Assembly: GCA_964385635.1 (NCBI GenBank) | Contig: CAYLPU010000011.1 | Coordinates: 133 to 64,132 of the forward strand | DNA: 64,000 nt | Source of the DNA: an uncultured Anaerolineales bacterium | Lineage (GTDB): Bacteria; Chloroflexota; Anaerolineae; B4-G1 | Reading direction: 5' to 3' | Part shown: in pieces, positions 1 through 64,000 of the stretch | Numbering within the stretch: position 1 is the stretch's first letter | How the letters are laid out: each line of letters opens with the position of its first letter | Translations under genes and position numbers: made by a program | Notes under the pieces: model-generated | What the model was told of the DNA's origin: nothing | The model's input: the letters and a program-made list of their open reading frames with translations, nothing else | The model's database searches: none

Positions 1-926
1 AAGCGGGGGCGGAGCCGTATCGCCCTGTGCAGCGGCGCGCTCATCCACAAAGGGATGTGGAAATACCAGTGGGCCTTCGGCAGGCACACCGCTCCGAAAT
101 CGAGTGCTTGCCGGTCTCCCATGACCTGTACCGCGTCGAGGTCAGACACCCCCATCTCCCGGACGGATGCCTGGGCCAGGTGGAGCACCTCGCCAGGCCG
201 GTAGCCCATCGCCTGCGCGATCACCGCGTCCAGCGCCACCGGGTCGGTCGAACCGGCCAGACATCCGTACTGGTTGGGGGTGCCTCCCATCCCTGGCCCG
301 TTTCCCTCCTGGCCGAGCACGCCGTCCATCAGCGTGAGCCCCGGCCGGACCAGTTCCAGCACGTCCACCAACGCCTGGCTGAACTCTCGCACGCCCGGGG
401 CCCGGCAGTGGACCTCCCGCTTGCGCGTGCCGGGGATGGTGCCGAAGAGGTTCTTCACCGCGCCGGTGTAGAGCGTGAGGATGTGGGTCTTCAACTTGGG
501 CAAGTTGATCACCAGGTCGGCTTCGAGGACGGGGCGAGCGATGAGGTAGTCGTTGCCGTCCAGCCGCTTCCACACCATGCCGTCGAAGGGGACCAGGCGG
601 GCGCCGGTACATTCCGCTATCTCTGCCATCCCACTCCTGTGGTAGACCAGGGGGCCGTTCTTGGCGGGGCCACCGGGCGAGTCGCCGATGAGGGCGGTTC
701 CCCCAGCCTCCTGCACCAGTTCGACCACCGCCTGGACCACCGCCGGATGGGTCGTTATCGCCCGTTCCAGGTCAGCGGCAGCCAGCAGGTTGGGCTTGAG
801 CAGCACCTGCATCCCCGGGCGGACAAACCGGCTGATGCCGCCAAGTGGGGCGAGCACGGCGGTCACTGCCTGGCGGACTGTGTCGGGCTTGTATGTCTTA
901 CAGGGTACGACGGACACGATGGGCAT
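1..926 (-). CDS. DUF362 domain-containing protein (3' end beyond window edge)
   Basis: Absent from the ORF track because it has no stop inside the window. Reverse-strand ATG at 926-924 is preceded by AGGAGGA (937-931). Hand translation MPIVSVVPCKTYKPDTVRQAVTAVLAPLGGISRFVRPGMQVLLKPNLL... resembles DUF362 N-termini. The + ORF 27..1001 is its antisense shadow. Confidence 0.6.
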   Translation of the reverse strand, partial: MPIVSVVPCKTYKPDTVRQAVTAVLAPLGGISRFVRPGMQVLLKPNLLAAADLERAITTHPAVVQAVVELVQEAGGTALIGDSPGGPAKNGPLVYHRSGMAEIAECTGARLVPFDGMVWKRLDGNDYLIARPVLEADLVINLPKLKTHILTLYTGAVKNLFGTIPGTRKREVHCRAPGVREFSQALVDVLELVRPGLTLMDGVLGQEGNGPGMGGTPNQYGCLAGSTDPVALDAVIAQAMGYRPGEVLHLAQASVREMGVSDLDAVQVMGDRQALDFGAVCLPKAHWYFHIPLWMSAPLHRAIRLRPR

Positions 927-1029
927 GTTTTCCTCCTGTGCGCCCATTCTACCCGTCCCCCCTCAATCCGTCAAGGTTCTCCCGCTTCGAGTCGCGGATG
1001 ACCAAACATGGGCTGCATTAAATCGCGCA

Positions 1030-2283
1030 TCATCGCGCAGCGGCAGATCGGGGCGGGAACGATTCGGCAGCCCGCGCAATCATGTACGCCACCAATCCAT
1101 CCTCGCCCTCGTAAAAAGGCTCATAGTCCTGCTGTTCCCAGCCAGGCGATGGCCCCAACGTGAACGGCCCAAAGCCCAGCACATAGTCATCAGCGTCTAT
1201 CTGACCATCGTACCACCGCATGCGGGCAATCACAGCGGTCTTGTTCACTGGGTCATAGCCGCCGCCGGCGTAAAACTCACTCACGAACAGGGGAATGACC
1301 TCGTCTCGCTCCTTGAGCAAGTAATATAGGAAACGATAGCGGAGGCACAGCGCACCAGCACCATCAAGGATTGGCCCGCCAGGGATCCACCCGCCGGGCG
1401 CGGTCACCCCAGTGTCTTCAGTGGTAGGATTGCCATCCTCGTCCGCAAAGTGAACGTTCCACCACTTGTCTATCGGGTCGTCGCCAAAGACCCCTTCGTG
1501 TACGGTAAGGATGTGAGCGCCAGCCTTGGCCCGCGCAAACACGCCCGTCTCGACGATAGCCAACAGGTCAACCCACTCAGGCGTACCGGCACTGAAACCA
1601 AAGATGGCCAGTTTCAGGTCGTTGGCCTCAGCGATATCCAGACACTTGATCGTCAGCCGGGCTAGACGCGCATAGGCATCTGTGGGCACACCGCCGCCCA
1701 ACGGCTCATTCGTTGGCTCCCAATAGTCTACCGCCTGCCTGAGCGAAGGGTCGTTTTGAACCTCGGTCAAAATCGGCTCCATCAGGACAGCCGCATACCA
1801 ATCCAGGTCCGTGCCCGGGTCATTGACCAAGATAGCGCCCTCGTGGTCGTGAGTCAGGCGGCCAACGGTAATCGTCTCCGGACTAATGCGCTTCACGTCT
1901 TTCAACCAACCCAAATCATCCACGGCCTTGACAATCCTAAACGGCGCACCAGCGTGCGCCAGGATCTGAGTAAACTCAAGGATGCGGTTCGACCAAATGC
2001 CGTGGACGCCCAGTTTGCTCCCGTTGCCCACGGGCGGCGGGGGTGGAGACGGGAGCGGCTGTGCGGTCGGGGTGGGGCTGGGTGTGTGCGTGGGGATACC
2101 GGTTGGCGGGGTCTTTGTGGGCTGGGTGACTTCTGTCGGTTGAGTGGGTTGTGTGGTTAATGCGGGTGTGGCTGGTAGGCTAACCGTAGGCGTAGGTTGG
2201 CTGAGGATGATGGAAACAGGTGAGCATGAGGCAAGGGCAATCAGCACCGCCAGGATTAGGCCAATGATAAGAAAGATCTTGAT
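1030..2283 (-). CDS. Secreted lipoprotein, glycoside-hydrolase-like (TIM-barrel, clan GH-A-like NEP motif) with Pro/Thr-rich linker
   Basis: ORF 1030..2247. It has a lipobox LASC, a PT-rich linker and YWEPTNEP. The in-frame upstream extension IKIFLIIGLILAVLIALASC completes the signal peptide, so the start is proposed at ATC 2283-2281 (see finding). The canonical GTG is at 2247. Confidence 0.5.
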   Translation of the reverse strand: MKIFLIIGLILAVLIALASCSPVSIILSQPTPTVSLPATPALTTQPTQPTEVTQPTKTPPTGIPTHTPSPTPTAQPLPSPPPPPVGNGSKLGVHGIWSNRILEFTQILAHAGAPFRIVKAVDDLGWLKDVKRISPETITVGRLTHDHEGAILVNDPGTDLDWYAAVLMEPILTEVQNDPSLRQAVDYWEPTNEPLGGGVPTDAYARLARLTIKCLDIAEANDLKLAIFGFSAGTPEWVDLLAIVETGVFARAKAGAHILTVHEGVFGDDPIDKWWNVHFADEDGNPTTEDTGVTAPGGWIPGGPILDGAGALCLRYRFLYYLLKERDEVIPLFVSEFYAGGGYDPVNKTAVIARMRWYDGQIDADDYVLGFGPFTLGPSPGWEQQDYEPFYEGEDGLVAYMIARAAESFPPRSAAAR

Positions 2284-2287
2284 AGCG

Positions 2288-3925
2288 TTACCTCCGCAAA
2301 ACCCGGCCCCGACGCTCCCGCCCTACGGTCTGCCCGTCTTGGGCCACGACCTGCCCCGAGATCAGCACCGCTCGGATGCCTGTCGGCGGAGCATCGGGCC
2401 GGCCGGGGGTGGTGTTGTCGGCCACCGTCGCCGGGTCGAAGAGCACCAGGTCAGCCCATCCTCCCTCGGCGATGCGGCCCACGTCCGCCAGGCCGATCCG
2501 CTCCGCCGGGAACGAGGTCATCCGGCGCACCGCTTCCTCCAGCGGAAAGAGACCCAGGTCGCGGCTGTAGCGGCCCAGCACCCGGGGGAAGGTGCCGAAA
2601 GAGGCCGGGTTGTGGCGGCCCCGCCGGGTGAGGATGGTGTCGGTCATAAACGCACACAGGGGATGGGCGAGCGCTGCCCGCAACGGCTCCTCCCGCTCGC
2701 CATCGCCGGAGTAGGTGCCCAACCCGACGCGCGCCTTGCCCTCGCTCATCCGGGCGACGTGCATGTAGGCCTCGAACTCCGGCATACCCAGGCGGCGGGC
2801 GATGGCGGCGAAGTCCAGCCCTTCCAGTTCGGCCAGTTCCCCCGCGCGGCCCCACAGCAGGATGATGTCCCGGAAGTTGAGCCCCAACGTCCACCGCAGA
2901 AGGTCGATCTCTCGCTTGAGCCGCCGCAGCACGCGAGGGTCGTTGATCTTCTCCGCGAAGCCGTCGAGAAACCAGTCGGGGAAGACGACGTTGACGGTGG
3001 AGTTGCCCACGGTGTAGGGGAAGGCGTCGAAGGCCACGTCCACCCCGCCGGCGGCAGCCTGCTCGACGTCCCGCAGGACGGTGCGATGGGTGCGCCAGGT
3101 GCGGCGACCGACGAAGATCAGGTGCGACAGTTGGAGCCGCACGTGGGCCTCACGGGCCAGGGCCAGCAGTTCCCGGGTGGAGCGGACGTTGTGGGGAGTA
3201 CCCAGGATCATCGGCGTGTAGAAGGGGGAGACCCAGGTGTAGGCCCGCCCGTGGACGGTGAAGATGGAACCTTCTTCGGCGACGGTTCGGAGCAGGGCGA
3301 GCAGTTCCTCGTTGTGGGCGAAGACACCCGGAGCGTAGGCCAGCCCTGCCGACAGGCCAAAGGCTCCCTCCTGCAGGGACTGGCGAACGAGGCGGCGGAG
3401 GGCGTCCACCTCCTCCGGGGTGGGGGGAGTGGGGCCATCGGCGCGTTCCCCCATCACTGCGTAGCGCAGCGTGCCATGGCCCACCAGAAAGGCAGCGTTG
3501 AGCAGCAGGCCATCGCGTTCGAGGGTGTCCAGGAACTCGGCCAGGGAGCGCCAGTGATAGGGGAAGGCCCGCTCCCGCATCATCTCGGAAAAGCCATCCA
3601 GCAGGGGCATGGAGTCCTCCGTGACAGGGGCGGGGGAGAAGCCGCAGTTGCCGGTGACCAGTGTGGTGATGCCCTGCAGGAGAAGAGGGGTCAGTACCTG
3701 GTCGTGGTCAGGGAGGGGGAGAATCCAGTCGGAGTGGGAGTGGACATCAATGAAGCCGGGGGCGACGATCAGGCCGGTGCCGTCGAGAGTCTGCCCGCCG
3801 GTCAGGTGTTCCCCCGTGGCGATAGCGGCGATCCTGCCGTCGCGGATGCCCAGGTCGGCCCGGAATCGAGGCCGGCCGGTGCCGTCAATTACTGTGCCGT
3901 TGGTGATGATAAGGTCAAAGTTCAT
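2288..3925 (-). CDS. N-acyl-D-amino-acid deacylase (D-aminoacylase) family amidohydrolase
   Basis: 545 aa. N-terminus MNFDLIITNGTVIDGTGRPRFRADLGIRDGRIAAI...APGFIDVHSHSDW is typical of the D-aminoacylase/amidohydrolase family. Confidence 0.85.
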   Translation of the reverse strand: MNFDLIITNGTVIDGTGRPRFRADLGIRDGRIAAIATGEHLTGGQTLDGTGLIVAPGFIDVHSHSDWILPLPDHDQVLTPLLLQGITTLVTGNCGFSPAPVTEDSMPLLDGFSEMMRERAFPYHWRSLAEFLDTLERDGLLLNAAFLVGHGTLRYAVMGERADGPTPPTPEEVDALRRLVRQSLQEGAFGLSAGLAYAPGVFAHNEELLALLRTVAEEGSIFTVHGRAYTWVSPFYTPMILGTPHNVRSTRELLALAREAHVRLQLSHLIFVGRRTWRTHRTVLRDVEQAAAGGVDVAFDAFPYTVGNSTVNVVFPDWFLDGFAEKINDPRVLRRLKREIDLLRWTLGLNFRDIILLWGRAGELAELEGLDFAAIARRLGMPEFEAYMHVARMSEGKARVGLGTYSGDGEREEPLRAALAHPLCAFMTDTILTRRGRHNPASFGTFPRVLGRYSRDLGLFPLEEAVRRMTSFPAERIGLADVGRIAEGGWADLVLFDPATVADNTTPGRPDAPPTGIRAVLISGQVVAQDGQTVGRERRGRVLRR

Positions 3926-4077
3926 TGTCGCACTTCCTCTGAAGTTATCTTGGTCGTGTCACAGCCGATGGGAGTCGGCCAATGATTGCTGATGGCCGCC
4001 TCTGTTGAGGGGATTGTAGCATTTACTGTCATACGTGTCAATGTGGCAATGCGACTGTCATACATACGACTCGCCCC

Positions 4078-4105
4078 TTGCCCCCATTTCTCAGCGTGGT
4101 ATAAT
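4078..4105 (+). promoter_or_regulatory. Sigma70-like promoter upstream of rph (-35 TTGCCC, extended -10 TGgTATAAT)
   Basis: TTGCCC at 4078-4083, a 16-nt spacer, then TGGTATAAT at 4097-4105. This would place the TSS about 4-6 nt before ATG 4116. Confidence 0.35.
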
Positions 4106-4838
4106 GTCTTTTGTTATGGCAGACCATTTGACACGGTCCGATGGCCGTCGGCCTGACGAGATCCGTTCCGTCAATTTCATCCTGGATTACGTCGAGTACC
4201 CCGAGGGCTCGGTGCTGATCGAGTTGGGCCGCACTCGTGTTCTTTGCAACGTTAGCGTTGAGGAGCAAGTGCCGACCTGGATGGTCGGGCGCAAGGGGGG
4301 ATGGCTGACCGCCGAATACGCCCTTCTCCCCCGCTCCACCCACACGCGCACACCACGGGAGACCCAAGGGGTGCGCGGCCGGACTCAGGAGATTCGCCGC
4401 CTCATTGGGCGCTCGCTGCGTGCTGCCGTGGATCTCGATCTGTTGGGTGAACGCACACTGGTCGTGGACTGTGACGTGCTTCAGGCCGACGGTGGCACCC
4501 GTACCGCTGCTGTTACCGGCGGCTATGTCGCCGTGGCCCTGGCGCTGCGCCGTCTGGCCGGGCGCGGCCTGGTACCGCCGGAGGCGCTGAAGCCACCGGT
4601 GGCAGCAGTCAGCGTCGGTGTGGTGGGCGACGAGGTATGGCTCGACTTGTGCTATAGCGAGGATCACGATGCCGAGGTAGACCTCAACGTCGTGATGACG
4701 GATGATGATCACCTGGTCGAGGTGCAAGGAACGGCCGAAGGCACGCCCTTTTCGCGAGAGACCCTCGATCGCATGCTGGGCCTGGCAGCACAGGGTATCG
4801 CCCGCCTCGTCCAACGTCAACGCGAGGTGCTGGGGTGA
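4104..4838 (+). CDS. rph: Ribonuclease PH
   Basis: RSDGRRPDEIRSV...GWLTAEYALLPRSTHTRTPRE...GRTQEIRRLIGRSLR...DCDVLQADGGTRTAAVTGGYVA. The ORF-track start (GTG 4035) is probably too long. ATG 4104 or ATG 4116 is more likely. Confidence 0.9.
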   Translation: MSFVMADHLTRSDGRRPDEIRSVNFILDYVEYPEGSVLIELGRTRVLCNVSVEEQVPTWMVGRKGGWLTAEYALLPRSTHTRTPRETQGVRGRTQEIRRLIGRSLRAAVDLDLLGERTLVVDCDVLQADGGTRTAAVTGGYVAVALALRRLAGRGLVPPEALKPPVAAVSVGVVGDEVWLDLCYSEDHDAEVDLNVVMTDDDHLVEVQGTAEGTPFSRETLDRMLGLAAQGIARLVQRQREVLG

Positions 4839-6211
4839 GCGCTTCGGAATTCACGTCCGGACAGCGTCGTACTATCATCTTGTTGGTCGTCGCAGTTGTC
4901 GTGGTCCTCGCCATGCTTGCGGGCATCGTCGTCACCTCTGTCCAGAGTTGGAAGAGCCTACCGCCTGCCCCAACCCTATCCTTCGTGTCCCGGCTTCCCA
5001 CACCGCTCCCAACCCCATTGCCTGCTCCCTCCCTGGCGCCAGAAGAGGGCTTATGGTCTCAGGTGCAGGCCGCTCGCCTTTTCGATCAGATCGCCCATCA
5101 GGTGGAGACCCTGCGTAGTCTCTCTCCACGCGCCGAGGTGCCGCTCAATTTCCTCGACGAGCGTGATATGACCACGCTCCTCCATCGGCTCTACGTCGAA
5201 CGCGGACCAGAGGCGAAATTGTTGCCGTATGCTGCGCTGGGGCTGGTGCCCGATGTGCCAATCTCCATCCGTGCCCATCAGGTGGCAGGCATCTATGTGC
5301 CTGAACAGGAGCAACTCTACGTCGCTACTGGCCGGCAGGAAAGTGGTGTTGACGATCAGGCGCTGTTGGCACACGCCTATGCCCATGCTTTGCAGGACCA
5401 GCACTTCGATCTGGGGGCGATGGATGCGCGCGCTACGACTACCGATGCCGTCTTGGCCGTTCAGGCGCTGGTGGAGGGAGACGCGACCTTCCTGACGGCG
5501 CTCTATCGCTACGATGACCCGACGATGGCTGACTGGGAGCATCTGTCAGAGTTGGTTTCGCAAGCGGAGCAACCTGCTTACGGGGAGGAACTGGACCGCA
5601 GCGAGGCCTGGGCGCGGCTGCGACGGTTCCCGTACTGGGAAGGTCGTCAGTTTGCTGAGACTCTCTTCCGGACTGGTGGGTGGGAGGTCATCGACCATGC
5701 CTATATCGACCCGCCCCGTTCGACCGAGCAGGTACTCCACCCGGAGCGCTATCTGGAGGAGCGGGATGATCCCACCGTCGTCGCTGTGCCCAGTCTCGGT
5801 GCTGTCCTCGGCGAAGGCTGGACGATGCTCCTCCAGGATACGCTGGGCGAGTTCGTCGTCGGTCTGTATCTCAACGAGGTGCTGCCGGAGGAGAGGGCCT
5901 GGCAGGCTGCCGATGGCTGGGACGGCGACGTTTTCGTCGTCTGGGAGCACGAGGACGGGCGCACGATGCTTGTCTGGCGCACGATCTGGGACAGCCCCGC
6001 CGAGGCCGCTGAGTTTGAGCGTGCTCTCATCGCGCTGATACCCCAGCGTGACCTGCCCGCCCGACCTGTTGATCCACCGGAGGGGCTGGCGGGCCGATGG
6101 TGGGAGACTGATGCGGGAGCGGTATATGTCCAGCGCCTGGCTCGCTACGTTATTCTCGTGCACGCTCCTGACGTCAACGAGATGGCGAACATCATGGAGG
6201 TATTGCCGTGA
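4835..6211 (+). CDS. Membrane-anchored hypothetical protein, metalloprotease-like with degenerate HExxH (HAYAH)
   Basis: GTG start overlaps the rph stop (GTGA at 4835-4838). It has an N-terminal TM helix and the motif LLAHAYAHALQDQHFDL. Confidence 0.6.
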   Translation: MSASEFTSGQRRTIILLVVAVVVVLAMLAGIVVTSVQSWKSLPPAPTLSFVSRLPTPLPTPLPAPSLAPEEGLWSQVQAARLFDQIAHQVETLRSLSPRAEVPLNFLDERDMTTLLHRLYVERGPEAKLLPYAALGLVPDVPISIRAHQVAGIYVPEQEQLYVATGRQESGVDDQALLAHAYAHALQDQHFDLGAMDARATTTDAVLAVQALVEGDATFLTALYRYDDPTMADWEHLSELVSQAEQPAYGEELDRSEAWARLRRFPYWEGRQFAETLFRTGGWEVIDHAYIDPPRSTEQVLHPERYLEERDDPTVVAVPSLGAVLGEGWTMLLQDTLGEFVVGLYLNEVLPEERAWQAADGWDGDVFVVWEHEDGRTMLVWRTIWDSPAEAAEFERALIALIPQRDLPARPVDPPEGLAGRWWETDAGAVYVQRLARYVILVHAPDVNEMANIMEVLP

Positions 6212-6292
6212 GGGTGAGGATGTGGAGAAGGTGGGTGAGTCACCGCCGGTCTGCTGAGTCTGCTGGTCTGTGTCAGAATTAGGAGGGACACG

Positions 6293-6877
6293 ATGAAGCG
6301 TCAAGATGCATGGGAACTGCTCAACGAATACACCAAGAAGCCCAACTTGATCAAACATATGCTCGCCGTTGAGGCGGCTATGCGGGCCTATGCGCGCCGT
6401 TTCGAGAAGGACGAGGAGAAGTGGGGCATCGTCGGATTGCTGCACGACTTCGACTACGAGCGCTACCCCGATATCAGCCCCGATGGCCATCCCAATGCTG
6501 GTGCCTGTGTCCTGCGCGAGCGTGGCTGGCCGGAGGAGATCGTCCGTGCGGTGCTCTCCCACGCCACCGAGGTCACTGGCGTGGAGCGAGAGACGTTGAT
6601 GGAGAAGACCCTCTATGCCGTGGATGACCTGACGGGTCTCATCGTCGCCGTCGCGCTGGTGCGGCCCAGTAAGGACATCCGCGATGTCCGCGTCAAGTCG
6701 GTGAAAAAGAAGTGGAAGGACAAGCGCTTCGCTGCCGGCGCGCACCGGGAGATGATCGAAGAAGGCGCCCAGATGATCGGCGTTGAATTGTGGGAGCACG
6801 TTGGCGTCGTGCTGGAAGCGATGCAGGGTATTGCCGAGGAACTGGGACTGGACGGCTATCTGGCACAGCAAGTGTAG
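6293..6877 (+). CDS. HD/HDIG domain metal-dependent phosphohydrolase
   Basis: 194 aa. LIKHMLAVEAAMRAYA...GLLHDFDYERYPD...HP pattern of HD-domain proteins. GGAGGG RBS lies upstream. Confidence 0.85.
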   Translation: MKRQDAWELLNEYTKKPNLIKHMLAVEAAMRAYARRFEKDEEKWGIVGLLHDFDYERYPDISPDGHPNAGACVLRERGWPEEIVRAVLSHATEVTGVERETLMEKTLYAVDDLTGLIVAVALVRPSKDIRDVRVKSVKKKWKDKRFAAGAHREMIEEGAQMIGVELWEHVGVVLEAMQGIAEELGLDGYLAQQV

Positions 6878-7004
6878 TCTGCGGTAGGTGAGAAGAGTCT
6901 TGTTTGGGATTTGGCATTTGTTATTTCCTGTTTCTGTGTTATCATACCCGTGGGCAGGGACAAGCCCGGCCCCTACTTCCATCCGACGCCCCGCTGTCCG
7001 GTAG

Positions 7005-8165
7005 GTGACAATGGCCGAAGTACCTGAAGTCTCTCTCCCAACCGAGGAACCCCGCTACTGCCCGGCTTGTGGCTCACGAGTGGCAGCGATGGCGACAACC
7101 TGCCTGATGTGCGGGGCTTCGCTCGAGGAAGAAGCCGTAGCCGAGGAGAAGGTCGAACGAGGATTGCCTGGTTGGGCCAGTACTCTGATCGTCGTCGTGC
7201 TGGCGCTGGTAATCCTGGCGGCGGGGGGGGTCGGAATTTACGCGCTGCTGACCGTTGGCCCTGGAGAACCGACATCCACGGCTACACCTACTCGCACGCC
7301 CACCGCCACGCTGACCCCAACACCCACGCAGACGCCCTCTCCTCCTACCTCCACACCCACCCCTGTTCCACCGCTCGTCCATCAGGTGCAAGAGGGGGAG
7401 ACGCTCATTGCTATTGCCTCCGCGTACGGTGCCACCGTCGAGGAAGTATTGGCTTTGAACCCGGATCTAGATCCGGACCTCATCCAGATGGGCCAGGTAC
7501 TGCTTATTCCGCCGTCTGTGGGGGCAGTCGCCACCGTGGAGCCCGAGGGGCCGACTCCTACCCCTGGGGACTACTTCGTCCATGTCGTCGTGCCGGGAGA
7601 GACGCTAAGCACGATCGCTGAGCAATACGAGATCTCAGTCGCGCTCCTCCGTATTGCCAACGATCTGTCGTCTGACGATGACACCATCCGCGTCAACCAG
7701 TCGCTGGTTATCCCGCTGGGTACGCCGATGCCTACCCCTACGCCGACCGTGGACCCAAACGCCACGCCTACTCCTATCCCGCCTTACCCGGCGCCTCCGC
7801 TCCTCAGCCCAGCGGACAGTGCGGTGTTTGTGGGAGATGATGAGCCTGTTCTTCTGCAGTGGTCTTCGGTGAGTGTGCTGCGCGATGGTGAGTGGTATAG
7901 GCTGACTCTCTCCCAACCGGCCGGTGGTGTAGTGTCTGCTACGACATACACCCGCGCCACTGCCTGGCACGTCCCCCTCGATCTGCTGCCAGCCGCAAAC
8001 GGTGATGTGCGCATATTTCATTGGCAGGTGCACGTTGTGAGGGAAACGCGGGACCGGGATGGCGCACTGGTCTATGAGGAAGCAGGCGCTCCTAGCGAGG
8101 TGCGTACCTTCACCTGGCTGGAGCCAACTCCTACGCCTGGCCCTTCGCCCACTCCGATGCCCTGA
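7005..8165 (+). CDS. LysM peptidoglycan-binding domain protein with N-terminal zinc ribbon, TM helix and PT-rich linkers
   Basis: CPACGSRV...CLMCG zinc ribbon. Two LysM units: HQVQEGETLIAIASAYGATVEEVLALNP...LLIP and HVVVPGETLSTIAEQYEISVALLRIAN...LVIP. ATG 7011 is an alternative start. Confidence 0.8.
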   Translation: MTMAEVPEVSLPTEEPRYCPACGSRVAAMATTCLMCGASLEEEAVAEEKVERGLPGWASTLIVVVLALVILAAGGVGIYALLTVGPGEPTSTATPTRTPTATLTPTPTQTPSPPTSTPTPVPPLVHQVQEGETLIAIASAYGATVEEVLALNPDLDPDLIQMGQVLLIPPSVGAVATVEPEGPTPTPGDYFVHVVVPGETLSTIAEQYEISVALLRIANDLSSDDDTIRVNQSLVIPLGTPMPTPTPTVDPNATPTPIPPYPAPPLLSPADSAVFVGDDEPVLLQWSSVSVLRDGEWYRLTLSQPAGGVVSATTYTRATAWHVPLDLLPAANGDVRIFHWQVHVVRETRDRDGALVYEEAGAPSEVRTFTWLEPTPTPGPSPTPMP

Positions 8166-8172
8166 AAAAGCA

Positions 8173-8198
8173 CAGCGCCGCTCAAGAGAACGGCGCTG
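8173..8198. terminator. Bidirectional hairpin terminator between convergent LysM gene and nfnB
   Basis: CAGCGCCG (8173-8180), a 10-nt loop, then CGGCGCTG (8191-8198). It is flanked by AAAAAG upstream and a T-rich tail downstream. Confidence 0.5.
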
Positions 8199-8232
8199 AC
8201 TTTCGCTATTTACCGGTCGTCTTACTGGTCTT

Positions 8233-9678
8233 CTACCAGGGATTGATCTCACCCCGTAAGAACCGGTCTATGTCGGCGGCGGCCCGTTTGCCGGCACCCA
8301 TTGCGCTGATGACCGTCGCTGCGCCAGTGACCACGTCCCCGCCAGCCCATACCCGCGGTTTGGTCGCCCGGCCTGTCTCCTGGTCGGCGACCACCGTGCC
8401 CCACTTCGTCCGCTCCAGCCCACCGGCCTCGTTAAAGACCAACGGGTTGGGACTGGTCCCCAGCGCCACGATCACCATGTCCACATCCATATCGAACTCG
8501 GAGCCCTTGATGGGGATGGGGCGCCGCCGGCCGCTCTCGTCGGGCTCGCCTAGTTCCATGCGGATGCAGCGCATGCCACACACGTTACTGTGCTCGTCCC
8601 CGTAGATCTCCACCGGGTTGGTCAAGAAGTCGAAGATGACTCCCTCCTCCTCGGCGTGATGCACCTCTTCGGCGCGGGCCGGCACCTCGACCGGCGAGCG
8701 CCGGTAGACGATGTGCACCTCGCCGCTCTCCTGGCTGCGTAGTGCCTGTAGACGCAGGCTGCAGCGGGCGGAGTCCATCGCCACGTTCCCCGCGCCAATC
8801 ACTGCCACCCTGTTCCCCACCTTGACTGGCGTGTCGTACTCCGGGAAGAGATAGCCCTTCATCAGGTTCACCCGCGTCAGGAACTCGTTGGCCGAGAGGA
8901 CGCCGTTGTAGTTGATGCCGGTGATGCGCAGGAACGACGGCAGCCCCGCGCCTGTCCCCAGGAAGACGGCGTCGAACCCTTGCCCGTCGAGCAGTTCGTC
9001 AATCGTGTACAGATTCCCGATCACCGCGTCCAGATGCATTTCGATGCCCAGGCACTCGGCAGCGTAGTCAATTTCGCCGTGCACCACGCTCTTGGGCAGA
9101 CGGAACTCTGGGATGCCGTAGACCAGCACGCCGCCGGGGCTGTGCAGCGATTCGAACATTGTCACGTCGTGTCCCAGCCGTCCCAGGTCCACAGCGCAGG
9201 TGAGCCCGGCCGGGCCGGAGCCGACGACGGCGACGCGCTTACCCGTCGGCGTGGCGCGCTCGAGCGGGCAGACGTGGTGTTCCAATTCGTAGTCGCCCAC
9301 GAACCGCTCCAGCCGGCCGATTGCCACCGGCTCGCCCTTCTTGGCCAGCACGCACTTGATCTCACACTGCGTCTCCTGCGGGCAGACCCGGCCGCAGATG
9401 GCGGGGAGATTGTTCTTCTCCTTCATCGCCCGCACCGCGCCATCTATGTCCCCCTCCCGCAGCGCCAGGATGAACTCTGGAATGAGCACCTCCACCGGGC
9501 AGCCCTCCACACAAAGAGGTTTCGCGCATTGCAGGCACCGCTCCGCCTCCTGCTGTGCCAGCTCCAGCGTGAAGCCGAGCGCCACTTCGTCGAAATTGGC
9601 CCGCCTGACGAGCGCATCTTGAGTCGGCATCGTCTGGCGGGGGATTTGCAACCGTTCTCTGTTGGTCAATTCAGTCAC
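8233..9678 (-). CDS. nfnB: NADPH-dependent glutamate synthase beta-chain-like oxidoreductase (NfnB/SudA-type large subunit)
   Basis: CLQCAKPLCVEGCP Fe-S motif and VAVVGSGPAGLTCA dinucleotide fold. The track start is GTG 9714. GTG 9678, 10 nt after GGAGG and just after the nfnA stop, is more likely. Confidence 0.8.
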   Translation of the reverse strand: MTELTNRERLQIPRQTMPTQDALVRRANFDEVALGFTLELAQQEAERCLQCAKPLCVEGCPVEVLIPEFILALREGDIDGAVRAMKEKNNLPAICGRVCPQETQCEIKCVLAKKGEPVAIGRLERFVGDYELEHHVCPLERATPTGKRVAVVGSGPAGLTCAVDLGRLGHDVTMFESLHSPGGVLVYGIPEFRLPKSVVHGEIDYAAECLGIEMHLDAVIGNLYTIDELLDGQGFDAVFLGTGAGLPSFLRITGINYNGVLSANEFLTRVNLMKGYLFPEYDTPVKVGNRVAVIGAGNVAMDSARCSLRLQALRSQESGEVHIVYRRSPVEVPARAEEVHHAEEEGVIFDFLTNPVEIYGDEHSNVCGMRCIRMELGEPDESGRRRPIPIKGSEFDMDVDMVIVALGTSPNPLVFNEAGGLERTKWGTVVADQETGRATKPRVWAGGDVVTGAATVISAMGAGKRAAADIDRFLRGEINPW

Positions 9679-9680
9679 GA

Positions 9681-10565
9681 CTAATCTACCTCCAATTGGC
9701 ATCGGTGTTGCCACTGCTCGACTGCCTGCTTTTCCTCCTCCAGGTAGAACCGTTGCCGGGCCAGCAGCAGGTTCCAGTCCACCTGGTGTGCGTCGAACTC
9801 AGGCCCATCCACGCACACGAACTTCGCACCGTCGGTCAACTGCACCCGACAGCCGCCGCACATGCCCGTCCCATCAATCATAATCGTGTTCAGGCTGACG
9901 ATGGTGGGCACTTTGAAAGGTTCTGTCGTTGCAGCGCAGAACTTCATCATGATCGCCGGCCCGATGACCCACGCCCGGGCGATTTCTCCGTCGCGCTGTT
10001 CCAGCAACTCCTTGAGCGGTTCGGTGACTAGCGCTTTGCGCCCATAAGAGCCGTCGTCGGTGCAGACGATCAGTTCGTCGCTGACTGAGCGCATCTTGTC
10101 TTCCCAGAAGAGCAGTTCACGAGTGCGCGCCCCGATGATCGAGATGACGGTATTGCCGGCTTCTTTGAGCGCCCGCGTGATGGGGTAGAGGGGCGCGATG
10201 CCAACACCGCCCCCTACACATACGACAGTCCCGTAGTTCTTGATCTCGGTCGGATGTCCGAGTGGCCCGGTGAAAGTGGCCAATTCGTCACCCGGCTCAA
10301 GTGTCCCCATGTGCATCGTCGTCTTGCCGACCTCCTGGAAGATGAGCGTGATGGTACCCGCTTCCTGGTCGTAGTCGGCGACGGTGAGCGGTATGCGTTC
10401 TCCACGTTCGTCGACGCGCACGATGACGAACTGGCCTGCCCGTGTCTTGCGTGCCACTTCCGGTGCGGCGATGACCATCAACTTGTTGACCTCGCTGAGT
10501 ATTTCCTTGTGCAAGATTTTGTACACAGACTGCCTCCCAATCTTTTTGTGCTTCACAGTGCGCAC
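9681..10565 (-). CDS. nfnA: Sulfide/dihydroorotate dehydrogenase-like FAD/NAD-binding subunit (NfnA/SudB-type)
   Basis: 294 aa ferredoxin-NADP reductase-like fold with C-terminal GTGMCGGCRV 2Fe-2S motif. It lies directly upstream of the GltD-like partner. Confidence 0.8.
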   Translation of the reverse strand: MRTVKHKKIGRQSVYKILHKEILSEVNKLMVIAAPEVARKTRAGQFVIVRVDERGERIPLTVADYDQEAGTITLIFQEVGKTTMHMGTLEPGDELATFTGPLGHPTEIKNYGTVVCVGGGVGIAPLYPITRALKEAGNTVISIIGARTRELLFWEDKMRSVSDELIVCTDDGSYGRKALVTEPLKELLEQRDGEIARAWVIGPAIMMKFCAATTEPFKVPTIVSLNTIMIDGTGMCGGCRVQLTDGAKFVCVDGPEFDAHQVDWNLLLARQRFYLEEEKQAVEQWQHRCQLEVD

Positions 10566-10668
10566 AAAGGATACCGCTATTTCGCCCGATAGTCAAGTTG
10601 CGTTCAGCGTGCTTACGGCGTGACATTTCTCATCATTTGACCTCTCGTCCTTCTGATGCTACAATAGA

Positions 10669-11133
10669 ATGAGAGCAAGATTGGGACAGTGGATGGCCCA
10701 CGTGGCAACCGGTTACACAGTTGATGAACTGATCTCCGTATGTATCGCCCGCCAGGTGGCCGACGGCGACGTTCTCGCGCAGGGAATCGCCACGCCGCTG
10801 GTTATGGCGGGCTATTTGTTGGCCAAACACACCCACGCGCCCCACGTTTCTTTCGCCTCGGCCGCTGGCAACGCACTGGTAGACAAACCTTGTGTTCGGG
10901 CTGTTGGCGTGGCGGTGGAGAAAATCCGCGTCAAGACAGGCATTCCCCTCGAGGCCGCTCCCGACCTGCGCGAGACCGAACTACTGAAGGTTGAAGAAGT
11001 CCAATTATTACGTGAGGTGATTGACCCGCTGGGCATCCGTCGCCTGGAGACCCTCAGCGATGGGGCGCGCAAGCGTGCCCTGCGGGAGATATTGGAGAGT
11101 GAGAAACAGGCTGCGTCGCAGGGCCTTACTTAA
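10669..11133 (+). CDS. CoA-transferase beta-subunit remnant (apparent in-frame internal deletion)
   Basis: The N-terminus YTVDELISVCIARQVADGDVLAQGIATPLVMAGYLLAKHTHAPHV and the C-terminus VEKIRVKTGIPLE...PDLRETELLKVEEVQLLREVIDPLG look like the two ends of a roughly 250-aa GctB/IpdB-type subunit joined in 154 aa. No alpha subunit is nearby. Confidence 0.45.
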   Translation: MRARLGQWMAHVATGYTVDELISVCIARQVADGDVLAQGIATPLVMAGYLLAKHTHAPHVSFASAAGNALVDKPCVRAVGVAVEKIRVKTGIPLEAAPDLRETELLKVEEVQLLREVIDPLGIRRLETLSDGARKRALREILESEKQAASQGLT

Positions 11134-11141
11134 CCACAAGT

Positions 11142-11302
11142 GTAACTACTCAGCCACCCCCACGCGGAGCGTTGAAACGCCCCGCTGATACGGCGAAACC
11201 CGTTAAAACGGGTTAGAAAGTCGCGTTTTAGTGCGTTTTAACGCACTTTGCGTATCAGCCGATGGTTTCAACCATCGGCGGGGCAAACGGGTGAGTAGTT
11301 AC
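11142..11302 (+). mobile_element. 161-bp MITE-like element, copy 1 (TIR GTAACTACTCA; TSD CCACAAGT)
   Basis: Terminal inverted repeats are gtaactactca (11142-11152) and tgagtagttac (11292-11302). It is flanked by direct repeats ccacaagt at 11134-11141 and 11303-11310. It is identical to the reverse complement of 34476..34636. Confidence 0.8.
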
Positions 11303-11329
11303 CCACAAGTCTCAATTAGGAGGTGAGTC

Positions 11330-12574
11330 ATGGAATCGAATCTCGATCTGAACCGCGCCATACCAGTGTTGGATTGGGCTCCACATCTGGCCTCGCGCAC
11401 AGAAAGTATGAAGAGTTCCGCTATCCGCGAATTGCTCAAGCTGACTCAAGATCCAGACGTGATCTCCTTCGCGGGAGGCTTGCCAGCCCCGGACTTCTTC
11501 CCCCTGCGCGAGATCGAAGAAGCCTGCCGGTACATCATCCGCGCGGACGGCGCTAGAGCACTGCAATATGGTGCCACCGAGGGATACGGACCGCTCAAGG
11601 AGTACCTGGCTACCACAATGCATAAGTATGGCGTCCCGGCTGTGCCAGGCAACCTCCTGCTGACCAATGGCTCTCAGCAGGCTCTGGATCTGGTTGGAAA
11701 ACTGTTCATTGACCCCGGCGACTACATCCTCACTGGACGCCCCACTTACCTGGGAGCAATCCAGGCCTGGAACGCTTATCAGGTGCGTTACCACACTGTG
11801 CGCCTCGACGACGACGGCATGGTTGTGGACGAGATGGAGCATGCTTACGAAAAGGTGCTTGCCGATTCCGGCGAGCCGCCCAAGTTCATTTACGTGCTGC
11901 CCAATTTCCACAATCCTGCCGGTACGACGATGCCTCTGGAGCGCCGCAAGCGGCTGGCTGAAATCGCCACGAGACTGGATCTCCCCGTCGTCGAGGACGA
12001 TCCCTACGGCCAGTTGCGGTACGAAGGAGAGGACATTCCTCCCATCGGCACCTTCATCCCCGAGCGTACAATTTACCTGGGGACCTTTTCCAAGATCCTG
12101 TCCCCGGGTCTGCGGCTGGGATGGATCGTATGTCCAGAGGTACTGATGCAACGCTTTGTGCAGGCCAAGCAGGGCGCTGACCTGCACACGAGTAGCTTTG
12201 TTCAATACATCGCCAACGACATCTGCCAGCGGGGCCTGATCAAGCCACACGTCAAGCGACTGTGCGATGCCTACAGAGAGCGGCGGGACACGATGCTTGA
12301 TGCGTTGGCTGAATTCTGGCCCGACGGTAGCAGTTGGACCCGTCCGCAAGGCGGGTTGTTTCTTTGGGCCCGCGTGCCGGAGCCCATTGACACGCTTGAG
12401 TTCTCGAAGGAGATCGTCGCCGAGAAAGTCGCCTATGTGCCTGGCGTCCACTTCTACCCCAACCAGGATGGGGGGCGCAATGCCATGCGGCTCAACTTCT
12501 CCTACTGCCCGCCGGATGTCATCGTCGAAGGTATCCGCAGGCTGGGCGCGGTGCTGAAGAAGGCATTGAGGTAG
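11330..12574 (+). CDS. PLP-dependent aminotransferase (class I/II fold, LysN/2-aminoadipate transaminase-like)
   Basis: SAIRELLKL...ISFAGGLPAPDFFP...YGATEGYGPLKEYLA...TFSKILSPGLRLGW (PLP lysine). RBS AGGAGGTGA lies upstream. Confidence 0.85.
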   Translation: MESNLDLNRAIPVLDWAPHLASRTESMKSSAIRELLKLTQDPDVISFAGGLPAPDFFPLREIEEACRYIIRADGARALQYGATEGYGPLKEYLATTMHKYGVPAVPGNLLLTNGSQQALDLVGKLFIDPGDYILTGRPTYLGAIQAWNAYQVRYHTVRLDDDGMVVDEMEHAYEKVLADSGEPPKFIYVLPNFHNPAGTTMPLERRKRLAEIATRLDLPVVEDDPYGQLRYEGEDIPPIGTFIPERTIYLGTFSKILSPGLRLGWIVCPEVLMQRFVQAKQGADLHTSSFVQYIANDICQRGLIKPHVKRLCDAYRERRDTMLDALAEFWPDGSSWTRPQGGLFLWARVPEPIDTLEFSKEIVAEKVAYVPGVHFYPNQDGGRNAMRLNFSYCPPDVIVEGIRRLGAVLKKALR

Positions 12575-12696
12575 TAACAGGCGACCAGCAAGAGGGCAGG
12601 CATCGCGGACGGTGCCGGTGCCGGCCCGGTACTGGGCCGGCGGCCAGCGTACAGTGCAGGAGATCGGCCAGAGGGTCGCGCTGTTGGTGCAGCCGT

Positions 12697-12725
12697 TTGC
12701 TCCTTTGGGATTGTAGGGGTATACT
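12697..12725 (+). promoter_or_regulatory. Sigma70-like promoter for the BTAD regulator (-35 TTGCTC, -10 TATACT)
   Basis: TTGCTC at 12697-12702, a 17-nt spacer, then TATACT at 12720-12725. Confidence 0.35.
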
Positions 12726-12794
12726 TTATGAAATTGTGATTTTGTGCGAGTTTAGTGAATCGGCGCATCGGCGATCGCAGGAGTCTTTAAAGCG

Positions 12795-15700
12795 TTGGTT
12801 GTCCCTGAGTTCACTCTCGTCCGTTCCAAACTGCTCGTGCCCAGCCCCTCCGGCCTATTGCATCGGCCGCGGGTGTGCCAGGCCATCGAGCGGGGGCTCG
12901 AGCGCAAGTTGACGCTTGTCTCTGCCCCGGCTGGCTACGGCAAGACCTCGGCGCTGGTGGATTTTGCGCAGCACAGCCCTGTGCCGGTGTGTTGGTACAC
13001 CGCCGACGAGCGCGACCGTGATCTGAGCGTGTTCATCGAGTACCTGGTGGGCGCGATTGGCGAGCGCTTCCGCGGCTTCGGCGGGCGAAGCCGCGCGGCG
13101 TTGGCTTCCCTGGCCGGTGATCTTTTCCACGACCCGACCGCTATTGTGGGAGAGTTGGTCAACGAGATGCTTGAGATTGACACATCCTTCGTCGTGGTGG
13201 TGGACAACTACGATGGACTGGACGGTGGCTTTGGTATCCGAACCTTCGTCCACCGTCTGCTTGAAATCCTGCCCTTCAATTGCCACCTGATGCTGGGTAG
13301 TCGTGTGTTACCCGACGTTCCTGTCGCACACCTGGTTGCCAAGCGCCAACTCGTCGGTCTGACGGCACGGGACCTGCGCTTCGCCTCCCAGGAGATCCGG
13401 GATCTTCTGCGATCATCGTGGGTTGAGGTGTCTGAAAGCCAGGCGGAAGCGATAGCTGCCAACTCCGAGGGCTGGATCACCGGTGTCCTGCTGCTGGCCG
13501 ATATGTTGCGCGACGAGAGTAAGGCTGCCCTGCTCGATGAGGAGATGGCCACTGCCGAGACGTACGGCTACCTGGCCAGTGAGGTCTTGAACCGGCAGCC
13601 GCCCGACATTCAGTATTTCCTATGCGTCTCGGCTGTGCTGCGTGAGATGTCGTCACGGCTGTGCCGCCAGGTACTGCAGATCAGGGAGTCGCTTGCTCTG
13701 CTGGCGGAGGTGGAGCGGCGTAGTCTCTTCGTCACCCGCTTTGGGAGAGGGGCTGCGGCGACCTATCGCTACCACAATCTGTTCCGTGATTTCCTGCACG
13801 AGCAGTTGCGCCAGCGCGATCCGGCCCGCTACACTGAACTGCACCTGCGCGCCGCGAAGCGGTTCGAGCGAGACGATGGGGTTGAGGAGGCAGTGTATCA
13901 CTATCTGGCAGCCGAGGACTATCCAGGCGCGACGACGCTGGTGGAGCGGGTGGCGATGGAGTGGTTCACGCGGGGGCGAGTCGAGACGCTCCTGCGCTGG
14001 GCGGAGGCACTGCCCGGGGAGGCCAGAGCCCAGGCTCCATGGCTGACGTTCTATCAGAGCAGGGTGCTCACCGATCGTTACGACTACGAGGGGGCGCAGC
14101 AGGCGCTGGCCCACGCCGAGGCCGGGTTCGCCGCCCGGAAAGATATGGCACGTCTGGCCAAGGTGCACAACCAGCGTGCGCTGCTGGGTTTCTTTGGAGG
14201 TCGCTACGAGGACACGATTGTGGAAGCACAGACGGCGCTGGACATGCTGGATCAGGACGAAGTAATGGAGCGGGCGGAGGCGCAGCGGCTTATCGGACTG
14301 GCCTATGTGGGACTTGGGCGTCTCGCTGAGGGGGTCGCCAAACTGCAGGAAGCGTTGGCTCTGTTTCGGAAGGTTGGCAGCCCCTACGATGTGGTCAACT
14401 TGTTGCGGGATTTGGTGCTCGCACTTACTGCTCAGGGATGCTTTGATGAAGCGGTCACCTGTGCAAGCGAGGCGTTGGCCGTTGGACGACGGTTGGGAGC
14501 GCCGACACAACTGGCTGGGGTGCTCAACGATGTGGGCTGCCTCCACTACGCTCGTGGGGAGTATCGGGAAGCGCTGGCACTATACGAGGAGGGGCTGGCG
14601 GCAGCGCGACGCGGGGGCGATTTGCGGTACCAGGCCTACATCTCGGTGGGGATGGCTGATGTCCACCGTGACGTTGGGGACTACGCGCGCGCTGAACCTC
14701 TGTACAACGCCGGCTGGCAGATGTCGCGGGAGGGCGAGCCGGGCCTGGCAGTCTATATCCTGGCAGCGCAGGCGGATATGAACCGCTGGCGGGGAGATCA
14801 TGCACAGGCGCTCGTTTTGTTGGGACAGGCGCGCCAGTTGGCTGAAGAAAAGGGGTTGGATTTTGAGGAGCGCGGGCCGCTGCTTGTGGCCGAGGGGATC
14901 GCGTTGGCCGAAAGCGGTGAGGTCGAAGCCGGTCTTCGTCTTCTCTCCGATGCTGTTCGTTTCCTGGGGCAGCGGCAGGCGAAGCGAGAGTTGGCCCGGG
15001 CCCGATTCCTGCTGGCCAGGACTTACTTTCTGGCTGGGGACAAGCCACATGCCGTTGCCGAGTTGCGCCGGGCGATGGATCTGGCGGACGAGATCGGCAC
15101 GCACCAGTTTGCGGTTGTGGAGGGGCAGCACGCCGAGGATCTGTTGGGACTTGGCGTCGCCGGGGGCATAGCGGATTGCCGTGCCATTGCTGAGAGGGTG
15201 CAACAGTTGAATGTCTTCGGGGAGGAGCAGGTGCAGGCCGGTGCAGAGGTGAAAGAAGGTACGGTGAGCCGCCTGGAGATCTATGCTCTTGGAGGGGGGC
15301 GGGTCGTCTACGATGGGCACACGGTCGCCTCATCCGAGTGGCAGGCGGCGATGGCTAAGGAGTTGTTCTTTTACATCCTCCTACATGGGCCTCTGGAGCG
15401 GGATGTTATTGGTTCAGTGTTCTGGCCCGATTTATCCGCGAAAAAGACGACCGACAGTTTCCACACCACGCTTTACCGGGTACGCCGCGCCTTGGGCGCC
15501 GAGGCCGTGGTGGTGGAGGAAGGGCGGTACCGGCTGGGCGACGTGGACTGCTGGTTCGACGTCGAGGAGTTTGAGGCGTCGGTCGAGCGGGCGCGGCTCT
15601 TACCGCCTCACGACTGGCGGACGGAGGACCTGTGGCGGCGTGCGGTGGCGCTCTACCGGGGAGATTTCCTGCCTGAGGTGGGGCGGGTGTGGTGTGTGCC

Positions 15701-16001
15701 GAAGCGGGAGGCGCTCCGGGAGCTGTACCTCGAGGCGTTGGTCGGGGTGGGACGATGCCACGAGGCGCGGAGGGAGTTTGAAGGGGCGATCGGCTGGTAC
15801 AGGCGGACCTTGGAGGTGGACGAACTGCGCGAGGACGTACATCGGCGCATCATGCACTGTTACGCCGAGGCAGGCCGGCGTTCTGAGGCGCTGGCTCAAT
15901 ACCACCATTGCCAGGAGATTCTCAGGCGGGAGTTGGATATCGAACCATCGGTTGAGACAAAGAGATTGTACGAACGGATCGCTGGAAAAAGGCCGGACTG
16001 A
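12795..16001 (+). CDS. Large STAND-type transcriptional regulator: MalT-like P-loop ATPase + TPR repeats + C-terminal winged-helix/BTAD (SARP-type) domain
   Basis: N-terminus LVRSKLLVPSP...RPRV...LTLVSAPAGYGKTS (Walker A). A central TPR-like A/L-rich region follows. C-terminus LEIYALGGGRVVYDG...WQAAMAKELFFYILLH...LYRVRRALG...YRGDFLPE...HRRIMHCYAEAGRRSEALAQYHHCQEILRRELDIEPSVETKRLYERI. Confidence 0.85.
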   Translation: MVVPEFTLVRSKLLVPSPSGLLHRPRVCQAIERGLERKLTLVSAPAGYGKTSALVDFAQHSPVPVCWYTADERDRDLSVFIEYLVGAIGERFRGFGGRSRAALASLAGDLFHDPTAIVGELVNEMLEIDTSFVVVVDNYDGLDGGFGIRTFVHRLLEILPFNCHLMLGSRVLPDVPVAHLVAKRQLVGLTARDLRFASQEIRDLLRSSWVEVSESQAEAIAANSEGWITGVLLLADMLRDESKAALLDEEMATAETYGYLASEVLNRQPPDIQYFLCVSAVLREMSSRLCRQVLQIRESLALLAEVERRSLFVTRFGRGAAATYRYHNLFRDFLHEQLRQRDPARYTELHLRAAKRFERDDGVEEAVYHYLAAEDYPGATTLVERVAMEWFTRGRVETLLRWAEALPGEARAQAPWLTFYQSRVLTDRYDYEGAQQALAHAEAGFAARKDMARLAKVHNQRALLGFFGGRYEDTIVEAQTALDMLDQDEVMERAEAQRLIGLAYVGLGRLAEGVAKLQEALALFRKVGSPYDVVNLLRDLVLALTAQGCFDEAVTCASEALAVGRRLGAPTQLAGVLNDVGCLHYARGEYREALALYEEGLAAARRGGDLRYQAYISVGMADVHRDVGDYARAEPLYNAGWQMSREGEPGLAVYILAAQADMNRWRGDHAQALVLLGQARQLAEEKGLDFEERGPLLVAEGIALAESGEVEAGLRLLSDAVRFLGQRQAKRELARARFLLARTYFLAGDKPHAVAELRRAMDLADEIGTHQFAVVEGQHAEDLLGLGVAGGIADCRAIAERVQQLNVFGEEQVQAGAEVKEGTVSRLEIYALGGGRVVYDGHTVASSEWQAAMAKELFFYILLHGPLERDVIGSVFWPDLSAKKTTDSFHTTLYRVRRALGAEAVVVEEGRYRLGDVDCWFDVEEFEASVERARLLPPHDWRTEDLWRRAVALYRGDFLPEVGRVWCVPKREALRELYLEALVGVGRCHEARREFEGAIGWYRRTLEVDELREDVHRRIMHCYAEAGRRSEALAQYHHCQEILRRELDIEPSVETKRLYERIAGKRPD

Positions 16002-16120
16002 GCGCATCGTTTTTCTCTCACCACGGAGCAACGCACAGGAGGTCGCTTAACGTCGCCGCGCCCCCGGCGTCCTCTGCGGTGAGATACGGGTAAGCACGAG
16101 AGAACTCGAACTTGATCTGT

Positions 16121-16144
16121 AGAGGCTGCCGCAGAGCAGCCTCT
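16121..16144 (+). terminator. Hairpin terminator candidate after the regulator gene
   Basis: AGAGGCTG (16121-16128), an 8-nt loop, then CAGCCTCT (16137-16144), followed by TTGCTT. Confidence 0.4.
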
Positions 16145-16200
16145 TTGCTTATCTGGTTGTCAGAGGTTCGTTCAGAGTTCTGTGCTATCCTTATGCTGAA

Positions 16201-16242
16201 TTTGGGGCGGGTCGTACTAGATTTTGGGCGGGTTTGGGCGGG
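16201..16242 (+). repeat. Three direct repeats TTTGGG(G)CGGG immediately upstream of the small-ORF RBS
   Basis: TTTGGGGCGGG at 16201-16211, TTTGGGCGGG at 16223-16232 and TTTGGGCGGG at 16233-16242. Repeat starts are spaced 22 and 10 nt apart. The RBS AAGGAGGG follows directly. Confidence 0.6.
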
Positions 16243-16255
16243 AAGGAGGGTAACG

Positions 16256-16450
16256 ATGGAGAACGTACGTGGTAAGCTGGCCTTGGCGCTGATGACGTTT
16301 ATGCTGCTCCTGGTGCTGGCTCTTGGGCCTGCGGCCCCTGGCGCGGCTGCTCGGATGGCGGAGCCCCAGGCTGGTGCGGTGGAAGTGTTGGACGGGCTGC
16401 ATGGCCTGTTGGCAAGCCCGCATGGCGGCGGCAGCAGTGGTGGGGGGTAG
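16256..16450 (+). CDS. Small pre-peptide with N-terminal signal/TM segment and Gly/Ser-rich C-terminus (64 aa)
   Basis: ATG 16256 lies 6 nt after GGAGGG. MENVRGKLALALMTFMLLLVLALGPAAPGAAARMAEPQAGAVEVLDGLHGLLASPHGGGSSGGG. The stop TAG abuts the next ATG. The track ORF 16112..16450 is the over-extended version. Confidence 0.4.
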   Translation: MENVRGKLALALMTFMLLLVLALGPAAPGAAARMAEPQAGAVEVLDGLHGLLASPHGGGSSGGG

Positions 16451-16660
16451 ATGATGTCAACACGAAGGATTGATGAGTTGGTCTGGACGGCCTTCACCGA
16501 TTCCGCTTTCCGCGAGCGGTTACTCAACGGTCATCGCCGCGAGGTGTTGACCACTCTCAGTCTCACGGAGGCGGAACGGCGGGTCGTGCTGGCGGTGAAG
16601 GCCGACACGCTGGAGGCGTTCGCCGGGGAGCTCTGCCAGCCGGGGTTCGTTGGGGCCTAG
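16451..16660 (+). CDS. NHLP-like (Os_1348-type) small helical protein, RiPP-leader-like
   Basis: 69 aa. ELVWTAFTDSAFRERLLNGHRREVLTTLSLTEAERRVVLAVKADTLEAFAGEL matches the A..D..FR..LL....L....LT..E......L..FA..L pattern of NHLP-clan proteins as I recall it. The start codon abuts the preceding stop. Confidence 0.45.
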   Translation: MMSTRRIDELVWTAFTDSAFRERLLNGHRREVLTTLSLTEAERRVVLAVKADTLEAFAGELCQPGFVGA

Positions 16661-16843
16661 GATGCCACACTTCTGAATGTGGCTGTGGCCCTTATGCGTG
16701 GTGGCTCCCTGGGGGTGTAGGACACGCCCGTGTCGCAGGCGGGGATGTGTAGGCGGGGCGCGTTCATTCTGGCGGCTAGGGGACAGCGCACATAGTGTAG
16801 CGAAAGGAGGGCCTATACGAGGGCGGAGAAAGGTATTGTCACA

Positions 16844-17071
16844 TTGAGAGTCGAGACACTTACGGAGGCTATGTTTTCCCTGGATGAGCCCTGGCGAGGC
16901 CGGTTCCTGGACCTGGTGGCCAACCTGGCCACGGGAGAGATGTGGGACGGGGGGCGGCGGCCGGGGCGGGAAGAGGTGACGGCTTGGCTGGGGACCGACT
17001 ATGGCCTATACCAGGAAATGATGGTGCTGGTGGACGCGTGGCGGCGGCCGAGAGTAGGAAGGTTGCCATAG
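16844..17071 (+). CDS. Hypothetical small protein
   Basis: An ORF only, with a TTG start, no recognisable family and a weak RBS. An internal ATG (MFSLDEPW) is possible. Confidence 0.2.
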   Translation: MRVETLTEAMFSLDEPWRGRFLDLVANLATGEMWDGGRRPGREEVTAWLGTDYGLYQEMMVLVDAWRRPRVGRLP

Positions 17072-17233
17072 CCTCCTGGTGGGTTCAATTGTATAAGCGT
17101 CACTTGTGCCAGCAGGTGCTGCCTCTGACCGGGGTCAGTGTAGGTGTACTTGTAGGTCCAGGCAAGTCCAGAGTTGGGCTGTGCCTGTTCTGTGTGTGCA
17201 TCATGTCTTGCGTTTTTGCTTCCGGTAGGGTGG

Positions 17234-18649
17234 CTAATACGCGCCGTCTCCAAACAACACCTCGGGGATGGTACGCAGTAAGATCTTGAAATCAAGCCAT
17301 AGTGACCAGTTTTCAATGTAGTAAATATCGAGCAGCACACCGTCATCGAAACTGAGCAGGCTGCGGCCGCTGACCTGCCACAATCCGGTCATTCCTGGGC
17401 GTGCTTCCAGCCGCTTTTTGTGCCATTCCATGTAGCGGCTGACCTCGACCGGGAGGGATGGGCGTGGTCCCACCAGGCTCATCTCTCCGCGTAATACGTT
17501 CCACAGTTGTGGTAGTTCATCGAGGCTGGTGTGCCGCAGAAACCGGCCCACGCGAGTCAGGCGCGGGTCGTCGCGGATTTTGAAGAGAGGGCCGTCGGCC
17601 TCGTTCAGTTCGCGCAATTGCTCCAACTCCGCTTCGGCTCCCTCGTGCATTGAGCGAAACTTGTAACATTCGAACGTCTTTCCGCCCGCTCCCACGCGGG
17701 TCTGGCGGAAGACGATTGGGCCGGGTGAGTTGATCCGGGTGGCCAGCGCGATCAATGCCAGGAGCGGGGCCCCTAGCGTCAGTCCCACCAGTGCGCCAAA
17801 GACGTCCATGCCTCGCTTGACCAGCAGGGTTCCCTGTCCGAAGCCAACCTCCCGCACGCCAATCAGTGGCACGCCACCCAAATCGTCCACGTCCACGTGG
17901 CTGAGACTCATCTGGAAGAGATCGGGCACGATATGGGCGCTCACTTGCCGCCGCTCGCACTCCCGTACGATGGCCATGATCTTGCGGTGGTACATCCACG
18001 GTAACGTTACGATGACTTCATCTACTGCTTCTTTCTCGATCATCTGTGCCAGATTGTTTACCGGTCCCAACGCTTTAAAGCGCCCGATGTCGGTCTGGCC
18101 TTTCTGCGGGTTATCGTCTACGAAGCCAACGATCTGATAGCCCAGTTCGGGCCGTGCCACGATGGTACGCATCACTGTGCGTCCTACCTCACCAGCCCCG
18201 ACGATGATAAGGCGGACCATCCCGATGCCGCGAGAGCGCAGCCAGCCCAGGATCATGTTCTGCATCATCCGCGATACGGCCAGCAAGATGATCGCAATGA
18301 TGCCCGCCTCAATGAGCAACAGGCGTGAGTATTGACGGGGCTGGAGGACAAAGGTGACGGCCAGCATCACCACCACGGATTTAGCCGTGGCGTTGATGAC
18401 GCGATAGACCTGATCGAGCCAAGGTTGCCCGCGTTGGTGTTGGTAGACGCGGTCCATTTGGAAAGCCAGCAGCATCAGCACGGTGAACAGGAAGCCAAAG
18501 GAGGCGTAGGCCGATAGTGAGTGATAGTAATTGATGTCGAGGAACCATTGCAGTTCGTAGCGCACCCAGTAGGCCAGCGACATGCTGGCGTTGATCAGCA
18601 GGATGTCGGAGATGATGACCCACCAGGAAGCCTGCCTGCGTGTTCTCAT
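17234..18649 (-). CDS. Exopolysaccharide polyprenyl glycosylphosphotransferase (bacterial sugar transferase, WbaP/WcaJ-like)
   Basis: N-terminal TM helices, a central NAD-like domain and a C-terminal SLDELPQLWNVLRGEMSLVGPRP...PGMTGLWQVSGRS. Confidence 0.9.
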   Translation of the reverse strand: MRTRRQASWWVIISDILLINASMSLAYWVRYELQWFLDINYYHSLSAYASFGFLFTVLMLLAFQMDRVYQHQRGQPWLDQVYRVINATAKSVVVMLAVTFVLQPRQYSRLLLIEAGIIAIILLAVSRMMQNMILGWLRSRGIGMVRLIIVGAGEVGRTVMRTIVARPELGYQIVGFVDDNPQKGQTDIGRFKALGPVNNLAQMIEKEAVDEVIVTLPWMYHRKIMAIVRECERRQVSAHIVPDLFQMSLSHVDVDDLGGVPLIGVREVGFGQGTLLVKRGMDVFGALVGLTLGAPLLALIALATRINSPGPIVFRQTRVGAGGKTFECYKFRSMHEGAEAELEQLRELNEADGPLFKIRDDPRLTRVGRFLRHTSLDELPQLWNVLRGEMSLVGPRPSLPVEVSRYMEWHKKRLEARPGMTGLWQVSGRSLLSFDDGVLLDIYYIENWSLWLDFKILLRTIPEVLFGDGAY

Positions 18650-19818
18650 GTTTCTCCCTCTTCGGCCAGGGCGCGCCGGTACGCACGCGCTGTCTCTCGT
18701 GCGGTGTGCGGCCAGGTGAACCGTCTGGCGTGGGCCAGACCGCGCGTTCGCAACCTGTCCCGCAACGGTTCATCCGTCAGTAGCCGGTTCAGCCCCTCCG
18801 CCAGTGCTTCTACGTCGTGCGGATCGACTGTCAAGGCTGCGTCGCCGGCTGCCTCAGGCAACGAAGATGCGTTCGAGGTCAGCACAGGCGTACCACAGGC
18901 TAGCGCTTCCAGTACCGGTAACCCAAATCCTTCGTATAGCGAGGGGTAAACCAAAGCCAAAGCAGCATTGTACCACAGCGGTAATTCGTCGTTCGGAACA
19001 TAGCCAGGAAACAAGACATCTTGGTCCAGGGCCAGCGCTTCTACCCTGGCAAATAATCTGTCGTAGAGCCAGCCTCTGCCGCCAGCCAGCACCAGTTTCA
19101 CTGGCCCCCGGCTCGCTGCTTCTTGTCTCCTGAATTGAGCAAAGGCCTCTACCAGCCGTACCAGATTCTTGCGTGGTTCCAGTGTGCCCACGAATAGCAC
19201 AAACCGCTCTGGTAGCCCCTGGTGCTGGCGGAAGGTCTCTACCGCAGCGGTTGGTAGCGGGCGGAAAGCCGGTTCCACCCCGTGATAGATGATGTCAATC
19301 CGCTCTGGCGGGATGCCCAGCAGCCGTGTGATCTCAGTGGCAGTGTGGGCTGAGACGGCGATAAGCCGCCGGGCGCGACGTGCCGAAAGTTGTGTCAGCA
19401 CCTTCAGGTAGAGCCGGTTGGCGGGGCGGAACAGGGTGGGGAAACGGATGAAGCTCAGGTCATGGATGGTGACGATCGCCGGGCAGGGGGTGAGTAAAGG
19501 GCCGATGAAGACGGGCCCATGCACCAGGTCTGCCCCGATCTGCTTTAGCGTCCAGGGTTGTGCCAGTTGCTCCCACATCACTCGCGCCGCCGCTCTGCTC
19601 GTGGGCCAGCGAGACTGGAGTGATCTGAGGGCAACGTCTGGAGGAAGTACGCCCTCGCCCAGCAGAACGGTATAACGCAGCCCGCCATTGGCCTGCCTTA
19701 GATGGCATAGCAGATGGTAGATGTACCGGTGTACGCCCGCGCTGCGATACCAGGCCCGACCTGAGAGAAGGTGTGCGTTGATGGCAACGTGAAAACCATT
19801 CCCTGCGGTGCCTCTCAT
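18646..19818 (-). CDS. Glycosyltransferase family 4 (GT-B, GT1 domain)
   Basis: VYPSLYEGFGLPVLEALACGTPVLTSNASSLPE. It overlaps the downstream sugar transferase start by 4 nt. Confidence 0.9.
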   Translation of the reverse strand: MRGTAGNGFHVAINAHLLSGRAWYRSAGVHRYIYHLLCHLRQANGGLRYTVLLGEGVLPPDVALRSLQSRWPTSRAAARVMWEQLAQPWTLKQIGADLVHGPVFIGPLLTPCPAIVTIHDLSFIRFPTLFRPANRLYLKVLTQLSARRARRLIAVSAHTATEITRLLGIPPERIDIIYHGVEPAFRPLPTAAVETFRQHQGLPERFVLFVGTLEPRKNLVRLVEAFAQFRRQEAASRGPVKLVLAGGRGWLYDRLFARVEALALDQDVLFPGYVPNDELPLWYNAALALVYPSLYEGFGLPVLEALACGTPVLTSNASSLPEAAGDAALTVDPHDVEALAEGLNRLLTDEPLRDRLRTRGLAHARRFTWPHTARETARAYRRALAEEGET

Positions 19819-19905
19819 AGCAGAGGGATTATATCACATTGCGCCAGACCAGGCCAATCACCCGAGTCGGCCTCTTGTTCTCCCTCGGCATCTTCCTCTC
19901 CTCTG

Positions 19906-19933
19906 TTGACTCTCTTGCGTAGGTGGGTATAAT
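19906..19933 (+). promoter_or_regulatory. Sigma70-like promoter for the deacetylase gene (-35 TTGACT, -10 TATAAT)
   Basis: TTGACT at 19906-19911, a 16-nt spacer, then TATAAT at 19928-19933. Confidence 0.45.
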
Positions 19934-19979
19934 CATAACTTGAGGCTATCGAAACAGAGACCAGGGTTAGGGAGCAGAT

Positions 19980-21008
19980 ATGGACACGGCCTACGTTTAC
20001 GACCCGATCTATCTTGAACACGATTTGCCTTCTCATCCTGAGAATGCCCGCCGCCTGAAGCGCATTCTCAGGATGCTGGAAGACGAGGGGGTGTTGGCGC
20101 GTCTGAGGTCCCTGGAACCTCGCCCAGCGACAGCCGAGGAGCTGCAGCGCGCACACACTTCAGAGTACATTGAGCGGGTGCGGCGAAAGGCCCAGGCGGG
20201 CGGCGGATATCTTGATCCCGACACTTATGTCTCGCCTCGTTCCTTCGATGCGGCTGTGATGGCCGCTGGGGGGGTTGTTCGGGTGGTAGAAGCGGTGCTG
20301 GCAGGCGAGGTTGCTAACGGTTTTGCTCTGGTGCGTCCGCCAGGACATCACGCCACGGCCACGCAGGCGATGGGTTTCTGTCTCTTCAACAACGTTGCTG
20401 TGGCCGCACGGGCTGTGCTGTCGAGGGAGGGGGTGGAGCGCGTCTTCATCGCTGACTTCGACGTGCACCACGGCAATGGAACTCAGGACGCTTTTGCCGA
20501 CGACCCAGCGGTTTTCTACTTCTCCACCCACCAGTACCCACACTATCCAGGTACCGGCTTCTGGAGCGAGACGGGGTACGGCGCTGGCGAGGGAACCGTG
20601 CTCAACGTGCCATTGCCGCCGGGTGTGGGCGATGCAGGCTACGCCCAGGTCTTCGCCGAGCTGGTCTGGCCGTTGGCGGAGCGCTTCCAGCCCGACTTGA
20701 TCCTGGTCTCGGCTGGCTATGATGCTCACTGGAGCGACCCATTGGCGCACATGAACCTTTCACTGACCGGCTATACCTGGCTGGAGCGGGAACTGGCACG
20801 CATTGCCGAGCAGTTGTGCGACGGGCAGATCGTATTTACGCTTGAGGGTGGCTACCAACTGGATGTGCTGGCCTGTGGTGTGCTCAATGCCTTCTATGTT
20901 ATGTTGGGGGAGGATACCATCGCTGACCCTTTAGGTCCTTCCCCGCGTCCCGAACGGCCGGTGGATGCGCTGGTAGCACGCTTGCGGGAAGTGCATGGCT
21001 TGAATTGA
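19980..21008 (+). CDS. Histone deacetylase-family protein (acetoin utilization/acetylpolyamine amidohydrolase-like)
   Basis: LVRPPGHHA...GFCLFNN...DFDVHHGNGTQ...YPGTG motifs. Confidence 0.9.
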   Translation: MDTAYVYDPIYLEHDLPSHPENARRLKRILRMLEDEGVLARLRSLEPRPATAEELQRAHTSEYIERVRRKAQAGGGYLDPDTYVSPRSFDAAVMAAGGVVRVVEAVLAGEVANGFALVRPPGHHATATQAMGFCLFNNVAVAARAVLSREGVERVFIADFDVHHGNGTQDAFADDPAVFYFSTHQYPHYPGTGFWSETGYGAGEGTVLNVPLPPGVGDAGYAQVFAELVWPLAERFQPDLILVSAGYDAHWSDPLAHMNLSLTGYTWLERELARIAEQLCDGQIVFTLEGGYQLDVLACGVLNAFYVMLGEDTIADPLGPSPRPERPVDALVARLREVHGLN

Positions 21009-21033
21009 CTTTTTGTGCGAGACGTTGCATAAT
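21005..21033 (+). promoter_or_regulatory. Sigma70-like promoter for the TPR gene (-35 TTGACT, -10 CATAAT)
   Basis: TTGACT at 21005-21010 (overlapping the upstream stop), a 17-nt spacer, then CATAAT at 21028-21033. Confidence 0.3.
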
Positions 21034-21110
21034 CTATGGTGACCAGTGACATAAATGGTAGATGACCGAAAGCGGTTCAATATCCTGTTTGAGCAGGAGA
21101 AGGGGGAACA

Positions 21111-24100
21111 ATGATTGAGATTTCCCTTGAGGAGTATTGTGAGCAGATTGAGAGCGCGATTGAGCAGGGCCGTTATGCGGAGGCCGTAGCCCATGGAAAG
21201 CATGTCCTGAGGCACTACTCCAAACACGTGGCAACCTATCGGCTGCTGGGTACGGCAATGCTCGAAGCCGGCCAGGATGAGTACACTGTCGATATGTTTC
21301 GCCGCGTGCTTAGCGCTGATCCTGAAGACATGCTCGCATGGGCGGGGATGAGCGAAGTGCACAACCGGCGTAGTGAGATTGACGCGGCAGCGTGGTGTCT
21401 GGAGCGGGCATTCGAACTGGCTACCGAGAACAAGGTGGTGGAGGAGGAATTATGCCACCTATATGGCCGGCGAGATGGCGTTGAAGCCCAGCGGGTCCAA
21501 CTCACCCGTGGCGCGCTGGCCCGGCTCTACCTGAGGGGCGATTTGCTCTCGCGGGCGATCGGCGAATTCCGTGCCCTGCTGGCTGAGCATCCCGAACGGG
21601 TGGACCTCAGCATTGCGCTGGCTGAGGCGCTCTGGCGCAACGATCAGCGATTGGAGGCGTCGGAGGTCTGCCAGCAGGTGCTGGATATGCTGCCCTACTG
21701 CCTCAAGGTCAATTTGATCCTGGGGGAAATCTGGAACAGCAGTGGTCGAGAGGAAGGACAGATGTACCTGCGGCGGGCCGAGGCCCTGGACCCGGAGAAC
21801 AAGGTAGCGCAGGAACTCTTCGGGGATGCATCACCGCTGCCAGCACGAGAAGTGCGGATCGTTCCCCTGGAGTATCAGCCCCCGATCAAGGAGGAGCTCC
21901 CGGCCTGGATGGCTGAGGTGGAGGCCGTATCGGCAGAGGGGCCACCGCTGACCGAGCGTGAGGCCGCGTTGGTTGACGTCGCGGCAGCGCTGGAGGCGCA
22001 GATTGAGATTCCTTCCTGGTTGGAGGAGATCGGCCTGAGCGAGGAGGCCCCTGCAACTGTACCGCCTGTTACCACCCCTACTGGGCCGTCGGAAGAGCAA
22101 TTGCCAGAGGAAGCGGTTCCCGCTCCAGCAGAGGAAGCCCCTGAGTGGCTGGCAGGCATCCGTGAAGAGTTGGTGGAGGAAAGACCGGAGGCGGTGGTCG
22201 AGGAAGAGACTCCCGAATGGTTGTCTGGACTTGGTATGGAGTCAATCGGTGAGGAGGACATCTTGGAACGGCTGTCTGAGCTGGATGTTGGGCCCACTGG
22301 TGAGGAGGAAGCGCCGGCGGTCTTGGAAGAGAAGGAGGTTCCGGAGTGGCTATCTGGATTGGGTGCCGAGGTAGCCGGTGAGGAAGCAGTCCCTTCTACT
22401 CCGCCCGCAGGAGAGTCTTCAGATTGGCTGGCCAGCCTGCGCGAGCAGTTTGTCGAAGAGGTAGAAGCGCTGGAGGAAACACCTGCCCCTGTAGCCGAGG
22501 AGGTGCCTAAGCCGGCCTGGTTGGAGGGTGAGGGGTTGCCTTCTGGTGACGAGGCGCTGGAGTGGCTGGAGCGACTGGCAGAGGGCGAAGAGGAAAAACT
22601 GCGCGTCCAGGCTGAAGCGGAGGCCGAGGTCCGCGTGGCCGAAATCGAAGAGGCGGTGGTGGAGGAAGCCGTAGCCCCTCCAGTTGGGGAGGCTGCTGTT
22701 CCCCAGGCCGAGGCAGGGTTCGGCTGGACGGCGTTCGGTGAGCCTGGGGCTCCGCCCGAGGCTGCCCCAGCGGTGGAGGAGATCCCGCCAGTGGAAGTAC
22801 CAGAGGAGATGGATATCCCTGCCCCTGTAGCCGAGGAGGTGCCTAAGCCGGCCTGGCTGGAGGGCGAGGGGTTGCCCTCTGGTGATGAGGCGCTGGAGTG
22901 GCTGGAGCGACTGGCAGAGAGCAGAGAGGAAAAACTGCGCGTCCAGGCTGAAGCGGAGGCCGAGGTCCGCGTAGCCGAGATCGAAGAGGCGGTGGTGGAG
23001 GAAGCCTTAGCCCCTCCGGTTGGGGAGGCTGTCGTTCCCCCGGCCGAGGCAGGGTTCGGCTGGACGGCGTTCGGTGAGCCTGGGGCTCCGCCCGAGGCTG
23101 CCCCAGCGGTGGAGGAGATCCCGCCAGTGGAAGTACCAGAGGAGATGGATATCCCTGCCCCTGTAGCCGAGGAGGTGCCTAAGCCGGCCTGGCTGGAGGG
23201 CGAGGGGTTGCCCTCTGGTGATGAGGCGCTGGAGTGGCTGGAGCGACTGGCAGAGAGCAGAGAGGAAAAACTGCGCGTCCAGGCTGAAGCGGAGGCCGAG
23301 GTCCGCGTAGCCGAGATCGAAGAGGCGGTGGTGGAGGAAGCCTTAGCCCCTCCGGTTGGGGAGGCTGTCGTTCCCCCGGCCGAGGCAGGGTTCGGCTGGA
23401 CGGCGTTCGGTGAGCCCGAGCCACCTCCCGTGGTCGAAGAGGCTCCGCAAGCGGAACCGGCTTTCGGTTGGACGGCCTTTGGCGAACCAGAGGCTCCGCC
23501 CGAGGCTATTCCGACGGCAGAGGCGGTAGAGGAGGCTTTGCCAGTAGAGGAAGAGGTCGTCCTTCCTGAGGTCTTGGAACAGGTGCTCCCGGAGGAGGTG
23601 AAGGCTCCGCCTACGGCGGAGGCGCCGGTGGTGGAGGAGAGACTCCCGTCTGAGGAGATCCTTGCACCGGAGGTAGTACCGCTCACGGAGGAGATGCGTT
23701 GGGGGGCTGTGCTGGAGGTATCGTTGGAGGAGGCGGAAGTGGCTTCAGCCCCGGTAATCGAGGAAGTGCCAGGCATGCCTGAGATGGAGATAACGGAACC
23801 GCTTGAGGAGGCCGCAGCACCACCAGAAATCCCGACCTTCGAGGTTCCTGCTGAGCCCTTCGCCGCCGAGCGGGCTCATCTGAAGGAGCATCCGCGCGAT
23901 TACGAAGCCTGGCTAGCGCTGGCGCGGGCGCTGTGGCAGGCTGGTGAGCAACAAGAAGCATTGGAAGCCTATACCCGTGTTATCCGCGTTGGTAAGTTTC
24001 TCGAGAGCGTGGTCCCGGACCTGGAAGAGTATGTGGAGCAGGAGCTCGACGTCAGCGCACAGCGTTTACTGGGTGACGCTTACATGAAAGACGGGCGGTT

Positions 24101-24146
24101 GCAGGATGCGTTGGACATCTACCGCCGGGCATTGGAGACTCTGTAA
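21111..24146 (+). CDS. TPR-repeat protein with long acidic repetitive middle region (PEWL/GFGWTAFGEP motifs)
   Basis: TPR-like helices occur at both ends (YAEAVAHGKHVL..., ...DYEAWLALARALWQAGEQQEALEAY). The centre is E/A/P/V-rich with recurring xPEWLxGL motifs and 112-aa tandem repeats. Confidence 0.85.
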   Translation: MIEISLEEYCEQIESAIEQGRYAEAVAHGKHVLRHYSKHVATYRLLGTAMLEAGQDEYTVDMFRRVLSADPEDMLAWAGMSEVHNRRSEIDAAAWCLERAFELATENKVVEEELCHLYGRRDGVEAQRVQLTRGALARLYLRGDLLSRAIGEFRALLAEHPERVDLSIALAEALWRNDQRLEASEVCQQVLDMLPYCLKVNLILGEIWNSSGREEGQMYLRRAEALDPENKVAQELFGDASPLPAREVRIVPLEYQPPIKEELPAWMAEVEAVSAEGPPLTEREAALVDVAAALEAQIEIPSWLEEIGLSEEAPATVPPVTTPTGPSEEQLPEEAVPAPAEEAPEWLAGIREELVEERPEAVVEEETPEWLSGLGMESIGEEDILERLSELDVGPTGEEEAPAVLEEKEVPEWLSGLGAEVAGEEAVPSTPPAGESSDWLASLREQFVEEVEALEETPAPVAEEVPKPAWLEGEGLPSGDEALEWLERLAEGEEEKLRVQAEAEAEVRVAEIEEAVVEEAVAPPVGEAAVPQAEAGFGWTAFGEPGAPPEAAPAVEEIPPVEVPEEMDIPAPVAEEVPKPAWLEGEGLPSGDEALEWLERLAESREEKLRVQAEAEAEVRVAEIEEAVVEEALAPPVGEAVVPPAEAGFGWTAFGEPGAPPEAAPAVEEIPPVEVPEEMDIPAPVAEEVPKPAWLEGEGLPSGDEALEWLERLAESREEKLRVQAEAEAEVRVAEIEEAVVEEALAPPVGEAVVPPAEAGFGWTAFGEPEPPPVVEEAPQAEPAFGWTAFGEPEAPPEAIPTAEAVEEALPVEEEVVLPEVLEQVLPEEVKAPPTAEAPVVEERLPSEEILAPEVVPLTEEMRWGAVLEVSLEEAEVASAPVIEEVPGMPEMEITEPLEEAAAPPEIPTFEVPAEPFAAERAHLKEHPRDYEAWLALARALWQAGEQQEALEAYTRVIRVGKFLESVVPDLEEYVEQELDVSAQRLLGDAYMKDGRLQDALDIYRRALETL
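22482..23416 (+). repeat. 336-bp (112-aa) tandem repeat, about 2.8 copies, inside the TPR gene
   Basis: Unit starts (cctgcccctgtagccgagg) are at 22482, 22818 and 23154. Copies 2 and 3 are identical over 263 bp (23154..23416) by direct reading. Copy 1 differs at scattered positions. Confidence 0.9.
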
Positions 24147-24160
24147 GACGAGGAGGGGAC

Positions 24161-24610
24161 TTGGAACGCACGCTAGTTATCATCAAACCCGACGCTGTAC
24201 AGCGCGGGCTTAGCGGAGAGATTATTGCCCGTTTCGAACGGCGGGGGCTGTGTATCGCGGCGCTGAAACTGATACAGATTGACGAACCACTGGCTCGACG
24301 CCATTACGCGATTCACGAGGGGAAGTCCTTCTACGAGCCGCTAATTCGTTACATCACCTCCAGCCCAGTAGTGGTGATGGTATTGGAGGGAAACAACGCT
24401 ATCGAGATCGCGCGCCGCACGATGGGAGCGACCAACCCGGCCGAGGCGGCCCCTGGCACCATCCGTGCTGACTTCGGCCTGGAGATCGGCCGAAACCTGG
24501 TGCACGGTTCCGATGGGCCGGAGACGGCGGCTTTCGAGGTGCCGCTCTTCTTTACCGAGGACGAGATCCTCTCATACGAACGGGACATCGACCGCTGGAT
24601 ATTTGAGTAG
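24161..24610 (+). CDS. ndk: Nucleoside-diphosphate kinase
   Basis: TTG start. ERTLVIIKPDAVQRGL...NLVHGSD (active-site His). Confidence 0.95.
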   Translation: MERTLVIIKPDAVQRGLSGEIIARFERRGLCIAALKLIQIDEPLARRHYAIHEGKSFYEPLIRYITSSPVVVMVLEGNNAIEIARRTMGATNPAEAAPGTIRADFGLEIGRNLVHGSDGPETAAFEVPLFFTEDEILSYERDIDRWIFE

Positions 24611-24614
24611 CATT

Positions 24615-24953
24615 TCACAGCATCCGTACCACGATCCGCCCGTTCTGCCACAGCCCCTCCAGGTCGTAGAAAGCCCGTATTTCCGGTGCGAACAGGTGGA
24701 CCACTACATCGCCGTAGTCCATCAAAACCCAACCGGTGGCTGGTTCCACGTCGATGTGGAGCGGTCTGACATCGAACCTCCGCTTGGTCTCCTGTTTGAT
24801 GCTCTCGGTGATGGTCTTCGCTTGTCGTTCACTGGTGGTGCTGCCGATCACGAAATAGTCAGTCAGGATGGAGATGTCGCGAATGTCGAGCAGCAATACA
24901 TCTTCGCCCTTCTTATCGGCAATCATCTCCACGATGTTCCGAGCCAGTTCCAA
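24615..24953 (-). CDS. rsfS: Ribosome silencing factor RsfS (iojap family)
   Basis: KKGEDVLLLDIRDISILTDYFVIGSTTSERQ...WVLMDYGDVVVHLF. Confidence 0.9.
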   Translation of the reverse strand: MELARNIVEMIADKKGEDVLLLDIRDISILTDYFVIGSTTSERQAKTITESIKQETKRRFDVRPLHIDVEPATGWVLMDYGDVVVHLFAPEIRAFYDLEGLWQNGRIVVRML

Positions 24954-24997
24954 TGAGTCCAGTAGTACACCTCCCGAAAATGACCAGTGACGAATGA

Positions 24998-26023
24998 CTA
25001 ATGACCAATGGTTAGCGGTTTGTCATTCCATAATCCCGCCATCTCGTTGGTGGTCTGGGCGGATGCGAGCACGACCATCAACTTGATGCGTGCTTTCTGC
25101 CCGTTCAGCCCCTCAGCAAACAGACAACCCAGGTCCGCCAGGGTGCGGTACGCGCCCGGATAGCCGTAGGCGTCCCACACCCGCCCGGAGGGACAACGGC
25201 TGGCGATTACCACCGGCACTCCTTGGTCTCGCACGCGCTCAATGGTGGGCAACCACCAGGGGGGCACGCGTCCGCCTCCCAATGCCTCGATGACCACGCC
25301 CCGAGCACCCCGCGCTAGTGCATCCTCCAGCAAATCGGATTCCATGCCTAGCGCCAGTTTAAGCAATGACACGTTCGGTTCCAGGCCACGCCAGTGCAGC
25401 ACACACCGCTCCGGTCGGCGCTCAATGGTGACAGCATCCCCTTCTACCCGGCCCACGGGTCCCCAGCCAGGCGACTGAAAGGTCGCCGTGCTGAGTGTGT
25501 GCATCTTGGTGACACAGCGCGCAGCGTGAATCTCGTCATTGAAGACAACGACCGCGCCCAGGCTTTGCGCCTGTGGTGCGGCTGCGACGCGGATGGCTGC
25601 CAGAAGGTTCGCGTGGCCGTCATACCCTACGTCAGAAGCAGTGCGCATCGCACCGGTGAGGACGATAGGCTTCTCCCCTGGCACAGTCAGATCGAGCAGG
25701 TAGGCTGTCTCCTCCAGCGTATCGGTGCCGTGGGTGATGACCACGCCGTCCACCTCACGTTTCTTCACCAACCCGGCCACCCTCTCGCGAATGACCCACA
25801 GCGTATCAATCCGGAAGTGAGAACTGGGCAGTCGGACCAGTTCCTCTATGTCCAGTTGAGGTAGCCCGGGCGGCAGCGCCGCCGTGAGTTCGTCCGCGCC
25901 AAGAGTGGGAATCGCCCCGCCCGCCGCAGCATCGTGTTGCATAGCGATGGTGCCGCCAGTGGTTATAATGACGACGCGGCGGCCAGCGGTTGGGAACTGG
26001 CGGTTAGCATCGAAGGCCGTCAT
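24998..26023 (-). CDS. ansA: L-asparaginase (type I family)
   Basis: VVIITTGGTIAM and ITHGTDTLEETAYLL catalytic motifs. Confidence 0.85.
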   Translation of the reverse strand: MTAFDANRQFPTAGRRVVIITTGGTIAMQHDAAAGGAIPTLGADELTAALPPGLPQLDIEELVRLPSSHFRIDTLWVIRERVAGLVKKREVDGVVITHGTDTLEETAYLLDLTVPGEKPIVLTGAMRTASDVGYDGHANLLAAIRVAAAPQAQSLGAVVVFNDEIHAARCVTKMHTLSTATFQSPGWGPVGRVEGDAVTIERRPERCVLHWRGLEPNVSLLKLALGMESDLLEDALARGARGVVIEALGGGRVPPWWLPTIERVRDQGVPVVIASRCPSGRVWDAYGYPGAYRTLADLGCLFAEGLNGQKARIKLMVVLASAQTTNEMAGLWNDKPLTIGH

Positions 26024-26079
26024 TTTGGGAATGCCCTGTGTGTGTTCTTCAAGAGATCCACGAAAACCTCATTCAACGA

Positions 26080-29000
26080 CTAGTCCAGCTTGAGCGACAC
26101 TACCTGCGAAACCCCGTCCGCGCCCATTGAGACGCCGTAGATGGTATCGGCGGCTTCGATGGTGACCCGGTTGTGGGTGATGATGATGAACTGGGTCTGC
26201 TGCGCCAACTCCTGCAGCAGCATGCGGAAGCGTTCCACGTTCGCCTCATCGAGCATCGCGTCTACCTCGTCGAGCACGCAGAAAGGGGTCGGATTGACGT
26301 GGAGGAGGGCGAACAGGAGCGCAGTCGCGGTCAGGGCACGCTCTCCGCCAGAGAGGAGCGCCAACGGCTGCGCACGCTTCCCTGGAGGGTGGGCGACGAT
26401 GTCCACACCGGTGTTCATCAGGTCGCTGGGCTCGGTCAACTCCAGCCGCGCTGTGCCGCCGTCGAACAGGGTAGTGAACGTTTTGGAGAACCTGGCTGCC
26501 ACCGCGTCGAAAGTCTCCTGGAAGGCGGCTTCCATCAGTTCGTCCAATTCGGCCACTATCTGGCGCAGTTGGGCTGAGGCTGTCTCCAGGTCAGTAGACT
26601 GCTCGGTGAGGAAACGATGTCGCTCCTGGACCTCGGCATAGTCGGCCGGGGCGTTGGGATTGACCGATCTCAACCGTCGGAGGCGGGCTTTGAGGCGTTG
26701 TATCTCCTCCTCCAATCCTCCAGGCATTTCCTCAACGATGGGAAGTTGGGAAACCAGTGGTTGCAGGGGCAACGGGGTCTGTGCCGTGACGCTCTCCGCT
26801 AGTTCCAGTTCGACCAGCCCCAGGTCTTCCTCAATGTGCCGGGCTAGAAGCCGTAACTCATCCCGGCAGCGGGCGACGTCCAATTGGGCACGGCCCTGGC
26901 GGGTCTCCACATCGCGCATCCGGTCGCGGGCTCGTCGCTCTTGCTCTTCCGTCGCTGCCTGCTCTTCGCGGAGACGTGTCAGTTCCTCCTCGGCAGGCTG
27001 AATATGCGTGCGCATCTGGTGCAGTTGTCCTTCCATCTGTGATGTCTCTGAGCGCAACTCCTGGGTGCGTGCGACGATAGCGACGTGTTCGGTCTCCAGT
27101 TCCTCAGCCCGTTGGCGCCGGGCGGCCATCTGCGTCTGAAGCCGCGCCAGCAATGCTGTCTCCCTCTGCAAGGCTGCCTGCTGGCTGCGCAGGGCTTCTT
27201 CTGTCACTGCGACCTCAGTGCGGGCCTTCCCCACCCTCTCCCGTTCGACCCGCGCCGCCTCCTCGCTGGCAGCCGCCACCTGCTGGGCCAGTTCCTCCAA
27301 CCTGGCCTCCAGTGCCGTCACCCGTTCAACCCCCGCACGCCGCTGTTCCTCAATCTCCTGACTTTGCCATTCGCCATTCGCCATTTGCGAGGATTCCGCA
27401 CGCAATTCCTGGAGGCGGGCGACGATAGCGGTCTGCTCAGCCTCCAGATCGCCAGCCTGTCCACGCAGGGCAGTCATCTGTGCCCCAAGCCGCTCTAGCA
27501 GTGCTTCCTCCCGTTGCAGAGTAGCCCGCTGATTGCGCAGCGTCTCCTCGGCCACCGCGCCCTCGGTGCGAACCGTACCCAGCCTCTCCCGGACGACCTG
27601 CGCCGCCTTCTCCCTGACCGCCGTCGCCTGCCGATCCAGCTCTTCCAACTCGGCTTCCAGTGCCGCGATCCGTCCGGTCTCCGCCTGCTGCCGCTCCTCA
27701 ATTTCCTGACCACGGTGCTGAACCTCCTCCAACCGCGCGGGAAGTTCCCGGTGGGACCGCTCGCCCGCAAGAATACCGCCCGTCCCAGCCTGCCCCACCG
27801 AGAGAGCACCGTTGGCTCGCAGGACAATGCCCGTACTGGTGACGCAGCGGCTTCCCGGCGGCATGGCGGGGAGCAGCGCCCGGGCCGCCGTCAGGTCGTC
27901 GCACAGCGCCACAGCCCCCAGCACCGTTTCGACCGCCGGTCGCACACGCTCGTCGCAGATAACGACGTCGGCAGCACGCAGCGCACCCGAGGGCAACGGC
28001 GGGATCGGGCGGAGGGTATCCAGCGGCAGCAAGGTCAGTCGCCCCCCTGCGGATTCGAGATCCCGGCGCACCTCCTCCACGACGGAAGCCCGCTCCACTA
28101 CGACAGCCTGAAGGTCAATACCCAGCGCGGCCTCGACGGCGCGCTCCCACTCAGGAACCACCTGAATCAGCGCCGCCAGCGGCCCGAGAACATTGTCCAG
28201 ATCAGCTTGCTGGAGCGCCCGAACGCCAGCGTCACGAGCAGCCCGCGCGTCGCGCATCTGGCTCAACGCTGCCTGCTCGCCTGCCAGGCGGGCCGCCTCC
28301 GCGCGGACCTGGAGGAGTGCCTGATTTAACCGTTCCAACTGCGCGCGACGAGAGTGTAATTCCTGCTCCACCCGAATATGCTGCCGGTCGGGTTCCTGCG
28401 CCTGCTCCTGCACAGCCGCCCACTCCTGCTCCAGGTCCGCCAAACGCCGCTTGCGCTCCGCCAGTCCGCGTTCCAGTTGCTCGACCTGAGCGCGGGCCTG
28501 AGCGACCCGCTCCGCCTGCGCCTCTCGCTGACCGTCCAGGGGTTCGAGTGCGGCCAGGATCTCCTCACGCCGGACCTGCAACTGCCGCGCCCGCTCCTCT
28601 GCCACGGCTTGCTCGCTTGCCAGGCGGACCGTCTCTGCGCGCACGTCGAGGAACGCCTGATTCAACCGCTCCAACTGCGCGCGATGGGCGCGCAACTCCT
28701 GCTCCACCTGGGCGCGCTGCCGGGCGGGTTCCTGCGCCTGCTCCTGCACGGTCGCCCACTCCCGCTCCAGATCCGCCAATCGTTGCTTGCGCTCCGCCAG
28801 ATCGCACTCCAGTTGCTCGGCCCGGGCACATGCCTGGGCGACTTTCTCTGCCTGCGTCTCTTGCTGGGTGCGCAAGAGTTCAAGTTCGGCCAGCAGTTCC
28901 TCGCGCCGGGCCTTGAGTAGACGCGCTCGTTCCTCTGCCACGGCTAGTTCGCGCTGTACTTTGTCGGCCATGACATGAAGGTCGGCACTCTCGCGGTGCC

Positions 29001-29856
29001 ACTCCTGCAGTCTGGTGCGCAGTTCGCTCTCCTGCTGGCGCAGTTGGACCAATTGCTCGTTCAGTGTGGCTGCTTTTCTCCGCTGCGCCTCCAGACTGGT
29101 TTCCAGGGCGGAGGCTCTCTCCAGAACACGGTCCAGCGTGTTCTGCTGGTGCCCCCAATGGTAGCCGTACCATGTGCGCTGCAACCGTTCCAGGTGGGTG
29201 GTCAGCCGCTGACATTCTTCCACCTGCTCTGCCTCTCGCTCAAGCCGGTTCAGGCGCGGGGTGATTTCGTTGACGATGTCGTGGATGCGCTCCAGGTTGC
29301 GCTGCGTCTCGTCCAACCGTTGGACGGCGCTTTCCCGTCGGTTGCGATAGAGGCTGATGCCGGCGGCCTCCTCGAAGAGAGTACGCCGTTCCTGAGATCG
29401 CAGCGAGAGCGCGGCGTCCACCAGGCCCTGCCCGATGACGGTGTAAGCACGTTGGCTGAGACCACTCTCGGCCAGCAATTCAGTGATATCGCGCAGTCGC
29501 ACCCGTGCTCCATTGATGAGGTACTCGTTGTCGCCGGAACGGTAAGCGCGGCGAGTGAGGGTAACCTCGCTGAACTCGATGGGCAGCCAGCCATCGGAGT
29601 TGTTGAGGGTCAAGGAAACTTCGGCCATACCGGACCGGGAGCGACGCTGCCCGCCGGCAAAGATCATGTCGGCAGTGGACTTGCCCCGCAGGATGCGCAT
29701 TCTCTGTTCGCCCAACGTCCAACAGATAGCGTCGGCAACGTTGCTCTTGCCTGACCCGTTGGGGCCGACAATTGCCGTGATGCCGGTGGGGAACAAGAAT
29801 TCGGTCTTGGTCGCGAAGGACTTGTATCCCTGGAGTGTCACATGTTTCAGGCGCAT
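26080..29856 (-). CDS. smc: Chromosome segregation protein SMC
   Basis: MRLKHVTLQGYKSFA...GPNGSGKSN (Walker A), a hinge region and C-terminal LLSGGERALTA...CVLDEVDAMLD. The track start at 29901 is probably 15 codons too long, with the ATG at 29856. Confidence 0.95.
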   Translation of the reverse strand: MRLKHVTLQGYKSFATKTEFLFPTGITAIVGPNGSGKSNVADAICWTLGEQRMRILRGKSTADMIFAGGQRRSRSGMAEVSLTLNNSDGWLPIEFSEVTLTRRAYRSGDNEYLINGARVRLRDITELLAESGLSQRAYTVIGQGLVDAALSLRSQERRTLFEEAAGISLYRNRRESAVQRLDETQRNLERIHDIVNEITPRLNRLEREAEQVEECQRLTTHLERLQRTWYGYHWGHQQNTLDRVLERASALETSLEAQRRKAATLNEQLVQLRQQESELRTRLQEWHRESADLHVMADKVQRELAVAEERARLLKARREELLAELELLRTQQETQAEKVAQACARAEQLECDLAERKQRLADLEREWATVQEQAQEPARQRAQVEQELRAHRAQLERLNQAFLDVRAETVRLASEQAVAEERARQLQVRREEILAALEPLDGQREAQAERVAQARAQVEQLERGLAERKRRLADLEQEWAAVQEQAQEPDRQHIRVEQELHSRRAQLERLNQALLQVRAEAARLAGEQAALSQMRDARAARDAGVRALQQADLDNVLGPLAALIQVVPEWERAVEAALGIDLQAVVVERASVVEEVRRDLESAGGRLTLLPLDTLRPIPPLPSGALRAADVVICDERVRPAVETVLGAVALCDDLTAARALLPAMPPGSRCVTSTGIVLRANGALSVGQAGTGGILAGERSHRELPARLEEVQHRGQEIEERQQAETGRIAALEAELEELDRQATAVREKAAQVVRERLGTVRTEGAVAEETLRNQRATLQREEALLERLGAQMTALRGQAGDLEAEQTAIVARLQELRAESSQMANGEWQSQEIEEQRRAGVERVTALEARLEELAQQVAAASEEAARVERERVGKARTEVAVTEEALRSQQAALQRETALLARLQTQMAARRQRAEELETEHVAIVARTQELRSETSQMEGQLHQMRTHIQPAEEELTRLREEQAATEEQERRARDRMRDVETRQGRAQLDVARCRDELRLLARHIEEDLGLVELELAESVTAQTPLPLQPLVSQLPIVEEMPGGLEEEIQRLKARLRRLRSVNPNAPADYAEVQERHRFLTEQSTDLETASAQLRQIVAELDELMEAAFQETFDAVAARFSKTFTTLFDGGTARLELTEPSDLMNTGVDIVAHPPGKRAQPLALLSGGERALTATALLFALLHVNPTPFCVLDEVDAMLDEANVERFRMLLQELAQQTQFIIITHNRVTIEAADTIYGVSMGADGVSQVVSLKLD

Positions 29857-29872
29857 AGGTCTCTGTAGACGC

Positions 29873-29930
29873 AGTATACCGCGCTTGTGGAGAGATTGCA
29901 AATTGCAGATTGCGGGAGGGGATGTATAAT
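29873..29930. promoter_or_regulatory. Back-to-back divergent promoters (smc / metallophosphoesterase) sharing three ATTGC(A/G) heptads
   Basis: Minus strand: TTGCAA (29901-29896), 17 nt, then TATACT (29878-29873). Plus strand: TTGCAG (29903-29908), 16 nt, then TATAAT (29925-29930). The sequence gagATTGCAaATTGCAgATTGCGgg spans 29892-29916. Confidence 0.3.
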
Positions 29931-30833
29931 GGTGGCGTGGTACACAGAGTCACGCGGCGGCGGTTTCTCAAGTGGATGTTGGGCAGCACGGCGACAGCCG
30001 GGTTCTCGGTTCTTGGGGGAGTAGGCTACGCCGCGTTCATCGAACCGCGCTGGCCAGTGGTGGAGCGGGTAGATGTGCCGCTGCCTGGCCTGCCCACCGA
30101 TCTTGATGGCTTCACCATCGTGCAGCTTTCGGACCTGCACCGTGGGCCAGTAATGACGCAGGAGAACATCACACAGGCGGTAGAACTGGCACTGCGACAG
30201 GAGGCCGACTTGATCGTACTGACCGGCGACTACGTGTCGAGCTCCGCCGACTACGCTCCCTCTTGCGCAGAGGCGCTGTCTCCGCTGGTGGCTTCTGGTG
30301 ACGTGCTGGCTTGCATAGGCAATCACGACCATTGGACCAATGCCGACGCCGTCGCCGGGGTGCTGGCAGACGCCGGGATCACCGTGCTGTGCAACGCGGC
30401 GCAGGACGTGGCGGATGGGCTATGGGTGGCAGCGGTGGACGACGTATGGGAACGGTACGCTGACCTGGAGAAGGCACTGGAGGGGGTGCCGGCCGGCTCA
30501 GCGGTCGTGCTTCTGGCGCACGAACCCGACTACGCCGATGAGGTGGCAGCCGACGGGCGGGTGAGTCTGCAACTTTCGGGTCACTCTCACGGGGGGCAGG
30601 TGCGGTTGCCCTTCATCGGGCCGCCGCTTCTGCCCTACCTGGGCCGCAAGTACCCGGCGGGGCTCTACCGGGTGGGCGGGATGTGGCTCTACGTCAACCG
30701 GGGCGTAGGGCTGATTAGCCCACCGGTGCGCTTCAACTGCCGCCCGGAGGTGACGCTGTTGACGTTGGTAAGAAGACATGGTACGATGGAATCAGGCCGG
30801 AGGAGGTGGACCGACAGAGGAGACACGCTTTGA
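29910..30833 (+). CDS. Metallophosphoesterase (YkuE-like) with twin-arginine signal
   Basis: TRRRFLKWMLGSTA Tat-like signal. LTGDYV, GNHDHW and GHSHGGQ motifs. The true start may be ATG 29922 or GTG 29937. Confidence 0.85.
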   Translation: MREGMYNGGVVHRVTRRRFLKWMLGSTATAGFSVLGGVGYAAFIEPRWPVVERVDVPLPGLPTDLDGFTIVQLSDLHRGPVMTQENITQAVELALRQEADLIVLTGDYVSSSADYAPSCAEALSPLVASGDVLACIGNHDHWTNADAVAGVLADAGITVLCNAAQDVADGLWVAAVDDVWERYADLEKALEGVPAGSAVVLLAHEPDYADEVAADGRVSLQLSGHSHGGQVRLPFIGPPLLPYLGRKYPAGLYRVGGMWLYVNRGVGLISPPVRFNCRPEVTLLTLVRRHGTMESGRRRWTDRGDTL

Positions 30834-31553
30834 CACAAGGGCCTCCCATGCTTTCTGAGCCGCTGCCTGTTCTGCCGCCTGCTTACTGCGCCCGGTTCCC
30901 TGCCCCGCCATCTCTTTGCCTAGAAGCACCTCCGCCACGAAGGTCTTGGCATGGTCAGGCCCCTTTTCGGCGGCGATGCGATAGTGAGGTGTGATCCCTA
31001 GTTCGGCCTGGCTCCACTCCTGAAGGCGGCTCTTGGAGTCCCAGTCCGCCTCTGCCGCCAGCGTTGCCTCGGCCACTGGCTTAATGAGTGGCTCAATGAA
31101 GGTTTCGGAGGCCGCCATCCCGCCGTCGAGGTAGAGTGCCCCCACGACGGCTTCGAAGGTATCACACAGATTGGCGTCTCGTTCCCGCCCTCCGCCCTCC
31201 TCCTCTCCGTGGCCCAGCCGCAACGCCTTTCCGATTCCCACCCGCCTGGCAAGTCGTGCCAGCGTCTCAGTGCGCACCAGAGCAGCTCGCAGGCGGGTCA
31301 TTTGCCCCTCGTTGAAGTCGGGGTAGTGGCGGTAGACCCATGCGCCAGCGACGAAGTCGAGCACCGCGTCACCTAAGAATTCGAGGCGCTGGTTGTCTCC
31401 AATTCCATCCTCTGGATGTTCGTTGACGTAGGAGGGATGGGTGAGGGCGCGGCAGAGCAGATCCAGGTCACGAAAGTGGTGCCTCAGTGCCTGTTGAAGG
31501 GCTTCGAGGTTGGTGGCTGAGTGCTGGATGTTGGATGTTGAACTGTTGCTCAT
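30792..31553 (-). CDS. rnc: Ribonuclease III
   Basis: NQRLEFLGDAVLDF signature plus a C-terminal dsRBD. Its ATG overlaps the upstream stop (ATGA). Confidence 0.95.
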   Translation of the reverse strand: MSNSSTSNIQHSATNLEALQQALRHHFRDLDLLCRALTHPSYVNEHPEDGIGDNQRLEFLGDAVLDFVAGAWVYRHYPDFNEGQMTRLRAALVRTETLARLARRVGIGKALRLGHGEEEGGGRERDANLCDTFEAVVGALYLDGGMAASETFIEPLIKPVAEATLAAEADWDSKSRLQEWSQAELGITPHYRIAAEKGPDHAKTFVAEVLLGKEMAGQGTGRSKQAAEQAAAQKAWEALVSKRVSSVGPPPPA

Positions 31554-32950
31554 TCCGATCCCGTTTCTCTGTGTTCTACCAGCCGGTGCTCGTATTTCTC
31601 CAATGCAGCACTAAGTGCGCTGTTGGCTTCCACGCCGCAGGCTTCGGCCAGCATCAGCAGGCTGTAGAGCGCGTCTCCCAGTTCGTCCGCCAGTTGGGGG
31701 CGGAACTGGAGGACTCGCCGCCCGTAGTCTGTGGCCAGTAATATCTCCTTTACCACCTCACCGACCTCAGAGACCAGATCGAGCGCGTGGGTGGCTGGAT
31801 CGTGCAGTAGATTGTGGCGCTGAGCGAAAGCGGCGACTTTTTGCTGCCAGTTGGCTACGGGCGGTGGGCTCTTGAACCCACTCCCGGTCAACACGACGAC
31901 CGGCACATCGCCCAGGCGGTCGCGCAAGTGATCCAGCGCCGCCACGGCAAGCGCGGAGGTCGGCTCGACGTAGACTCCCCGCCGGGCCAGTTTTCTCTGT
32001 GCGGCCAGAGTCTCTTCGTCCGGCAGGGCCAGTACCGCGCCACCGCTTCCGCGCACAGCAGACAGCACCGCCCGGCCCCAGGGTGGTGCGGCAATCCGCA
32101 CACCCTCCGCGATGGTCTCTTGCTCCTCGATTGGCTCTATGTTGGCCTCATCGCACTCCCAGGCGCGTGCTAGTGGCGCACACGCTTGTGCCTGCACACC
32201 GAGAAGACGCGGCAGCCGCTCTATGAGACCCGCCGCCAACAGCTCACTGAAGCCAGCGTGCAACCCAAGCAGCAACCCTCCTTGTCCCACTGGCACCACG
32301 ACGCTTTCTGGTGCGCGACCGTTCAACTGCTCCCACAATTCGAAGGCGATGGTCTTCATGCCCTGCGGATAGAGGGGGCTGTAGACGTGGCTGGCATAGA
32401 CAGCGCCCTCCTTGGCAGCCTGGCGCACGGCGCGAGCGGCCTCACTGCGGGGTCCGGGCACTGGCACGACCTCCGCGCCGTAGGCCGCGATCTGTGCCTG
32501 CTTGACCGGTGACGTGTGGGCCGGCACATATACGGTGGCGTGGAGGTCTGCGCGGGCGGCATAGGCCGCCAACGCAGCACCGGCATTGCCCGAAGAATCC
32601 TCGACGACATCCCGCACGCCCACTGCCTTCAGCGCCGTGACCAGCACAGTCGCGCCCCGGTCTTTGAAGGAGCCCGTGGGGTTGAGGTGCTCGGCCTTGA
32701 GGTAGATGGGGCGGTTGTGCCATTCGGCGGCGACCAACGGGGTCCAGCCCTCGCCCAGCGTCACCGGAGCCGTACCATCCAGCAAAGGCAGCGAAGCCCG
32801 GTAACGCCAGAGGGTGTGCTCTCGTTCATCCACGAGAGTTTGGTCGAAGGAGGAGACGCCCGCGATCTCCAGCGTACCGCCGCAATCACAACACCAGTGC
32901 GCGGGATCGAAAGGCCAACTCCGCGAGCAATCGCTACAGTACAGGTTCAC
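31550..32950 (-). CDS. Threonine synthase-like PLP enzyme fused to a C-terminal MazG-like nucleotide pyrophosphohydrolase domain
   Basis: N-terminal zinc ribbon YCSDCSRSW...CCDCGG. LNPTGSFKDRG PLP-lysine motif. The C-terminal roughly 100 aa are DLVSEVGEVVKEIL...LADELGDALYSLLMLAEACGVEANSALSAALEKYEHRL. A likely GTG start at 32950 overlaps the HEPN stop (GTGA). The track start is 32992. Confidence 0.8.
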   Translation of the reverse strand: MNLYCSDCSRSWPFDPAHWCCDCGGTLEIAGVSSFDQTLVDEREHTLWRYRASLPLLDGTAPVTLGEGWTPLVAAEWHNRPIYLKAEHLNPTGSFKDRGATVLVTALKAVGVRDVVEDSSGNAGAALAAYAARADLHATVYVPAHTSPVKQAQIAAYGAEVVPVPGPRSEAARAVRQAAKEGAVYASHVYSPLYPQGMKTIAFELWEQLNGRAPESVVVPVGQGGLLLGLHAGFSELLAAGLIERLPRLLGVQAQACAPLARAWECDEANIEPIEEQETIAEGVRIAAPPWGRAVLSAVRGSGGAVLALPDEETLAAQRKLARRGVYVEPTSALAVAALDHLRDRLGDVPVVVLTGSGFKSPPPVANWQQKVAAFAQRHNLLHDPATHALDLVSEVGEVVKEILLATDYGRRVLQFRPQLADELGDALYSLLMLAEACGVEANSALSAALEKYEHRLVEHRETGSE

Positions 32951-33372
32951 CTGGGCTCGCCCTCGGCACCCTCCAATACCTCCACGATCCACTGGATAAC
33001 GTGCTGCGCCTGGCGAAGCGCCTTCTCTGCGTCATCAGCGTCGAAGGCCTCGGCCGGAATTCCGCCTGGCAGCCCATTGGGATAGCGGGTGGGAATATAG
33101 TGTCGATCGAGTCCCCCTCCCACGCCAATCAGTGTCTCGAAGCGAGCGTCGTACTCGGCGGCTTGTCGGGCCAGGTCGGCCACCGAATGCCCCCACACCC
33201 TTTCCACTCCTTGGGCATACAGATAGCCCTTCAGGGCCTTCTCGCCAGCCTGCTGCGCCAGAAAGCACGTCAGGTGGTAACGCCCGCCAGCCTGGTTGTA
33301 GCGGGCATCATCAATGTCTTGCCGCGCTTGCCGCAGCCAGCGTTCGCCTTCCTCTCTCGGATCAGGCCTCAT
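32947..33372 (-). CDS. HEPN domain protein (toxin-like partner of MNT)
   Basis: An internal ATG at 33372 gives 141 aa: MRPDPREEGERWLRQARQDIDDA...EKALKGYL...DRHYIPTRYPN. The track ORF 32947..33591 is over-extended. Confidence 0.8.
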   Translation of the reverse strand: MRPDPREEGERWLRQARQDIDDARYNQAGGRYHLTCFLAQQAGEKALKGYLYAQGVERVWGHSVADLARQAAEYDARFETLIGVGGGLDRHYIPTRYPNGLPGGIPAEAFDADDAEKALRQAQHVIQWIVEVLEGAEGEPR

Positions 33373-33703
33373 AGAGCACTCTCCCTTCCTGCAGAGCCTG
33401 TCGTATGAATGGCCGTGCGCGGAGCGCCTCGAACTCCTGCGGTGTGTATGCCAGCAGGTCAAGGCCAACACGGGGTTGAATCCGCTCGTACAGCAATTCC
33501 AGCCGCTTGACAAACGGCAGGTCGGAATCGAGCACGACGATGAGATCCAAATCGCTCCATGCACTGACCTTCTCGCGGGCAACAGAGCCAAATAGGATTA
33601 CGCGCTTAGCTCCTATCTGGCGCAGAACCCGCACAGCACGCTCAAGTTCACGCTCCAGCAATGCCTGCCTATCAGCGCGTTGCTCTTGCCAGTATTCTAT
33701 CAC
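33362..33703 (-). CDS. Nucleotidyltransferase (MNT) domain protein
   Basis: ILFGSVAREKVSAWSDLDLIVVL (GS...DxD). The GTG start overlaps the GT2 stop (GTGA). Its 3' end overlaps the HEPN start by 11 nt. Confidence 0.85.
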   Translation of the reverse strand: MIEYWQEQRADRQALLERELERAVRVLRQIGAKRVILFGSVAREKVSAWSDLDLIVVLDSDLPFVKRLELLYERIQPRVGLDLLAYTPQEFEALRARPFIRQALQEGRVLYEA

Positions 33704-34419
33704 TTCGGCTTCTCCTCGCGCAATTCCCGGCTCAGCCGCAGCCGGAAGCGCACCAGGTCACGGAACGCCCTGGCGATCACTTTGACATTGCCACCGGTGG
33801 ACTCGCCCGCCAGGCGCGGCAGATGAGTCACCGGTACATCGGCGATGCGGTAACCACGTGCTCGTGCCTTGAACAGGAACTCTGTGTCAACCATCGCTCC
33901 GTCGGAAACGATGGTCACGTGCTCCAGGATATCGCGCCGGAACAGTTTGAAGCCACAGTCGACGTCGCGGCACAGGTAGCCGAATAGCAGCCGCATCAGT
34001 GTATTCCAGCCAAAGGCAAAGAATTTGCGGACGATGTTATCCTGCCGGTCGGCCCGGTAGCCGGACACGATGTCTGCCTCGTCGAGGCGCTCCAGAAGCC
34101 GGTTGATCTCGCTGAAGACAAATTGGTTGTCCGCCGGGGCGAACGCGATCAGTTCCCTGGTGGCAGTGGCAAATCCGGCCTTCAGCGATCCTCCATAGCC
34201 CCGGTTGGGGTAATGCTCCACCAGCCGGAAATTGGGGATGCGCTGCGCCAGTTCGCGGCCGATTTCGCCAGTGCGGTCGGTGCTGCCGTCGTTGACCAGG
34301 ATGATCTCGTAATCCATCCCCAACTGCTGGGCCACAGTGGAAACCTTCTCCACGGCGCTTTCGACGTTTGCCTCTTCATTGTAGGCGGGAAGAATGATGG
34401 AAAGACTGGGCATCATCAC
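33700..34419 (-). CDS. Glycosyltransferase family 2 (polyprenol-phosphate sugar synthase-like)
   Basis: LSIILPAYNEEANV...ILVNDGSTDRT...GYGGSLKAG. Confidence 0.9.
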   Translation of the reverse strand: MMMPSLSIILPAYNEEANVESAVEKVSTVAQQLGMDYEIILVNDGSTDRTGEIGRELAQRIPNFRLVEHYPNRGYGGSLKAGFATATRELIAFAPADNQFVFSEINRLLERLDEADIVSGYRADRQDNIVRKFFAFGWNTLMRLLFGYLCRDVDCGFKLFRRDILEHVTIVSDGAMVDTEFLFKARARGYRIADVPVTHLPRLAGESTGGNVKVIARAFRDLVRFRLRLSRELREEKPK

Positions 34420-34475
34420 CTCTCATCAAATGTCGGCCCTAATGTTACACCAATGTGCGTAAATTGGCAATTAGC

Positions 34476-34636
34476 GTAACTACTCACCCGTTTGCCCCGC
34501 CGATGGTTGAAACCATCGGCTGATACGCAAAGTGCGTTAAAACGCACTAAAACGCGACTTTCTAACCCGTTTTAACGGGTTTCGCCGTATCAGCGGGGCG
34601 TTTCAACGCTCCGCGTGGGGGTGGCTGAGTAGTTAC
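34476..34636 (-). mobile_element. 161-bp MITE-like element, copy 2 (inverted relative to copy 1; TSD CAATTAGC)
   Basis: The reverse complement is identical to 11142..11302 by base-by-base reading. It is flanked by caattagc at 34468-34475 and 34637-34644. It lies between the divergent GT2 operon and ftsY. Confidence 0.8.
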
Positions 34637-34652
34637 CAATTAGCAGTCTATA

Positions 34653-34681
34653 TTGCTCAACACTATGCTTTGAGGTATAAT
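34653..34681 (+). promoter_or_regulatory. Sigma70-like promoter for ftsY (-35 TTGCTC, -10 TATAAT)
   Basis: TTGCTC at 34653-34658, a 17-nt spacer, then TATAAT at 34676-34681. It begins 9 nt after the MITE target-site duplication. Confidence 0.4.
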
Positions 34682-34698
34682 TTGGTAGAGGGTTCATT

Positions 34699-35610
34699 AT
34701 GGCTACCGGGATTGCCCGATCAATCAGAGACAGTTTGACGCGCACGCGCAACGCCGTCTTTAGCCACATCGCGGAGCTGCTGGGGGCCAGCCAGGTGACG
34801 GCTGCCACCTGGGACGAACTGGAGGAATTGTTGATCCAGGCCGACGTGGGCGTGGAGACGACGCTCTATCTGGTCGAGCGGCTGCGGAAGCGCACCCGTG
34901 ACGAGGCGATTCTACAGGCCGGCACGTTCCAGACGGTGTTGCGGGAAGATCTGCGGGCGCTGCTGCCCGACTCACCACCGCTCAACCTGGGAGGCCGGTC
35001 GCTGGACGTGGTGCTCATCGCCGGCGTGAATGGGTCGGGAAAAACGACGAGCATCGCCAAACTGGCTCATCGCTACCAGAGGCAGGGCCGGCGGGTGCTG
35101 CTGGCGGCAGCCGACACGTTTCGTGCCGCAGCGATGGATCAACTGGGAATATGGGCGGAGCGGGCGGGCGTGGACATCGTCACCGGTCCAGAGGGTGGGG
35201 ATCCGGGTGCGGTCGTCTTTGATGCATTGCAGGCTGCGCGAGCGCGGGGGATGGATATGGTGATCGCCGACACTGCCGGGCGGCTGCACACGCAATACAA
35301 CCTGATGGCTGAGTTGCGAAAAGTGTGGAGGGTGGCGGCGAAGAACGCCGAGGGTGCACCGCACGAGACGCTACTGGTGGTCGATGCCACCACTGGGCAG
35401 AATGCGCTATCGCAGGCGCGGCACTTTCAGGAGGCGGTGGAGGTGACTGGCGTCGTGCTGGCCAAGTTGGATAGCACGGCCAGAGGCGGGATGGTCTTCG
35501 CCATTGCCCGCGAATTGGGGCTACCGGTACGCTTCGTTGGTACTGGAGAGAAGATAGAAGACTTGACTCCGTTCGACGCTGATGCGTTTGTGGAGGGGCT
35601 GTTGGGGTAG
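34699..35610 (+). CDS. ftsY: Signal recognition particle receptor FtsY
   Basis: [22 protein letters not shown] and [11 protein letters not shown] (SRP GTPase motifs). Confidence 0.95.
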
Positions 35611-35651
35611 GAGGTAGAGAATCCTGCCGTCATCAAAGCAAGGAGAGCAGC

Positions 35652-36759
35652 ATGAAAGAGATTTATAGCCATCTAACGGCTTTGAGCACTAAATTGGAAC
35701 ACATTCGGAGGCGTCTTTGACCTGGCCTCCAAGGAGCAGGAGGTCGTTCAACTGGAGAAACGCATCAGTGCTCCGGGCTTTTGGGACGACCCCGATACGG
35801 CTCAGTTGGTGATGCGTCGTCTCTCAGGCCTGCAAGAAGAAGTGGCGCGTTGGAGCGCGCTGGGGCAGCGGGTGCAGGATGCGCTGGAACTTTCCGCGCT
35901 GGAGGACGAAAGCCTGGGCGATGAACTGGCCGCCGAGGCGAAGGCGCTGGAACAGGAAGTAGAGCGGCTGGAATTCCGCCTTCTCTTCTCCGATCCCCAC
36001 GACCGAGGCGATGCCATCTTGGCCATCCACGCTGGCGCTGGTGGCACTGATGCCCAGGACTTCTCCGAAATGCTACTGCGCATGTACCTGCGTTGGGCTG
36101 AGGCGCGCGGATACCAGGCCAATCTGGTGGATCGGCTGCACGGTGAGGAGGCGGGTATCAAACGAGTTACCATCACCGTCTCCGGTCCCTATGCCTGCGG
36201 TTACCTACGTGCCGAGAGGGGCGTGCACCGTCTGGTGCGCCTTTCCCCATTCGATGCGGCCCATCGCCGCCATACGTCCTTCGCGCTGGTTGAGGTCTGG
36301 CCCGACATTGGCGACGATGTCTCAGTGACGATTAATCCGAACGATTTGCAGATCGATACTTTCTGTGCCTCATCGGCCGGCGGACAGCATATGCAGAAAA
36401 ATGAGACGGCGGTGCGCATCACCCATACCCCTACCGGCGTCGTTGTCTCCTGCCAGAACGAGCGCTCGCAGACCCAGAATCGGGAGACGGCGCTGCGTGT
36501 GTTGCGGGGACGGCTGCTCCAACTGGAGGAGGAGAAGCGGCACGCGGAGATCGCTAAATTGAAGGGGGAGCACGTGGACGCTGGTTGGGGCAACCAGATC
36601 CGCTCTTACGTGCTGCACCCCTATCAGATGGTCAAGGACCATCGCACTGACCACGAAACTGGCAACATCCAGGCGGTGCTTGATGGACGGCTGGATGGGT
36701 TTATGGAAGCCTATCTGCGGTTTATGATAGGGACTGGGGAATCAGACAACGAGCACTAG
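35652..36759 (+). CDS. prfB: Peptide chain release factor 2 (requires programmed +1 frameshift at 35718)
   Basis: ATG 35652 opens a 22-codon frame ending CTT TGA C (35715-35721). The +1 frame continues [24 protein letters not shown]... into track ORF 35806..36759, which has the SPF and GGQ motifs. Confidence 0.9.
35707..35721 (+). promoter_or_regulatory. prfB autoregulatory +1 frameshift site (internal SD GGAGG, 3 nt, CTT TGA C)
   Basis: GGAGG at 35707-35711, spacer CGT, CTT at 35715-35717, TGA at 35718-35720 and C at 35721. The architecture matches the E. coli prfB site. Confidence 0.85.
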
Positions 36760-36774
36760 AACAGGAGGCGAGGC

Positions 36775-38079
36775 GTGAGCAGCAAGAGGGTTAAGAAGGG
36801 GCGTTCAATCCCTGAGGAGAAACGCCCGGCGACAAAGTCGAAGAAAACGTCAGTGGCGGCGGGATCGAGGAAAACACCAGCAGGGCCGAAGTCAAGGAAA
36901 ACGTCAACGGTGACGAAATCGAGGAAAACGTCAGTGTCAACGAGGCCGAGGAAGGCACCGGCGACACCGAGATCGAGGACGACACCAGCAACCGCCCGCT
37001 CTACCACCAGGGCGCGGAGAACAGGAGTGAGCCGGCCTGTGGCGGCGGGAACATTGAGCGAAGAAACCCGTGCCAATCTGGACACACTTCAAGGCCAGTT
37101 GAGCGGGCTGCAGAGATCGCTATTGTTGACTAGCGCCCAAAACAGGATGGCGGACATCGAAACAACCCTTTCGCTGCTCCCGACCGAGATTGAGGAACTG
37201 CGCACCCAGGGCTACGTCTTCCGCAGTTTCCTGGAGAACAAGGTCAACGTGTTGGCTGAGCAGTGGGAGGAGGTGCAGGGCCGCGTGTCCCGGGAGGTGG
37301 GCCGGCGCACGCGGGAACTAGAGCGGGAGGCCGACGAGGCTGAGAGTGCGCTGCAGCAGGCGATGAGCGGCCGCGCTTCCCAGGTGGCCCGTGCTGAGGC
37401 CGCGATCAACACGCTGGAGCATAAGGCGAGAGCAGCGCAATCGGCGATCGACGCGATGTACAAGACTCTCGAGGAGAACGTGGACCAAAGTCACTCTCAG
37501 GTGGAGCAGATTCGCTGGCTACTTCATCAGGTGGATGAGGCCAGTTTCCAACTCTATCCAGCCGAGGATCCCGTGGCGGCCTGCCGGGCTCAGTACATGG
37601 AGACCAAGAAGAAAGGGCCAGAGGGAGTGCTCTACCTGACCGACGAGCGGCTGATCTTCGAGCAGAAAGAGGAGATTGCCACCAAGAAGATACTGTTCAT
37701 CACCACAGACAAGGAGACAGTCCAGGAATTCATCTTCGCAGTAACCATCAGGCAGATTGAGGAGGTCAAGGCTAGCGATAAGGGATTCATGGGGCGTAAG
37801 GAGATGTTCGAACTGCGCTTTGCCCCCGAGGCCGACCTGAGCGGTGCCACGCTTCGCTTGCTCGATGCTGAGAATGAGAAGTGGGCCGGGCTGATCGGCC
37901 GGGTCAAGTCAGGGGGAATCGCCAAGGAGCGCACGCGACCGAAGGACGAGGCTGTGGTGGAGGCCGCCCGCGCTGCGCCGACCAAGTGCCCCACCTGCGG
38001 TGCAACGCTTGATGTCGAGATCGTGCGCGGCATGCGAGAGATCACCTGTGAGTACTGTGGCACAGTGATTCGCTTGTAG
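36775..38079 (+). CDS. Hypothetical protein: basic 9-aa repeat N-terminus, coiled coil, PH/GRAM-like segment, C-terminal zinc ribbon
   Basis: GTG start. KSRKTS-type repeats, YLTDERLIFEQKEE and C-terminal CPTCGATL...CEYCG. Confidence 0.6.
   Translation: MSSKRVKKGRSIPEEKRPATKSKKTSVAAGSRKTPAGPKSRKTSTVTKSRKTSVSTRPRKAPATPRSRTTPATARSTTRARRTGVSRPVAAGTLSEETRANLDTLQGQLSGLQRSLLLTSAQNRMADIETTLSLLPTEIEELRTQGYVFRSFLENKVNVLAEQWEEVQGRVSREVGRRTRELEREADEAESALQQAMSGRASQVARAEAAINTLEHKARAAQSAIDAMYKTLEENVDQSHSQVEQIRWLLHQVDEASFQLYPAEDPVAACRAQYMETKKKGPEGVLYLTDERLIFEQKEEIATKKILFITTDKETVQEFIFAVTIRQIEEVKASDKGFMGRKEMFELRFAPEADLSGATLRLLDAENEKWAGLIGRVKSGGIAKERTRPKDEAVVEAARAAPTKCPTCGATLDVEIVRGMREITCEYCGTVIRL
36835..36996 (+). 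repeat. Six degenerate 27-nt (9-aa) tandem repeats encoding (K/R)(S/P)(R/K)KT(S/P)xxx
   Basis: Units KSKKTSVAA, GSRKTPAGP, KSRKTSTVT, KSRKTSVST, RPRKAPATP and RSRTTPATA, read in frame from 36835. Confidence 0.7.
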
Positions 38080-38141
38080 TTGCAGCCGGTAGTTGGCTTA
38101 GTACCCAATGATTGGCCAATTGCCAGCATGGGGAGGTAAGT

Positions 38142-38393
38142 ATGGAGAAGGAACTCATCGGCAAGGTGACCCACTGGTTCGGCAAGGTCGGCGTTGCTGG
38201 GGTCGAACTGACGGGCAAACTCGCTGTGGGTGACCGTATTCGCGTCTTGGGGCATACGACCGACTTCGAGCAGGAGGTCACTTCGATGCAGATTATGCAC
38301 CAGGACGTGGCTGAGGCTGGGCCTGGCGACGATGTAGGGATCAAAGTTAACTTCCGGGCGCGGCACGGTGATCGTGTCTACAAAGTGACGTAA
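38142..38393 (+). CDS. Small translation-elongation-factor-like beta-barrel protein (EF-Tu domain 2-like)
   Basis: ATG 38142 follows GGGGAGG. MEKELIGKVTHWFGKVGVAGVELTGKLAVGDRIRVLGHTTDFEQEVTSMQI...GDDVGIKV. Confidence 0.6.
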   Translation: MEKELIGKVTHWFGKVGVAGVELTGKLAVGDRIRVLGHTTDFEQEVTSMQIMHQDVAEAGPGDDVGIKVNFRARHGDRVYKVT

Positions 38394-38396
38394 CTC

Positions 38397-39914
38397 TTGA
38401 CCGACGTCCTGAGGCAAACCCGACGTACTATTGAGGAACATGGCCTGCTCGCGCCTGGTGATGGGGTGGTCGTCGCTGTCTCCGGCGGCCCGGATTCGCT
38501 CTGCCTGCTCCACGTCCTGCTGCGCCTGCGCGAAGAGTACGGCCTGCGGCTGCACGTGGCCCACTTGCACCATGGTGCGCGTGGGGCCGACGCCGACGCC
38601 GACGCTGGGTTTGTGGCGACATTCGCCGCCGAATGTGACTTGCCGGTCACGATTGAGAAGCGAGATGTGCCGGCGCTAGCCCGCACATACCGGCTAGCCT
38701 TCGAGGAGACAGCCCGGCGCGTGCGCTACGCGTTCCTGGCGCGAGTGGCGGGGGAGATCGGCGCACATAAGATCGCAGTAGGTCACAATGCCGACGACCA
38801 GGCTGAGACGGTGCTGATGCACTTGCTGAGAGGGGCGGGGCTGGCCGGATTGCGCGGCATGCTTCCTATCACTCCCATCACAGAGTACCGGTTGCTTGCT
38901 CCCTTCCTCCACCTCTCGTCCGGCCAACCGACTGATCAACCAAGCAACCAACCGACTATTCTCATCCGCCCTCTCTTGGACGTTCCTCGCTCCGAGATTG
39001 AGCGTTATTGCGCCGACTGCGGTCTCACGCCGCGCTTCGACCGGTCCAACCTGGACACCACCTACTTCCGCAACCGCCTTCGCCACGAGTTGCTGCCGCT
39101 GCTGGAGACTCATAACCCCAACATCCGCACACGGCTGTGCCACACTGCTGCTGTCGTCGCTGCTGACTACGAACTGCTGGTCCAACTGCGGGCGCAAGGT
39201 TGGGCCGAGGTAGTGCGTGAGGAACGGGAGACGGCCATCGTCTTCGATCGAACGGCCTGGCAGGCGTTGCCCGTGGCCCTACAGCGTGCCACACTGCGCC
39301 AGGCGGCCTACCGGTTGCGAAGATGCCTGCGCGACGTGGATTTTGTCCACGTGGAGAACGGACGGCGGGTGGGGCTGGTGGGGGAGACGGGCGCACAGGC
39401 CACGCTGCCGATGGGCCTGGTGCTCACCGTGGGCTACGATACGCTGACTATGGGCGACGCGGTCGACATCGGTCCCCTGCCTGACGAACCGCTGCTGTGG
39501 GGCGTCGAACCACTGCCGGTGCATTTGCCTGGCACGACGCTGCTCCCGCGGTCGGAGTGGGTGTTGCGGGCGGAGGTGATGGAGGAGTGGGACGTAGCCC
39601 AGATCGCCGCCATCACCGATCCCTGGATGGCCTACCTCAATGCGGACATGTTTGCAGACCCGCTGGTACTGCGGCCTCGTCGTCGAGGGGAGCGCTTTCG
39701 GCCACAGGGGATGGGGGGGCATAGCGTCAAGTTGAGCGCGCTGATGATCAATCTGAAGATTCCCCGCGCCTGGCGTGACCGTGTCCCGCTGCTCGCGGCG
39801 GGCGATGAGATCGTGTGGATATGCGGCCGGCGCATTGGTGAGAGGGTCACCGTCGGGCCGGAGACCCGACAGGTGGCGAGGCTGTGGTTTGAACGCGCAG
39901 AACGTGAAGTGTGA
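38397..39914 (+). CDS. tilS: tRNA(Ile)-lysidine synthetase
   Basis: TTG start. VVVAVSGGPDSLCLLHVL PP-loop. HLHHG. Confidence 0.9.
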   Translation: MTDVLRQTRRTIEEHGLLAPGDGVVVAVSGGPDSLCLLHVLLRLREEYGLRLHVAHLHHGARGADADADAGFVATFAAECDLPVTIEKRDVPALARTYRLAFEETARRVRYAFLARVAGEIGAHKIAVGHNADDQAETVLMHLLRGAGLAGLRGMLPITPITEYRLLAPFLHLSSGQPTDQPSNQPTILIRPLLDVPRSEIERYCADCGLTPRFDRSNLDTTYFRNRLRHELLPLLETHNPNIRTRLCHTAAVVAADYELLVQLRAQGWAEVVREERETAIVFDRTAWQALPVALQRATLRQAAYRLRRCLRDVDFVHVENGRRVGLVGETGAQATLPMGLVLTVGYDTLTMGDAVDIGPLPDEPLLWGVEPLPVHLPGTTLLPRSEWVLRAEVMEEWDVAQIAAITDPWMAYLNADMFADPLVLRPRRRGERFRPQGMGGHSVKLSALMINLKIPRAWRDRVPLLAAGDEIVWICGRRIGERVTVGPETRQVARLWFERAEREV

Positions 39915-39935
39915 AACGCGAGGGGAGGAAGTAGT

Positions 39936-40997
39936 ATGTTAAGCGACGGGGGTATGCTGAGCGATAAAGCACGTGCGACCCTGTTCTGGTTTACCATCAG
40001 TATGGTAGTACTCGTTGCGATAGTGGCGGTCATCACCATCCTGCGGGCGTGCGGGGGAGCCATATCGCCAGCGGAACCCTCTCTGGTGATCGACCCTGGG
40101 GAGATCAGTCTGTGCGTCGGTGAGCAATACAGGTTCACCGTCGAGGATGGCGTGGAGGTCGTGTGGGATGCCACAGGGGGCACCATCAGTGAGAGCGGTC
40201 TCTTCACTGCCAGCGATGACCCAGGCGACCACACTATCACGGCTACTCGGCGTGACTCGCGCCGGATGGCTGAAGCCGTCGTGCACGTCGTCGCCTGCAC
40301 TCCGATGCCCACGCTCACACCATTCCCCACCCCGATGCCCACGTCTATCCCGACTGCCACACCGATGCCGGAGGTCGATGTCTCCACATCTGTTGACTCC
40401 CAGGGTGATGTGAGTATCTACGAGAGCGGTGCCCCGATCGAAGCGGTTCCTGCCGGCGCGGACATCCGCGCCGCCAGCGTGGGCGCTGACTTGCGGGTGG
40501 CGCTTCAGCCCATCGAAGATGTGCCAGCGGAACTGGCTGACTGGGCCGCCGAGGGAGAGGTGCTGCTGTGGATCGCCCTCTACGAACCGATCCCCGACTC
40601 GCCGACGGTGTACACGGAATGGCTCTTCGTGCTTGATCTGGACGGTGACATCGGGACTGGCCGACCGGTGGACTCGGCGCGTGTCAACCCCGACTTAGGG
40701 GTAGAGGCAGCCGTCGGTATATACTACGATCCTGACAGCGGGGAATACGTGTCCTACGTCCTGGTGTGGGACCCGGCGCAGGGGGGGCTGGTATCGGAGC
40801 CTGGCAGGCCCCGCTTTATTCTAGACGAGTCGCGTATGCTGGTTGGGCTGGCTTTCCCGCTGGATACGCTTGCCCAAGCGGTGGCGCGGACCACTGGCGT
40901 GACCATCGTGCCCGAGGCGGTGAGGGGCCGAGCGGCAGTGCTTTCCTACGCGGGGGAGCAAAAGGTGGTAGACTTCTACCCCGACCGGCCCGATTAA
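39936..40997 (+). CDS. Membrane-anchored hypothetical protein with Ig-like (Big_2-like) domain
   Basis: RBS GGGGAGGAAG, a TM helix FWFTISMVVLVAIVAVITIL, and ISLCVGEQYRFTVEDGVEVVWDATGGTISESGLFTA. Confidence 0.6.
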   Translation: MLSDGGMLSDKARATLFWFTISMVVLVAIVAVITILRACGGAISPAEPSLVIDPGEISLCVGEQYRFTVEDGVEVVWDATGGTISESGLFTASDDPGDHTITATRRDSRRMAEAVVHVVACTPMPTLTPFPTPMPTSIPTATPMPEVDVSTSVDSQGDVSIYESGAPIEAVPAGADIRAASVGADLRVALQPIEDVPAELADWAAEGEVLLWIALYEPIPDSPTVYTEWLFVLDLDGDIGTGRPVDSARVNPDLGVEAAVGIYYDPDSGEYVSYVLVWDPAQGGLVSEPGRPRFILDESRMLVGLAFPLDTLAQAVARTTGVTIVPEAVRGRAAVLSYAGEQKVVDFYPDRPD

Positions 40998-41102
40998 CTC
41001 ACTCGTTATGTAAGGAGCGAGCCCATGGGACTGTATGGAGATTGACCAGCGAGAGACGGAGATCGAGGCGACAAAAGCAGGGGAGGCTGACCAGAAGTAG
41101 CG

Positions 41103-42308
41103 CTAGGTCAACACCCCTGCGATGCGCTCCAACATCCAGTCCAGTTCCTCTTTCGTGATAACCAGTGGTGGTGCCAGACGGATGACCGTCCCATGGGTGT
41201 CTTTGGCCAGCACCCCCCGTTCTTTCAGCGCCTCGCAGAAGCGTCGGGCTCCCCCGGCCTTTGGCTTGAGCACGATGCCGGCCAAGAGTCCCTTGCCCCG
41301 GTAGAGTGCCACGTGGGGGCTCTGGATCTCCCGCAGGCGGGCCATCAGATACTCCCCCAGTTCGGCTGCGCGCTCGCAGAGGTGCTCATCCACAATGACC
41401 TTGAGCGCCTCCCGCGCTACTACGCAGGCCAGCGGGCTACCCCCGAATGTCGAGCCGTGATCACCTGGCTCGAAGACGCCCAGTACTTCCCGTGAGGCCA
41501 GCACCGCTGAGACCGGATACATACCACCTGAGATTGTTTTGCCCAACATCACCGCGTCCGGCCGTACTCCTTCGTGCTCGCAGGCCAGGAGTTTGCCGGT
41601 GCGTCCCAGCCCACTCTGGATCTCGTCGGCGAGCATCAGTACGTTGTGGTGGGTGCAGATCTCTCGCGCGCGCCGGATGTACCCCTCCGGTGGAATGACG
41701 ACGCCGCCTTCGCCCTGAATGGGTTCGAACAGGAAGGCCACCGTGTTGGGTGTGATCGCCCGTTCCAGGGCGCCAGCGTCGCCGTAGGGGATCAGTTTGA
41801 AGCCGGGCGTGAAGGGGCCGAAGTCATCGCGGTAATGCTCATTCGACGAGAAAGTGACGATTGTGATCGTACGCCCGTGGAAGTTGCCGGCGCAGGCGAT
41901 GATCTCGGCCTGATCATCCGGCACCCCCTTGACCCTGTAGCCCCACCTGCGGGCTGCCTTTAGTGCTGTCTCTACCGCTTCCGCGCCGGAGTTCATCGGT
42001 AGCATCATCTCGTAGCCGATCAACTCGCAGAGTTCCTTCGCCAGCAATGGAAGCTGATCGTTGCGGAAAGCCCGCGAAGTTAGAGCCAGTCTCTGAGCCT
42101 GCTCAATCATCGCCCGCACGATGCGTGGGTGACAGTGGCCCTGGTTGATCGCTGAGTAAGCCGAGAGGCAATCCAGGTACCTGCGTCCCTCCACGTCCCA
42201 GACCCAGACTCCCTCCCCACGTGTGATGACAACGTCGAGAGGTCGATAGTTATGGGCGTTGTACTGATCCTCCATGGCGATGTAGTCCTGTGTGCTCCAT
42301 GTGTTCAT
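41103..42308 (-). CDS. rocD: Ornithine--oxo-acid aminotransferase
   Basis: ATG 42308 follows [54 protein letters not shown] and the class-III PLP fold. The track start at 42440 is over-extended. Confidence 0.85.
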
Positions 42309-42448
42309 CTTCCGCTCCTTGTGTGAGGATGGTGTGTGTGCAGTTGTCGGGTAGTATGTTACCACGATGTGTGAGTTAGTGCAACAGCCTTCGCATGTTT
42401 GGCCTCTACCGACATCGGTGGTATAATCGCACCTACGCAAAGGAGAAG

Positions 42449-43399
42449 ATGATGATACTGATCACCGGCGCCACGGGTTTCGTGGGGCGGGCCGTAGTGT
42501 GTCGATTGGCTATTGATCAACGCGAGGTGCGTTGTCTGTTGCGCCCATCTCAGCGCGAGCAGCGGTTGGCCACAGGCATTCCCTTTTCCACCGTCTCAGC
42601 CAGTATGAGTGATCTACCTGCCTTGCGCACGGCAATGCAAGACGTGACGGCGGTTGTTCACCTGACGGGGGAGGAGGACCTTGATTATGGGGAAACGCTG
42701 CGTAGCCATGTTGAAGACACGGCTAACCTGATCACGGCGGCGCATGAGGCGGGTGTGCGCCGCTTTATCTACTTGAGTCGCCTGGGGGCTGATCGTGCTT
42801 CTGCCTACCCACTCTTCCGCGCCAGGGGGGAGGCAGGGGGCTCAGTGCGTGAGAGCGGATTGGATTACACTATCCTCCAGGTATCTGTCACGTATGGCCC
42901 CGAGGATACTTTCATTAACGTACTGGTGATGCTGGCCAAGGCGATTCCCTTCGTACTGCCCATCCCTGACATAGGGCTATCTCGCTTTCAGCCGCTGTGG
43001 GTCGTGGACCTGGCAGAGTGCATCGTGGCTGCGCTGGACCGGGACGATCTGATCGGGCAGACCGTCACCCTCGGAGGGTCGGAGCATTTCACCTTCGAGC
43101 AGATGGTGGCACAGGTATTGGCGGCGGCTGGAATGCGCAGGCGGTTGGTGCACGTGCCCATGCCCCTGATGCAAGGCGTGATAACGCTGTTCGATGCGTT
43201 GCTGCCGCGCAATCCTACACCTTTCTGGTGGCTTGATCTTCTCACTGTGGGCAGTGCGACGGAATTGGGGGCCATCCCGCGCAGTTTTGGCTTTGAGCCC
43301 GCTCGCTTTACTCAATCCCTCGATTACTTGCGTCGCAAGCGCCCGTGGCGGCGTGACTTGGTACGCTTTGTCTGTCAGCGGTTAGCGGATGGCGGTTAG
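42449..43399 (+). CDS. NAD(P)H-binding SDR/NmrA-like (complex I NDUFA9-like) protein
   Basis: ATG 42449 follows [26 protein letters not shown] Rossmann motif. Confidence 0.8.
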
Positions 43400-43575
43400 C
43401 CACCAACAGCGGCCAACGGATAACGGGCGCTGGACAAATCCTCCAGAATCGTGTATCATTCTGCCGTTCTGTCCTCAGCCTGTTTTTCGCGCTTTTCTGG
43501 GTAGAATGGAAGCCGGAACTCGTGGCTGAAGGGGAGCCATGCGCGGGGTAGAGTGACTAGCGAGAGGGAGACTGA

Positions 43576-44580
43576 ATGCTGGGGCATCAACTAGGAATTG
43601 ACCTGGGCACGGTGAATGTGTTGGTGTACGTGCGGGGGCGAGGGGTCGTTTTGCAGGAGCCTTCGGTCGTCGCCATCTCGTCTGACGAATACAAGATTGT
43701 GGCTGTTGGCGAGGAAGCCGAGGCGATGCTCGGCCGCACGCCGGACGTGATGGAGGTGATGCGCCCGATGCGTGATGGTGTCATCGCGGACTACCGGGTG
43801 ACTCAACGCATGCTGGAGTACTTCATCCGCAAGGCCTGCGGACACTTCAACCTGTTCAAACCACGGGTGATGATCAGTGTACCCTATGGGGTGACGAGCG
43901 TGGAGAAACGGGCGGTGCGCGAGGCTGCGTTGGAGGCAGGCGCTGGCCGGGCGCACCTGATCCCGGAACCGCTGGCTGGGGCATTCGGCGCGGGCCTGCC
44001 GGTGGGCACACCTTCTGGCAACATGGTCGTGAACCTGGGAGGTGGGACGACGGAGTCCGCTGTCGTGGCGGTGAACGGTATTGTGATTGCTGGCTCGGTC
44101 CGTGTGGCTGGCCTGCGCATGGATGAGGCCATCGCCGCCTATGTTCGTCGTAAGTACAATCTGATGATCGGGCAGCCGACGGCGGAGGAGGTCAAAGTTC
44201 GCATCGGCGCGGCGCTGCCGCTGGAGGATGAGATGCGTATGGAGGTGCAGGGCCGCGACCAGGTCGCTGGGTTACCCCGCACGATTACTATCAGTTCCGA
44301 GGAGGTGACCGAAGCGCTCGCGGAACCTCTCTCGGCAGTGATCAGCGTGATTAAGTCGGTGCTGGAGAAGACGCCGCCGGAATTATCGTCGGACATCATT
44401 GACCGTGGCATGGTGCTGATCGGCGGTGGTGCACTGTTGCGGAAAGTGGACGAATTGATCACACGTGAGACGGGAGTGCCGGCTTACGTGGCCGATGCTC
44501 CCATCGCCTGCGTGGCGCTGGGGGCAGGGCGGGCCTTGGAGCAGTACGAGATTCTCCGGCGCAGTGTGCCCGGACTATAG
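43576..44580 (+). CDS. mreB: Rod shape-determining protein MreB
   Basis: [13 protein letters not shown]...[12 protein letters not shown]...NLGGGTTE; actin-like ATPase. Confidence 0.95.
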
Positions 44581-44602
44581 CAAAAAGACAGTTGGGGAGA
44601 TG

Positions 44603-44642
44603 AAAGACGCAGGGGAATCCCGGCGTCTTTTTTGTTCTTTTC
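44603..44642 (+). terminator. Rho-independent terminator after mreB
   Basis: AAAGACGC at 44603-44610 pairs with GCGTCTTT at 44623-44630, with an inner GGG/CCC extension. TTTTGTTCTTTT follows. Confidence 0.6.
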
Positions 44643-45608
44643 TCAGCCGAGCACTGTCCCTTCAATAACTGCGCCTGCCTCGACGGTCACACCGCGCAAA
44701 GTCACGGCTTGGCGTAACGTGGCACCCGTGCCGATACAGGAGCCTGTCTCGAGATAGACCTCCGGCCCTACGCGGCAGCCGGGACCGAGTTCAACCCCCG
44801 CCTCGATGCGCACTGGCGGGAGGAGACTTCCGTCACCTGGCACACTGGCCTCAATGGTGGCGCAGTCGGGATCGTGGTGTAGGAAGTATCGGTTGAGTGC
44901 CAGTAGATCCTCAGGGCGGGTCAAGGTCATTCGCTCTCGCACCAGCAGCCCTTCTACCCTGTTGCCATCCTCGATCAACAGTCGCAGTGCGTCGGGGAAT
45001 TCCCGCTCGCCTCGGGGAGAGGCGGGGACGTACGGCAGGTAGTCCAGCACGTGGGTGGAGAGAGCGTAGAGCGCCGGAACGCCCAGATCGGAGGGGGCCT
45101 CTTCGGGGCGCGGTTTCTCGACGATGCGCGTCACTCGTCCGTGCTGCATGGCGACGACGGCGAGGGTGGGGATCTGTTCGGGCCGCACCTGTATCAGTGT
45201 GAGTGCTGCGTCCAATCCGCTCTCGCGCCTTCGAGCGACCAGTGCAGCGACGTGCCCTTTGGGGTAGAGGTTGTCGCAGGAAGCGAGGATGAGATCGGAT
45301 GCGCCATCCTCCCGGATGAAGGGGGCCGTACACTCGAGAGCGTGGGCCATACCCAGTCTCTGCTCCTGGTAGGCCAGCCGTACCCGACTGGCCCACGCCG
45401 GCTGGTTGAAACATCTGATGAGGGCGTGGTCGTCGGGGTGTACGACGACGATGAAGCGGTCGGCGCCACCCTGTACCAGCATCTCCATCACTCGCTCAAT
45501 CATTGGCTTGCCAGCGATTGGCAACATGGCCTTGGAGCGATTGTCGGTGAGGGGACGCAGCCGCTTGCCGCGCCCCGCGGCCAGCACGACTCCCAGGAGA
45601 TGCGGCAT
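44643..45608 (-). CDS. Sugar-phosphate nucleotidyltransferase with C-terminal left-handed beta-helix
   Basis: ATG 45608 overlaps the upstream TGA by 1 nt. MPHLLGVVLAAGRGKRLRPLTDNRSKAMLP. The track start at 45671 is over-extended. Confidence 0.85.
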   Translation of the reverse strand: MPHLLGVVLAAGRGKRLRPLTDNRSKAMLPIAGKPMIERVMEMLVQGGADRFIVVVHPDDHALIRCFNQPAWASRVRLAYQEQRLGMAHALECTAPFIREDGASDLILASCDNLYPKGHVAALVARRRESGLDAALTLIQVRPEQIPTLAVVAMQHGRVTRIVEKPRPEEAPSDLGVPALYALSTHVLDYLPYVPASPRGEREFPDALRLLIEDGNRVEGLLVRERMTLTRPEDLLALNRYFLHHDPDCATIEASVPGDGSLLPPVRIEAGVELGPGCRVGPEVYLETGSCIGTGATLRQAVTLRGVTVEAGAVIEGTVLG

Positions 45609-46668
45609 CAGTTTCCTTTCTCGCGATTTCGCAACAGCCGTAGCCCGTCCCGGTCTACGTGTGCCCGCCACACTCGTGCGTCCTTCAGCCCCGCATCGGT
45701 CGCGGCAGCGCGCAGTGCATCAACCAGTTTCCCTTCGTGACCCGGCCGGGCCAGCGCGAAGACGGAGCCCCCGCTTCCTGCGCCTGTCAATTTGGCGCCT
45801 AACGCGCCGGCTGCCAGCGCTGCCTGGATGAGCGTGTTGTTGGCCTCTCCCGCGCCGTCGGGCATGCCGCAGTAGTTCATCATCTCGTCCACCAGGCGGT
45901 GGCTCCTACTCGCTCCATCACGTCGAGCATGAAGGGTTTGGGGCGGTCGCCTTCGTATTCGGCGTGCTCCCTCAGGTAGCGGCTGCGCATCAGACCATGC
46001 ACATCGCCCGAGTCGCGCACCACGCCGGTAAAAGCGATAACCAGCGACAGGTTTGGCGCCCAGGAGTCGAGCCGCTCGTAGGTGGCGAAGGGCTCCTCGC
46101 CGATAGGCTTCTGGTGGAGTTTGCCGCGATAGTCCAGGTAGGCCAGGCCGCCGAAGAGGGGCACGTACCGGTCGGCGTAGCCACAGGTGATACCAAGTTC
46201 CTTCGCCTCGATGCGCTGGCATAGTTCGGCCAGCACGTAGTTGTTGTGGATGCGCGGATCAAGTTCGTAGAAAACACGCAGGCCGGCCAGCGCCAGCAGC
46301 ACGAGCACCGACGAGCCGCCCAGCCCGGATTGGCGTGGCACCTCGGTCCAGGTGGCGATGCGCGCGCCGCCACGTTCTGCCAACCGCTGGCGGAACTGGA
46401 CGCTGTAGGCGTACAGCCGGTTGATCGCCGCCTTGAGCAAATCGAGGGTGCCGTCATAGGGATAGGGTGGGGGGCCTACGAGGGTTTGGGAGGCGACGGT
46501 CTCGCCCCCACGAGTGACCGTCTCCAGTACCAAATCGCCGGCCGGCTCTACGGTGGCCCCGGCGTATGTGTCAATAGCGGCGGAGATTGTGGCGTGGTCC
46601 CCCTCGTTGGCGTCGGCGGGGTTGCCGAGGATATTGACGCGAGCGGGAATGGTCAGTCGATAGCGCAT
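45608..46668 (-). pseudogene. GHMP-family sugar kinase, split by a frameshift near 45883-45915
   Basis: ATG 46668 gives MRYRLTIPARVNILGNPADANEG...GLGGSSVLVL and ends at TGA 45880. The GHMP C-terminal domain (RLVDEMMNYCGMP...KLTGAGSGGSVFAL) continues in another frame to 45608. Confidence 0.7.
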
Positions 46669-46679
46669 GAATTTTCGTG

Positions 46680-47144
46680 CTACTCGTATACTCTCCAGTA
46701 CGGCTTCTCTGGCTCCCACCGGGCGCGGAATTCCTCCGGCACGGTGGTCAGAATGGATTCGCAGTCAGCGGTGACAGTGCCATCGGGCAGGCGGATCTCC
46801 CCGGCCACCCGTGCGCCTATCCCGCTCATATGCTCCACCCATCCCACGGCGGTCAGTGGGGTCTCGGTGGGTGTCGGGCGGCGGTAGCGGATCGTTAGAC
46901 GGAGTGTCGCCATCAGGTTCTCGTCGGAGCCGCCCATCATCACCGCCCGCCCCGAGACCTCGTCCAGCACAGCGGCGACGATGCCGCCGTGGACGACGCC
47001 GGGGTAGCCCTGGTACTCGTCGGGCACGATGAGGTCGGCCTGCACCCGCCCTGTCTCCGGGTCATTGTAGAAGGCCATTTTGAGCCCAACTGGGTTCTGC
47101 AGACCACAGACGAAACACATTCGGGAGTTGGGTTGTTTGTTCAT
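46680..47144 (-). CDS. PaaI/hotdog-fold thioesterase
   Basis: CFVCG...GYPGVVHGGIVAAVLDEVSG. Confidence 0.85.
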   Translation of the reverse strand: MNKQPNSRMCFVCGLQNPVGLKMAFYNDPETGRVQADLIVPDEYQGYPGVVHGGIVAAVLDEVSGRAVMMGGSDENLMATLRLTIRYRRPTPTETPLTAVGWVEHMSGIGARVAGEIRLPDGTVTADCESILTTVPEEFRARWEPEKPYWRVYE

Positions 47145-47156
47145 GCTGAGGGTGTT

Positions 47157-50100
47157 CTACAATGCATCGAAAGGCAAGAAAGACAAAGAGGACGTAACCC
47201 CCTTGAGAATCAGGGCCATTTCAGCGGCTTTGGCCAGGGAAAGCGCTCCCTCGAACTTCTGTTTCAATTCCATGCTCTTGATTTGAAAGACAGGGGAGAT
47301 GCTTATTCTTAACAACTCGTTTTCGAACGTCATCTCATCGGCACCGCTTTCCGAAGTTTTCAACGTCAGCCGTGACTCTTTCCCGCCTTCCCGCCTCCTG
47401 ATGCTCCATCCCCTATCGTTTCTTTCGACGTAGAAGGCATTGTCGTCTTCCTGCCCAAAATCGCTTTCCATCAGGAAGAGCCTGGGCTTGTCCAGGTAGG
47501 GCTTGCCGTCGTGCACGCAGAAAGTGGCGCAGTTGCCACATTCGTTGCAGAAGTCATCTACGTGGATGATCTGCCGGACCTGCTCGATCCTGAAGACCTC
47601 TTCTCCTGTCACCGCCAACTGGCCCTGCTGGCAGGAGATCTGCGGCAGCGTCAGGTTCACAGGTGGGACAACGAAGGTGTAGTTGGCCCGGTTGGGGCAT
47701 ACCTCCACGCACTTGTCACAGAAGGTGGAGCACTGCAGACACCTGGACGCCTCGCTGAGCGCCGCCTCCTCCGTCAGCGTCGCCTCGACCAGGTCAAATC
47801 CTCCGCGTTGGGCGGGCGGGAGCATCTCTTCTTTGTGTTGCGCCACTTTTCTGGCCCGGGCGCATTTCACGCGTATGATCTCTTCCTCAGAGAGCACGGG
47901 AAGTCGGACATCTGGCCGTTCGAATGATAGGCCCAATTTTCTGCACATGGCCTCGGCGGCTCGCTTTCCATCGGCGCACGCCTCAATGATGATGGCTGGT
48001 CCCCGGACCGCGTCCCCTCCCGCGTAGACCCGATCCGCGCTCGCAAGCCCGGTTTGGGGAGCGACAGCGATGGTCCCGTTCTTGTGCAGGGAGATTTCGC
48101 TTCCGTCGAGGAAGGAGACGTCTGGGCGCTGACCGATGGCCAGGATGATGGAATCCGCCTCGATCTGGAACTCGCTCCCCTTGATGGGGACTGGTCTTCT
48201 CCTACCGTCCGCGCCGGGTTTCCCCAACTTGTTCCGAATGCACTCCAGGGCGGCGACCTGGCCCTCTCTTAGTATGACCCTGGTGGGAGAAGCCAGTTCC
48301 TCCAGGGTGATACCTTCCGCGAAGAGGCCCTCGATTTCCTCCTCCGTGGCCGGCATCTCCCGGCGGGTCCGCCGGTAGACGACCGTCACCCTTCCCCCCC
48401 CTTGGGGGGGACTGAGGGGGGGCGCGAGCCGCCAGGCTGTCCTGGCTCCGTCCATGGCGGTGTTCCCTCCCCCGATCACCAGGACCCTGGGACCCAGGTT
48501 GATTTCTTTACCCCGTGCCACCCGTTCGAGAACGTCGAGGGCCTGGAAGACACCCTGGCCCTCTTCCCCCTCAATGGACAGGCGAGTGCCATTTTGGAAT
48601 CCTGAGGCGATGTAGACTGCGTCGAAACCCTCGCTAAGGAGTCTCTCTGGAGGAGCCGTGATGGGATGAGAGAGTTCGATTTTGACTCCCAGGTTCTTGA
48701 TCCGGTCAATGTCCTCCTTGATGACCGGTTCGGGCAGTCTGAAGGCGGGGGCCAGAGCCAACATTCCTCCTGCCCTGTCTCTGGCCTCGTAGATGGTCAC
48801 CTGGACCCCGTTCAGGGCCAGGAAATAGGCCGCAGCCAGTCCCGAGGGGCCGCTGCCGATCACCGCCACGCGAACGCCAGAAACCAGGTTTTTTCCTAGA
48901 AACCTGGTTTCTATGTCATTCCCCTTTTCGGCGGCGAACCGCTTCAGTGCCCGGATGGCGACCGGTTCGTCGTAGTTGTTCCGGGTGCAGCGGGTCTGGC
49001 ACAGGTGGGTGCAGACGTAGCCGGTCACACCAGGGAGGGGGTTGCGGGAGAGAATGACCTCCAGCGCCCGGTCGTATTCCCGTTGAGCGATCAGCCAGGC
49101 GTATTCCGGCACGTCCTGAAGCACCGCGCATTGCTCCACGCAAGGGGCGGTGATGCAGTCGAAGAGGTCCAGTTTCGTTTCGACCTTGGGCAGACCGTAG
49201 GGGTGATAGTCCTTTTTGTACCGTGGGTCTTTCAGTGCCCGGGTGGCCTCCTGTTCCAGGTTGGCTAGCCTATCCTGGGCGAGTTCCTCCAGGCCTGTTA
49301 CCCCCAGGCTGCGCATGTCTGTCTCCAGGTTTTCCAGGTATTGGAGGAATCGGGAATAGCCGCCCGGTTTCAGGAGGTCGGAGACCGCGGTGACAGGCCG
49401 GGCGCCAGAGGCCAGAATGGATGTCAGATTTAGCGCGTCGGCCCCAGCGGAGAAGGAGACGTTCAGGTCTCCATCGAACTCCTGGGAGAGTTTGTGGAAG
49501 AGGTTGATGGTGATTGGATAGAGAGCCCGGCCCGACATATACATTTCATCGCCGGGGAGGGCGCCCTTGTGGTTGGCCATAGCCAGCGTGTTGCTCAATT
49601 TGACCCCAAAGGTCAGGCCCTGCTCTGCGGCAACTTCCTTCAGCGTCCTAATCAGTTCCACCGCCCGGTCGTATTGCAGGTCGTGCTCGAACACAGCGTC
49701 GGGGATGTGGGTCTGCCTGAAACCGAGACGGTCGTGGAGGATGCGCATCATCGTCTCCTGGCCCAGCAGGGTGGGGTTCAGTTTGACCGTGGTGTGCAGG
49801 CCCCTATCCTCCAGCAAGTACCTGCCGATCTGTTCAATTTCGTCGGGGGGACAGCCGTGCATCGTCGAAAGGGTGACGTTGTCGGTGAGACGAGCCGGGA
49901 TCTCAATGTCGCCGAATTGCGGAAACTTCTCTCTTAGAACCGCCTGGATTTCGGCGATCTCGTCCGATGCATCTTCCAGCCTGTCCATAAAATGGGTCAT
50001 AGGCGGGCTCTGGACTCCCTCCAGGTCGTAGCCTACGCTCATGTTGAAGATCGTTCCGAAGGGGGTGCTGTCCTCGAAGCCGAGGAGGCGACGGAGGACG

Positions 50101-50498
50101 TGAATCAGTGCCCAGGCATCGATGTACTCACAGGCGGACTGATCCAACTTGAGTTCCTGGGACCATTCGACGTTGTACCCCTCGTCCTCCATGTCAATGC
50201 AGGGCCTGGGGATATCCAGTTCATCCATGATCTGCACGGTCTTCAGTTCGATAAACCGGCCTCCGGAGAGCCAGGCGCACAAGATATTCTGGGTCAACTG
50301 GGTATGGGGACCCGCCCCCGGCCCGATGGGGGTGGCCAGGTAATGCCCGAAAAGGTTCTTGGTGGCATAGGGGCTGTCCTTCTTGGGGACGTAGAAAAGG
50401 GAGCGGTGAATCCCAAAGATAGACTGGTTCTTTTCAATCTCTGTCAAGATCCAGTTGAGAAGAACGTCGAGGGGTTGGACTTTCATTGCATCAGACAT
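47157..50498 (-). CDS. ygfK: YgfK-like putative selenate reductase subunit / Fe-S flavoprotein (DPD-like TIM barrel + GltD-like FAD/NADPH domains + ferredoxin Cys clusters)
   Basis: N-terminus SIFGIHRSLFYVP...ATPIGPGAGPHTQLTQNILCAWLSGGRFIELKTVQIMD...PCIDMEDEGYNVEWSQEL closely follows E. coli YgfK as I remember it. VAVIGSGPSGLAAA. C-terminal CLQCSTFCDKCVEVCP. Confidence 0.8.
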   Translation of the reverse strand: MSDAMKVQPLDVLLNWILTEIEKNQSIFGIHRSLFYVPKKDSPYATKNLFGHYLATPIGPGAGPHTQLTQNILCAWLSGGRFIELKTVQIMDELDIPRPCIDMEDEGYNVEWSQELKLDQSACEYIDAWALIHVLRRLLGFEDSTPFGTIFNMSVGYDLEGVQSPPMTHFMDRLEDASDEIAEIQAVLREKFPQFGDIEIPARLTDNVTLSTMHGCPPDEIEQIGRYLLEDRGLHTTVKLNPTLLGQETMMRILHDRLGFRQTHIPDAVFEHDLQYDRAVELIRTLKEVAAEQGLTFGVKLSNTLAMANHKGALPGDEMYMSGRALYPITINLFHKLSQEFDGDLNVSFSAGADALNLTSILASGARPVTAVSDLLKPGGYSRFLQYLENLETDMRSLGVTGLEELAQDRLANLEQEATRALKDPRYKKDYHPYGLPKVETKLDLFDCITAPCVEQCAVLQDVPEYAWLIAQREYDRALEVILSRNPLPGVTGYVCTHLCQTRCTRNNYDEPVAIRALKRFAAEKGNDIETRFLGKNLVSGVRVAVIGSGPSGLAAAYFLALNGVQVTIYEARDRAGGMLALAPAFRLPEPVIKEDIDRIKNLGVKIELSHPITAPPERLLSEGFDAVYIASGFQNGTRLSIEGEEGQGVFQALDVLERVARGKEINLGPRVLVIGGGNTAMDGARTAWRLAPPLSPPQGGGRVTVVYRRTRREMPATEEEIEGLFAEGITLEELASPTRVILREGQVAALECIRNKLGKPGADGRRRPVPIKGSEFQIEADSIILAIGQRPDVSFLDGSEISLHKNGTIAVAPQTGLASADRVYAGGDAVRGPAIIIEACADGKRAAEAMCRKLGLSFERPDVRLPVLSEEEIIRVKCARARKVAQHKEEMLPPAQRGGFDLVEATLTEEAALSEASRCLQCSTFCDKCVEVCPNRANYTFVVPPVNLTLPQISCQQGQLAVTGEEVFRIEQVRQIIHVDDFCNECGNCATFCVHDGKPYLDKPRLFLMESDFGQEDDNAFYVERNDRGWSIRRREGGKESRLTLKTSESGADEMTFENELLRISISPVFQIKSMELKQKFEGALSLAKAAEMALILKGVTSSLSFLPFDAL

Positions 50499-50597
50499 AC
50501 TTCCTCCTCAGTGCAACGTGCCATCGTATTCAAGAACTGCCCTGCTGCTCGCAAGAGCAACAGGGCCATCGTGTTCTTGCAGATGGTGGACGAAACA

Positions 50598-51126
50598 CTA
50601 CGGCACGGGCGAAACCTCAACCGTCACAGCCCCGCCGCTGGAGTCTGGCAGATAGAACGGCTCGCTCGTGGCGAGTAGTTTGCCTTCTTCCCCCTTGTAG
50701 ACCAGCCAGCGGAATGGTCCCCTGCCCAGGTCCTCCTCGGCGACCCACCACACCTGCTTGCCCACGAATTCTCTGTCCTCACCGATCACGATATCATTCA
50801 GTCCTCCCTGCCACCCCCCCCCCGACGTCATACCAGTCTCCACCCAGCCCTCTTTGGTATTGGACGACAGTCCATAGATCCTGCCATTGGATGTCGGCCC
50901 AGGGCCACGTCTGGGGGAATTGGACGCGTAACTCGATCCATCCCCCGGTGGATGGCGGTGGCGGCGGTGGGAATGGGGCGGGGGTTGGCCGGGGCGTTGG
51001 CCGGGGCGGCAAATCTGCCAGTGCGGTCTGTGTCAGCAATGGCAGCAACGCGATTGCCAGCAGGGCACAGGCGATGCCGGCGCTGAGAGTCAGATAAGTG
51101 CTTGATTTGTGGTGTTTCGGTGTCAT
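50598..51126 (-). pseudogene. Secreted Trp-rich hypothetical protein interrupted at a G10 tract
   Basis: ATG 51126 follows AAGGAGA. There is a signal peptide (...LLTQTALA/DLPP) and a Pro-rich linker. The frame is lost at the G10 run (C10 on the + strand, 50814-50823). Removing one G fuses it to track ORF 50598..50843. Confidence 0.6.
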
Positions 51127-51230
51127 TCTCACGTCTCCTTTTTTGCTGGGGTTTGCTGATGGACACTCTTGCCAGACACCCAGTATTTTATCACGAATGG
51201 CGCGAATCGGCGAATTACACGATCTGCCGT

Positions 51231-51259
51231 TTGCATCTTGTCTGGCGACACGGTATAAT
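51231..51259 (+). promoter_or_regulatory. Sigma70-like promoter for the selenoprotein gene (-35 TTGCAT, -10 TATAAT)
   Basis: TTGCAT at 51231-51236, a 17-nt spacer, then TATAAT at 51254-51259. Confidence 0.4.
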
Positions 51260-51311
51260 ACCATCAAGTTGGAAGGTTGGCCCTGTTGCTGTTGCTGGAT
51301 TGGAGAACCCG

Positions 51312-52199
51312 ATGCCTGTAGACAGTTTCAAATACTTGCCCCGCCTCATCGCTGCGTTCTACCGGATGACCGACCGCCAGCCAGAACTCCCCATCCCCTG
51401 GACATCGTTGCCACGCTCTTTATCAGACTGCAAGTTCGGGCTGGTGACGTCGGGCGGGCTGTACCACCAGTCCGTCGAGCCACCCTTTGACCTGGCGCGG
51501 GAGAGGCAGGAGCCGACGTGGGGAGATCCCACTTACCGCACCCTGCCCACCGACATCCGGCAGGAAGAGGTGGAAGCCAGTCACCTGCATATCAACACGC
51601 AGTCGGTGCTGTTGGACGTCAACATCCTGCTGCCTATCCGCCGCTTCCAGGAGTTGGCCGTCGAGGGGCGCATAGGTGGCCTGGCGAAACACGCTTACTC
51701 CTTCATGGGCTACCAGGGGTTCCCGCCGGACACGATCGCCTGGCGGGAGACCTACGGTCCCCAGGTGGCTGAGAGGCTCAAAGCCGAGGAGGTGGGCTGC
51801 GTGTTGCTCACCCCCGCCTGACCAGACTGCGCCGTCAACGTGCCCGTGCTGGCACGGACGCTGGAGGCCGCCGGCCTTTCCACGATCCTGGTGACAAATA
51901 TGCCCTTCTGGGCGGAAAGAGTCGGCGTGCCGCGCACGTTGGCCGTCGAGTTCCCCTTCGGCCACACGCTGGGCCGGCCCCACGATACGGCCCAGCAAAT
52001 GCGGGTGGTCCGCCAGGCGCTGGAGGTGCTGGAAACGGCGGAGGCTCCCGGCACGATCGTGCACTCCCCGGAGACGTGGCCCGTGCCCCGGAGAGAGGCG
52101 CTCAAGGGCTGGCAGCCGGAGGCGCCGTCGCCCATCATCCAAATACTGGCTCCCCGCTTCCGCGAGATGGTGCGACAGCGGCGGCAACATAAAGCGTGA
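51312..52199 (+). CDS. Glycine/sarcosine/betaine/D-proline reductase selenoprotein B (GrdB/PrdB) family protein; selenocysteine at TGA 51819-51821
   Basis: Track ORFs 51102..51821 and 51840..52199 share a frame and are separated only by the TGA plus 6 sense codons. Read-through gives GCVLLTPA-U-PDCAVNVPVLARTLEAAGLSTILV (U-x-x-C). ATG 51312 follows GGAGAA. Confidence 0.7.
51833..51860 (+). promoter_or_regulatory. SECIS-like stem-loop 11 nt downstream of the UGA
   Basis: CGTC-AA-CGTGCC [cgtgct] GGCACG-GACG gives 10 bp with an AA bulge and a 6-nt loop containing GU. Confidence 0.4.
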
Positions 52200-52271
52200 G
52201 GCATATCGAAGAGAAAGCCACGCCAATTTGGTAAGAATTTTGGGCTTCAAGGAGTCCGGGAGGGCTATTCC

Positions 52272-53123
52272 ATGAACGATGAGGACAGACGGGTTGTTTT
52301 GATCACTGGAGCCTCGTCAGGTATCGGCAAAGCCTGTGCGAACTATCTGCATCAACGAGGCTGTCGAGTGTATGGTACCAGCCGCCATGTATTGTCTCGA
52401 ACAGCGGAGGTGCCTAGAACGGAGCGTGTTCATTCTGCACCTTTCGAAATGATTCAGATGGATGTTGATCGTGATACCTCCGTTACGCGAGGGGTTGGTC
52501 TTGTTTTGGAGAACGAGGGGCGACTGGACATTTTGGTAAACAGCGCGGGATTTGGAGTCGCGGGGTCCGTCGAGGACACTTCTATTGATGAAGCATGGTC
52601 TCAGTTTGAGACAAATTTTTTCGGTGTTTTACGTACCTGTCGGGCAGTTCTTCCCGTTATGAGAGAACAGCGTTATGGGTACATCGTGAATATCGGCTCA
52701 ATGGCAGGCTTAATTGGACTTCCCTTTCAGGGATTGTATAGCGCCAGTAAGTTTGCCTTGGAGGGGATGACCGAAGCATTGCGTATGGAAGTTCGACCAT
52801 TTGGCATCCGCGTGGTACTCATTGAGCCAGGCGACTTTCATACTCAATTCACAGCCCACCGCCGCAAGACCCTCAAATCCCAGCAGGACTCAGTTTACGT
52901 GGAGAAGTTCAACGCTGCCCTGGGAGTTGTGGAGGCCGACGAAACCAACGGGCCTTCTCCTGACAGAATCGCTCGTCTTCTTGAACGCATAGTAAACGAC
53001 CCGTCGCCTCGTGTCCGCTACCCAATCGGTCCTATTTCAGAGAGGGCCGCAATTACACTGAAGAAAGTGATGCCTCCGCGACTTTTCGAATGGGCTTTGA
53101 TGATGTATTACAAACTGCTCTGA
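52272..53123 (+). CDS. SDR-family oxidoreductase
   Basis: VVLITGASSGIGKA, NSAG and YSASKFAL catalytic motifs. Confidence 0.9.
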   Translation: MNDEDRRVVLITGASSGIGKACANYLHQRGCRVYGTSRHVLSRTAEVPRTERVHSAPFEMIQMDVDRDTSVTRGVGLVLENEGRLDILVNSAGFGVAGSVEDTSIDEAWSQFETNFFGVLRTCRAVLPVMREQRYGYIVNIGSMAGLIGLPFQGLYSASKFALEGMTEALRMEVRPFGIRVVLIEPGDFHTQFTAHRRKTLKSQQDSVYVEKFNAALGVVEADETNGPSPDRIARLLERIVNDPSPRVRYPIGPISERAAITLKKVMPPRLFEWALMMYYKLL

Positions 53124-53144
53124 TTGTGATTAAGGAGGTCGAGA

Positions 53145-53816
53145 ATGCTAGTCGTATCAGAGGCGTGGAAGGCTGCCTATCCTGGAGCAGTGGTGGGCAA
53201 CCTGGTGATGCACAACGTTTCCAATCCAGAGTATCACCCTGTGCTTGATAGGTCTAAAGACGAACTAGAGAATCGGCTATGAGCCCGGTTTCACGATAAG
53301 GCGGACCTGAAGACCCTGGAACCCATCCAGGCGTACGGTGTCTATTTCAAGCGGTACAGGAAGACCTATCCTGTCTACCTTCAACTTGAGTCAGTCGTCC
53401 TTAAAGGCAAGTCAATTCCTCGCGTCGCCGCGCTCATTGAAGCGATGTTTATGGCTGAGCTCAAGAACTTGCTCTTGACGGCCGGGCATGACCTGGAAGC
53501 CTTGCAGATGCCGGTAACGCTTGACGTATCAGACGGCGGTGAGTGCTACACCCGGCTCAATGGGCAGGAACGGGTGCTGAAGCCTGGCGATATGATGATG
53601 GCCGATGCTCAGGGTGTCATCTCCAGCGTGCTCTACGGGCCAGACCATCGCACACGGATAACATCCGACACCCGGCACGTTTTCTTCGCGGTCTATGCGC
53701 CGTCAGGTATTGGGGAACGGGCGGTGTACCAGCACCTGCGGGACATTCAGGCGAACGTTATGCTCGTCGCGCCGGAGGCCGAGGTGGAACCGCTGAAAGT
53801 TGTGGTGGCCGCGTGA
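53145..53816 (+). pseudogene. B3/B4 tRNA-binding-domain protein with in-frame TGA at 53280-53282
   Basis: ATG 53145 follows AAGGAGG. MLVVSEAWKAAYPGAVVGNLVMHNV...ELENRL*ARFHDK...IQAYGVYFKRY... continues in the same frame into track ORF 53445..53816. Confidence 0.55.
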
Positions 53817-54027
53817 AAATCGGGTGTTTGCCTTTTGTGGCAGGCGTGTGTACAATTGTAGCCAAGCGGAGGGAAGGTGAGCGAGAGGTGAGTTGCCAGC
53901 GCAGCGGTGGATTTGACGATCCACCGTGAGCGTGGAAGGGTTGCTTCTGTCACGAGGTGTTAAACATGACATTGTCGAAGTAGTTACGTAGAGGATTGCT
54001 AAGACAGGTCTGACGAGAGCGTAGAAG

Positions 54028-56832
54028 TTGTCCACTCCAACCGAATCCAAAACCCGAAAAGATCTCATTGATCCCGCCTTGGAAAAAGCAGGATGGGGGA
54101 AGGTCGGCGAATCTGACCTGATTGGCATCGAAATCCCCGTGGACGGGTTCGATCCCCGGGCGTGGGAGGTACTTGAGGCCAGGCTGAGGCGCTTGGGCGA
54201 GGCTGGTCTTTCCTACGACGTCGATCTGCCCGAAGGCGTCAGCGATTACGTCCTCTACCGTCCCAACGGCGAGATCATCGCCGTGGTAGAGGCCAAACGC
54301 ACCAGCGTTGATCCCCGGCTGGCCCAGGCCCAGGCTGAGTTCTACGTCACCGAACTCGAGAAGCAGCAGAGTTTCCGCCCCTTCGCCTTCATGACCAACG
54401 GGTACGACATCTACTTCTGGGACGTGGGCCGGGCCAACAAACGATTGGTGTACGGTTTCTTTTCCCCCGCCGATCTGGCCAATCTGCTCTACAGCCGGCA
54501 GAACCAGACACCCCTGACCGAGGCCCCGATCGACACCGCCATCACCGATCGCGTGTATCAGCAAGAGAGCATCCGCCGGGTGTGTGAGGCCTTTGAGCAG
54601 GGTAAGCGCAAGGTCTTGCTGGTGATGGCTACCGGCACCGGCAAGACCCGCGTAGCGATGTCGCTGGTAGACATCTTCCTGCGCACCAACCAGGCGCGGC
54701 GGATTCTGTTCGTCGCCGACCGGGATGCGCTGGTAAAACAAGCCGAGACGGAGGGATTTCACGATCATATCCCGGATGAACCCTGCACCCGCATCTACAC
54801 CCACAGAATTGATAAGACGAACCGTCTCTACGTCGTCACGCTGCAGACGCTGAGCAAGTGCTTCGAACAGTTTACGCCCGGCTTCTTTGACCTGATCATC
54901 TTCGACGAAGTCCATCGCTCCATTTTCAACAAGTGGAACGAGGTGCTCCACTACTTCGACGGTCGTATGATTGGGCTGACCGCCACTCCTGCTGACTTCA
55001 TTGACCGCAACACCTTTCTCGAGTTCGAGTGCCACGACGAGACGCCGACCTTCCTGTATGAGTACGACGACGCGATCAGAGACGGCTACCTGGTTGACTA
55101 CAGCCTATACGCGGCGCGGACGAGGTTCCAGCGCCAGGGCATCCGGGGCGTTGACCTGAGCGAGGAGGAGCGTTACGCCCTGATTGAGCAGGGACTGGAT
55201 CCCGATAACATTGACTTCTCCGGCACCGATCTGGAGAAGAACGTCAGCAACCGCGACACGCTGCGCAAGCAGTGGGAAGAGATCTGGGAAGTCTGTCACA
55301 AAGACAAATCGGGGCAACTTCCTGGCAAGACGATCGTCTTTGCCATGACCCAGAAGCACGCCCTGCGCCTGGCGGATGTGTTCGAGGAGATGTATCCCCA
55401 ATATCCCGGCCTGGTGCAGGTGATCACCTGTAAGTCTGAGTATAAAGGCACGCTGATCAAGAAGTTCAAGAAGAAGAGTCTGCCCCGTTTCGCCATCTCT
55501 GTAGACATGCTGGAGACCGGGGTGAATGTGCCGGAGGTGGTCAACCTGGTCTTTATGCGGCCAATCCATTCCCGGATCAAACTAGAGCAGATGATCGGCC
55601 GGGGCACCCGCAGCCACGCGACCTGCAAACACCCAGAATGGTTACCCGATGGTCACAAGAAGGAGTTCCAGATCATTGACTTTTGGGAGAACGACTTCAG
55701 TAAACGTCCGCAGGAGCAAGTGGCCCAGAGCCTGCCGGTGCTGGTGACCATCTTCAACACCCGCCTCAAGTTGTTGGAACTATACCTGGCAGATCAGCAA
55801 TCGGACGATGCCCGGTGGGTGATCGCCGACTTGCGCGCCCAGATCGCGCTTATCCCCATCGATTCCTTCTCGGTCAAGCGGGTCTACCCCGAGATCAAGC
55901 GGGCCTGGCAGGACTCGTTCTGGCGCTACCTCACCCCGGACAGGCTAACGTTTCTCAGGCTGAAGGTAGGGCCGTTGCTGCGGTATGCACCGGGCGTGGA
56001 CGTGCAAGCGGCCACGTTTACCAGCAAGGTGGAGCGGCTGAAGCTCCAAATCCTGACTGGCCGAGACCCCTCCGCCACAGCCCAATCCATCGCCGAGGAC
56101 GTCAGCCGGTTGCCGGAGTTCGTCTACGAAGATTCGCAGCGCGAGCGGGCCGCCAGGCTGTGCCTCACGCCCCAGTTGCAAACGGCCACCGTGGCTCAAC
56201 TGAACCAGGTGATTGAAACACTGGCCGACCAGATGAAGAACCGGCGAGCCAAGCCCAACACCTTCCTGGAGCTCGACCTGCCCGACTTCGTCGAAATGCG
56301 CGGCTACATCTTGCTATACGGCGGCAGCCAGCCGGTGTACGTCGAGGAGTACCGCCAGCGCGTCGAGCAGCGAATTCTCGACCTGGCCGCCGACCATCCC
56401 ACCGTCGAGGCCATTGATCGCGGCGAACCGGTCACGGACCTGCAATTGATCGAACTGGAACGCACCTTGCGGCAGGAGTTGGGCGGCGGCGACGTGGAAC
56501 TATCGGAACCCAACATTCGGAAAGCGTACGGGCTCAAGGTGGGCAGCCTGCTGGAGTTTCTGCGTCGCCTGCTGGAAATCGAGGGCATCCCCGATTATGG
56601 TGACATCGTGCGCCGCCAGTTCGAAGGATACATCGCCGGGCATCCCTTCAACGGGGATCAGATCCGCTTCCTGCGAGTGGTGCAGAACGTCTTCTTGCAA
56701 AGACGCCGCCTGGAATTGGCCGATCTGTACGGACCACCGCTGACCCGCTTCGGCCAGGATGCGGTCGAGCGGTTGTTCACTACGGAAGAAGTGAGTCAAG
56801 TGCTGGAATTCGTTGACTCACTGACTGTGTAG
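54028..56832 (+). CDS. hsdR: Type I restriction enzyme R subunit (EcoEI-type C-terminal domain)
   Basis: TTG start. N-terminal nuclease region DYVLYRPNGEIIAVVEAKR. Helicase motifs MATGTGKT and FDEVHRS. A long helical C-terminus. Confidence 0.9.
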   Translation: MSTPTESKTRKDLIDPALEKAGWGKVGESDLIGIEIPVDGFDPRAWEVLEARLRRLGEAGLSYDVDLPEGVSDYVLYRPNGEIIAVVEAKRTSVDPRLAQAQAEFYVTELEKQQSFRPFAFMTNGYDIYFWDVGRANKRLVYGFFSPADLANLLYSRQNQTPLTEAPIDTAITDRVYQQESIRRVCEAFEQGKRKVLLVMATGTGKTRVAMSLVDIFLRTNQARRILFVADRDALVKQAETEGFHDHIPDEPCTRIYTHRIDKTNRLYVVTLQTLSKCFEQFTPGFFDLIIFDEVHRSIFNKWNEVLHYFDGRMIGLTATPADFIDRNTFLEFECHDETPTFLYEYDDAIRDGYLVDYSLYAARTRFQRQGIRGVDLSEEERYALIEQGLDPDNIDFSGTDLEKNVSNRDTLRKQWEEIWEVCHKDKSGQLPGKTIVFAMTQKHALRLADVFEEMYPQYPGLVQVITCKSEYKGTLIKKFKKKSLPRFAISVDMLETGVNVPEVVNLVFMRPIHSRIKLEQMIGRGTRSHATCKHPEWLPDGHKKEFQIIDFWENDFSKRPQEQVAQSLPVLVTIFNTRLKLLELYLADQQSDDARWVIADLRAQIALIPIDSFSVKRVYPEIKRAWQDSFWRYLTPDRLTFLRLKVGPLLRYAPGVDVQAATFTSKVERLKLQILTGRDPSATAQSIAEDVSRLPEFVYEDSQRERAARLCLTPQLQTATVAQLNQVIETLADQMKNRRAKPNTFLELDLPDFVEMRGYILLYGGSQPVYVEEYRQRVEQRILDLAADHPTVEAIDRGEPVTDLQLIELERTLRQELGGGDVELSEPNIRKAYGLKVGSLLEFLRRLLEIEGIPDYGDIVRRQFEGYIAGHPFNGDQIRFLRVVQNVFLQRRRLELADLYGPPLTRFGQDAVERLFTTEEVSQVLEFVDSLTV

Positions 56833-56855
56833 CAGACCTGCCAGGTCCGAGTAAA

Positions 56856-56919
56856 TTGCCCTTCTTTGGATATTGTGGTACAATGTGATAAAGCGTTGTT
56901 TTTGTGATCTTTTCACAAA
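56856..56919 (+). promoter_or_regulatory. Internal promoter (-35 TTGCCC, extended -10 TGgTACAAT) plus 7-5-7 palindrome TTTGTGA-N5-TCACAAA upstream of the ATPase gene
   Basis: TTGCCC at 56856-56861, 17 nt, then TGGTACAAT at 56876-56884. The palindrome arms are at 56901-56907 and 56913-56919, between the promoter and the RBS AAGGAGAAGG. Confidence 0.4.
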
Positions 56920-56948
56920 TAGACACAATTATAATCAAGGAGAAGGCC

Positions 56949-58262
56949 ATGTTGGTCGAATTCAGCGTCGGAAATTATCGCTCGTTTCATGCCCCGGTCA
57001 CGCTGAGCATGCAAGCGGCAAAACTCCGCTCCAGCGACAAGCGCCTGGACGAGCACAACGTTTTCCAGGCTGATCGTCTCAGCCTATTGCGCAGCGCGGC
57101 GATTTATGGCGCAAACGCCAGCGGCAAGAGCAATCTGATCCAGGCGATGGCGTTTATGCGCCGTTTCGTCCGGCAATCTTCCCGGGAATCCCAGGCCGGA
57201 GAGCCAACCGGCGTGGAACGCTTTCGTTTGAGCACGGCTACTCGAGACAAGCCATCCTGTTTCCAGATTATCTTCCGTCTGGATGACCGACGCTACCGCT
57301 ATGGTTTCGAGATAGACGAGGAACAGGTACGCGCTGAGTGGCTGTACCACACAGGACAGCGCGAAACTCGCCTGTTCATCCGCGAGGGAGCGCAGTACGA
57401 TATTTCGAGTGTGTTCAAGCCAGGACGCGGGCTGACGGAACGCACTCGTAATAACGCCCTGTTCCTTTCTGTTGCCGCTCAGTTCAACGTCCGGCTGGCG
57501 GTGACCCTTCTTGAATGGTTCAGGCAGGGTTTCAACATCATCTCTGGCTTGGATGATACTGCCTATGTTGGGTTCACGTTGAGACGTTTTGATACGGATG
57601 AATCCTTCCGGCAGCGCGTGCTTGCCTTCGTGCGCGAGGCGGACCTGGGGATTGCGGATATTCACGTTGAGAGACTGCCCCTTGCAGAAGCCCCGATTCC
57701 CGAAGAGGTACAATATCTATTGGCGCAGGTGGCGAGAGAACAGGGGAGGAGCGGGGAAGAGCTTTTAGTGAGTCGGCCAAAAACCACGCACCAGGTTTTC
57801 AACTCGGAACAGAGCGTAGCAGGTTGGGAGACGTTCGATATGGAAAAACAAGAATCGCAGGGGACGCAGAAAATCTTTAACCTGTCCGGCCCACTGCTGG
57901 ATACCCTGGAAGGGGGCAAATTGCTGGTCATTGACGAGATGGAAGCGCGGCTGCATCCCTTCATCACCCGCGCCGTGATTCAGTTGTTCAATTCGCCGCA
58001 GACGAACCCGCGCAACGCCCAGCTTGTCTTTGCCACCCACGATACCAGTTTGCTCAGTCACCGCTTTTTCCGCCGTGATCAAATCTGGTTCACCGAAAAA
58101 GACCAATATGGCGCGACTGACATGTATTCGCTGGCCGAGTTGCAGGTGCGCAATGACGCCTCGTTCGACAAGGACTATATCGCCGGCAAGTACGGGGCTA
58201 TTCCGTTCATCGGCGGATTACACAGCCTGTTCGAGGAGCATCCTGATGGCCAGAAAGCCTAA
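56949..58262 (+). CDS. AAA/ABC-type ATPase (AAA_15/AAA_21-like), partner of RloB
   Basis: MLVEFSVGNYRSF...IYGANASGKSN (Walker A)...LLVIDEMEARLHP (Walker B)...ATHDT. Confidence 0.85.
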   Translation: MLVEFSVGNYRSFHAPVTLSMQAAKLRSSDKRLDEHNVFQADRLSLLRSAAIYGANASGKSNLIQAMAFMRRFVRQSSRESQAGEPTGVERFRLSTATRDKPSCFQIIFRLDDRRYRYGFEIDEEQVRAEWLYHTGQRETRLFIREGAQYDISSVFKPGRGLTERTRNNALFLSVAAQFNVRLAVTLLEWFRQGFNIISGLDDTAYVGFTLRRFDTDESFRQRVLAFVREADLGIADIHVERLPLAEAPIPEEVQYLLAQVAREQGRSGEELLVSRPKTTHQVFNSEQSVAGWETFDMEKQESQGTQKIFNLSGPLLDTLEGGKLLVIDEMEARLHPFITRAVIQLFNSPQTNPRNAQLVFATHDTSLLSHRFFRRDQIWFTEKDQYGATDMYSLAELQVRNDASFDKDYIAGKYGAIPFIGGLHSLFEEHPDGQKA

Positions 58263-58881
58263 ACCGAGCGGGCGTGAATACTTGCCGGACAAGGGCCGGC
58301 CATTGGGACGCCGCCAGGTCAATGTGCGCCCCCCGCGGCCTCGGTTCCTGATCGTGTGTGAGGGGAGCAAAACCGAGCCGAACTACTTTCGGCGCTTTCG
58401 CATCAACATCGACGTGGTGGACCTGAATGTGATCGGATTGGGAGACCACACGTTGAGCCTGGTGCAACGCACCTGCGAGTTGATGCGGCAGGGCGACTAT
58501 GCACAGGTCTGGTGCGTCTTTGACCGCGACAGCTTCCCCGCCGAGCGGTTCAACGAAGCCCTCAACCAGGCCCGGCTGCATGGCATCCGAACCGCCTATT
58601 CCAACGAAGCCTTTGAACTCTGGTATCTGCTCCACTTTGATTACCACGACACCGCCCAATCGCGCACGCGCTACCAACAGATGCTTACCCAACGACTGGG
58701 AAAGCCATATCGGAAAAACGCTCCCGATATGTACAACCTGCTCAAAGAACGGCAAACGGATGCCACTCGCAACGCCCTGCGGCTGCTTGATTCCTACGGC
58801 CCCAACCACAACCCGGAGCGTGACAATCCCTGCACGACCGTGCATCAATTGGTGGAAGAACTGAATCGCTGCGTTCGCTGA
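58246..58881 (+). CDS. RloB-like protein
   Basis: ATG 58246 overlaps the ATPase gene by 17 nt. FLIVCEGSKTEPNYF...VWCVFDRD...YSNEAFELWYLLHF. The track ORF 58024..58881 is over-extended. Confidence 0.85.
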   Translation: MARKPKPSGREYLPDKGRPLGRRQVNVRPPRPRFLIVCEGSKTEPNYFRRFRINIDVVDLNVIGLGDHTLSLVQRTCELMRQGDYAQVWCVFDRDSFPAERFNEALNQARLHGIRTAYSNEAFELWYLLHFDYHDTAQSRTRYQQMLTQRLGKPYRKNAPDMYNLLKERQTDATRNALRLLDSYGPNHNPERDNPCTTVHQLVEELNRCVR

Positions 58882-58904
58882 ATCTCTCGTTGTCATAGTG
58901 AGGT

Positions 58905-60614
58905 GTGATGCTCACCGACCCCAAACTTCGCTCTCAAGTAGACCAACTGTGGGATAAACTCTGGACAGGCGGCCTCTCGAACCCACTCGACGCCATCGAG
59001 CAACTGTCGTACCTGTTCTTTCTCAAACGGCTGGACGACGTCGAGAACCGGAACGAACGCCAGGCCCAGCGGCGCGGTCAGCTCTATCTACCCCGCATCC
59101 CGATGGAGAAACGCTGGGGACATTGGACGAACTTCGAGGCGGGCAAGGCGCTCGCCCACGTGAAGGAGGTGGTTTTCCCCTGGTTCAAGGAAATGGGGGA
59201 GGGGGGCAGTTCCTTCGAGCGGTACATGAAAAACGCCGAGTTCAAGATCAACAAGCCCAGCCTGCTGATCGAAGCCTGCCAGATGATAAACCAGATGCAG
59301 ATCTCGGCCCAGAACCAGGATGTGCAGGGCGACTTGTACGAGTACCTGTTGAGCAAACTGAACACCGCCGGGCGCAGTGGCCAGTTCCGCACGCCGCGCC
59401 ACATCATCCGTTTGATGGTGCAGATGATCGCACCCCGGCCAGGCGAGCGGGTCGGCGACCTGGCGGCGGGCACCTGCGGCTTCCTGGTAAACGCTTACCA
59501 GTATATCCTGGAGCAGCACACGTCTCCCGACATCCTGGAATACGACGAGCAGGGCTGGCCCCACAACCTGGTCGGTGACCTGCTGACAGACGAGCAGCGG
59601 GTCTTCCTGCAAGGGGAGGCCTTCCGTGGCTACGACAACGACTCCGGGATGACCATACTGCGCATCGGCTCAATGAACCTGATGTTGCATGGCATCGAGT
59701 ACCCTCGCTTTTTTTACATGGACACGCTCTCCAAGGATTTCACCGAGGCGCGCGACTACGACGTGATCCTGATGAACCCGCCCTTCAAGGGGGCGGTGGA
59801 CAAGGGTAGCGTCAGCGACACACTGCCGGGCAACACCCGCAAGTCGGAGTTACTCTTCGTGCACCTGATCCTGCGGGCGCTCGACATGGGCGGGCGCTGC
59901 GCGGTGATCGTGCCCGATGGGGTGCTCTTCGGCTCCAGCCGGGCACACGTCGAACTGCGCCGGAAACTGATCGAGGAGAACCGGCTGGACGGCGTCGTCT
60001 CCATGCCCGGCGGCGTGTTCAAGCCCTACGCGGGCGTCTCGACGGCGGTGCTGCTTTTCACCCGTGGCGCGACGACCGATCGCGTATGGTTCTACGACAT
60101 GGCCCACGACGGCTTTTCGCTGGACGACAAGCGGCAGCCCGTGCCAGAGAACGACATCCTCGATATTCTGGACTGCTGGCACAACCGGCACGACGCCGCC
60201 TTCCAGGCCGCACGCCAGACCCGGCTGGAGGAACTGCAAGCGCAAGTCGCCCCCCTGAAAGCCGAACGGTTGAGACTGCAAGGCGAGATCAACCGGCTGA
60301 CCTTCGAGAGCGCCATCGCCCCCGATTCTGCTCTTTCCCGTCATTCCGAGGAGCGAAGCGACGAGGAATCTCCCCGCGCCGCATCGGACGCCGCCAACGC
60401 CGAACTGGCCGACCTCGAAGCCCGGATCGCCCCCCTCCAGGCGCAGATGGACCAATTGACCCGCCAGTTCTGGGTCACCATTGGAGCAGGTCAAGGCCAA
60501 CAAGTACGACCTCTCCGCCAGCCGCTACCGGCAGGTGGAGCAGGACGAAGCCTATTACGAGAAGCCGCAGGTGACGATGGAGCGGTTGCTGGAGTTGGAG
60601 CGGGTGATGGGTGA
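58905..60614 (+). CDS. hsdM: Type I restriction-modification N6-adenine DNA methyltransferase subunit M (C-terminus frameshifted; native stop would be 60652-60654)
   Basis: HsdM_N-like N-terminus and LMNPPFKG. After about 60480 the conserved tail EQVKANKYDLSASRYRQVEQDEAYYEKPQVTMERLLELERVMGEEV... lies in the +1 frame. Confidence 0.85.
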   Translation: MMLTDPKLRSQVDQLWDKLWTGGLSNPLDAIEQLSYLFFLKRLDDVENRNERQAQRRGQLYLPRIPMEKRWGHWTNFEAGKALAHVKEVVFPWFKEMGEGGSSFERYMKNAEFKINKPSLLIEACQMINQMQISAQNQDVQGDLYEYLLSKLNTAGRSGQFRTPRHIIRLMVQMIAPRPGERVGDLAAGTCGFLVNAYQYILEQHTSPDILEYDEQGWPHNLVGDLLTDEQRVFLQGEAFRGYDNDSGMTILRIGSMNLMLHGIEYPRFFYMDTLSKDFTEARDYDVILMNPPFKGAVDKGSVSDTLPGNTRKSELLFVHLILRALDMGGRCAVIVPDGVLFGSSRAHVELRRKLIEENRLDGVVSMPGGVFKPYAGVSTAVLLFTRGATTDRVWFYDMAHDGFSLDDKRQPVPENDILDILDCWHNRHDAAFQAARQTRLEELQAQVAPLKAERLRLQGEINRLTFESAIAPDSALSRHSEERSDEESPRAASDAANAELADLEARIAPLQAQMDQLTRQFWVTIGAGQGQQVRPLRQPLPAGGAGRSLLREAAGDDGAVAGVGAGDG

Positions 60615-60663
60615 GGAAGTAAGAGATCTTCTTGGTTACCTTGAAGTAGAGTGAGACACTAAA

Positions 60664-61866
60664 ATGCCAGGCACTTCGCGAGGAAATTGGCGTTGGGCAA
60701 GACTGCGAGACGTTTGTGAGACAACGAGTGGCGGGACACCTTCTCGTAGCGTTGCCGCCTACTACAACGGCAGCATTCCTTGGGTGAAGTCTGGGGAACT
60801 GAACGATGGACCAATCTTCCAGACACAGGAGAGGATTACCGAAGCAGCGGTTGCCGACTCGAGCGCGAAGTCTTTCCCATCAGGTACTCTATTGATTGCA
60901 TTGTATGGTGCAACGGTTGGAAGGCTTGGGATTCTGAGAATAAATGCTGCCACAAACCAAGCTATATGCGCCATCTTTCCCAACGAAGATGTCGCCCGTG
61001 ATTTCTTGTTCTTCTACTTGCTGAGGCAACGTGACAATCTGATCGAGAGTAGGACCGGTGGTGCTCAACCAAACATCAGCCAATCTACAATCCGCAACCT
61101 ACCAATCCTCCTTCCCCCCCTCCCCGAACAAAAGCGCATCGCCGCCATCCTGGCCAAAGCGGATCGGTTGCGCCGCCTGCGCCGCACCGCCCGCGACTTC
61201 AGTGATACCTACCTGCAATCGGTGTTCGTTCACATTTTTGGTGATCCAAGTAGCAATCCAAAAGAGTGGGATGTTGTCCCGATCGAGAAAGTGCTCTCCA
61301 AGGATCGGGGTGGGACTCGGACCGGGCCTTTTGGCAGCTCGCTTAAGCGAAACGAGTATGTTGAGCAGGGAATACCTGTATGGGGCATTGACAACGTGAG
61401 GGAAAACGAGTTTGTCGAAGCGGGTTCACTGTTCATCACACCATCAAAGTACAGTGAGTTGCCAAGGTACACAGTAGAGGATGGTGACATTCTTATATCG
61501 CGGGCAGGCACGGTGGGACGGATGTGTGTAGCGCGTCCGGAGCAGTATCCATCTATCATTGGAACCAACTTAGTGCGGGTCACTCTAGATACTTCAGCAG
61601 TTCTTCCAGAGTACTTCACTGCGCTTTTCACATATTTCGCTGGCAGGGTTGGACGTCTGAGTAGTGGTGGTACTGCATACTCCTTCATAAACCCGAGGAC
61701 ACTCAAGTCCCTGGAAATACCGTTTCCCCCTCTTGCCCTCCAGCAGAAATTCGCCCACATCGTCCACAAATTCGAGCGCTTGCGCGCCCAGCAGCGCGAA
61801 GCCGAACGCCAGGCGGAGCATCTGTTCCAAACGCTGCTGCATAGGGCGTTTCGGGGGGAGTTGTGA
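60664..61866 (+). CDS. hsdS: Type I restriction-modification specificity subunit S
   Basis: Two target-recognition domains are separated by conserved helices LPPLPEQKRIAAILAKADRLRRLRR and FPPLALQQKFAHIVHKFERLRAQQREAERQAEHLFQTLLHRAF. Confidence 0.9.
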   Translation: MPGTSRGNWRWARLRDVCETTSGGTPSRSVAAYYNGSIPWVKSGELNDGPIFQTQERITEAAVADSSAKSFPSGTLLIALYGATVGRLGILRINAATNQAICAIFPNEDVARDFLFFYLLRQRDNLIESRTGGAQPNISQSTIRNLPILLPPLPEQKRIAAILAKADRLRRLRRTARDFSDTYLQSVFVHIFGDPSSNPKEWDVVPIEKVLSKDRGGTRTGPFGSSLKRNEYVEQGIPVWGIDNVRENEFVEAGSLFITPSKYSELPRYTVEDGDILISRAGTVGRMCVARPEQYPSIIGTNLVRVTLDTSAVLPEYFTALFTYFAGRVGRLSSGGTAYSFINPRTLKSLEIPFPPLALQQKFAHIVHKFERLRAQQREAERQAEHLFQTLLHRAFRGEL

Positions 61867-61868
61867 AT

Positions 61869-61941
61869 CACGAAACTCGCGAAAGAGCACGAAGGACGCG
61901 AAAGGTTTTCGTGCATTTCGCGCCCTTTCGCGATATTCGTG
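61869..61941. repeat. 73-bp imperfect nested palindrome (CACGAA / CGCGAAAG modules) after hsdS; terminator-like
   Basis: Pairings are CACGAA 61869-74 with TTCGTG 61936-41, CGCGAAAG 61878-85 with CTTTCGCG 61925-32, and GCACGAA 61887-93 with TTCGTGC 61908-14. Confidence 0.5.
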
Positions 61942-62005
61942 TTTCAGATTGCTTTCGACGAACGGAGTATCTTTGTAGACCTGTCAGATCTGCCAGGCCA
62001 GACCT

Positions 62006-62431
62006 ATGATTCACATTACACGCACGATCGCAATTGACGAGGAAGAAATTCAGATGGAGTTCGTCCGCGCCTCGGGGCCGGGAGGGCAGAATGTCAATAA
62101 GGTGGCCACGGCCGTGCATCTCCGCTTCGATGTGCGCAATTCTCCCTCCCTGCCCGATGACGTTCGCGAGCGTCTGGTACGTCTGGCCGGCAGGCGGATG
62201 ACCAAAGACGGCGTACTGATACTCAAGGCCCAGAGGTTCCGCACGCAGGAACGTAACCAGCAGGACGCGATTGACCGGCTGGTCGGCTTGATCCGCGAGG
62301 CGGCCGAAAAGCCCAGAGTCCGCCGGAAGACAAGGCCAACGCTTGCGTCGAAGAGGCGCCGGTTGGAGGCCAAGTCTCGCCGCAGCGAGAAGAAGCGTAT
62401 GCGACGGGCCACTCCATCTTCAGAAGACTAG
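62006..62431 (+). CDS. arfB: Alternative ribosome-rescue factor ArfB (peptidyl-tRNA hydrolase, GGQ)
   Basis: ASGPGGQNVNKVATAV and a basic C-terminal tail KRRRLEAKSRRSEKKRMRR. Confidence 0.9.
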   Translation: MIHITRTIAIDEEEIQMEFVRASGPGGQNVNKVATAVHLRFDVRNSPSLPDDVRERLVRLAGRRMTKDGVLILKAQRFRTQERNQQDAIDRLVGLIREAAEKPRVRRKTRPTLASKRRRLEAKSRRSEKKRMRRATPSSED

Positions 62432-62467
62432 GCACGCGTCTAGATAACCCAAAAAGGAGGAACAGTC

Positions 62468-64000
62468 ATGGAAAGGCCCTGGTTGAAACACTACGATGAG
62501 GGGGTGCCGGCGACGATAGATTACCCGCCGATCCCACTGGATCAATTCCTGACGGACGCGGCGGCCAAGCACCCCGGCCACCGCCACCATCTTTGGTGCG
62601 GCGGTCGGCTCGCGTGTCTTGGACGCCAGCCTCACCTATCGGGAACTGAACGACGCGGTGAACCGCTTCGCGGCTGGCCTGCAGCGTAAGGGGGTCAAGA
62701 AGGGGGACCGGGTGGCGATCATGCTCCCGAACTGTCCGCAGTTCATCATCGCCGCCTACGCTACCTGGCGCGTCGGTGGTATCGTCGTCTGCTGCAACCC
62801 GCTGTACGTCGCCCGTGAGGTCGAGCACCTGCTCAATGACTCTGGCACAGAGACGATCGTTGTGATGAGCAGCCTCTACGAGCGGGTCAGGTCCATCCGC
62901 GCCAACACCGGCCTGAGGCAGGTGATCGTCACCAACATCAAAGAGTACTTCCCCGGCCTGCTCAAGTTCCTGTTTGCGCTGACCAAGGAGAAGAAAGAGG
63001 GCCACAAGGTGGACATCTCCGGCGACGCGGACACCTATTGGTTTCAGGACATCATCCGGACCGCGCAAGCGCGGCTCAGGCCGGTAGAGGTCATTCCGGG
63101 AGACATCGCTACCTTGATCTACACCGGCGGCCCCAAGGGCGCGCAACTCACGCATCGTAACCTGGTCTCCAACGCCACCCTGCTCAACATCTGGGCGAGA
63201 AGCAGGGAGGCCGAGGACGTGATGATCGCTGTCATGCCCTACTTCCACGTCTACGGCCTGACGGTGGGCATGAACACCTGCATTGCCAATGCGGCAACGA
63301 TCGTCCAAATCCCCAATCCGCGCGACATGGTGCACGTGCTCAAGTCCATCGAGAAGCACCGCGTCACATTCTATCCCGGCGTGCCGACTATGTTCATCGG
63401 CTTCAACAACTTCCCGGACAGGGATCAGTACAACCTGACATCGCTCCGCTTTGCGGTCAGCGCGGCTGCCCCGCTGGCCCCGGAAGTGCAGGAGCGTTTC
63501 GAGGCGATCACCGGCTGCAAGATGGTCGAAGCATACGGATTGACCGAGACCAGTCCGGCCGCGTGCATGGATCCGATTGATCACCCGCGTGCCCGCTCCA
63601 TCGGCGTGCCGGTGCCCGACACCGACCTCAAGATCGTGGATGCAGACACAGGTACACAGGAGTTGCCCGTGGGTGAGGTCGGCGAGATCATCATCAAAGG
63701 CCCCCAGGTCATGAAGGGGTACTGGAAGATGCCCACTGAGACGGCAAACGCGCTGCGCACTGGCCCCGATGATCAGCCTGGCTGGTTCTACTCCGGCGAC
63801 ATCGGCTACATGGACGAGGATGGCTATTTCCACATCGTGGACCGCAAGAAGGATATCATCATCGCTGGCGGCTACAACATCTATCCCGCCGACGTGGAGG
63901 CGGTGCTGTTCGAGCACCCCAAGGTCAGGGAAGCGGCGGCGGTCGGCGTGCTGGACCCGCGCCGGGGCGAGACAGTCAAGGCGTTCATCGTGCTCAAGGA
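62468..64000 (+). pseudogene. Long-chain fatty-acid--CoA ligase (AMP-binding), frameshifted near 62579 and lacking 4 residues of the AMP-binding P-loop; 3' end beyond window
   Basis: MERPWLKHYDEGVPATIDYP...AAKHPG in frame 1 continues TATIFGAAV...LTYRELNDAVNRFAAGL...GYGLTE...GDIGYMDEDGYFHIVDRKKD in the next frame. The motif reads IYTGGPKGAQLTHRN instead of YTGGTTGxPKGA. Confidence 0.75.

Follow-up and report, generated by a model that had tools for sequence, protein, structure and literature searches.

What is the compact, non-coding DNA that fills the gap in front of an aminotransferase gene in the 64-kb stretch analysed here (hereafter the window), and what put it there? An earlier sequence-only reading had proposed a MITE-like element of 161 bp (11142-11302) with 11-bp terminal inverted repeats and an 8-bp target-site duplication, filling almost all of the space from the stop codon at 11133 to the aminotransferase ribosome-binding site, and had taken it to be devoid of coding capacity. 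All of these points were borne out, the placement by direct read-out of the sequence, and the sections below trace the element from its ends and copies to the transposase that most likely moves it and to the fold of its interior.

Ends, flanks and copies of the element in the window

The copy in front of the aminotransferase gene (copy A, + strand, 11142-11302) starts with the 11-bp sequence GTAACTACTCA (11142-11152) and closes with its reverse complement TGAGTAGTTAC (11292-11302), giving terminal inverted repeats that are perfect over 11 of 11 bp and that match at 13 of 14 positions if extended. In this extended form the left repeat is GTAACTACTCAGCC (11142-11155, + strand) and the right repeat, on the - strand at 11289-11302, reads GTAACTACTCACCC inwards. 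The element is bracketed by the 8-bp direct repeat CCACAAGT, present identically as target-site duplication on the left (11134-11141) and on the right (11303-11310), an 8-mer that differs at all other insertions. The stop codon of the upstream ORF (TAA, 11131-11133) directly abuts this duplication, and the start codon of the aminotransferase gene (ATG, 11330) follows 27 nt downstream of the end of the element with an AGGAGG ribosome-binding site in between. When ORFs of at least 50 aa were looked for, none was found within the 161 bp, and the only one to touch the element (11021-11188) begins in the upstream gene and covers its first 47 nt. That upstream gene (10669-11133) is a decayed CoA-transferase gene, which aligns to residues 1-67 (93% identity) and 207-278 (75% identity) of the 289-aa CoA_trans protein of relatives, lacks about 140 internal residues and has no Pfam family match left.

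With up to one mismatch allowed, the terminal 11-mer occurs four times in the window as against 0.26 expected, and four or more occurrences were seen in none of 100 shuffles. The two matches that do not belong to copy A locate a second copy (copy B, - strand, 34476-34636), which is identical to copy A at 161 of 161 positions and lies in the opposite orientation. It sits in the intergenic space of two divergent genes, one encoding a family-2 glycosyltransferase (33700-34419, - strand), the other ftsY (34699-35610, + strand). Copy B is flanked by its own 8-bp direct repeat, CAATTAGC (34468-34475 on the low-coordinate side and 34637-34644 on the high-coordinate side), which is unlike that of copy A, and the similarity between the two copies ends exactly at the ends of the inverted repeats. 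The two intergenic regions, one upstream of the aminotransferase gene and one between the glycosyltransferase gene and ftsY, are thereby marked as recently disturbed. Just beyond the glycosyltransferase gene, two - strand genes encode a HEPN-domain protein (32947-33591) and a nucleotidyltransferase (33362-33703) and resemble a pair of the toxin-antitoxin type; because the two mechanically called ORFs overlap, the true start of the HEPN gene is probably downstream of the called one. Judging from the names on the closest aminotransferase homologues and from MAG titles, the host is presumably an uncultured member of the Anaerolineae (Chloroflexota).

Copy number and insertion sites in metagenomes

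Contigs covering the two window loci were found in JGI, ENA and Logan metagenomes via the exact aminotransferase and FtsY proteins. Seventeen of the 20 contigs stop inside the element, most of them with an overlap of 139-141 nt, approximately the k-mer of the assembler, as expected of a multi-copy repeat whose length exceeds the k-mer; the MITE thus explains the short-read assembly breaks at both loci. The three contigs that span the element are all filled, and the element in them is 100% identical. In one of these three (L004, 1-536, compared with the window from 11137 onward), the right flank of copy A is joined to the left flank of another copy, and two further contigs (L091 and L092) show insertion-sequence flanks, AGTTTTAA and CATCGAAA, that are crossed over; assembly chimerism or real recombination between copies could account for either case.

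When GTDB representative genomes and JGI metagenome contigs were scanned for a degenerate 22-nt version of the terminus, the 161-bp element was detected in public metagenomes at 89-100% identity. At 12 independent sites it is bracketed by a perfect direct repeat of 8 bp, no two of the 12 being alike (CCACAAGT, GCTAATTG, GTCCATCT, GATTCCGG, CTCAAAGA, GCCGGCAC, GTTGAGGC, CTTTTTTC, AACGCCGG, TCGTAGGT, CAAATCTC and CACAAGGG). If copies of at least 96% identity are counted and told apart by their flanks, they occupy 12 or more distinct sites, namely the two in the window and at least 10 others, and a single JGI sample (Ga0208279) contains six copies 100% identical to those of the window. The sequence-only reading had named two findings that would speak against a mobile element, the window pair being the only copies and the flanking 8-mers belonging to a longer conserved repeat. 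The copy number is instead far above two, and the 8-mers are specific to their sites. Since the two window copies and at least 10 others of this population show little or no divergence, the data point to a recent burst of transposition.

When the insertion sites were restored, most fell outside long open frames. The 12 duplications reveal no clear consensus as a target-site preference; an A at position 5 and a G at position 7 occur in 7 of 12 each, an excess that may be due to chance. Among 72,556 plasmids searched by BLAST with the 161-mer and with a 30-nt consensus terminus, only short chance matches were obtained. The search for empty sites, which the sequence-only reading had also suggested, was successful only in part. 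All spanning contigs from the population of the window are filled and yielded no clean empty-site allele, and the loci of related species with aminotransferases 86-87% identical (L096-L099) are too diverged, with the partial exception of L099 (aminotransferase 86% identical). This locus is without the element, and a single CCATAAAT takes the place of the CCACAAGT-[MITE]-CCACAAGT of the window; its left (upstream) flank is not orthologous, carries a different deletion and is not alignable.

The same data bear on whether the element might be a REP/BIME-like or other host-maintained palindromic repeat, with flanking 8-mers that are coincidental or lie within a longer repeat. An intergenic location and several small palindromes would be in keeping with such a repeat. 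REP/BIME units, however, are short palindromes that lack inverted-repeat ends and target duplications, both of which the element has: its flanking 8-mers are perfect direct repeats at 12 or more sites with a different sequence at each, the similarity between copies stops exactly where the inverted repeats stop, and a transposase-bearing element with the same ends exists (see below). The site-specific duplications already contradict this explanation, and we regard its probability as close to nil.

An IS66-family partner with the same ends

The lack of any coding capacity had led the sequence-only reading to look to a transposase-encoding parent with the same inverted repeat and an 8-bp duplication, and a 1628-bp insertion sequence of the IS66 family, from the same samples as the window, fits this description. 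It was found by tblastn of IS66-type transposases against all fetched loci, having been missed by the 22-nt terminus pattern because its ends diverge from those of the MITE after base 15. The element occupies 3867-5494 of contig L044, ending at the contig end, is bounded by the perfect 16-bp inverted repeat GTAACTACTCAGCCAT and contains one ORF of 502 aa with DUF6444, zf-IS66 and DDE_Tnp_IS66 domains, which scores 315 bits on the IS66 equivalog model NCBIfam NF033517 (cut-off 180). The MITE agrees with its ends at 15 of the first 16 bases on the left and 14 of the first 16 on the right, and the similarity of the two elements is limited to the terminal 15 and 11 nt. A simple deletion derivative of this insertion sequence was considered as the origin of the MITE and was ruled out, there being no similarity beyond the termini.

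The insertion sequence and the MITE occur together. Contig L044 also bears a MITE copy, whose flank is identical to a contig of JGI sample 3300005919, a sample that also holds contigs of the window, and the exact transposase, within identical 1628-bp copies of the insertion sequence, is present in ENA ERZ27315452, ERZ27315835 and ERZ27315977, samples with the aminotransferase or FtsY contigs of the window. The 1628-bp element is 100% identical in five contigs (L044, L103, L104, L105 and L107), one of which consists of exactly the element; it has a perfect 8-bp duplication, TTTCTTTT, at one site, and at a second site both flanks, read from separate contigs, are CCATAAAA. It lies on contigs separate from those of the window (G+C of the insertion-sequence contigs, 55% vs. 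61%). From the shared samples and the contig shared with a MITE copy, we infer that the insertion sequence is resident in the genome of the window. A related insertion sequence (L101) encodes a transposase 85% identical to that of L044 and has the same 16-bp inverted repeat, with the duplication CAGGCACC.

The surroundings of the 1628-bp insertion sequence are rich in mobile elements. An IS3-type HTH_Tnp_1 orfA fragment and a MerR-like gene are found on L044 (125-400 and 990-1502), and IS21-type IstA-like and IstB genes adjoin the second copy of the insertion sequence on L103 (1-2115). Another related insertion sequence (L102, transposase P0252) has two copies of its right end at a spacing of 59 nt (1634-1722), the 30-nt sequence CCCTAGCCTGTTGGCGGGCTGAGTAGTTAC ending at both 1663 and 1722.

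We consider it very probable that the 161-bp element belongs, as a MITE, to the ISBst12 group of the IS66 family and borrows a single-ORF IS66-family DDE transposase: it is non-coding, has inverted repeats and site-specific 8-bp duplications, is present in many near-identical copies and has a matching partner, as had been expected of a MITE. The 1628-bp insertion sequence is most likely what moves it. Its 502-aa transposase, supplied in trans, would recognize each MITE end by the terminal sequence common to the two elements (GTAACTACTCAGCC, about 14-16 bp) and would pair the two ends, and the MITE would then be inserted into a target cut with an 8-bp stagger, the repair of which would leave an 8-bp direct repeat that is different at each site. 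Mobilization by this particular transposase, and with it the chemistry of the reaction (copy-and-paste or cut-and-paste), is deduced here from the sequences. The element is a known kind of mobile DNA and reveals no new mechanism; it provides a fully worked pair of MITE and partner for the poorly studied single-ORF (ISBst12-type) branch of IS66, in an uncultured member of the Anaerolineae.

Duplications of 8 bp are produced by several insertion-sequence families, and the homology between the MITE and its partner does not extend past about 15 nt at the termini, both of which would be compatible with a MITE moved by another 8-bp-duplicating family (ISL3, IS6, IS256, IS1595 or hAT-like) rather than by an IS66-family transposase. 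Every single-end match to the terminus was inspected for a partner end and for neighbouring ORFs. Most were other short elements or chance matches inside genes, and only one (L074) had a transposase, an ORF that starts 60 nt inside the terminus GTAACTACTCACCCACCCCCAC and carries DUF6444, zf-IS66 and DDE_Tnp_IS66 domains on a contig that breaks off within the gene. Homologous proteins of 455-480 aa are encoded on contigs of about 1.5-2 kb. Both flanks were available for two of these homologues, one in a 1512-bp element bounded by GTAACTATCTAC with the duplication ATAATATT (L087), the other in an element bounded by GTTACTACTCACCC with the duplication AGTTTTAA (L093). The elements on L044, L101, L087 and L093 each consist of one ORF of 460-502 aa filling 1.5-1.6 kb, with no tnpA or tnpB; their transposases score above the NCBIfam NF033517 cut-off and, like that of L074, match Pfam PF03050, PF13005 and PF20042. 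The transposase genes found just inside such termini thus fall into four independent lineages (L044/L101, L074, L087 and L093), all belonging to the IS66 family, no other transposase type lies beside any of the 66 terminus matches, and the published inverted repeat of ISDge4, an element of the ISBst12 group, is nearly the same. We therefore regard mobilization by one of the other families as extremely unlikely.

The transposases of elements that share this terminus are as little as about 31% identical (L093, L087 and L074), and both the GTAACTACTCA terminus and the 8-bp duplication persist over this distance and in several phyla; the terminus is therefore an old, conserved feature of the single-ORF IS66 branch. 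Short elements of 78-230 bp with the same GTAACTACTCACCC termini, often with 8-bp duplications, have completely different interiors. They are found in Anaerolineae (L045, 167 bp; L058, 78 bp; L063, L061 and L037), in further Anaerolineae and metagenomes (L031 and L035), in a Legionella MAG (L022, 4331-4466, 136 bp, duplication TACTTCGC; also L026) and in an alphaproteobacterial MAG (L030, 4933-5124, 192 bp; also L039 of the Alphaproteobacteria). As the same terminus bounds short elements with unrelated interiors, MITEs have formed repeatedly from ISBst12-type ends in several phyla. A terminus-like match on L042 (GTAACTACTCAGCCACTTCC), from which an ORF resembling a group II intron reverse transcriptase (judged by eye from its translation) lies about 750-1080 nt inward, probably has nothing to do with the MITE family.

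Correia elements of Neisseria and the RUP elements of Streptococcus pneumoniae are likewise short, non-coding, multi-copy MITEs with inverted-repeat ends in intergenic positions, are moved in trans by the transposase of an insertion sequence and break short-read assemblies. Their duplications are TA and the transposases on which they rely come from other families, whereas the MITE of the window has IS66-type ends and an 8-bp duplication.

The ends of IS66-family elements begin with GTAA(GCG) and are flanked by 8-bp direct repeats (PMC11946415), and the MITE ends (GTAACTACTCA) begin with GTAA as this rule requires. The canonical three-ORF elements (IS66 and IS679) resemble the partner in their GTAA ends, 8-bp direct repeats and DDE_Tnp_IS66 domain (PMC11946415); they have GTAAGCG ends, a length of 2-3 kb and the accessory genes tnpA and tnpB, whereas the partner is 1.6 kb long with a single ORF, an N-terminal DUF6444 domain and the ends GTAACTAC. 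A closer relative is ISDge4 of Deinococcus geothermalis (ISBst12 group, IS66 family), which has GTGACTACTCAGCA and GTAACTGCTCAGCA as its inverted repeats, encodes a transposase of 449 aa, is flanked by the 8-bp direct repeat CCTCGATG and has been observed to transpose (PMC12898284). Each of its inverted repeats matches the left end of the MITE (GTAACTACTCAGCC) at 12 of 14 positions, both elements have 8-bp direct repeats, and ISDge4 shares with the partner a single-ORF transposase of about 450-500 aa. It differs from the MITE in being autonomous, with a transposase gene where the 161-bp MITE has no ORF, and in its host, which belongs to the Deinococcota rather than to the Chloroflexota (Anaerolineae). 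The partner itself is like the MITE in 15 of 16 terminal bases, in the length of the duplication, in the samples and in one contig; it differs in carrying the gene for a 502-aa transposase, and the two have sequence in common only at their termini. The interior of the MITE is unrelated to any insertion sequence examined. In the part of the literature that was surveyed, no MITE family assigned to the IS66 family or to the ISBst12 group was found.

Folding of the interior

Four internal palindromes and a long-range stem had been described by the sequence-only reading, and an inverted-repeat search in copy A recovered all of them. Two of the palindromes were exact as described, a hairpin at 11169-11180 (GCGTTGAAACGC) and a palindrome at 11197-11214 (AACCCGTT-AA-AACGGGTT), and the boundaries of the other two had to be corrected, from 11231-11246 to 11230-11247 for the third (AGTGCGTT-TT-AACGCACT) and from 11259-11278 to 11258-11279 for the fourth (GCCGATGGTT-TC-AACCATCGGC), the loop of which is flipped (TTGAAA) in some copies elsewhere. 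The multi-hairpin fold that had been proposed was likewise upheld, with predicted folding energies of -84 kcal/mol for the + strand and -86.4 kcal/mol for the - strand (z about -8 against shuffled controls), so that both strands fold far better than the controls.

A fold this stable on both strands, in an element that ends 27 nt before the aminotransferase start codon and just ahead of its ribosome-binding site, would also be expected of a structured non-coding RNA gene or of a cis-regulatory RNA such as an aminotransferase 5'-leader, the other copies then being paralogous RNA genes. Several observations argue against this. An Rfam scan of 10500-12000 (E up to 1) gave rox1 of Drosophila as its sole match, at 26.1 bits against a gathering score of 58, and an RNA-family identity was dropped on this account. 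Promoter and terminator scans of both copies detected no such site within the element. The copies in the window have opposite orientations relative to neighbouring genes that are unrelated, each copy has its own 8-bp duplication, and palindromic transposon end structure alone accounts for most of the fold. In an alignment of 10 distinct family members, the hairpins gave a covariation term of +0.72 with compensatory pairs at 1 of 62, an analysis that is uninformative because the MITE family is too young. Taken with the evidence for a MITE given above, an RNA gene or leader appears very unlikely.

The fold is real as a physical property, but none of these analyses points to a function of its own; within the MITE, the hairpins of the interior are in all likelihood passenger sequence that serves no separate purpose. 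A different possibility is that the array of near-identical small interior palindromes is a functional module, either a protein-binding array for a host protein or the transposase or a structured leader RNA, that alters the expression of neighbouring genes. The array would in that case comprise three palindromes with a CGTTNNAACG core together with GGTTTCAACC, which could pair locally or with each other. We think this unlikely, giving it only a small chance. If true, the neighbours affected would be the aminotransferase gene, 27 nt away, and the divergent promoter region of the glycosyltransferase gene and ftsY, and the unrelated interiors captured between such ends in Chloroflexota, Legionella and Alphaproteobacteria would suggest that ISBst12-type ends might be a general vehicle for spreading small regulatory cassettes.

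Small rearrangements within the fold distinguish some of the copies. The loop of hairpin 4 is reverse-complemented (TTTCAA to TTGAAA; 11266-11271 in the window), with the stems unchanged, in L044 (1663-1823), L049, L051 and L027, and in the L044 copy this is the only difference from the window copies, which suggests a loop inversion mediated by a hairpin or cruciform. The same loop contains a 7-nt tandem duplication (GTTTCAA) in L077 (2540-2707), and a 6-nt tandem duplication (GTATCA) is found in the long-range stem of L072 (2415-2581) and L034 (6046-6212).

What the first reader, a model, noticed from the sequence alone, without database searches (positions are those of the whole stretch)
16121..16660. 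TPR-containing STAND/BTAD regulator followed by a signal-peptide pre-peptide and an abutting NHLP-like ORF: candidate peptide-signalling or orphan RiPP module
About 250 bp downstream of the 1068-aa ATPase-TPR-wHTH/BTAD regulator, after a hairpin, a strong RBS precedes a 64-aa ORF. That ORF has a classic n-h-c signal region and a Gly/Ser-rich tail (...LLASPHGGGSSGGG). Its TAG stop directly abuts the ATG of a 69-aa NHLP-like helical protein ending CQPGFVGA. A TPR receptor-regulator with a small exported peptide encoded just downstream on the same strand is the RRNPP quorum-sensing layout (PlcR/PapR, AimR/AimP). As far as I know that layout has been described only in Firmicutes and their phages. 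Alternatively the pair are RiPP precursor-like genes, but no maturation enzyme lies within 10 kb.
Basis: inference. Interest (0 to 1): 0.62.

Follow-up and report, generated by a model that had tools for sequence, protein, structure and literature searches.

The report
Regulator with three-small-gene target operon
A large ATP-dependent switch regulator in an uncultured salt-lake Anaerolineae bacterium sits next to a conserved promoter and three tiny genes (an exported peptide and two small helical proteins), a module kept together in over 45 related genomes whose function nobody has studied.

Summary
The 64-aa and 69-aa ORFs exist as described, are conserved, show coding-type substitution patterns, and lie in metatranscriptome contigs 5-8 times deeper than the regulator gene.

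- a third conserved small gene, ORF3 (16844-17071);
- a conserved promoter: two 8-mers GT(T/C)CAGAG with a 12-bp period, 8 bp upstream of an extended -10, with no -35.

The regulator's C-terminus is a full SARP domain homologous to that of AfsR. Regulator, promoter box and small genes stay together in 20 of 22 loci found from ORF2, and in 26 of 29 found from the regulator's DNA-binding domain. All are Anaerolineae or other Chloroflexota.

Best reading: an AfsR-to-afsS-like circuit. The STAND-TPR-SARP activator switches on a small operon. Its first product looks Sec-exported, with a C-terminal unit (GLLAxPxxGGGS..) that is tandemly multiplied in two species.

It is not an RRNPP member, because the receptor architecture differs. 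A peptide feedback loop remains possible (about 0.2). The RiPP reading is weakened:
- ORF2 is a conserved, apparently folded helical protein with no variable core;
- it scores below threshold for the Os1348/NHLP clan;
- no maturation enzyme recurs across more than 50 loci, and none lies in the 64-kb window.

The parts
12795..16001 (+). REG: 1068-aa regulator. MalT-like STAND NTPase (about residues 1-400), TPR sensor (about 400-830), C-terminal SARP domain (winged helix plus BTAD, about 830-1068).
   Evidence: Orthologues at 55-81% identity over the full length lie next to the cassette in other loci.
16121..16154 (+). Intrinsic terminator of REG: 9-10-bp GC-rich stem (16121-16144) plus a T-rich tail.
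   Evidence: Conserved with compensatory changes: 5 of 10 pairs, 96.5% of cells paired.
16158..16177 (+). Predicted activator box: two direct 8-mers, TGTCAGAG and GTTCAGAG, with a 12-bp period, placed where a -35 would be.
   Evidence: It occurs once in the window; 0.01 matches are expected by chance. In 32 distinct promoter variants the period is 12 bp in 32 of 32, and the gap to the -10 is 8 bp in 30 of 32.
16183..16191 (+). Extended -10 element TGC-TATCCT. The transcription start is predicted near 16198.
   Evidence: A TGn extension is present in 31 of 32 variants. The start site is inferred, not measured.
16243..16250 (+). Shine-Dalgarno sequence AAGGAGGG for ORF1.
   Evidence: AAGGAGG is conserved in nearly all loci.
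16256..16450 (+). ORF1: 64-aa pre-peptide. Residues 1 to about 32 look like a Sec signal. Residues 33-64 (RMAEPQAGAVEVLDGLHGLLASPHGGGSSGGG) are the putative exported part, with the conserved C-terminal unit GLLAxPxxGGGS..
   Evidence: The unit is tandemly repeated in L019 and L021.
16451..16660 (+). ORF2: 69-aa (or 68-aa from 16454) helical protein of the NHLP/Os1348 clan, with an invariant Cys62 in FAGxLCQP and a short variable tail.
16844..17071 (+). ORF3: 75-aa four-helix protein of an unnamed family. The motif is LxEALFSLDEPWRGRFLxLVA.
   Evidence: It is fused to an IrrE/M78-like domain in some relatives.

Best explanation
This is a self-contained regulatory module of Anaerolineae-type Chloroflexota.

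Proposed mechanism, in order:
1. REG acts as an ATP- and ligand-gated switch of the STAND/NLR type, with a TPR sensor.
2. When switched on, its C-terminal SARP domain binds as a tandem pair to the two direct repeats at 16158-16177.
3. The repeats replace the -35 element and sit 8 bp from an extended -10. REG recruits RNA polymerase there.
4. This transcribes the three-gene operon ORF1-ORF2-ORF3. The logic is the same as AfsR activating its adjacent small gene afsS.
5. ORF1 is exported through Sec and cleaved near residue 32. This releases a peptide of about 30 residues whose functional unit is the C-terminal GLLAxPxxGGGS.. segment.
6. ORF2 and ORF3 stay in the cytoplasm as small helical proteins and pass the signal on by protein binding.

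Shown here: the anatomy, the conservation, the synteny, coding-type selection on all three ORFs, and the presence of the cassette in metatranscriptome assemblies.

Inferred: REG binding to the box, the transcription start, export and cleavage of ORF1, and the roles of ORF2 and ORF3.
For: 1. Synteny from both sides.
- A REG orthologue lies upstream of ORF2 in 20 of 22 informative loci found with ORF2.
- ORF2, with ORF1 and ORF3 where enough DNA is present, lies downstream in 26 of 29 loci found independently with REG's DNA-binding domain.

2. Promoter.
- There are 32 distinct variants.
- All have two 8-mers GTT[C/A/T]A[G/T]A[G/A] at a 12-bp period.
- 30 of 32 have exactly 8 bp between the 3' repeat and the -10.
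- 31 of 32 have a TGn extension.
- The box occurs once per locus, always between the REG terminator and ORF1, and once in the 64-kb window.
- Known SARP targets have direct repeats with the 3' repeat 8 bp from the -10 (PMC10936776, read).
- AfsR dimerises on a repeat motif in the promoter of afsS, a small regulatory-protein gene (bioRxiv 10.64898/2026.09.02.748808).

3. REG's last 249 aa align with the whole AfsR SARP domain.

4. The box is kept even where the cassette has moved away from REG (L003/L012).

5. Expression.
- Metatranscriptome contigs from relatives (most at 90-95% identity) span ORF1 to ORF3 in one piece.
- Their depth is 17-34, against 2.4-3.7 over the 3' end of REG in X26 and X27 (no REG coverage in X25).

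6. ORF1.
- The n-region, h-region and small-x-small architecture is conserved in about 90% of loci.
- Its C-terminal unit is triplicated in L021 and repeated in L019. That pattern fits a released peptide.

7. All three ORFs show an excess of third-position substitutions.
Against: - No binding, start-site or export data exist.
- The repeat period is 12 bp, not the 11 or 22 bp of characterised SARP boxes.
- The module is split in a few genomes:
  - the cassette lacks an adjacent REG in L003/L012 and L010;
  - a full REG lacks the cassette in L032.
- ORF1 is degenerate in L009, L010 and L029, where it lacks a signal region. It may therefore be dispensable.
- Signal-peptide cleavage was judged only by a home-made heuristic, not by SignalP.
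- The RNA evidence comes from assembled contigs of related strains, and contig depth is a poor measure of expression.
- One 92-nt contig (X32) covers 16165-16256, upstream of the predicted start.
- ORF2 and ORF3 have no significant structural analogue. Their proposed 'adaptor' role is a guess.
Confidence: 0.6

Rival explanations
1. Peptide autoinduction, working like RRNPP quorum sensing. The exported ORF1 peptide is processed outside the cell and re-imported. It binds the TPR sensor of REG, which then changes transcription of its own operon. This extends the best explanation rather than replacing it.
For: - The layout is receptor, then signal-peptide pre-peptide on the same strand, with the receptor-type box in front of the peptide gene.
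- The conserved unit of ORF1 is C-terminal and is multiplied in L019 and L021.
- ORF1 diversifies sharply among REGs that are at least 76% identical. Types seen are 'DGLHGLLA', 'GLSEQ..PC', others, and degenerate forms. ORF2 and ORF3 stay conserved.
- REGs paired with the two main ORF1 types differ mostly within TPR residues about 500-640. The excess divergence there is 4.75 times that of the rest of the protein, against 0.75-1.9 times in four control splits.
Against: - The receptor is not an RRNPP protein.
- No oligopeptide permease or processing protease is in the window or recurs in the loci.
- The co-variation rests on a single evolutionary split with few sequences.
- One control split also shows a local rise in the same region.
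- Genomes with degenerate ORF1 keep REG, ORF2 and ORF3.
- STAND sensors usually bind intracellular ligands.
Confidence: 0.2
2. Orphan RiPP precursors. ORF2 (an NHLP-clan leader with a short Cys-containing core, ALCQPGFVGA), and perhaps ORF1, are modified by enzymes encoded elsewhere in the genome. REG is the pathway-specific SARP activator.
For: - ORF2 hits NF038399 (Os1348 family, NHLP clan; E 1.8e-5) and PF14407 (E 0.01).
- Many ORF2 homologues carry a precomputed PF14407 hit.
- Cys62 is invariant and sits just before a variable tail.
- One to three tandem ORF2 copies occur in L007, L008, L016 and L030.
- SARP regulators typically control biosynthetic clusters (PMC10936776).
- Os1348 of Pseudomonas sp. 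Os17 sits beside GNAT, HEXXH and SagB-like genes (PMC7726476).
- The multi-unit ORF1 forms resemble multi-core precursors.
Against: - Both HMM scores are below the curated cut-offs (24.8 against 40; 16.5 against 48).
- There is no hit to the NHLP model itself.
- There is no Gly-Gly leader end followed by a hypervariable core.
- ORF2 is 66-88% identical along its whole length and predicted to be a five-helix fold.
- Some homologues end at ...ALCQI or ...CQPGF.
- The type-B paralogues have no tail at all.
- No cyclodehydratase, LanM, radical-SAM maturase, C39 exporter or any other enzyme recurs next to the cassette in more than 50 loci, and none is in the 64-kb window.
- Even for Os1348 the precursor role is unproven.
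Confidence: 0.15
3. Sec-dependent small bacteriocin (ORF1) with cytoplasmic helical immunity proteins (ORF2 and/or ORF3), under a dedicated activator.
For: - A signal-peptide pre-peptide is followed directly by small helical-bundle proteins in one operon.
- ORF1 diversifies rapidly among close relatives.
Against: - The putative mature peptide is acidic and Gly-rich. It lacks the cationic, amphipathic character of pore-forming peptides (sequence).
- ORF2 and ORF3 are far more conserved than immunity proteins usually are.
- ORF1 is lost in some loci while ORF2 and ORF3 remain.
Confidence: 0.05
4. The small ORFs are chance open frames in GC-rich intergenic DNA.
For: High-GC DNA yields many spurious ORFs. 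Several overlap this region on the minus strand.
Against: - Conserved protein sequences occur in more than 50 loci.
- Substitutions are in excess at third codon positions.
- Each has a conserved RBS.
- AlphaFold models are confident for ORF3 (pLDDT 88.6) and moderate for ORF2 (pLDDT 77).
Confidence: 0.01

Closest known systems
AfsR and its adjacent target afsS (Streptomyces 'large SARP' / NLR-type regulator)
   Same: - The same three domain types are present: SARP, STAND NOD and TPR.
- The SARP domains are homologous.
- The target is a small gene on the same strand just downstream of the regulator.
- The target promoter has tandem direct repeats in place of a good -35, with the 3' repeat 8 bp from the -10.
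   Different: - The domain order is permuted: NOD-TPR-SARP here, SARP-NOD-TPR in AfsR.
- The NOD here is MalT-like rather than NB-ARC-like.
- The repeat period is 12 bp rather than 11.
- The target is a three-gene operon that starts with an exported peptide.
- None of the three products resembles AfsS.
- The phylum is Chloroflexota, not Actinomycetota.
MalT (E. coli STAND transcription activator)
   Same: The N-terminal 560 residues align with MalT positions 2-557 (E 1.6e-73). Pfam finds a MalT-like TPR region.
   Different: - The score (248 bits) is far below the equivalog cut-off (537).
- The C-terminal LuxR-type HTH is replaced by a SARP domain.
- There are no maltose-regulon genes nearby.
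RRNPP peptide quorum sensing (PlcR/PapR, AimR/AimP/AimX, Rap/Phr)
   Same: - A cytoplasmic TPR-containing transcription factor is encoded next to a small signal-peptide pre-peptide.
- The conserved part of the pre-peptide is C-terminal.
- Small downstream genes could be the output, as with aimX.
   Different: - The receptor is three times larger, has a STAND ATPase, and has a SARP rather than an N-terminal XRE-type HTH.
- There is no homology beyond generic TPRs.
- No Opp permease link is seen.
- The host is not a Firmicute.
- Sensing of the peptide is untested.
Os1348 of Pseudomonas sp. Os17 / PF14407 'Frankia_peptide' / NHLP clan
   Same: - ORF2 and its type-B paralogue match NF038399 (E 1.8e-5 down to 5.8e-7).
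- The best, though non-significant, fold match of the ORF2 model is the Os1348 crystal structure 6lk7 (TM about 0.5, E 4.4).
- All are small all-helical proteins.
   Different: - Scores are below threshold.
- Os1348 is 85 aa and is encoded with GNAT, HEXXH and SagB-like genes. None of these is present here.
- ORF2 has no NHLP-type Gly-Gly site or variable core.

Membership tests
RRNPP quorum-sensing systems | Receptor is an HTH (or phosphatase) domain fused to a TPR peptide-binding domain, with no NTPase and a size of about 300-450 aa. | tested here: not met
   REG is 1068 aa. It has a MalT-like STAND NTPase, TPRs and a C-terminal SARP domain.
RRNPP quorum-sensing systems | An adjacent small gene encodes a Sec-exported pro-peptide. 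| tested here: inconclusive
   The n-region, h-region and small-x-small architecture is conserved in about 90% of ORF1 homologues. This rests on a heuristic only. SignalP was not available and there are no export data.
RRNPP quorum-sensing systems | A mature 5-10-aa peptide is re-imported by Opp and binds the receptor's TPR. | not testable with these tools
   No Opp genes are in the window. The only hint is TPR-localised divergence between REGs paired with different ORF1 types.
NHLP-type RiPP precursor (TIGR03793 and clan) | The HMM match is above the curated cut-off. | tested here: not met
   NF038399 scores 24.8 bits against a cut-off of 40. PF14407 scores 16.5 against 48. NHase_alpha has E 0.22. 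The NHLP model itself gives no hit at E <= 1.
NHLP-type RiPP precursor (TIGR03793 and clan) | The leader ends in Gly-Gly (or Gly-Ala) and is followed by a hypervariable core peptide. | tested here: not met
   ORF2 is conserved up to FAGxLCQP. Only 5-8 variable residues follow, and they are absent in some homologues and in the type-B paralogues.
NHLP-type RiPP precursor (TIGR03793 and clan) | Co-located maturation enzymes (cyclodehydratase, LanM or radical SAM) and a C39-peptidase ABC exporter. | tested here: not met
   None is in the 64-kb window. None recurs across more than 50 loci. Enzymes elsewhere in the genome cannot be excluded.
Large SARP regulators (AfsR type) | A SARP domain, meaning an OmpR-type winged helix plus BTAD. 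| tested here: met
   PF03704 scores 88.9 bits. The AfsR SARP structures align over query residues 9-245 (E 2e-6).
Large SARP regulators (AfsR type) | Additional STAND NOD and TPR domains. | tested here: met
   There is a MalT-like NOD with Walker A and B motifs, plus TPR_12 and TPR_MalT hits.
Large SARP regulators (AfsR type) | Domain order SARP-NOD-TPR, with an NB-ARC-type NOD. | tested here: not met
   The order here is NOD-TPR-SARP, and the NOD is MalT-like.
Large SARP regulators (AfsR type) | The target promoter has direct repeats at an 11- or 22-bp period, with the 3' repeat 8 bp from the -10. | tested here: inconclusive
   The 8-bp distance is met in 30 of 32 variants. The period is 12 bp in 32 of 32. 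Binding was not tested.
MalT family | A full-length equivalog match including the C-terminal LuxR-type HTH. | tested here: not met
   The score is 248 bits against a cut-off of 537. Only MalT positions 2-557 are matched, and the C-terminus is a SARP domain.

The most novel reading that the evidence does not exclude
The exported C-terminal ORF1 peptide is an autoinducer read by the TPR sensor of a STAND-ATPase/SARP transcription factor. This would be a cytoplasmic-receptor peptide quorum-sensing circuit that evolved independently of RRNPP, in filamentous Chloroflexota. ORF2 and ORF3 would be its small-protein output.
Probability: 0.2. Interest if true: 0.8.

Novelty: new variant of a known kind. 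Interest (0 to 1): 0.55.

Why it matters
Anaerolineae are abundant in sediments, seeps, salt lakes and digesters. They are mostly uncultured, and almost nothing is known about how they regulate genes or communicate.

What the module offers:
- a predicted operator-promoter for a STAND/NLR-type bacterial transcription factor outside Actinomycetota;
- a permuted 'large SARP' architecture;
- a defined, tiny regulon that can be tested directly by EMSA, DAP-seq or a reporter.

If the exported peptide proves to be the ligand of the TPR sensor, this would be peptide quorum sensing with a cytoplasmic receptor outside Firmicutes. It would also be a rare case where the activating signal of a bacterial NLR-like regulator is known.

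If ORF2 proves to be modified instead, it would define a RiPP-like family whose enzymes are unlinked to the precursor.

Either way, three unnamed small-protein families gain a context.

Tried and rejected
1. Stop-codon read-through or fusion of ORF1 with ORF2. The first four loci were all in frame, but over 24 loci only about 11 are. The gaps range from 0 to 22 nt and all three stop codons are used. Rejected.

2. The three TTTGGGCGGG repeats (16202-16242) as the regulator's operator. They lie in the 5'UTR and are absent from all other loci. There is no significant fold. Rejected as a conserved element.

3. An 11-bp repeat period. I first miscounted it. A systematic count gives 12 bp.

4. ORF3 as a third NHLP-like paralogue. 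hhalign gives a probability of 0.3%. Rejected. The type-B paralogue is truly homologous to ORF2 (98.7%).

5. Fold searches against the PDB gave no significant match.
- ORF2: best hit is Os1348, E 4.4.
- ORF3: best E is 3.4.
- PDB sequence searches gave only a weak nitrile hydratase alpha hit for ORF2 (E 0.18) and nothing for ORF3.

6. A PDB sequence search with the M78-like fusion protein gave only chance hits.

7. Rfam on 15900-17400 gave no hit.

8. The exact ORF2 protein is not on record in the contig index.

9. A literature search for 'Franean1_4349' found nothing. Searches on NHLP plus Chloroflexi found nothing on this module.

10. A Gly-rich ORF1 tail arising only as a by-product of the ORF2 Shine-Dalgarno sequence. 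This is partly plausible. However, the GGGS unit also occurs internally in the L021 repeats, and in L002 the SD lies after the stop.
Full report
**1. What is in the sequence**

- REG is at 12795-16001 (+) and encodes 1068 aa.
- It has Walker A (APAGYGKTS) and Walker B (VVVVDNYD) motifs.
- Its first 560 residues align with MalT (E 1.6e-73, below the equivalog cut-off).
- TPRs follow, and BTAD covers residues 921-1062.
- Its last 249 residues align over their whole length with the SARP domain of AfsR cryo-EM structures (8hvr, E 2e-6). The C-terminus is therefore a complete winged-helix plus BTAD module.

Downstream of REG (254 bp between its stop and the ORF1 ATG):
- A GC-rich hairpin with a T-rich tail lies at 16121-16144.
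- The RBS AAGGAGGG is at 16243-16250.
- ORF1 is at 16256-16450 (64 aa).
- ORF2 follows, with its ATG (16451) abutting the ORF1 TAG. It ends at 16660 with CQPGFVGA. Homologues start 'MPTR', so the second ATG at 16454 may be the real start.

**2.

*A third small gene.* ORF3 (16844-17071, 75 aa) is conserved in every locus that has enough DNA.

*A strongly conserved promoter* between the hairpin and ORF1. Its consensus is GTTCAGAG-GTTT-GTTCAGAG-N8-TATNCT. Across 32 distinct variants:
- the two 8-mers have a 12-bp period in 32 of 32;
- the 3' repeat is 8 bp from the -10 in 30 of 32;
- the -10 carries a TGn extension in 31 of 32;
- there is no -35.

In the window these elements are:
- the box at 16158-16177;
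- the extended -10, TGC-TATCCT, at 16183-16191.

The box occurs once in 64 kb. The REG terminator hairpin is itself conserved: 96.5% of cells are paired and 5 of 10 pairs show compensatory changes. The three TTTGGGCGGG repeats in the window's 5'UTR are specific to this genome.

**3. Are the ORFs real?**

- ORF2 has 147 homologues of about 68 aa at 66-88% identity. All named sources are Anaerolineae or Chloroflexota MAGs.
- The ORF3 family has 186 representatives among 1.84 billion proteins. Almost all are stand-alone proteins of 60-140 aa.
- ORF1 is rarely called by annotators (8 clusters). It is nonetheless present upstream of ORF2 in nearly every locus.
- Pairwise substitutions concentrate at third codon positions in all three ORFs.
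- The window comes from a salt-lake metagenome organism.
- Metatranscriptome contigs of relatives (most at 90-95% identity) span ORF1 to ORF3 in single pieces of 636, 845 and 1209 nt. Their depth is 17-34, against 2.4-3.7 on the 3' end of REG in X26 and X27 (no REG coverage in X25). The uneven depth argues against DNA carry-over. These are assembled contigs, so they do not fix a start site.

**4. Synteny**

From the ORF2 side: a scan of one genome per species found 24 loci, all Anaerolineae, Thermoflexia or other Chloroflexota. Adding loci from exact-protein look-ups, 20 of 22 informative loci have a full-length REG orthologue (55-80% identity) just upstream.

From the REG side: a metagenome scan with REG's DNA-binding domain found 32 loci. 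Of the 29 with at least 500 nt downstream, 26 carry ORF2, together with ORF1 and ORF3 where enough DNA is present.

Exceptions:
- L003/L012 and L010 have the cassette, box included, without an adjacent REG.
- L032 has a full REG (80% identity) with no cassette.
- L058 and L061 have only partial REG-like matches.

Other neighbours are not conserved, with one exception. A convergent phosphoglycosyl transferase plus GT4 pair recurs in 13 loci including the window. No RiPP enzyme, C39 exporter or Opp system recurs. None lies anywhere in the window.

**5. The three products**

*ORF1.* All but a few homologues share four features:
- one to four K/R residues at the start;
- a ~16-residue hydrophobic core (mean Kyte-Doolittle score about 3);
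- a G/P break;
- a small-x-small site near residue 30-32.

The middle region varies. The C-terminus always ends in a Gly-rich tail containing Ser or Thr (GGGSSGGG, GGGSSAT, GGGSGA...). In many loci DGLHGLLA(D/S/N)P precedes it.

In L021 the unit GLLANPPVGGGSSAT occurs three times in tandem. L019 has at least three such units. This singles out the C-terminal unit as the functional peptide.

Among REGs that are at least 76% identical, ORF1 takes several forms: the 'DGLHGLLA' type, the 'GLSEQ..PC' type, other types, a truncated form, or none. ORF2 and ORF3 stay conserved in the same loci.

*ORF2.*
- It scores below threshold against NF038399 (Os1348 family, NHLP clan; E 1.8e-5, 24.8 bits against 40) and PF14407.
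- It is predicted to form five helices (pLDDT 77).
- Its best, non-significant, fold match is the Os1348 crystal structure.
- Os1348 is a helical dimer of uncertain function, encoded with GNAT, HEXXH and SagB-like genes (PMC7726476).
- Sixteen positions are invariant, including Cys62. Only the last 5-8 residues vary.

*ORF3.* The model is a confident four-helix fold (pLDDT 88.6) with no PDB analogue. It is unrelated to ORF2.

*Extended cassettes.* Some relatives add two components:
- A type-B ORF2 paralogue, homologous to ORF2 at 98.7% hhalign probability. It has no C-terminal tail.
- An IrrE/M78-like domain (PF06114, 28-31 bits against a cut-off of 22). It is fused to or adjacent to the ORF3 domain. 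Its HExxH motif appears to be replaced by RELYV; this is read from the sequence and was not aligned to the model.

The window carries the minimal version.

**6. Mechanism**

Established SARP targets carry direct repeats with the 3' repeat 8 bp from the -10 (PMC10936776). [quoted passage not shown] By my own recollection, which I did not check in a paper here, afsS lies directly next to afsR.

The module here has four matching features:
- a homologous SARP domain;
- STAND and TPR domains;
- a box in the same position;
- small target genes immediately downstream.

I therefore commit to this model. REG is a ligand- and ATP-gated activator of the ORF1-ORF2-ORF3 operon. ORF1 is exported and cleaved. 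ORF2 and ORF3 act in the cytoplasm. My confidence in the composite model is about 0.6, and in the regulator-to-operon link alone about 0.8.

The differences from AfsR are the permuted domain order, the MalT-like NOD, the 12-bp period and the unrelated products.

**7.

*RRNPP.* Membership fails on receptor architecture. An RRNPP-like mode of working, with peptide feedback onto the TPR, remains open. One weak hint favours it. REGs paired with the two main ORF1 types differ almost only within TPR residues about 500-640. The excess there is 4.75 times that of the rest of the protein, against 0.75-1.9 times in four control splits. This is a single evolutionary split with few sequences. I give the feedback model about 0.2.

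*RiPP.* This reading is weakened by three observations:
- ORF2 is conserved throughout and predicted to fold;
- ORF2 lacks a leader/core boundary;
- no linked enzyme appears in more than 50 loci.

It keeps about 0.15 for three reasons:
- Cys62 is invariant;
- ORF2 occurs in tandem copies;
- the clan similarity holds, and enzymes could be unlinked.

**8. Novelty and score**

I found no paper describing this module. It is a new variant of a known kind: a large-SARP/STAND activator with an adjacent small target. It has a new domain order, a new phylum, a predicted operator and three unnamed small-protein families. Interest is 0.55.

Noticed in passing
window 16202-16242: Three G-rich direct repeats (TTGGGGCGGG, then TTTGGGCGGG twice, at spacings of 22 and 10 nt) lie in the predicted 5'UTR just before the ORF1 RBS. 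They are absent from all related loci. There is no significant secondary structure and no Rfam hit. A G-quadruplex or a recent local expansion is possible.
   Followed up: partly
window 17234-19818 (-): A phosphoglycosyl transferase (Bac_transf plus CoA_binding_3) and a GT4 glycosyltransferase run convergent to the cassette. They are conserved neighbours in 13 loci. This could be inherited gene order or a functional link, for example glycosylation of the Ser/Thr-containing ORF1 tail. Untested.
   Followed up: partly
L006, L007, L008, L016, L018, L022, L025, L028, L031, L033, L036, L039, L044: Extended cassettes carry a second NHLP-like paralogue ('type B', about 66 aa, no tail). They also carry an IrrE/M78-like domain that is fused to, or lies beside, the ORF3 domain. 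Its HExxH motif appears to be replaced by RELYV, so it looks like a pseudo-protease.
   Followed up: partly
L021 7693-7953; L019 from 7581: ORF1 homologues made of three or more tandem GLLA(S/N)PPxGGGSSAT units after the signal region. This is a multi-unit precursor layout.
   Followed up: partly
window 21111-24146 (+): A 1011-aa very acidic protein with TPRs at both ends and three near-identical internal repeats of about 110 aa (…PAPVAEEVPKPAWLEGEGLPSGDEALEWLERLAE…).
   Followed up: no
window 54028-61866 (+): A type I restriction-modification system.
- HsdR: 54028-56832
- HsdM: 58905-60614
- HsdS: 60664-61866

An AAA_21/AbiEii-like ATPase gene (56904-58262) is inserted between hsdR and hsdM.
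   Followed up: no
L001 (CP070814.1): Gene boundaries are spaced by exactly 101 nt, and there are runs of N. This suggests that the 3-Mb 'contig' is a concatenation of MAG fragments, so the truncated 171-aa REG there is an assembly artefact.
   Followed up: no
L032 4250-7747: A full-length REG orthologue (80% identity) has no box or cassette downstream. A 1064-aa surface-type protein on the opposite strand follows instead. This is the counterpart of L003/L012, where the cassette and box occur without an adjacent REG.
   Followed up: partly

Follow-up and report, generated by a model that had tools for sequence, protein, structure and literature searches.

A recently mobile 161-bp element of an uncultured Anaerolineae bacterium is probably a REPIN-like module enclosed in an IS66-type MITE shell

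In the REPtron of E. coli and the REPINs of Pseudomonas, a single-copy gene for a Y1/HUH protein is flanked by hairpins that are also dispersed through intergenic regions (PMC3116915, PMC6006769, PMC5581495), the REPtron consisting of a RAYT gene flanked by its REPs (PMC6006769). Bertels et al. described a 'RAYT-like IS200 Group 3' and found RAYT Group 4 to be common in Caldilineae (PMC5581495), so that there is precedent for an IS200-like branch tied to repeats. Two further kinds of non-autonomous elements are relevant here, namely, the IS200/IS605 PATEs and the MITEs derived from DDE transposons. Among potential sources of the latter is the ISBst12 group of the IS66 family, a member of which, ISDge4 from Deinococcus geothermalis, contains a single ORF, has been seen to transpose, and has the ends GTGACTACTCAGCA and GTAACTGCTCAGCA and an 8-bp repeat (PMC12898284). 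In the literature searched, we found no published REP/REPIN-like system in Chloroflexota; the part searched for ISBst12-type MITEs and for REPINs enclosed by TIR-MITE shells likewise contained no account of either.

The element described here appears to combine features of two of these systems, the IS66-type MITEs and the REPINs. As in the REPtron and REPINs, a single-copy Y1/HUH gene is flanked by hairpins which are also dispersed intergenically, and the repeated core is REPIN-like in its inverted-doublet architecture, in the maintenance of its stems by compensatory change and in its lineage-wide persistence. However, the core consists of a two-hairpin unit arranged as a 116-nt doublet of five helices, whereas a REP measures 20-40 nt; unlike in REP/RAYT systems, no GTAG/CGTC foot is evident in the core and the enzyme scores as IS200-type rather than as a canonical RAYT; and, unlike REPINs, some of the cores sit within DDE-type MITE shells flanked by target duplications. 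With PATEs, the core shares the small size, the lack of genes, the subterminal hairpins and the apparent dependence on a Y1 enzyme, and the cores that have no shell likewise lack a target duplication. By contrast, the end hairpins of PATEs are recognised on the same strand, whereas the two halves of the core mirror each other on opposite strands; the Y1 gene has whole cores on each side; and the copy under study is bounded by terminal inverted repeats (TIRs) and an 8-bp duplication, features that do not arise from Y1 transposition. The resemblance to ISBst12-group IS66 elements and DDE-derived MITEs lies in the ends, GT(A/G/T)ACT(A/G)CTCAG, in the 8-bp target duplication, in the single-ORF transposase of the partner IS with its zf-IS66 and DDE_Tnp_IS66 domains, and in the nature of the element itself, a short, non-coding, multi-copy derivative which has only the ends in common with that IS. 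Unlike in DDE-derived MITEs, the interior is unrelated to the partner IS and is a repeat with an apparent partner gene of its own.

The 161-bp element and its IS66-type ends

The window, that is, the whole 64,000-nt stretch of DNA that was analysed, lies on contig C11 of a 5.09-Mb metagenome-assembled genome (MAG; 187 contigs, 60% G+C, 6.3% estimated contamination), which was searched in full. The FtsY protein of this host shows 86-89% identity to its counterparts in Anaerolineae and Anaerolineales MAGs, and the locus is present in runs from salt-lake metagenomes. The element (34476-34636, plus strand), which we assign to family A, is the exact reverse complement of a sister copy at 11142-11302 (minus strand): the repeat search returned 161 nt with 100% complementarity and zero mismatches, a result reasserted by a script, so that the exact inverted duplication reported in the original prediction is confirmed. 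The TIRs are 14 bp long (left, GTAACTACTCACCC, 34476-34489; right, GGCTGAGTAGTTAC, the reverse complement of GTAACTACTCAGCC, 34623-34636) and mismatch at 1 of the 14 positions, the consensus of the MITE TIRs being GTAACTACTCA[C/G]CC. The 8-bp target site duplication (TSD) CAATTAGC occupies positions 34468-34475 and 34637-34644, and a different one, CCACAAGT on the plus strand and ACTTGTGG on the minus strand, surrounds the sister copy (11134-11141 and 11303-11310), in agreement with the earlier reading of the sequence. The element is non-coding, with the longest stop-free stretch extending over 32 codons.

GTAA-type ends and 8-bp duplications, which we take to be traits of the IS66 family, hinted at a partner from that family, and one was therefore sought. 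The search of the genome with the Pfam DDE_Tnp_IS66 profile produced four hits, the best of which lies within an IS of 1,580 bp (C47:36802-38381) with GTTACTACTCAGGC at both ends and the 8-bp duplication GAATGGTC. Its single ORF encodes a 491-aa protein with DUF6444, zf-IS66 (PF13005, E 2.7e-9) and DDE_Tnp_IS66 (PF03050, E 7.5e-42) domains; no accessory tnpA/tnpB-like ORF was found in this IS, in which the other stop-free stretches of at least 100 codons overlap the 491-aa ORF out of frame. A single ORF, a total length of about 1.5-1.6 kb, the IS66 domains, ends of the known type and the 8-bp repeat place the C47 IS in the ISBst12 group. When TIR pairs with at most two mismatches and a perfect 8-bp duplication were required, the scan of the genome recovered the C47 IS as the only element of transposase length, along with 24 short elements (116-203 bp) that have at least eight unrelated interiors. 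The left TIR of the target copy matches the ends of both the C47 IS and ISDge4, and the C47 ends differ from those of the MITE at position 3 (T vs A) and past position 11. Given the TIRs, the TSDs that differ between copies, the small size, the lack of coding capacity, the multiple copies and an autonomous element with matching ends, the target element is classified, on sequence grounds, as an ISBst12-type MITE. Because the ends are of the same type and the duplications of the same length, the C47 transposase most likely mobilises family A in trans.

At least eight further families of 116-203 bp with GT(A/T)ACT(A/G)CTCAG ends, 8-bp duplications and unrelated interiors were observed in this genome, for instance, at C8:57093-57251, C13:4020-4159, C49:19397-19599, C36:33401-33552 and C63:12389-12540. 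Many of these short elements are located at contig ends, suggesting that they probably fragmented the assembly. In practical terms, such repeats disrupt the assembly of MAGs and position structured DNA 20-200 bp ahead of genes.

The structured core and its distribution

Element positions 24-139 form a 116-nt structured core (34499-34614, plus strand; 11164-11279 in the sister copy), supported by its predicted fold, a score of 136.7 bits with covariance model R1, compensatory changes and adjacency to a Y1 transposase gene. The core comprises hairpin H1 (34499-34520), the 5' arm of P2 (34521-34526), H2 (34531-34548), H3 (34564-34581), the 3' arm of P2 (34587-34592) and H4 (34593-34614). Thus, four hairpins with a GTTnnAAC-type apex are combined with the long-range helix CTGATAC/GTATCAG, yielding five helices with a predicted folding energy of -86.4 kcal/mol and a z-score of -8.4. 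A two-hairpin unit occurs twice, as an inverted doublet, [stem-GTTGAAAC-stem]-CTGATAC-[stem-GTTAAAAC-stem], in which H1-CTGATAC-H2 is mirrored by H3-GTATCAG-H4 and the loops TGAA/TAAAA are complementary to TTTTA/TTCA. It is due to this pseudo-dyad that R1 scores on both strands. GTTnnAAC hairpins were also sought as free units and were found essentially only inside cores.

To assess covariation, 26 best-strand copies from about 24 genomes were aligned with MAFFT, with no fitting to the structure; in this alignment, RNAalifold detected double compensatory changes in 19 of the 24 predicted pairs. Parsing of the minimum-energy folds of 108 cores proved too noisy and was replaced by a partner-swap duplex test, in which the P2 arms paired better with their own partners than with swapped ones (-11.2 vs -8.2 kcal/mol), none of 5000 permutations being as good. 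The conserved linear motif of the core, CTGATAC/GTATCAG, is itself paired. Selection on the structure is likely, not proven, given that neither control removes the effect of shared ancestry and that template switching can also keep palindromes complementary.

Within-genome BLAST revealed diverged versions of positions 24-139 that have other termini. In C25 (duplication AAGAGAAG) and C72, the core is associated with a different IS66-type end, GTAAGCGTTCA, and five near-identical cores, in C8, C57, C38, C20 and C49, have neither inverted ends nor a duplication. Beyond the host, R1 detected the core in 43 of 145 genomes of the order, in 30 of 58 genera and in all three families, with up to at least 25 matches per genome. 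A scan for the exact H2...H3 signature across one genome per prokaryote species yielded more than 111 stretches in named genomes, and the matches listed are all labelled as Chloroflexota or subgroups thereof (Anaerolineae, Ardenticatenales, Caldilineales including Litorilinea, and Promineifilaceae). The outer arms of the core differ completely between genomes. Among 78 named copies with full flanks, IS66-type ends are present on neither side in 65, on one side in seven and on both sides in six; in five of the six two-ended copies, the two sides of the duplication agree at 7 or all 8 positions, e.g. GCCAAGGC in L174, AAAATAAG in L244 and TCTTTGAG in L218. The shells vary: in the host genome, cores are surrounded by IS66-type shells whose ends are of at least two kinds, other named Chloroflexota MAGs (some labelled Ardenticatenales) contain IS66-type shells with a different subterminal sequence, and other inverted-repeat shells apparently occur elsewhere. 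In ordinary MITE families, the ends are conserved and the interior drifts. Here, by contrast, the interior is conserved across the order with compensatory changes and it is the ends that vary by genome. By these comparisons, the core is a repeat mainly of Anaerolineae, separate from the IS, and not a leftover of the C47 IS.

Two side observations concern individual loci. A second single-ORF IS66-type element (C78:21748-23393; 1,646 bp) has the ends GTAACCGTTCAG, a 488-aa ORF and the duplication CGACAAAC; at least seven other contigs have the same end sequence no more than about 55 nt from their termini, so that the element is multi-copy, and it may mobilise the GTAAGCGTTCA-ended, core-carrying family (C25:53174-53336). 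In contig C49, pairs of cores (24419-24887 and 27674-27959) are found on both sides of a 746-codon Ser/Thr-kinase-like ORF that contains tandem repeats of about 153 bp (C49:26447-27478), and both pairs share a right-end remnant followed by GTTTCACCTACAATGACGCAAA.

A Y1 transposase gene beside the core

Searching the genome for Y1_Tnp (PF01797) identified a gene in contig C133 (9563-10071) which encodes a 168-aa protein with HIH and GYGALS motifs and is preceded by two complete cores in tandem (65 and 58 bits), the second ending 21 nt before the ATG. At E<=1e-10, this protein has one match in the host genome and 1-3 matches in each of 37 other genomes of the order. When 30 loci with Y1 homologues were scanned with R1, 16 proved to have a core no more than about 110 nt from the gene, and nine had cores on both sides. 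In a second sample, which consists of named genomes and overlaps with the first, a core is present at this distance at 23 of 26 loci, with cores on both sides in at least ten; five cores are arranged in tandem at the L307 locus. Given that genomes of 3-5 Mb contain at most a few dozen cores, the probability of chance adjacency is well below 1% per gene. The sample of 26 includes loci from MAGs labelled Candidatus Fraserbacteria (two), Gemmatimonadota and Candidatus Anaeroferrophillacea, that is, from outside Chloroflexota, suggesting that the Y1-plus-core pair may move between phyla as a unit.

The protein passes the NF033573 (IS200/IS605) model with 85.6 bits against a cut-off of 55 and remains below the cut-off of the RAYT model NF047646 (17.4 bits vs 80). 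Its best relatives among solved structures are the IS200-type transposases 2f4f, ISDra2 (2xm3) and IS608 (2a6m). Visual inspection of the alignments revealed no GTAG or CGTC tetranucleotide at the feet of the hairpins. The cores that adjoin the Y1 gene of the host genome form a diverged subfamily, distinct from that of the dispersed cores, of which only C22:31370 resembles the flanking ones; hence, the recent spread in this genome seems to have taken the DDE route. Many core-rich genomes have no close Y1 orthologue, which is weak evidence because these genomes are incomplete MAGs. A looser comparison of the presence of Y1 genes (E<=1e-10) and cores across genomes was uninformative (14 genomes observed with both against about 11 expected, no better than chance), so that only close orthologues and physical adjacency bear on the association.

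We consider it probable that the target element is a chimera in which an IS66-type MITE shell surrounds a REPIN-like module with a Y1 partner. The shell, i.e. the ends with about 9 nt on each side, would account for the 8-bp duplications and for the recent burst of nine copies in the assembly, and the REPIN-like core would account for the conservation, structure and distribution of the interior. Under this model, the C47 transposase would move the shell in trans, and the Y1 enzyme would process the core hairpins as single-stranded DNA. The core might have entered the shell by insertion into a palindromic MITE, by capture between two ends or through descent from a core-carrying IS66 copy. Since the host is a MAG with some estimated contamination, co-residence of all these parts in one cell is assumed. 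The more general proposition that DDE-type MITE shells repeatedly come to enclose REPIN-like modules of an IS200-type Y1 transposase is, for now, tentative. If it holds, one tiny element would have two independent routes, single-strand processing by Y1 and cut- or copy-and-paste by a DDE enzyme, which would amount to hitch-hiking between two classes of non-autonomous elements. The second copy in the window by itself signifies only recent activity of an ISBst12-type MITE in an uncultured salt-lake Anaerolineae bacterium, a routine matter. If the element is indeed a chimera, it would be a concrete example of how a REP-type element can acquire a second route of mobilisation, and the core would belong to a large REP/REPIN-like family run by an IS200-like Y1 branch.

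The adjacency of gene and core could have a simpler cause. The element might be an ordinary IS66-derived MITE with a partnerless interior, next to which an IS200-type IS is often found simply because it prefers to insert into or beside hairpins, as some ISs target REPs. The assignment of the Y1 protein to the IS200/IS605 type by NCBIfam, its closest solved relatives, which are true IS transposases, and the dissimilarity between flanking and dispersed cores in the host genome are all compatible with such targeting. Nevertheless, we regard this explanation as unlikely: the gene has one match in the host genome and 1-3 elsewhere, the flanking cores are whole rather than split, and the 21 nt between H4 and the ATG in C133 leave no room for the left end of an IS. 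Furthermore, adjacency persists as the identity of the Y1 proteins falls from 96% to about 40%, and extends into MAGs labelled as other phyla, which fits co-inheritance better than repeated targeting.

Other Y1 genes of the host genome (C5:60006-60341, C5:26379-26663 and C54:29132-29497) are flanked by different hairpins of their own, suggesting that several REP-like systems coexist in this genome; the hairpin sequences AGAAACCGGGTTTTTTCTGAAAAACCCGGTTTCT, GGCGGTTTTGCTAACCGCC, GGTCGGATAGCAAATCCGACC and CCCCGCCGCTTGCGGCGGGG produce 152, 31-35, 31-35 and 7 genome hits, respectively. The idea that all short IS66-ended families carry the REP hairpins of other Y1 genes was considered and found to be unsupported, the sole short IS66-ended element with (split) arms of a hairpin of the C5:60006 type being C78:21407-21547.

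Copies of the element and their insertion sites

Eight of the nine full family A copies in the assembly lie 20-216 nt upstream of a gene start. This location, together with the very stable predicted fold (z-score -8.4) and the compensatory changes in five helices, could indicate that the core functions at the RNA level (as a small RNA or a cis-acting mRNA element) and travels as a passenger that the host retains for a role in regulation, termination or the stability of mRNAs. However, several observations render this reading quite improbable. The Rfam scan of the element gave only chance-level matches (rox1, 26 bits vs 58; CRISPR-DR17, 19 bits vs 42), the pseudo-symmetric core scores on both strands, and the consistent neighbour of the core is a gene for a DNA transposase. 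Related genomes differ in copy number, from 0 to at least 25, as is the case with selfish DNA. Moreover, orientation with respect to the downstream gene is unbiased, 4 vs 4 among the eight copies upstream of genes. Accordingly, the earlier suggestion that the same end points towards the adjacent gene does not extend beyond the window, and the common orientation of the two window copies, whose interior is pseudo-symmetric in any case, is a coincidence. No sigma-70-like promoter or intrinsic-terminator-like site was found inside the element.

The nine copies are distributed over seven contigs; seven of them are identical and two near-identical, one with two changes and the other with a 7-bp internal duplication. 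The identity of the repeat pair in the window is far beyond chance. A TSD was sought at all nine copies and was absent only from the one in C180; the remaining eight are all different (GAAAAAAG, ACCTACGA, ATTGGCA, ACTTGTGG, CAATTAGC, CCGGAATC, AGATGGAC and CCGGCGTT), with a length of 8 bp at seven copies and 7 bp (ATTGGCA) at one. The flanks are otherwise unrelated, which, in conjunction with a separate TSD for each of these copies, rules out segmental duplication and demonstrates repeated insertion, as the original prediction had argued from the two window copies. An origin of the window pair by segmental duplication or inversion without transposition, to which two identical, inverted copies 23 kb apart might point, has practically nothing to recommend it: identity ends exactly at the 161-bp termini, beyond which the flanks are unrelated, the 8-bp duplications of the two copies are different and seven more copies sit on other contigs. 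A family A element is also present in L218, a member of another genus (161 bp, 93.8% identical, with its own duplication TCTTTGAG).

The changes in the two non-identical copies (C180:1220-1380 and C29:2467-2634) are confined to the apex of H1. In one copy, the central dinucleotide is inverted, GGTTGAAACC to GGTTTCAACC, and in the other, 7 bp (TTGAAAC) are duplicated; the loop flip also occurs in the L218 copy. These changes look like the products of hairpin-driven template switching.

At the target locus, the element lies between two divergent genes, one for a family-2 glycosyltransferase (GT2; 33700-34419, minus strand; PF00535, E 2.3e-28), the start of which is 56 nt away, and ftsY, encoding the SRP receptor GTPase (34699-35610, plus strand; Pfam SRP54, E 1.4e-76). 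On the GT2 side, promoter-like sites are present at 34442-34447 (-10) and 34465-34470 (-35), the latter overlapping the left TSD copy by 3 nt and staying intact. On the ftsY side, the conserved -35-like TTGCTC (34653-34658) starts 8 nt past the right TSD copy and is separated by a 17-nt spacer from TATAAT (34676-34681), both being intact. The stretch ATTGCTCAAC...GGTATAAT next to ftsY is kept in relatives, as is the promoter stretch next to GT2. The orthologous spacer is empty in the related species L028, L032 and L039, and in L032 a single copy of the octamer CAATTAGC occurs at the matching place. This comparison, which had been put forward as a check, and the seven identical copies both bear out the recent activity claimed at the outset. 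A search of public metagenome contigs for the exact empty-site pattern returned no match, and this collection may lack the host population. The insertion therefore only spaces the two divergent promoter-like sites by 169 bp and breaks neither; with no promoter-like or terminator-like site inside the element, the proposed effect on expression of the downstream genes finds no support.

The control region between GT2 and ftsY (34440-34475 and 34645-34690) is conserved across L028, L032, L035 and L039, with CAATGTTACACCAAT...AAATT(A/G)GCAA and ATTGCTCAAC...GGGGTATAAT bordering a variable spacer, into which the MITE inserted.

The sister copy ends 27 nt upstream of the ATG of a class I/II aminotransferase gene (11330-12574, plus strand; PF00155, E 2.2e-36); this distance and that to the GT2 start agree with those given originally. 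On its other side, a 154-aa ORF without a Pfam match (10669-11133) ends 8 nt before the element. Without the insertion, the stop codon of this ORF would be about 35 nt from the aminotransferase ATG, which may place the sister copy within an operon. The region that separates the two MITE copies contains, at 22458-23523 and 27033-28906, tandem repeats with units of 336-348 bp that are 72-92% identical and probably correspond to repeated protein domains in large genes.

Follow-up and report, generated by a model that had tools for sequence, protein, structure and literature searches.

Selenoproteins listed as "Proline reductase PrdB" rank with the most abundant selenoprotein families in surveys of environmental bacteria. 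A Sargasso Sea survey found 42 such genes, with a UxxC motif (PMC1088965), and the GOS survey recorded 235 forms with selenocysteine (Sec) and 110 with cysteine (PMC2398784). PrdB is also listed for Anaeromyxobacter and Geobacter, neither of them a Stickland fermenter, and selenoproteins have been recorded in Chloroflexi (PMC1794560). UxxC is the PrdB motif of the selenoproteome literature generally (PMC1088965, PMC13188914). The environmental surveys did not tell orphan homologues apart from true proline reductase and gave the orphans no function.

We analyzed a window of 64,000 nucleotides of DNA from an uncultured Anaerolineales bacterium, in which positions 51312-52199 (+) hold, we conclude with high confidence, a single 295-residue selenoprotein gene of the GrdB/PrdB superfamily, its UGA170 recoded via a downstream hairpin and its product an orphan PrdB-like UxxC enzyme. 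Two ORFs, 51102..51821 and 51840..52199 (+), are present here in one common frame. Translation of 51312-52199 gives 296 codons; the sole internal stop is the TGA at 51819-51821, and the frame closes with another TGA at 52197-52199. From the internal TGA it is six sense codons (CCA GAC TGC GCC GTC AAC) to the GTG at 51840, and the context at the TGA reads ...GCVLLTPA*PDCAVNVPVLARTLEAAGLSTILV. We take the ATG at 51312 as the true start because a GGAG sequence lies upstream of it, homologues begin with M-x-VDSF, and a database protein identical to the N-terminal part (P0003) is exactly 169 residues long; Sec is therefore residue 170 of 295. Matches found by tblastn in 80 genomes cover residues 1-295. 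The elements of the gene are:

51302..51305, + strand: Shine-Dalgarno-like GGAG, 6 nt 5' of the ATG start, read from the sequence
51312..52199, + strand: complete coding sequence of the PrdB-like selenoprotein, 295 residues including Sec170, stop codon TGA 52197-52199
51819..51821, + strand: in-frame UGA, read as selenocysteine 170; TGA in 78/78 loci, Cys in relatives
51828..51830, + strand: TGC codon of Cys173, the U-x-x-C partner; Cys in 74/74 aligned genes
51833..51860, + strand: extended hairpin of the original prediction, a minimum-energy fold whose outer 4 bp (51833-36/51857-60) are specific to the window
51839..51856, + strand: conserved SECIS core, a 6-bp stem (51839-44/51851-56) with the 6-nt loop CGUGCU (51845-50)
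51840..52199, + strand: 119-residue "second ORF" of gene callers, actually residues 177-295 of the same protein

The original prediction had described two ORFs in one frame, parted by a TGA and six sense codons, whose fusion gives a 295-residue protein with the context GCVLLTPA-U-PDC and Sec at residue 170; translation from the ATG at 51312 bears out each of these points. It had further held that the second ORF has only a GTG start and no Shine-Dalgarno sequence, and the 20 nt that precede the GTG at 51840 contain nothing of the GGAG/AGGA type. Its expectation that gene callers would split the gene is borne out on a large scale, as public databases hold hundreds of 169-residue and ~119-residue pieces. 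A protein search returned 1,470 relatives. Among the best 120, almost every one has a length of exactly 169 residues and few are complete, indicating that they were cut at the TGA codon. With the C-terminal 125 residues as the query we obtained 856 proteins, the best 120 of which are ~119-residue pieces mostly labelled "hypothetical protein"; one split pair has neighbouring NCBI locus tags (GY832_39810 and GY832_39805).

For family assignment, we searched with the fused protein, replacing the internal stop with Cys. Pfam GRDB (PF07355) matched at 30.7 bits against a cut-off of 22, with residues 35-167 aligned to positions 221-345 of the 347-position model, so that the match stops two residues before the UGA. 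The best NCBIfam match was PrdB TIGR04483 (E = 1.3e-41, 142.6 bits, 212/238 model positions), followed by GrdH, GrdF, the selenoprotein-B subfamily and GrdB, and all five scored below their curated cut-offs, including the PrdB equivalog (142.6 vs 300 bits) and the selenoprotein-B subfamily TIGR01918 (36.3 vs 65.45 bits). These matches confirm membership of the GrdB/PrdB family as originally proposed. By BLASTP, the protein shares 33% identity over 209 residues (E = 3e-40) with P0160, a 241-residue bona fide PrdB that itself scores 453 bits against the 300-bit TIGR04483 cut-off, and U170 and C173 align with C151 and C154 of that protein.

Comparison with the described groups places the protein more closely. 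It resembles PrdB of the Clostridium sticklandii and C. difficile type (TIGR04483) in that this is its best-scoring family and the UxxC lies at the homologous position, but it differs in length (295 residues rather than 241), having extra N- and C-terminal segments, and in its surroundings, with no prdA, prdC or other prd genes nearby and no conserved neighbourhood. Its hosts are mainly uncultured Anaerolineae, unlike the Stickland-fermenting clostridia that carry PrdB. With the GrdB/GrdF/GrdH group (PF07355, TIGR01918) it shares a GRDB domain above cut-off, and the GrdH, GrdF and GrdB models align across the Sec column; unlike the ~435-residue GrdB proteins, however, it represents only their C-terminal half, and its UxxC is without the third Cys of the GrdB motif UxxCxxC (PMC13188914). 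It also resembles the PrdB UxxC selenoproteins of the environmental surveys, in being a stand-alone PrdB homologue with Sec and Cys variants; the survey proteins are abundant in non-clostridial environmental bacteria. It is with this survey category that the protein most plainly belongs; having likened the two by description, we infer that they form the same clade.

We next consider the gene neighbourhood. In the window, the selenoprotein gene is accompanied by a divergent YgfK equivalog, a short-chain dehydrogenase, a B3_4-domain ORF and a type I restriction-modification locus, and none of these neighbours recurs beside the homologues in which we sought them. The called genes within 10 kb include no Gly_reductase, GRDA or PrdC family member and no grdA, grdE, grdC or grdD. 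When neighbours were clustered de novo across 77 loci, the commonest family, a GDPD phosphodiesterase, was present in only 20 loci; the other recurrent neighbours were an ABC ATPase, an acyl-CoA ligase, a deacetylase, a ferredoxin-like protein, peptidase M3 and LarA-like proteins, and no recurrent family across these loci was prd- or grd-related.

Several other loci in the window were recorded alongside. The divergent YgfK neighbour (47157-50498, -; 1113 residues) matches TIGR03315, "putative selenate reductase subunit YgfK", at 1018.7 vs 835.3 bits; it has a selenium-linked name and lies 0.8 kb from the selenoprotein gene, a pairing that other species do not retain. A further GltD/GltA-type NADPH-dependent glutamate-synthase-like Fe-S flavoprotein (8233-9714, -; TIGR01316, 551.8 vs 471.75 bits) is related to the C-terminal half of this YgfK protein. 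The restriction-modification locus spans 54028-61866 (+), with hsdR at 54028-56832, hsdM at 58908-60614 and hsdS at 60664-61866; between hsdR and hsdM sit an AAA_21 ATPase gene (56949-58262) and a RloB-family gene (58246-58881). At 53145-53816 (+), a 45-residue ORF is followed by the 123-residue B3_4-domain ORF, and the two could be halves of a single gene, divided by a frameshift or a different kind of recoding. A 480-residue protein encoded at 31550-32992 (-) has a PLP-dependent (PALP) domain and, at its C terminus, a MazG pyrophosphohydrolase domain.

The protein could in principle be the PrdB subunit of a genuine D-proline (or glycine-type) reductase, with PrdA/GrdE and the electron-transfer partners encoded elsewhere in the genome. 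The rank of TIGR04483 among the family models, the identity to a true PrdB that takes in the redox motif, and the many relatives that JGI names "D-proline reductase (dithiol) PrdB" all speak for this reading. We nevertheless consider it unlikely, given a score of 143 bits that lies far under the 300-bit equivalog cut-off, extensions at both termini relative to the 241-residue PrdB, reductase partner families missing from the 10 kb around the gene, and a commonest neighbour across the 77 loci that is a phosphodiesterase. The sub-cut-off score, together with the lack of PrdA/GrdE, GrdA and PrdC nearby and of any conserved neighbour, leads us to describe the protein as a PrdB-like orphan, not a D-proline reductase. 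The original GrdB/PrdB naming is thus justified as far as "PrdB-like", but not as "proline or glycine reductase".

The assignment of the gene as a single PrdB-like selenoprotein gene requires that the TGA be read through. We collected 80 homologous loci (40-85% identity) from species-representative genomes, mostly of Anaerolineae and other Chloroflexota but also of Holophagales and Thermoanaerobaculia (Acidobacteriota), Acidimicrobiales (Actinomycetota) and deltaproteobacterial MAGs. The motif could be located in 77 of the 80 and, with the window added, the aligned codon is TGA in 78/78 loci, followed each time by P-[D/E/L]-C; 17 independently assembled contigs carry the identical protein. A codon alignment of 74 genes has no further in-frame stops. 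Upstream of the UGA, pairwise differences at the three codon positions are 0.32/0.26/0.59 and amino-acid identity is 57%; downstream, the figures are 0.35/0.27/0.59 and 56%. This matching pattern on both sides indicates that the 125 downstream codons are under the same protein-coding selection as the 169 upstream. Codons 171-176 hold to P-D/E-C-x-x-N but switch freely between synonyms (GAC/GAT 34/26, TGC/TGT 50/24); since the amino acids are conserved while synonymous sites vary, this stretch is translated, which excludes a separate ORF starting from the GTG. At the positions around the UGA (51816-51824 and the corresponding sites in homologues), GCC and GCT are strongly preferred as the preceding codon, the first downstream base is C throughout, and CCG is favoured as the following codon, a pattern that may represent a local context effect on recoding efficiency.

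These data bear directly on the reading of the TGA as a true stop, whether it ends a 169-residue protein that is followed by a re-initiated 119-residue protein from the GTG at 51840, or marks a pseudogene or an assembly error. Gene callers produce exactly such a split in nearly all public records, and a GTG is available six codons past the TGA. But the same TGA recurs in every scored locus and in the independently assembled contigs, the intervening codons are conserved at the amino-acid level, the GTG has no Shine-Dalgarno sequence, and codon 177, GTG in the window, is GCG, which is no start codon, in six homologues. Homologues with Cys at the UGA column are single full-length polypeptides, so the family does not end here as two proteins. 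We regard a true stop as highly improbable.

Returning to the selenoprotein reading, we examined the Sec column in full-length relatives. An exhaustive profile search with a full-length Cys homologue (P0001, which reads LTVTCPDC at the motif) found 1,081 relatives among cluster representatives, and we aligned 40 that are full length. Their consensus is LLxPxCPxC...ARxLExxGIxTV. The Sec column is Cys in 30/40, mostly within CxxC, W in 1/40 and G in 2/40, and the position three residues later, that of Cys173, is Cys in 32/40. Together with the pairing of U170 and Cys151 of the bona fide PrdB, this shows that residue 170 lies in the Cys/Sec column of the family. The database relatives P0004 and P0142 show Trp at the Sec column, most likely through a pipeline that translated TGA with another genetic code rather than as real Trp variants.

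An AlphaFold model of P0001 is of moderate quality (mean pLDDT 67, pTM 0.71) and has the motif where strand 163-167 passes into helix 171-186, its best-predicted region (pLDDT 82-94). We found no relative with a solved structure in a PDB sequence search; phosphotriesterase matches at E ~0.002 were dismissed as weak and as covering a generic alpha/beta segment. A Foldseek search of the same model against the PDB gave nothing below E = 0.02, with TM ~0.2.

The bacterial SECIS model of Zhang and Gladyshev, as given in PMC13188914, specifies a 3-9 nt loop, a 4-16 bp stem, a G in the first two loop positions, a distance of 16-37 nt from the UGA and an energy of -7.5 kcal/mol or lower. Support for a hairpin from the window sequence alone is marginal: the hairpin at 51833-51860 (28 nt) has the lowest energy of any fold of its segment, -13.0 kcal/mol (z = -2.0, equalled by 8/200 shuffles), and the 71-nt stretch after the UGA folds no better than shuffles (z = +0.7), so we turned to comparative analysis. 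Using RNAalifold on 77 aligned sequences, which start 3 nt upstream of the TGA and end 59 nt downstream, we obtained a consensus of a single hairpin, pairing 51839-51844 with 51851-51856 around the loop 51845-50, in which the core-stem cells are paired in ~99% and the loop is conserved as CGUGYU. Compensatory double changes occur at two core pairs, C-G to U-A in 4 sequences and U-A to C-G in 6, and each of these last six has a Val codon turned into an Ala codon (GUG to GCG), with GCA changed to GCG in the facing arm. In the 74-gene codon alignment, codons 177-179 are always GTG CCC GTG, with zero synonymous variation, the lowest three of 143 conserved columns; residues 176, 180 and 181 likewise rank within the lowest seven columns (hairpin codons vs the rest, Mann-Whitney p = 7e-5). 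This suppression of synonymous variation points to selection on the RNA and not on the protein.

Like bacterial SECIS elements, the hairpin lies directly downstream of the UGA and inside the coding region, and its core falls within all constraints of the bacterial model (PMC13188914), with a 6-nt loop, a 6-bp stem, G-U at loop positions 2-3, a stem starting 17 nt and a loop starting 23 nt after the UGA, and an energy of -8.8 kcal/mol. The original prediction of a 10-bp bulged SECIS-like stem 11 nt after the UGA is therefore right about a real, SECIS-type hairpin but too generous about its extent, as the conserved part is 6 bp and begins at 17 nt. We rejected the 4-bp lower stem (51833-36/51857-60) as a conserved feature, since it pairs in only 34-52% of the 77 homologues. 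In Rfam searches, neither gathering nor permissive thresholds yielded a credible match to the hairpin, whether to a SECIS family or to any other. In two deltaproteobacterial homologues (L087 10493-10558 and L088 10493-10558), the TGA and U-P-L-C are kept with a different hairpin of 8-bp stem and 3-nt loop, which suggests that the SECIS was remodelled in their lineage.

Less probable still than a true stop is decoding of the TGA as an ordinary amino acid (Trp or Gly) through an altered code or near-cognate read-through without selenium, for which the W entries P0004 and P0142 could be cited, since these are most simply products of another translation table, Cys at 30/40 beside W at 1/40 and G at 2/40 is the signature of Sec/Cys exchange, the hairpin is under RNA-level selection at SECIS distance, and TGA is a normal stop that terminates 23/43 long ORFs in the window, the selenoprotein gene itself included, and 24/74 homologues, which excludes a reassigned code.

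We also searched the available DNA for the machinery of Sec insertion. With ARAGORN we detected 0 tRNAs across the window; all homologous loci together yielded 21, none of them for Sec. Searches for selA, selB and selD by tblastn (E. coli probes) gave no match in the window and 1.3 Mb of homologue flanks, too little sequence to speak for absence, and Pfam scans of ten large window ORFs identified no selA, selB or selD. A search of the window and homologous-locus DNA for the same loop and stem after a TGA returned only the PrdB-like genes and four unconvincing matches, and scanning the window for C/T/S-x-x motifs at in-frame TGAs returned 120 matches, too noisy for use.

By analogy with SECIS-directed recoding, a ribosome arriving at UGA170 would meet the hairpin 17 nt downstream, which would recruit SelB with Sec-tRNA(Sec) so that Sec is inserted; the TGA at 52197 has no such hairpin and ends the protein. 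By the P0001 model, Sec170 and Cys173 would form a U-x-x-C pair at a beta-strand/helix junction, homologous to the PrdB redox pair. A mechanism of the PrdB/GrdB type is likely, in which the selenolate would attack the bound substrate and Cys173 would resolve the adduct to a selenenyl-sulfide, to be re-reduced by a thiol or dithiol donor. This chemistry is extrapolated purely from homology, at scores that miss the curated PrdB (143 vs 300) and selenoprotein-B (36 vs 65) cut-offs.

The Anaerolineae-centred clade has segments of its own, an N-terminal M-x-VDSFKYLPR and a C-terminal WQPxxPSPI. With Sec in 78 species, a solitary gene and distinct termini, we judge the prospects evenly balanced that this clade is a functionally distinct selenoenzyme, one acting independently of any pyruvoyl PrdA/GrdE subunit and on something other than D-proline or derivatives of glycine. 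If so, it would be among the most widespread uncharacterised selenoenzymes of environmental bacteria.

The finding is the recognition, in a new host, of a family known from surveys since 2005, with a well-supported SECIS and no new mechanism. In practical terms, the 169- and 119-residue ORFs are to be merged as one 295-residue selenoprotein. The same split error affects hundreds of public records from Anaerolineae and related MAGs, where the active-site half is carried as "hypothetical protein", and the conserved string AACGUGCCCGUGYUGGCRCG, 14 nt after the TGA, is a possible simple flag for correcting them. The presence of the gene means that selenocysteine machinery is very probably maintained by the host and by no fewer than 78 related species, and it is a further indication that orphan PrdB-like proteins with UxxC form a large, functionally uncharacterised family outside the Stickland fermenters.
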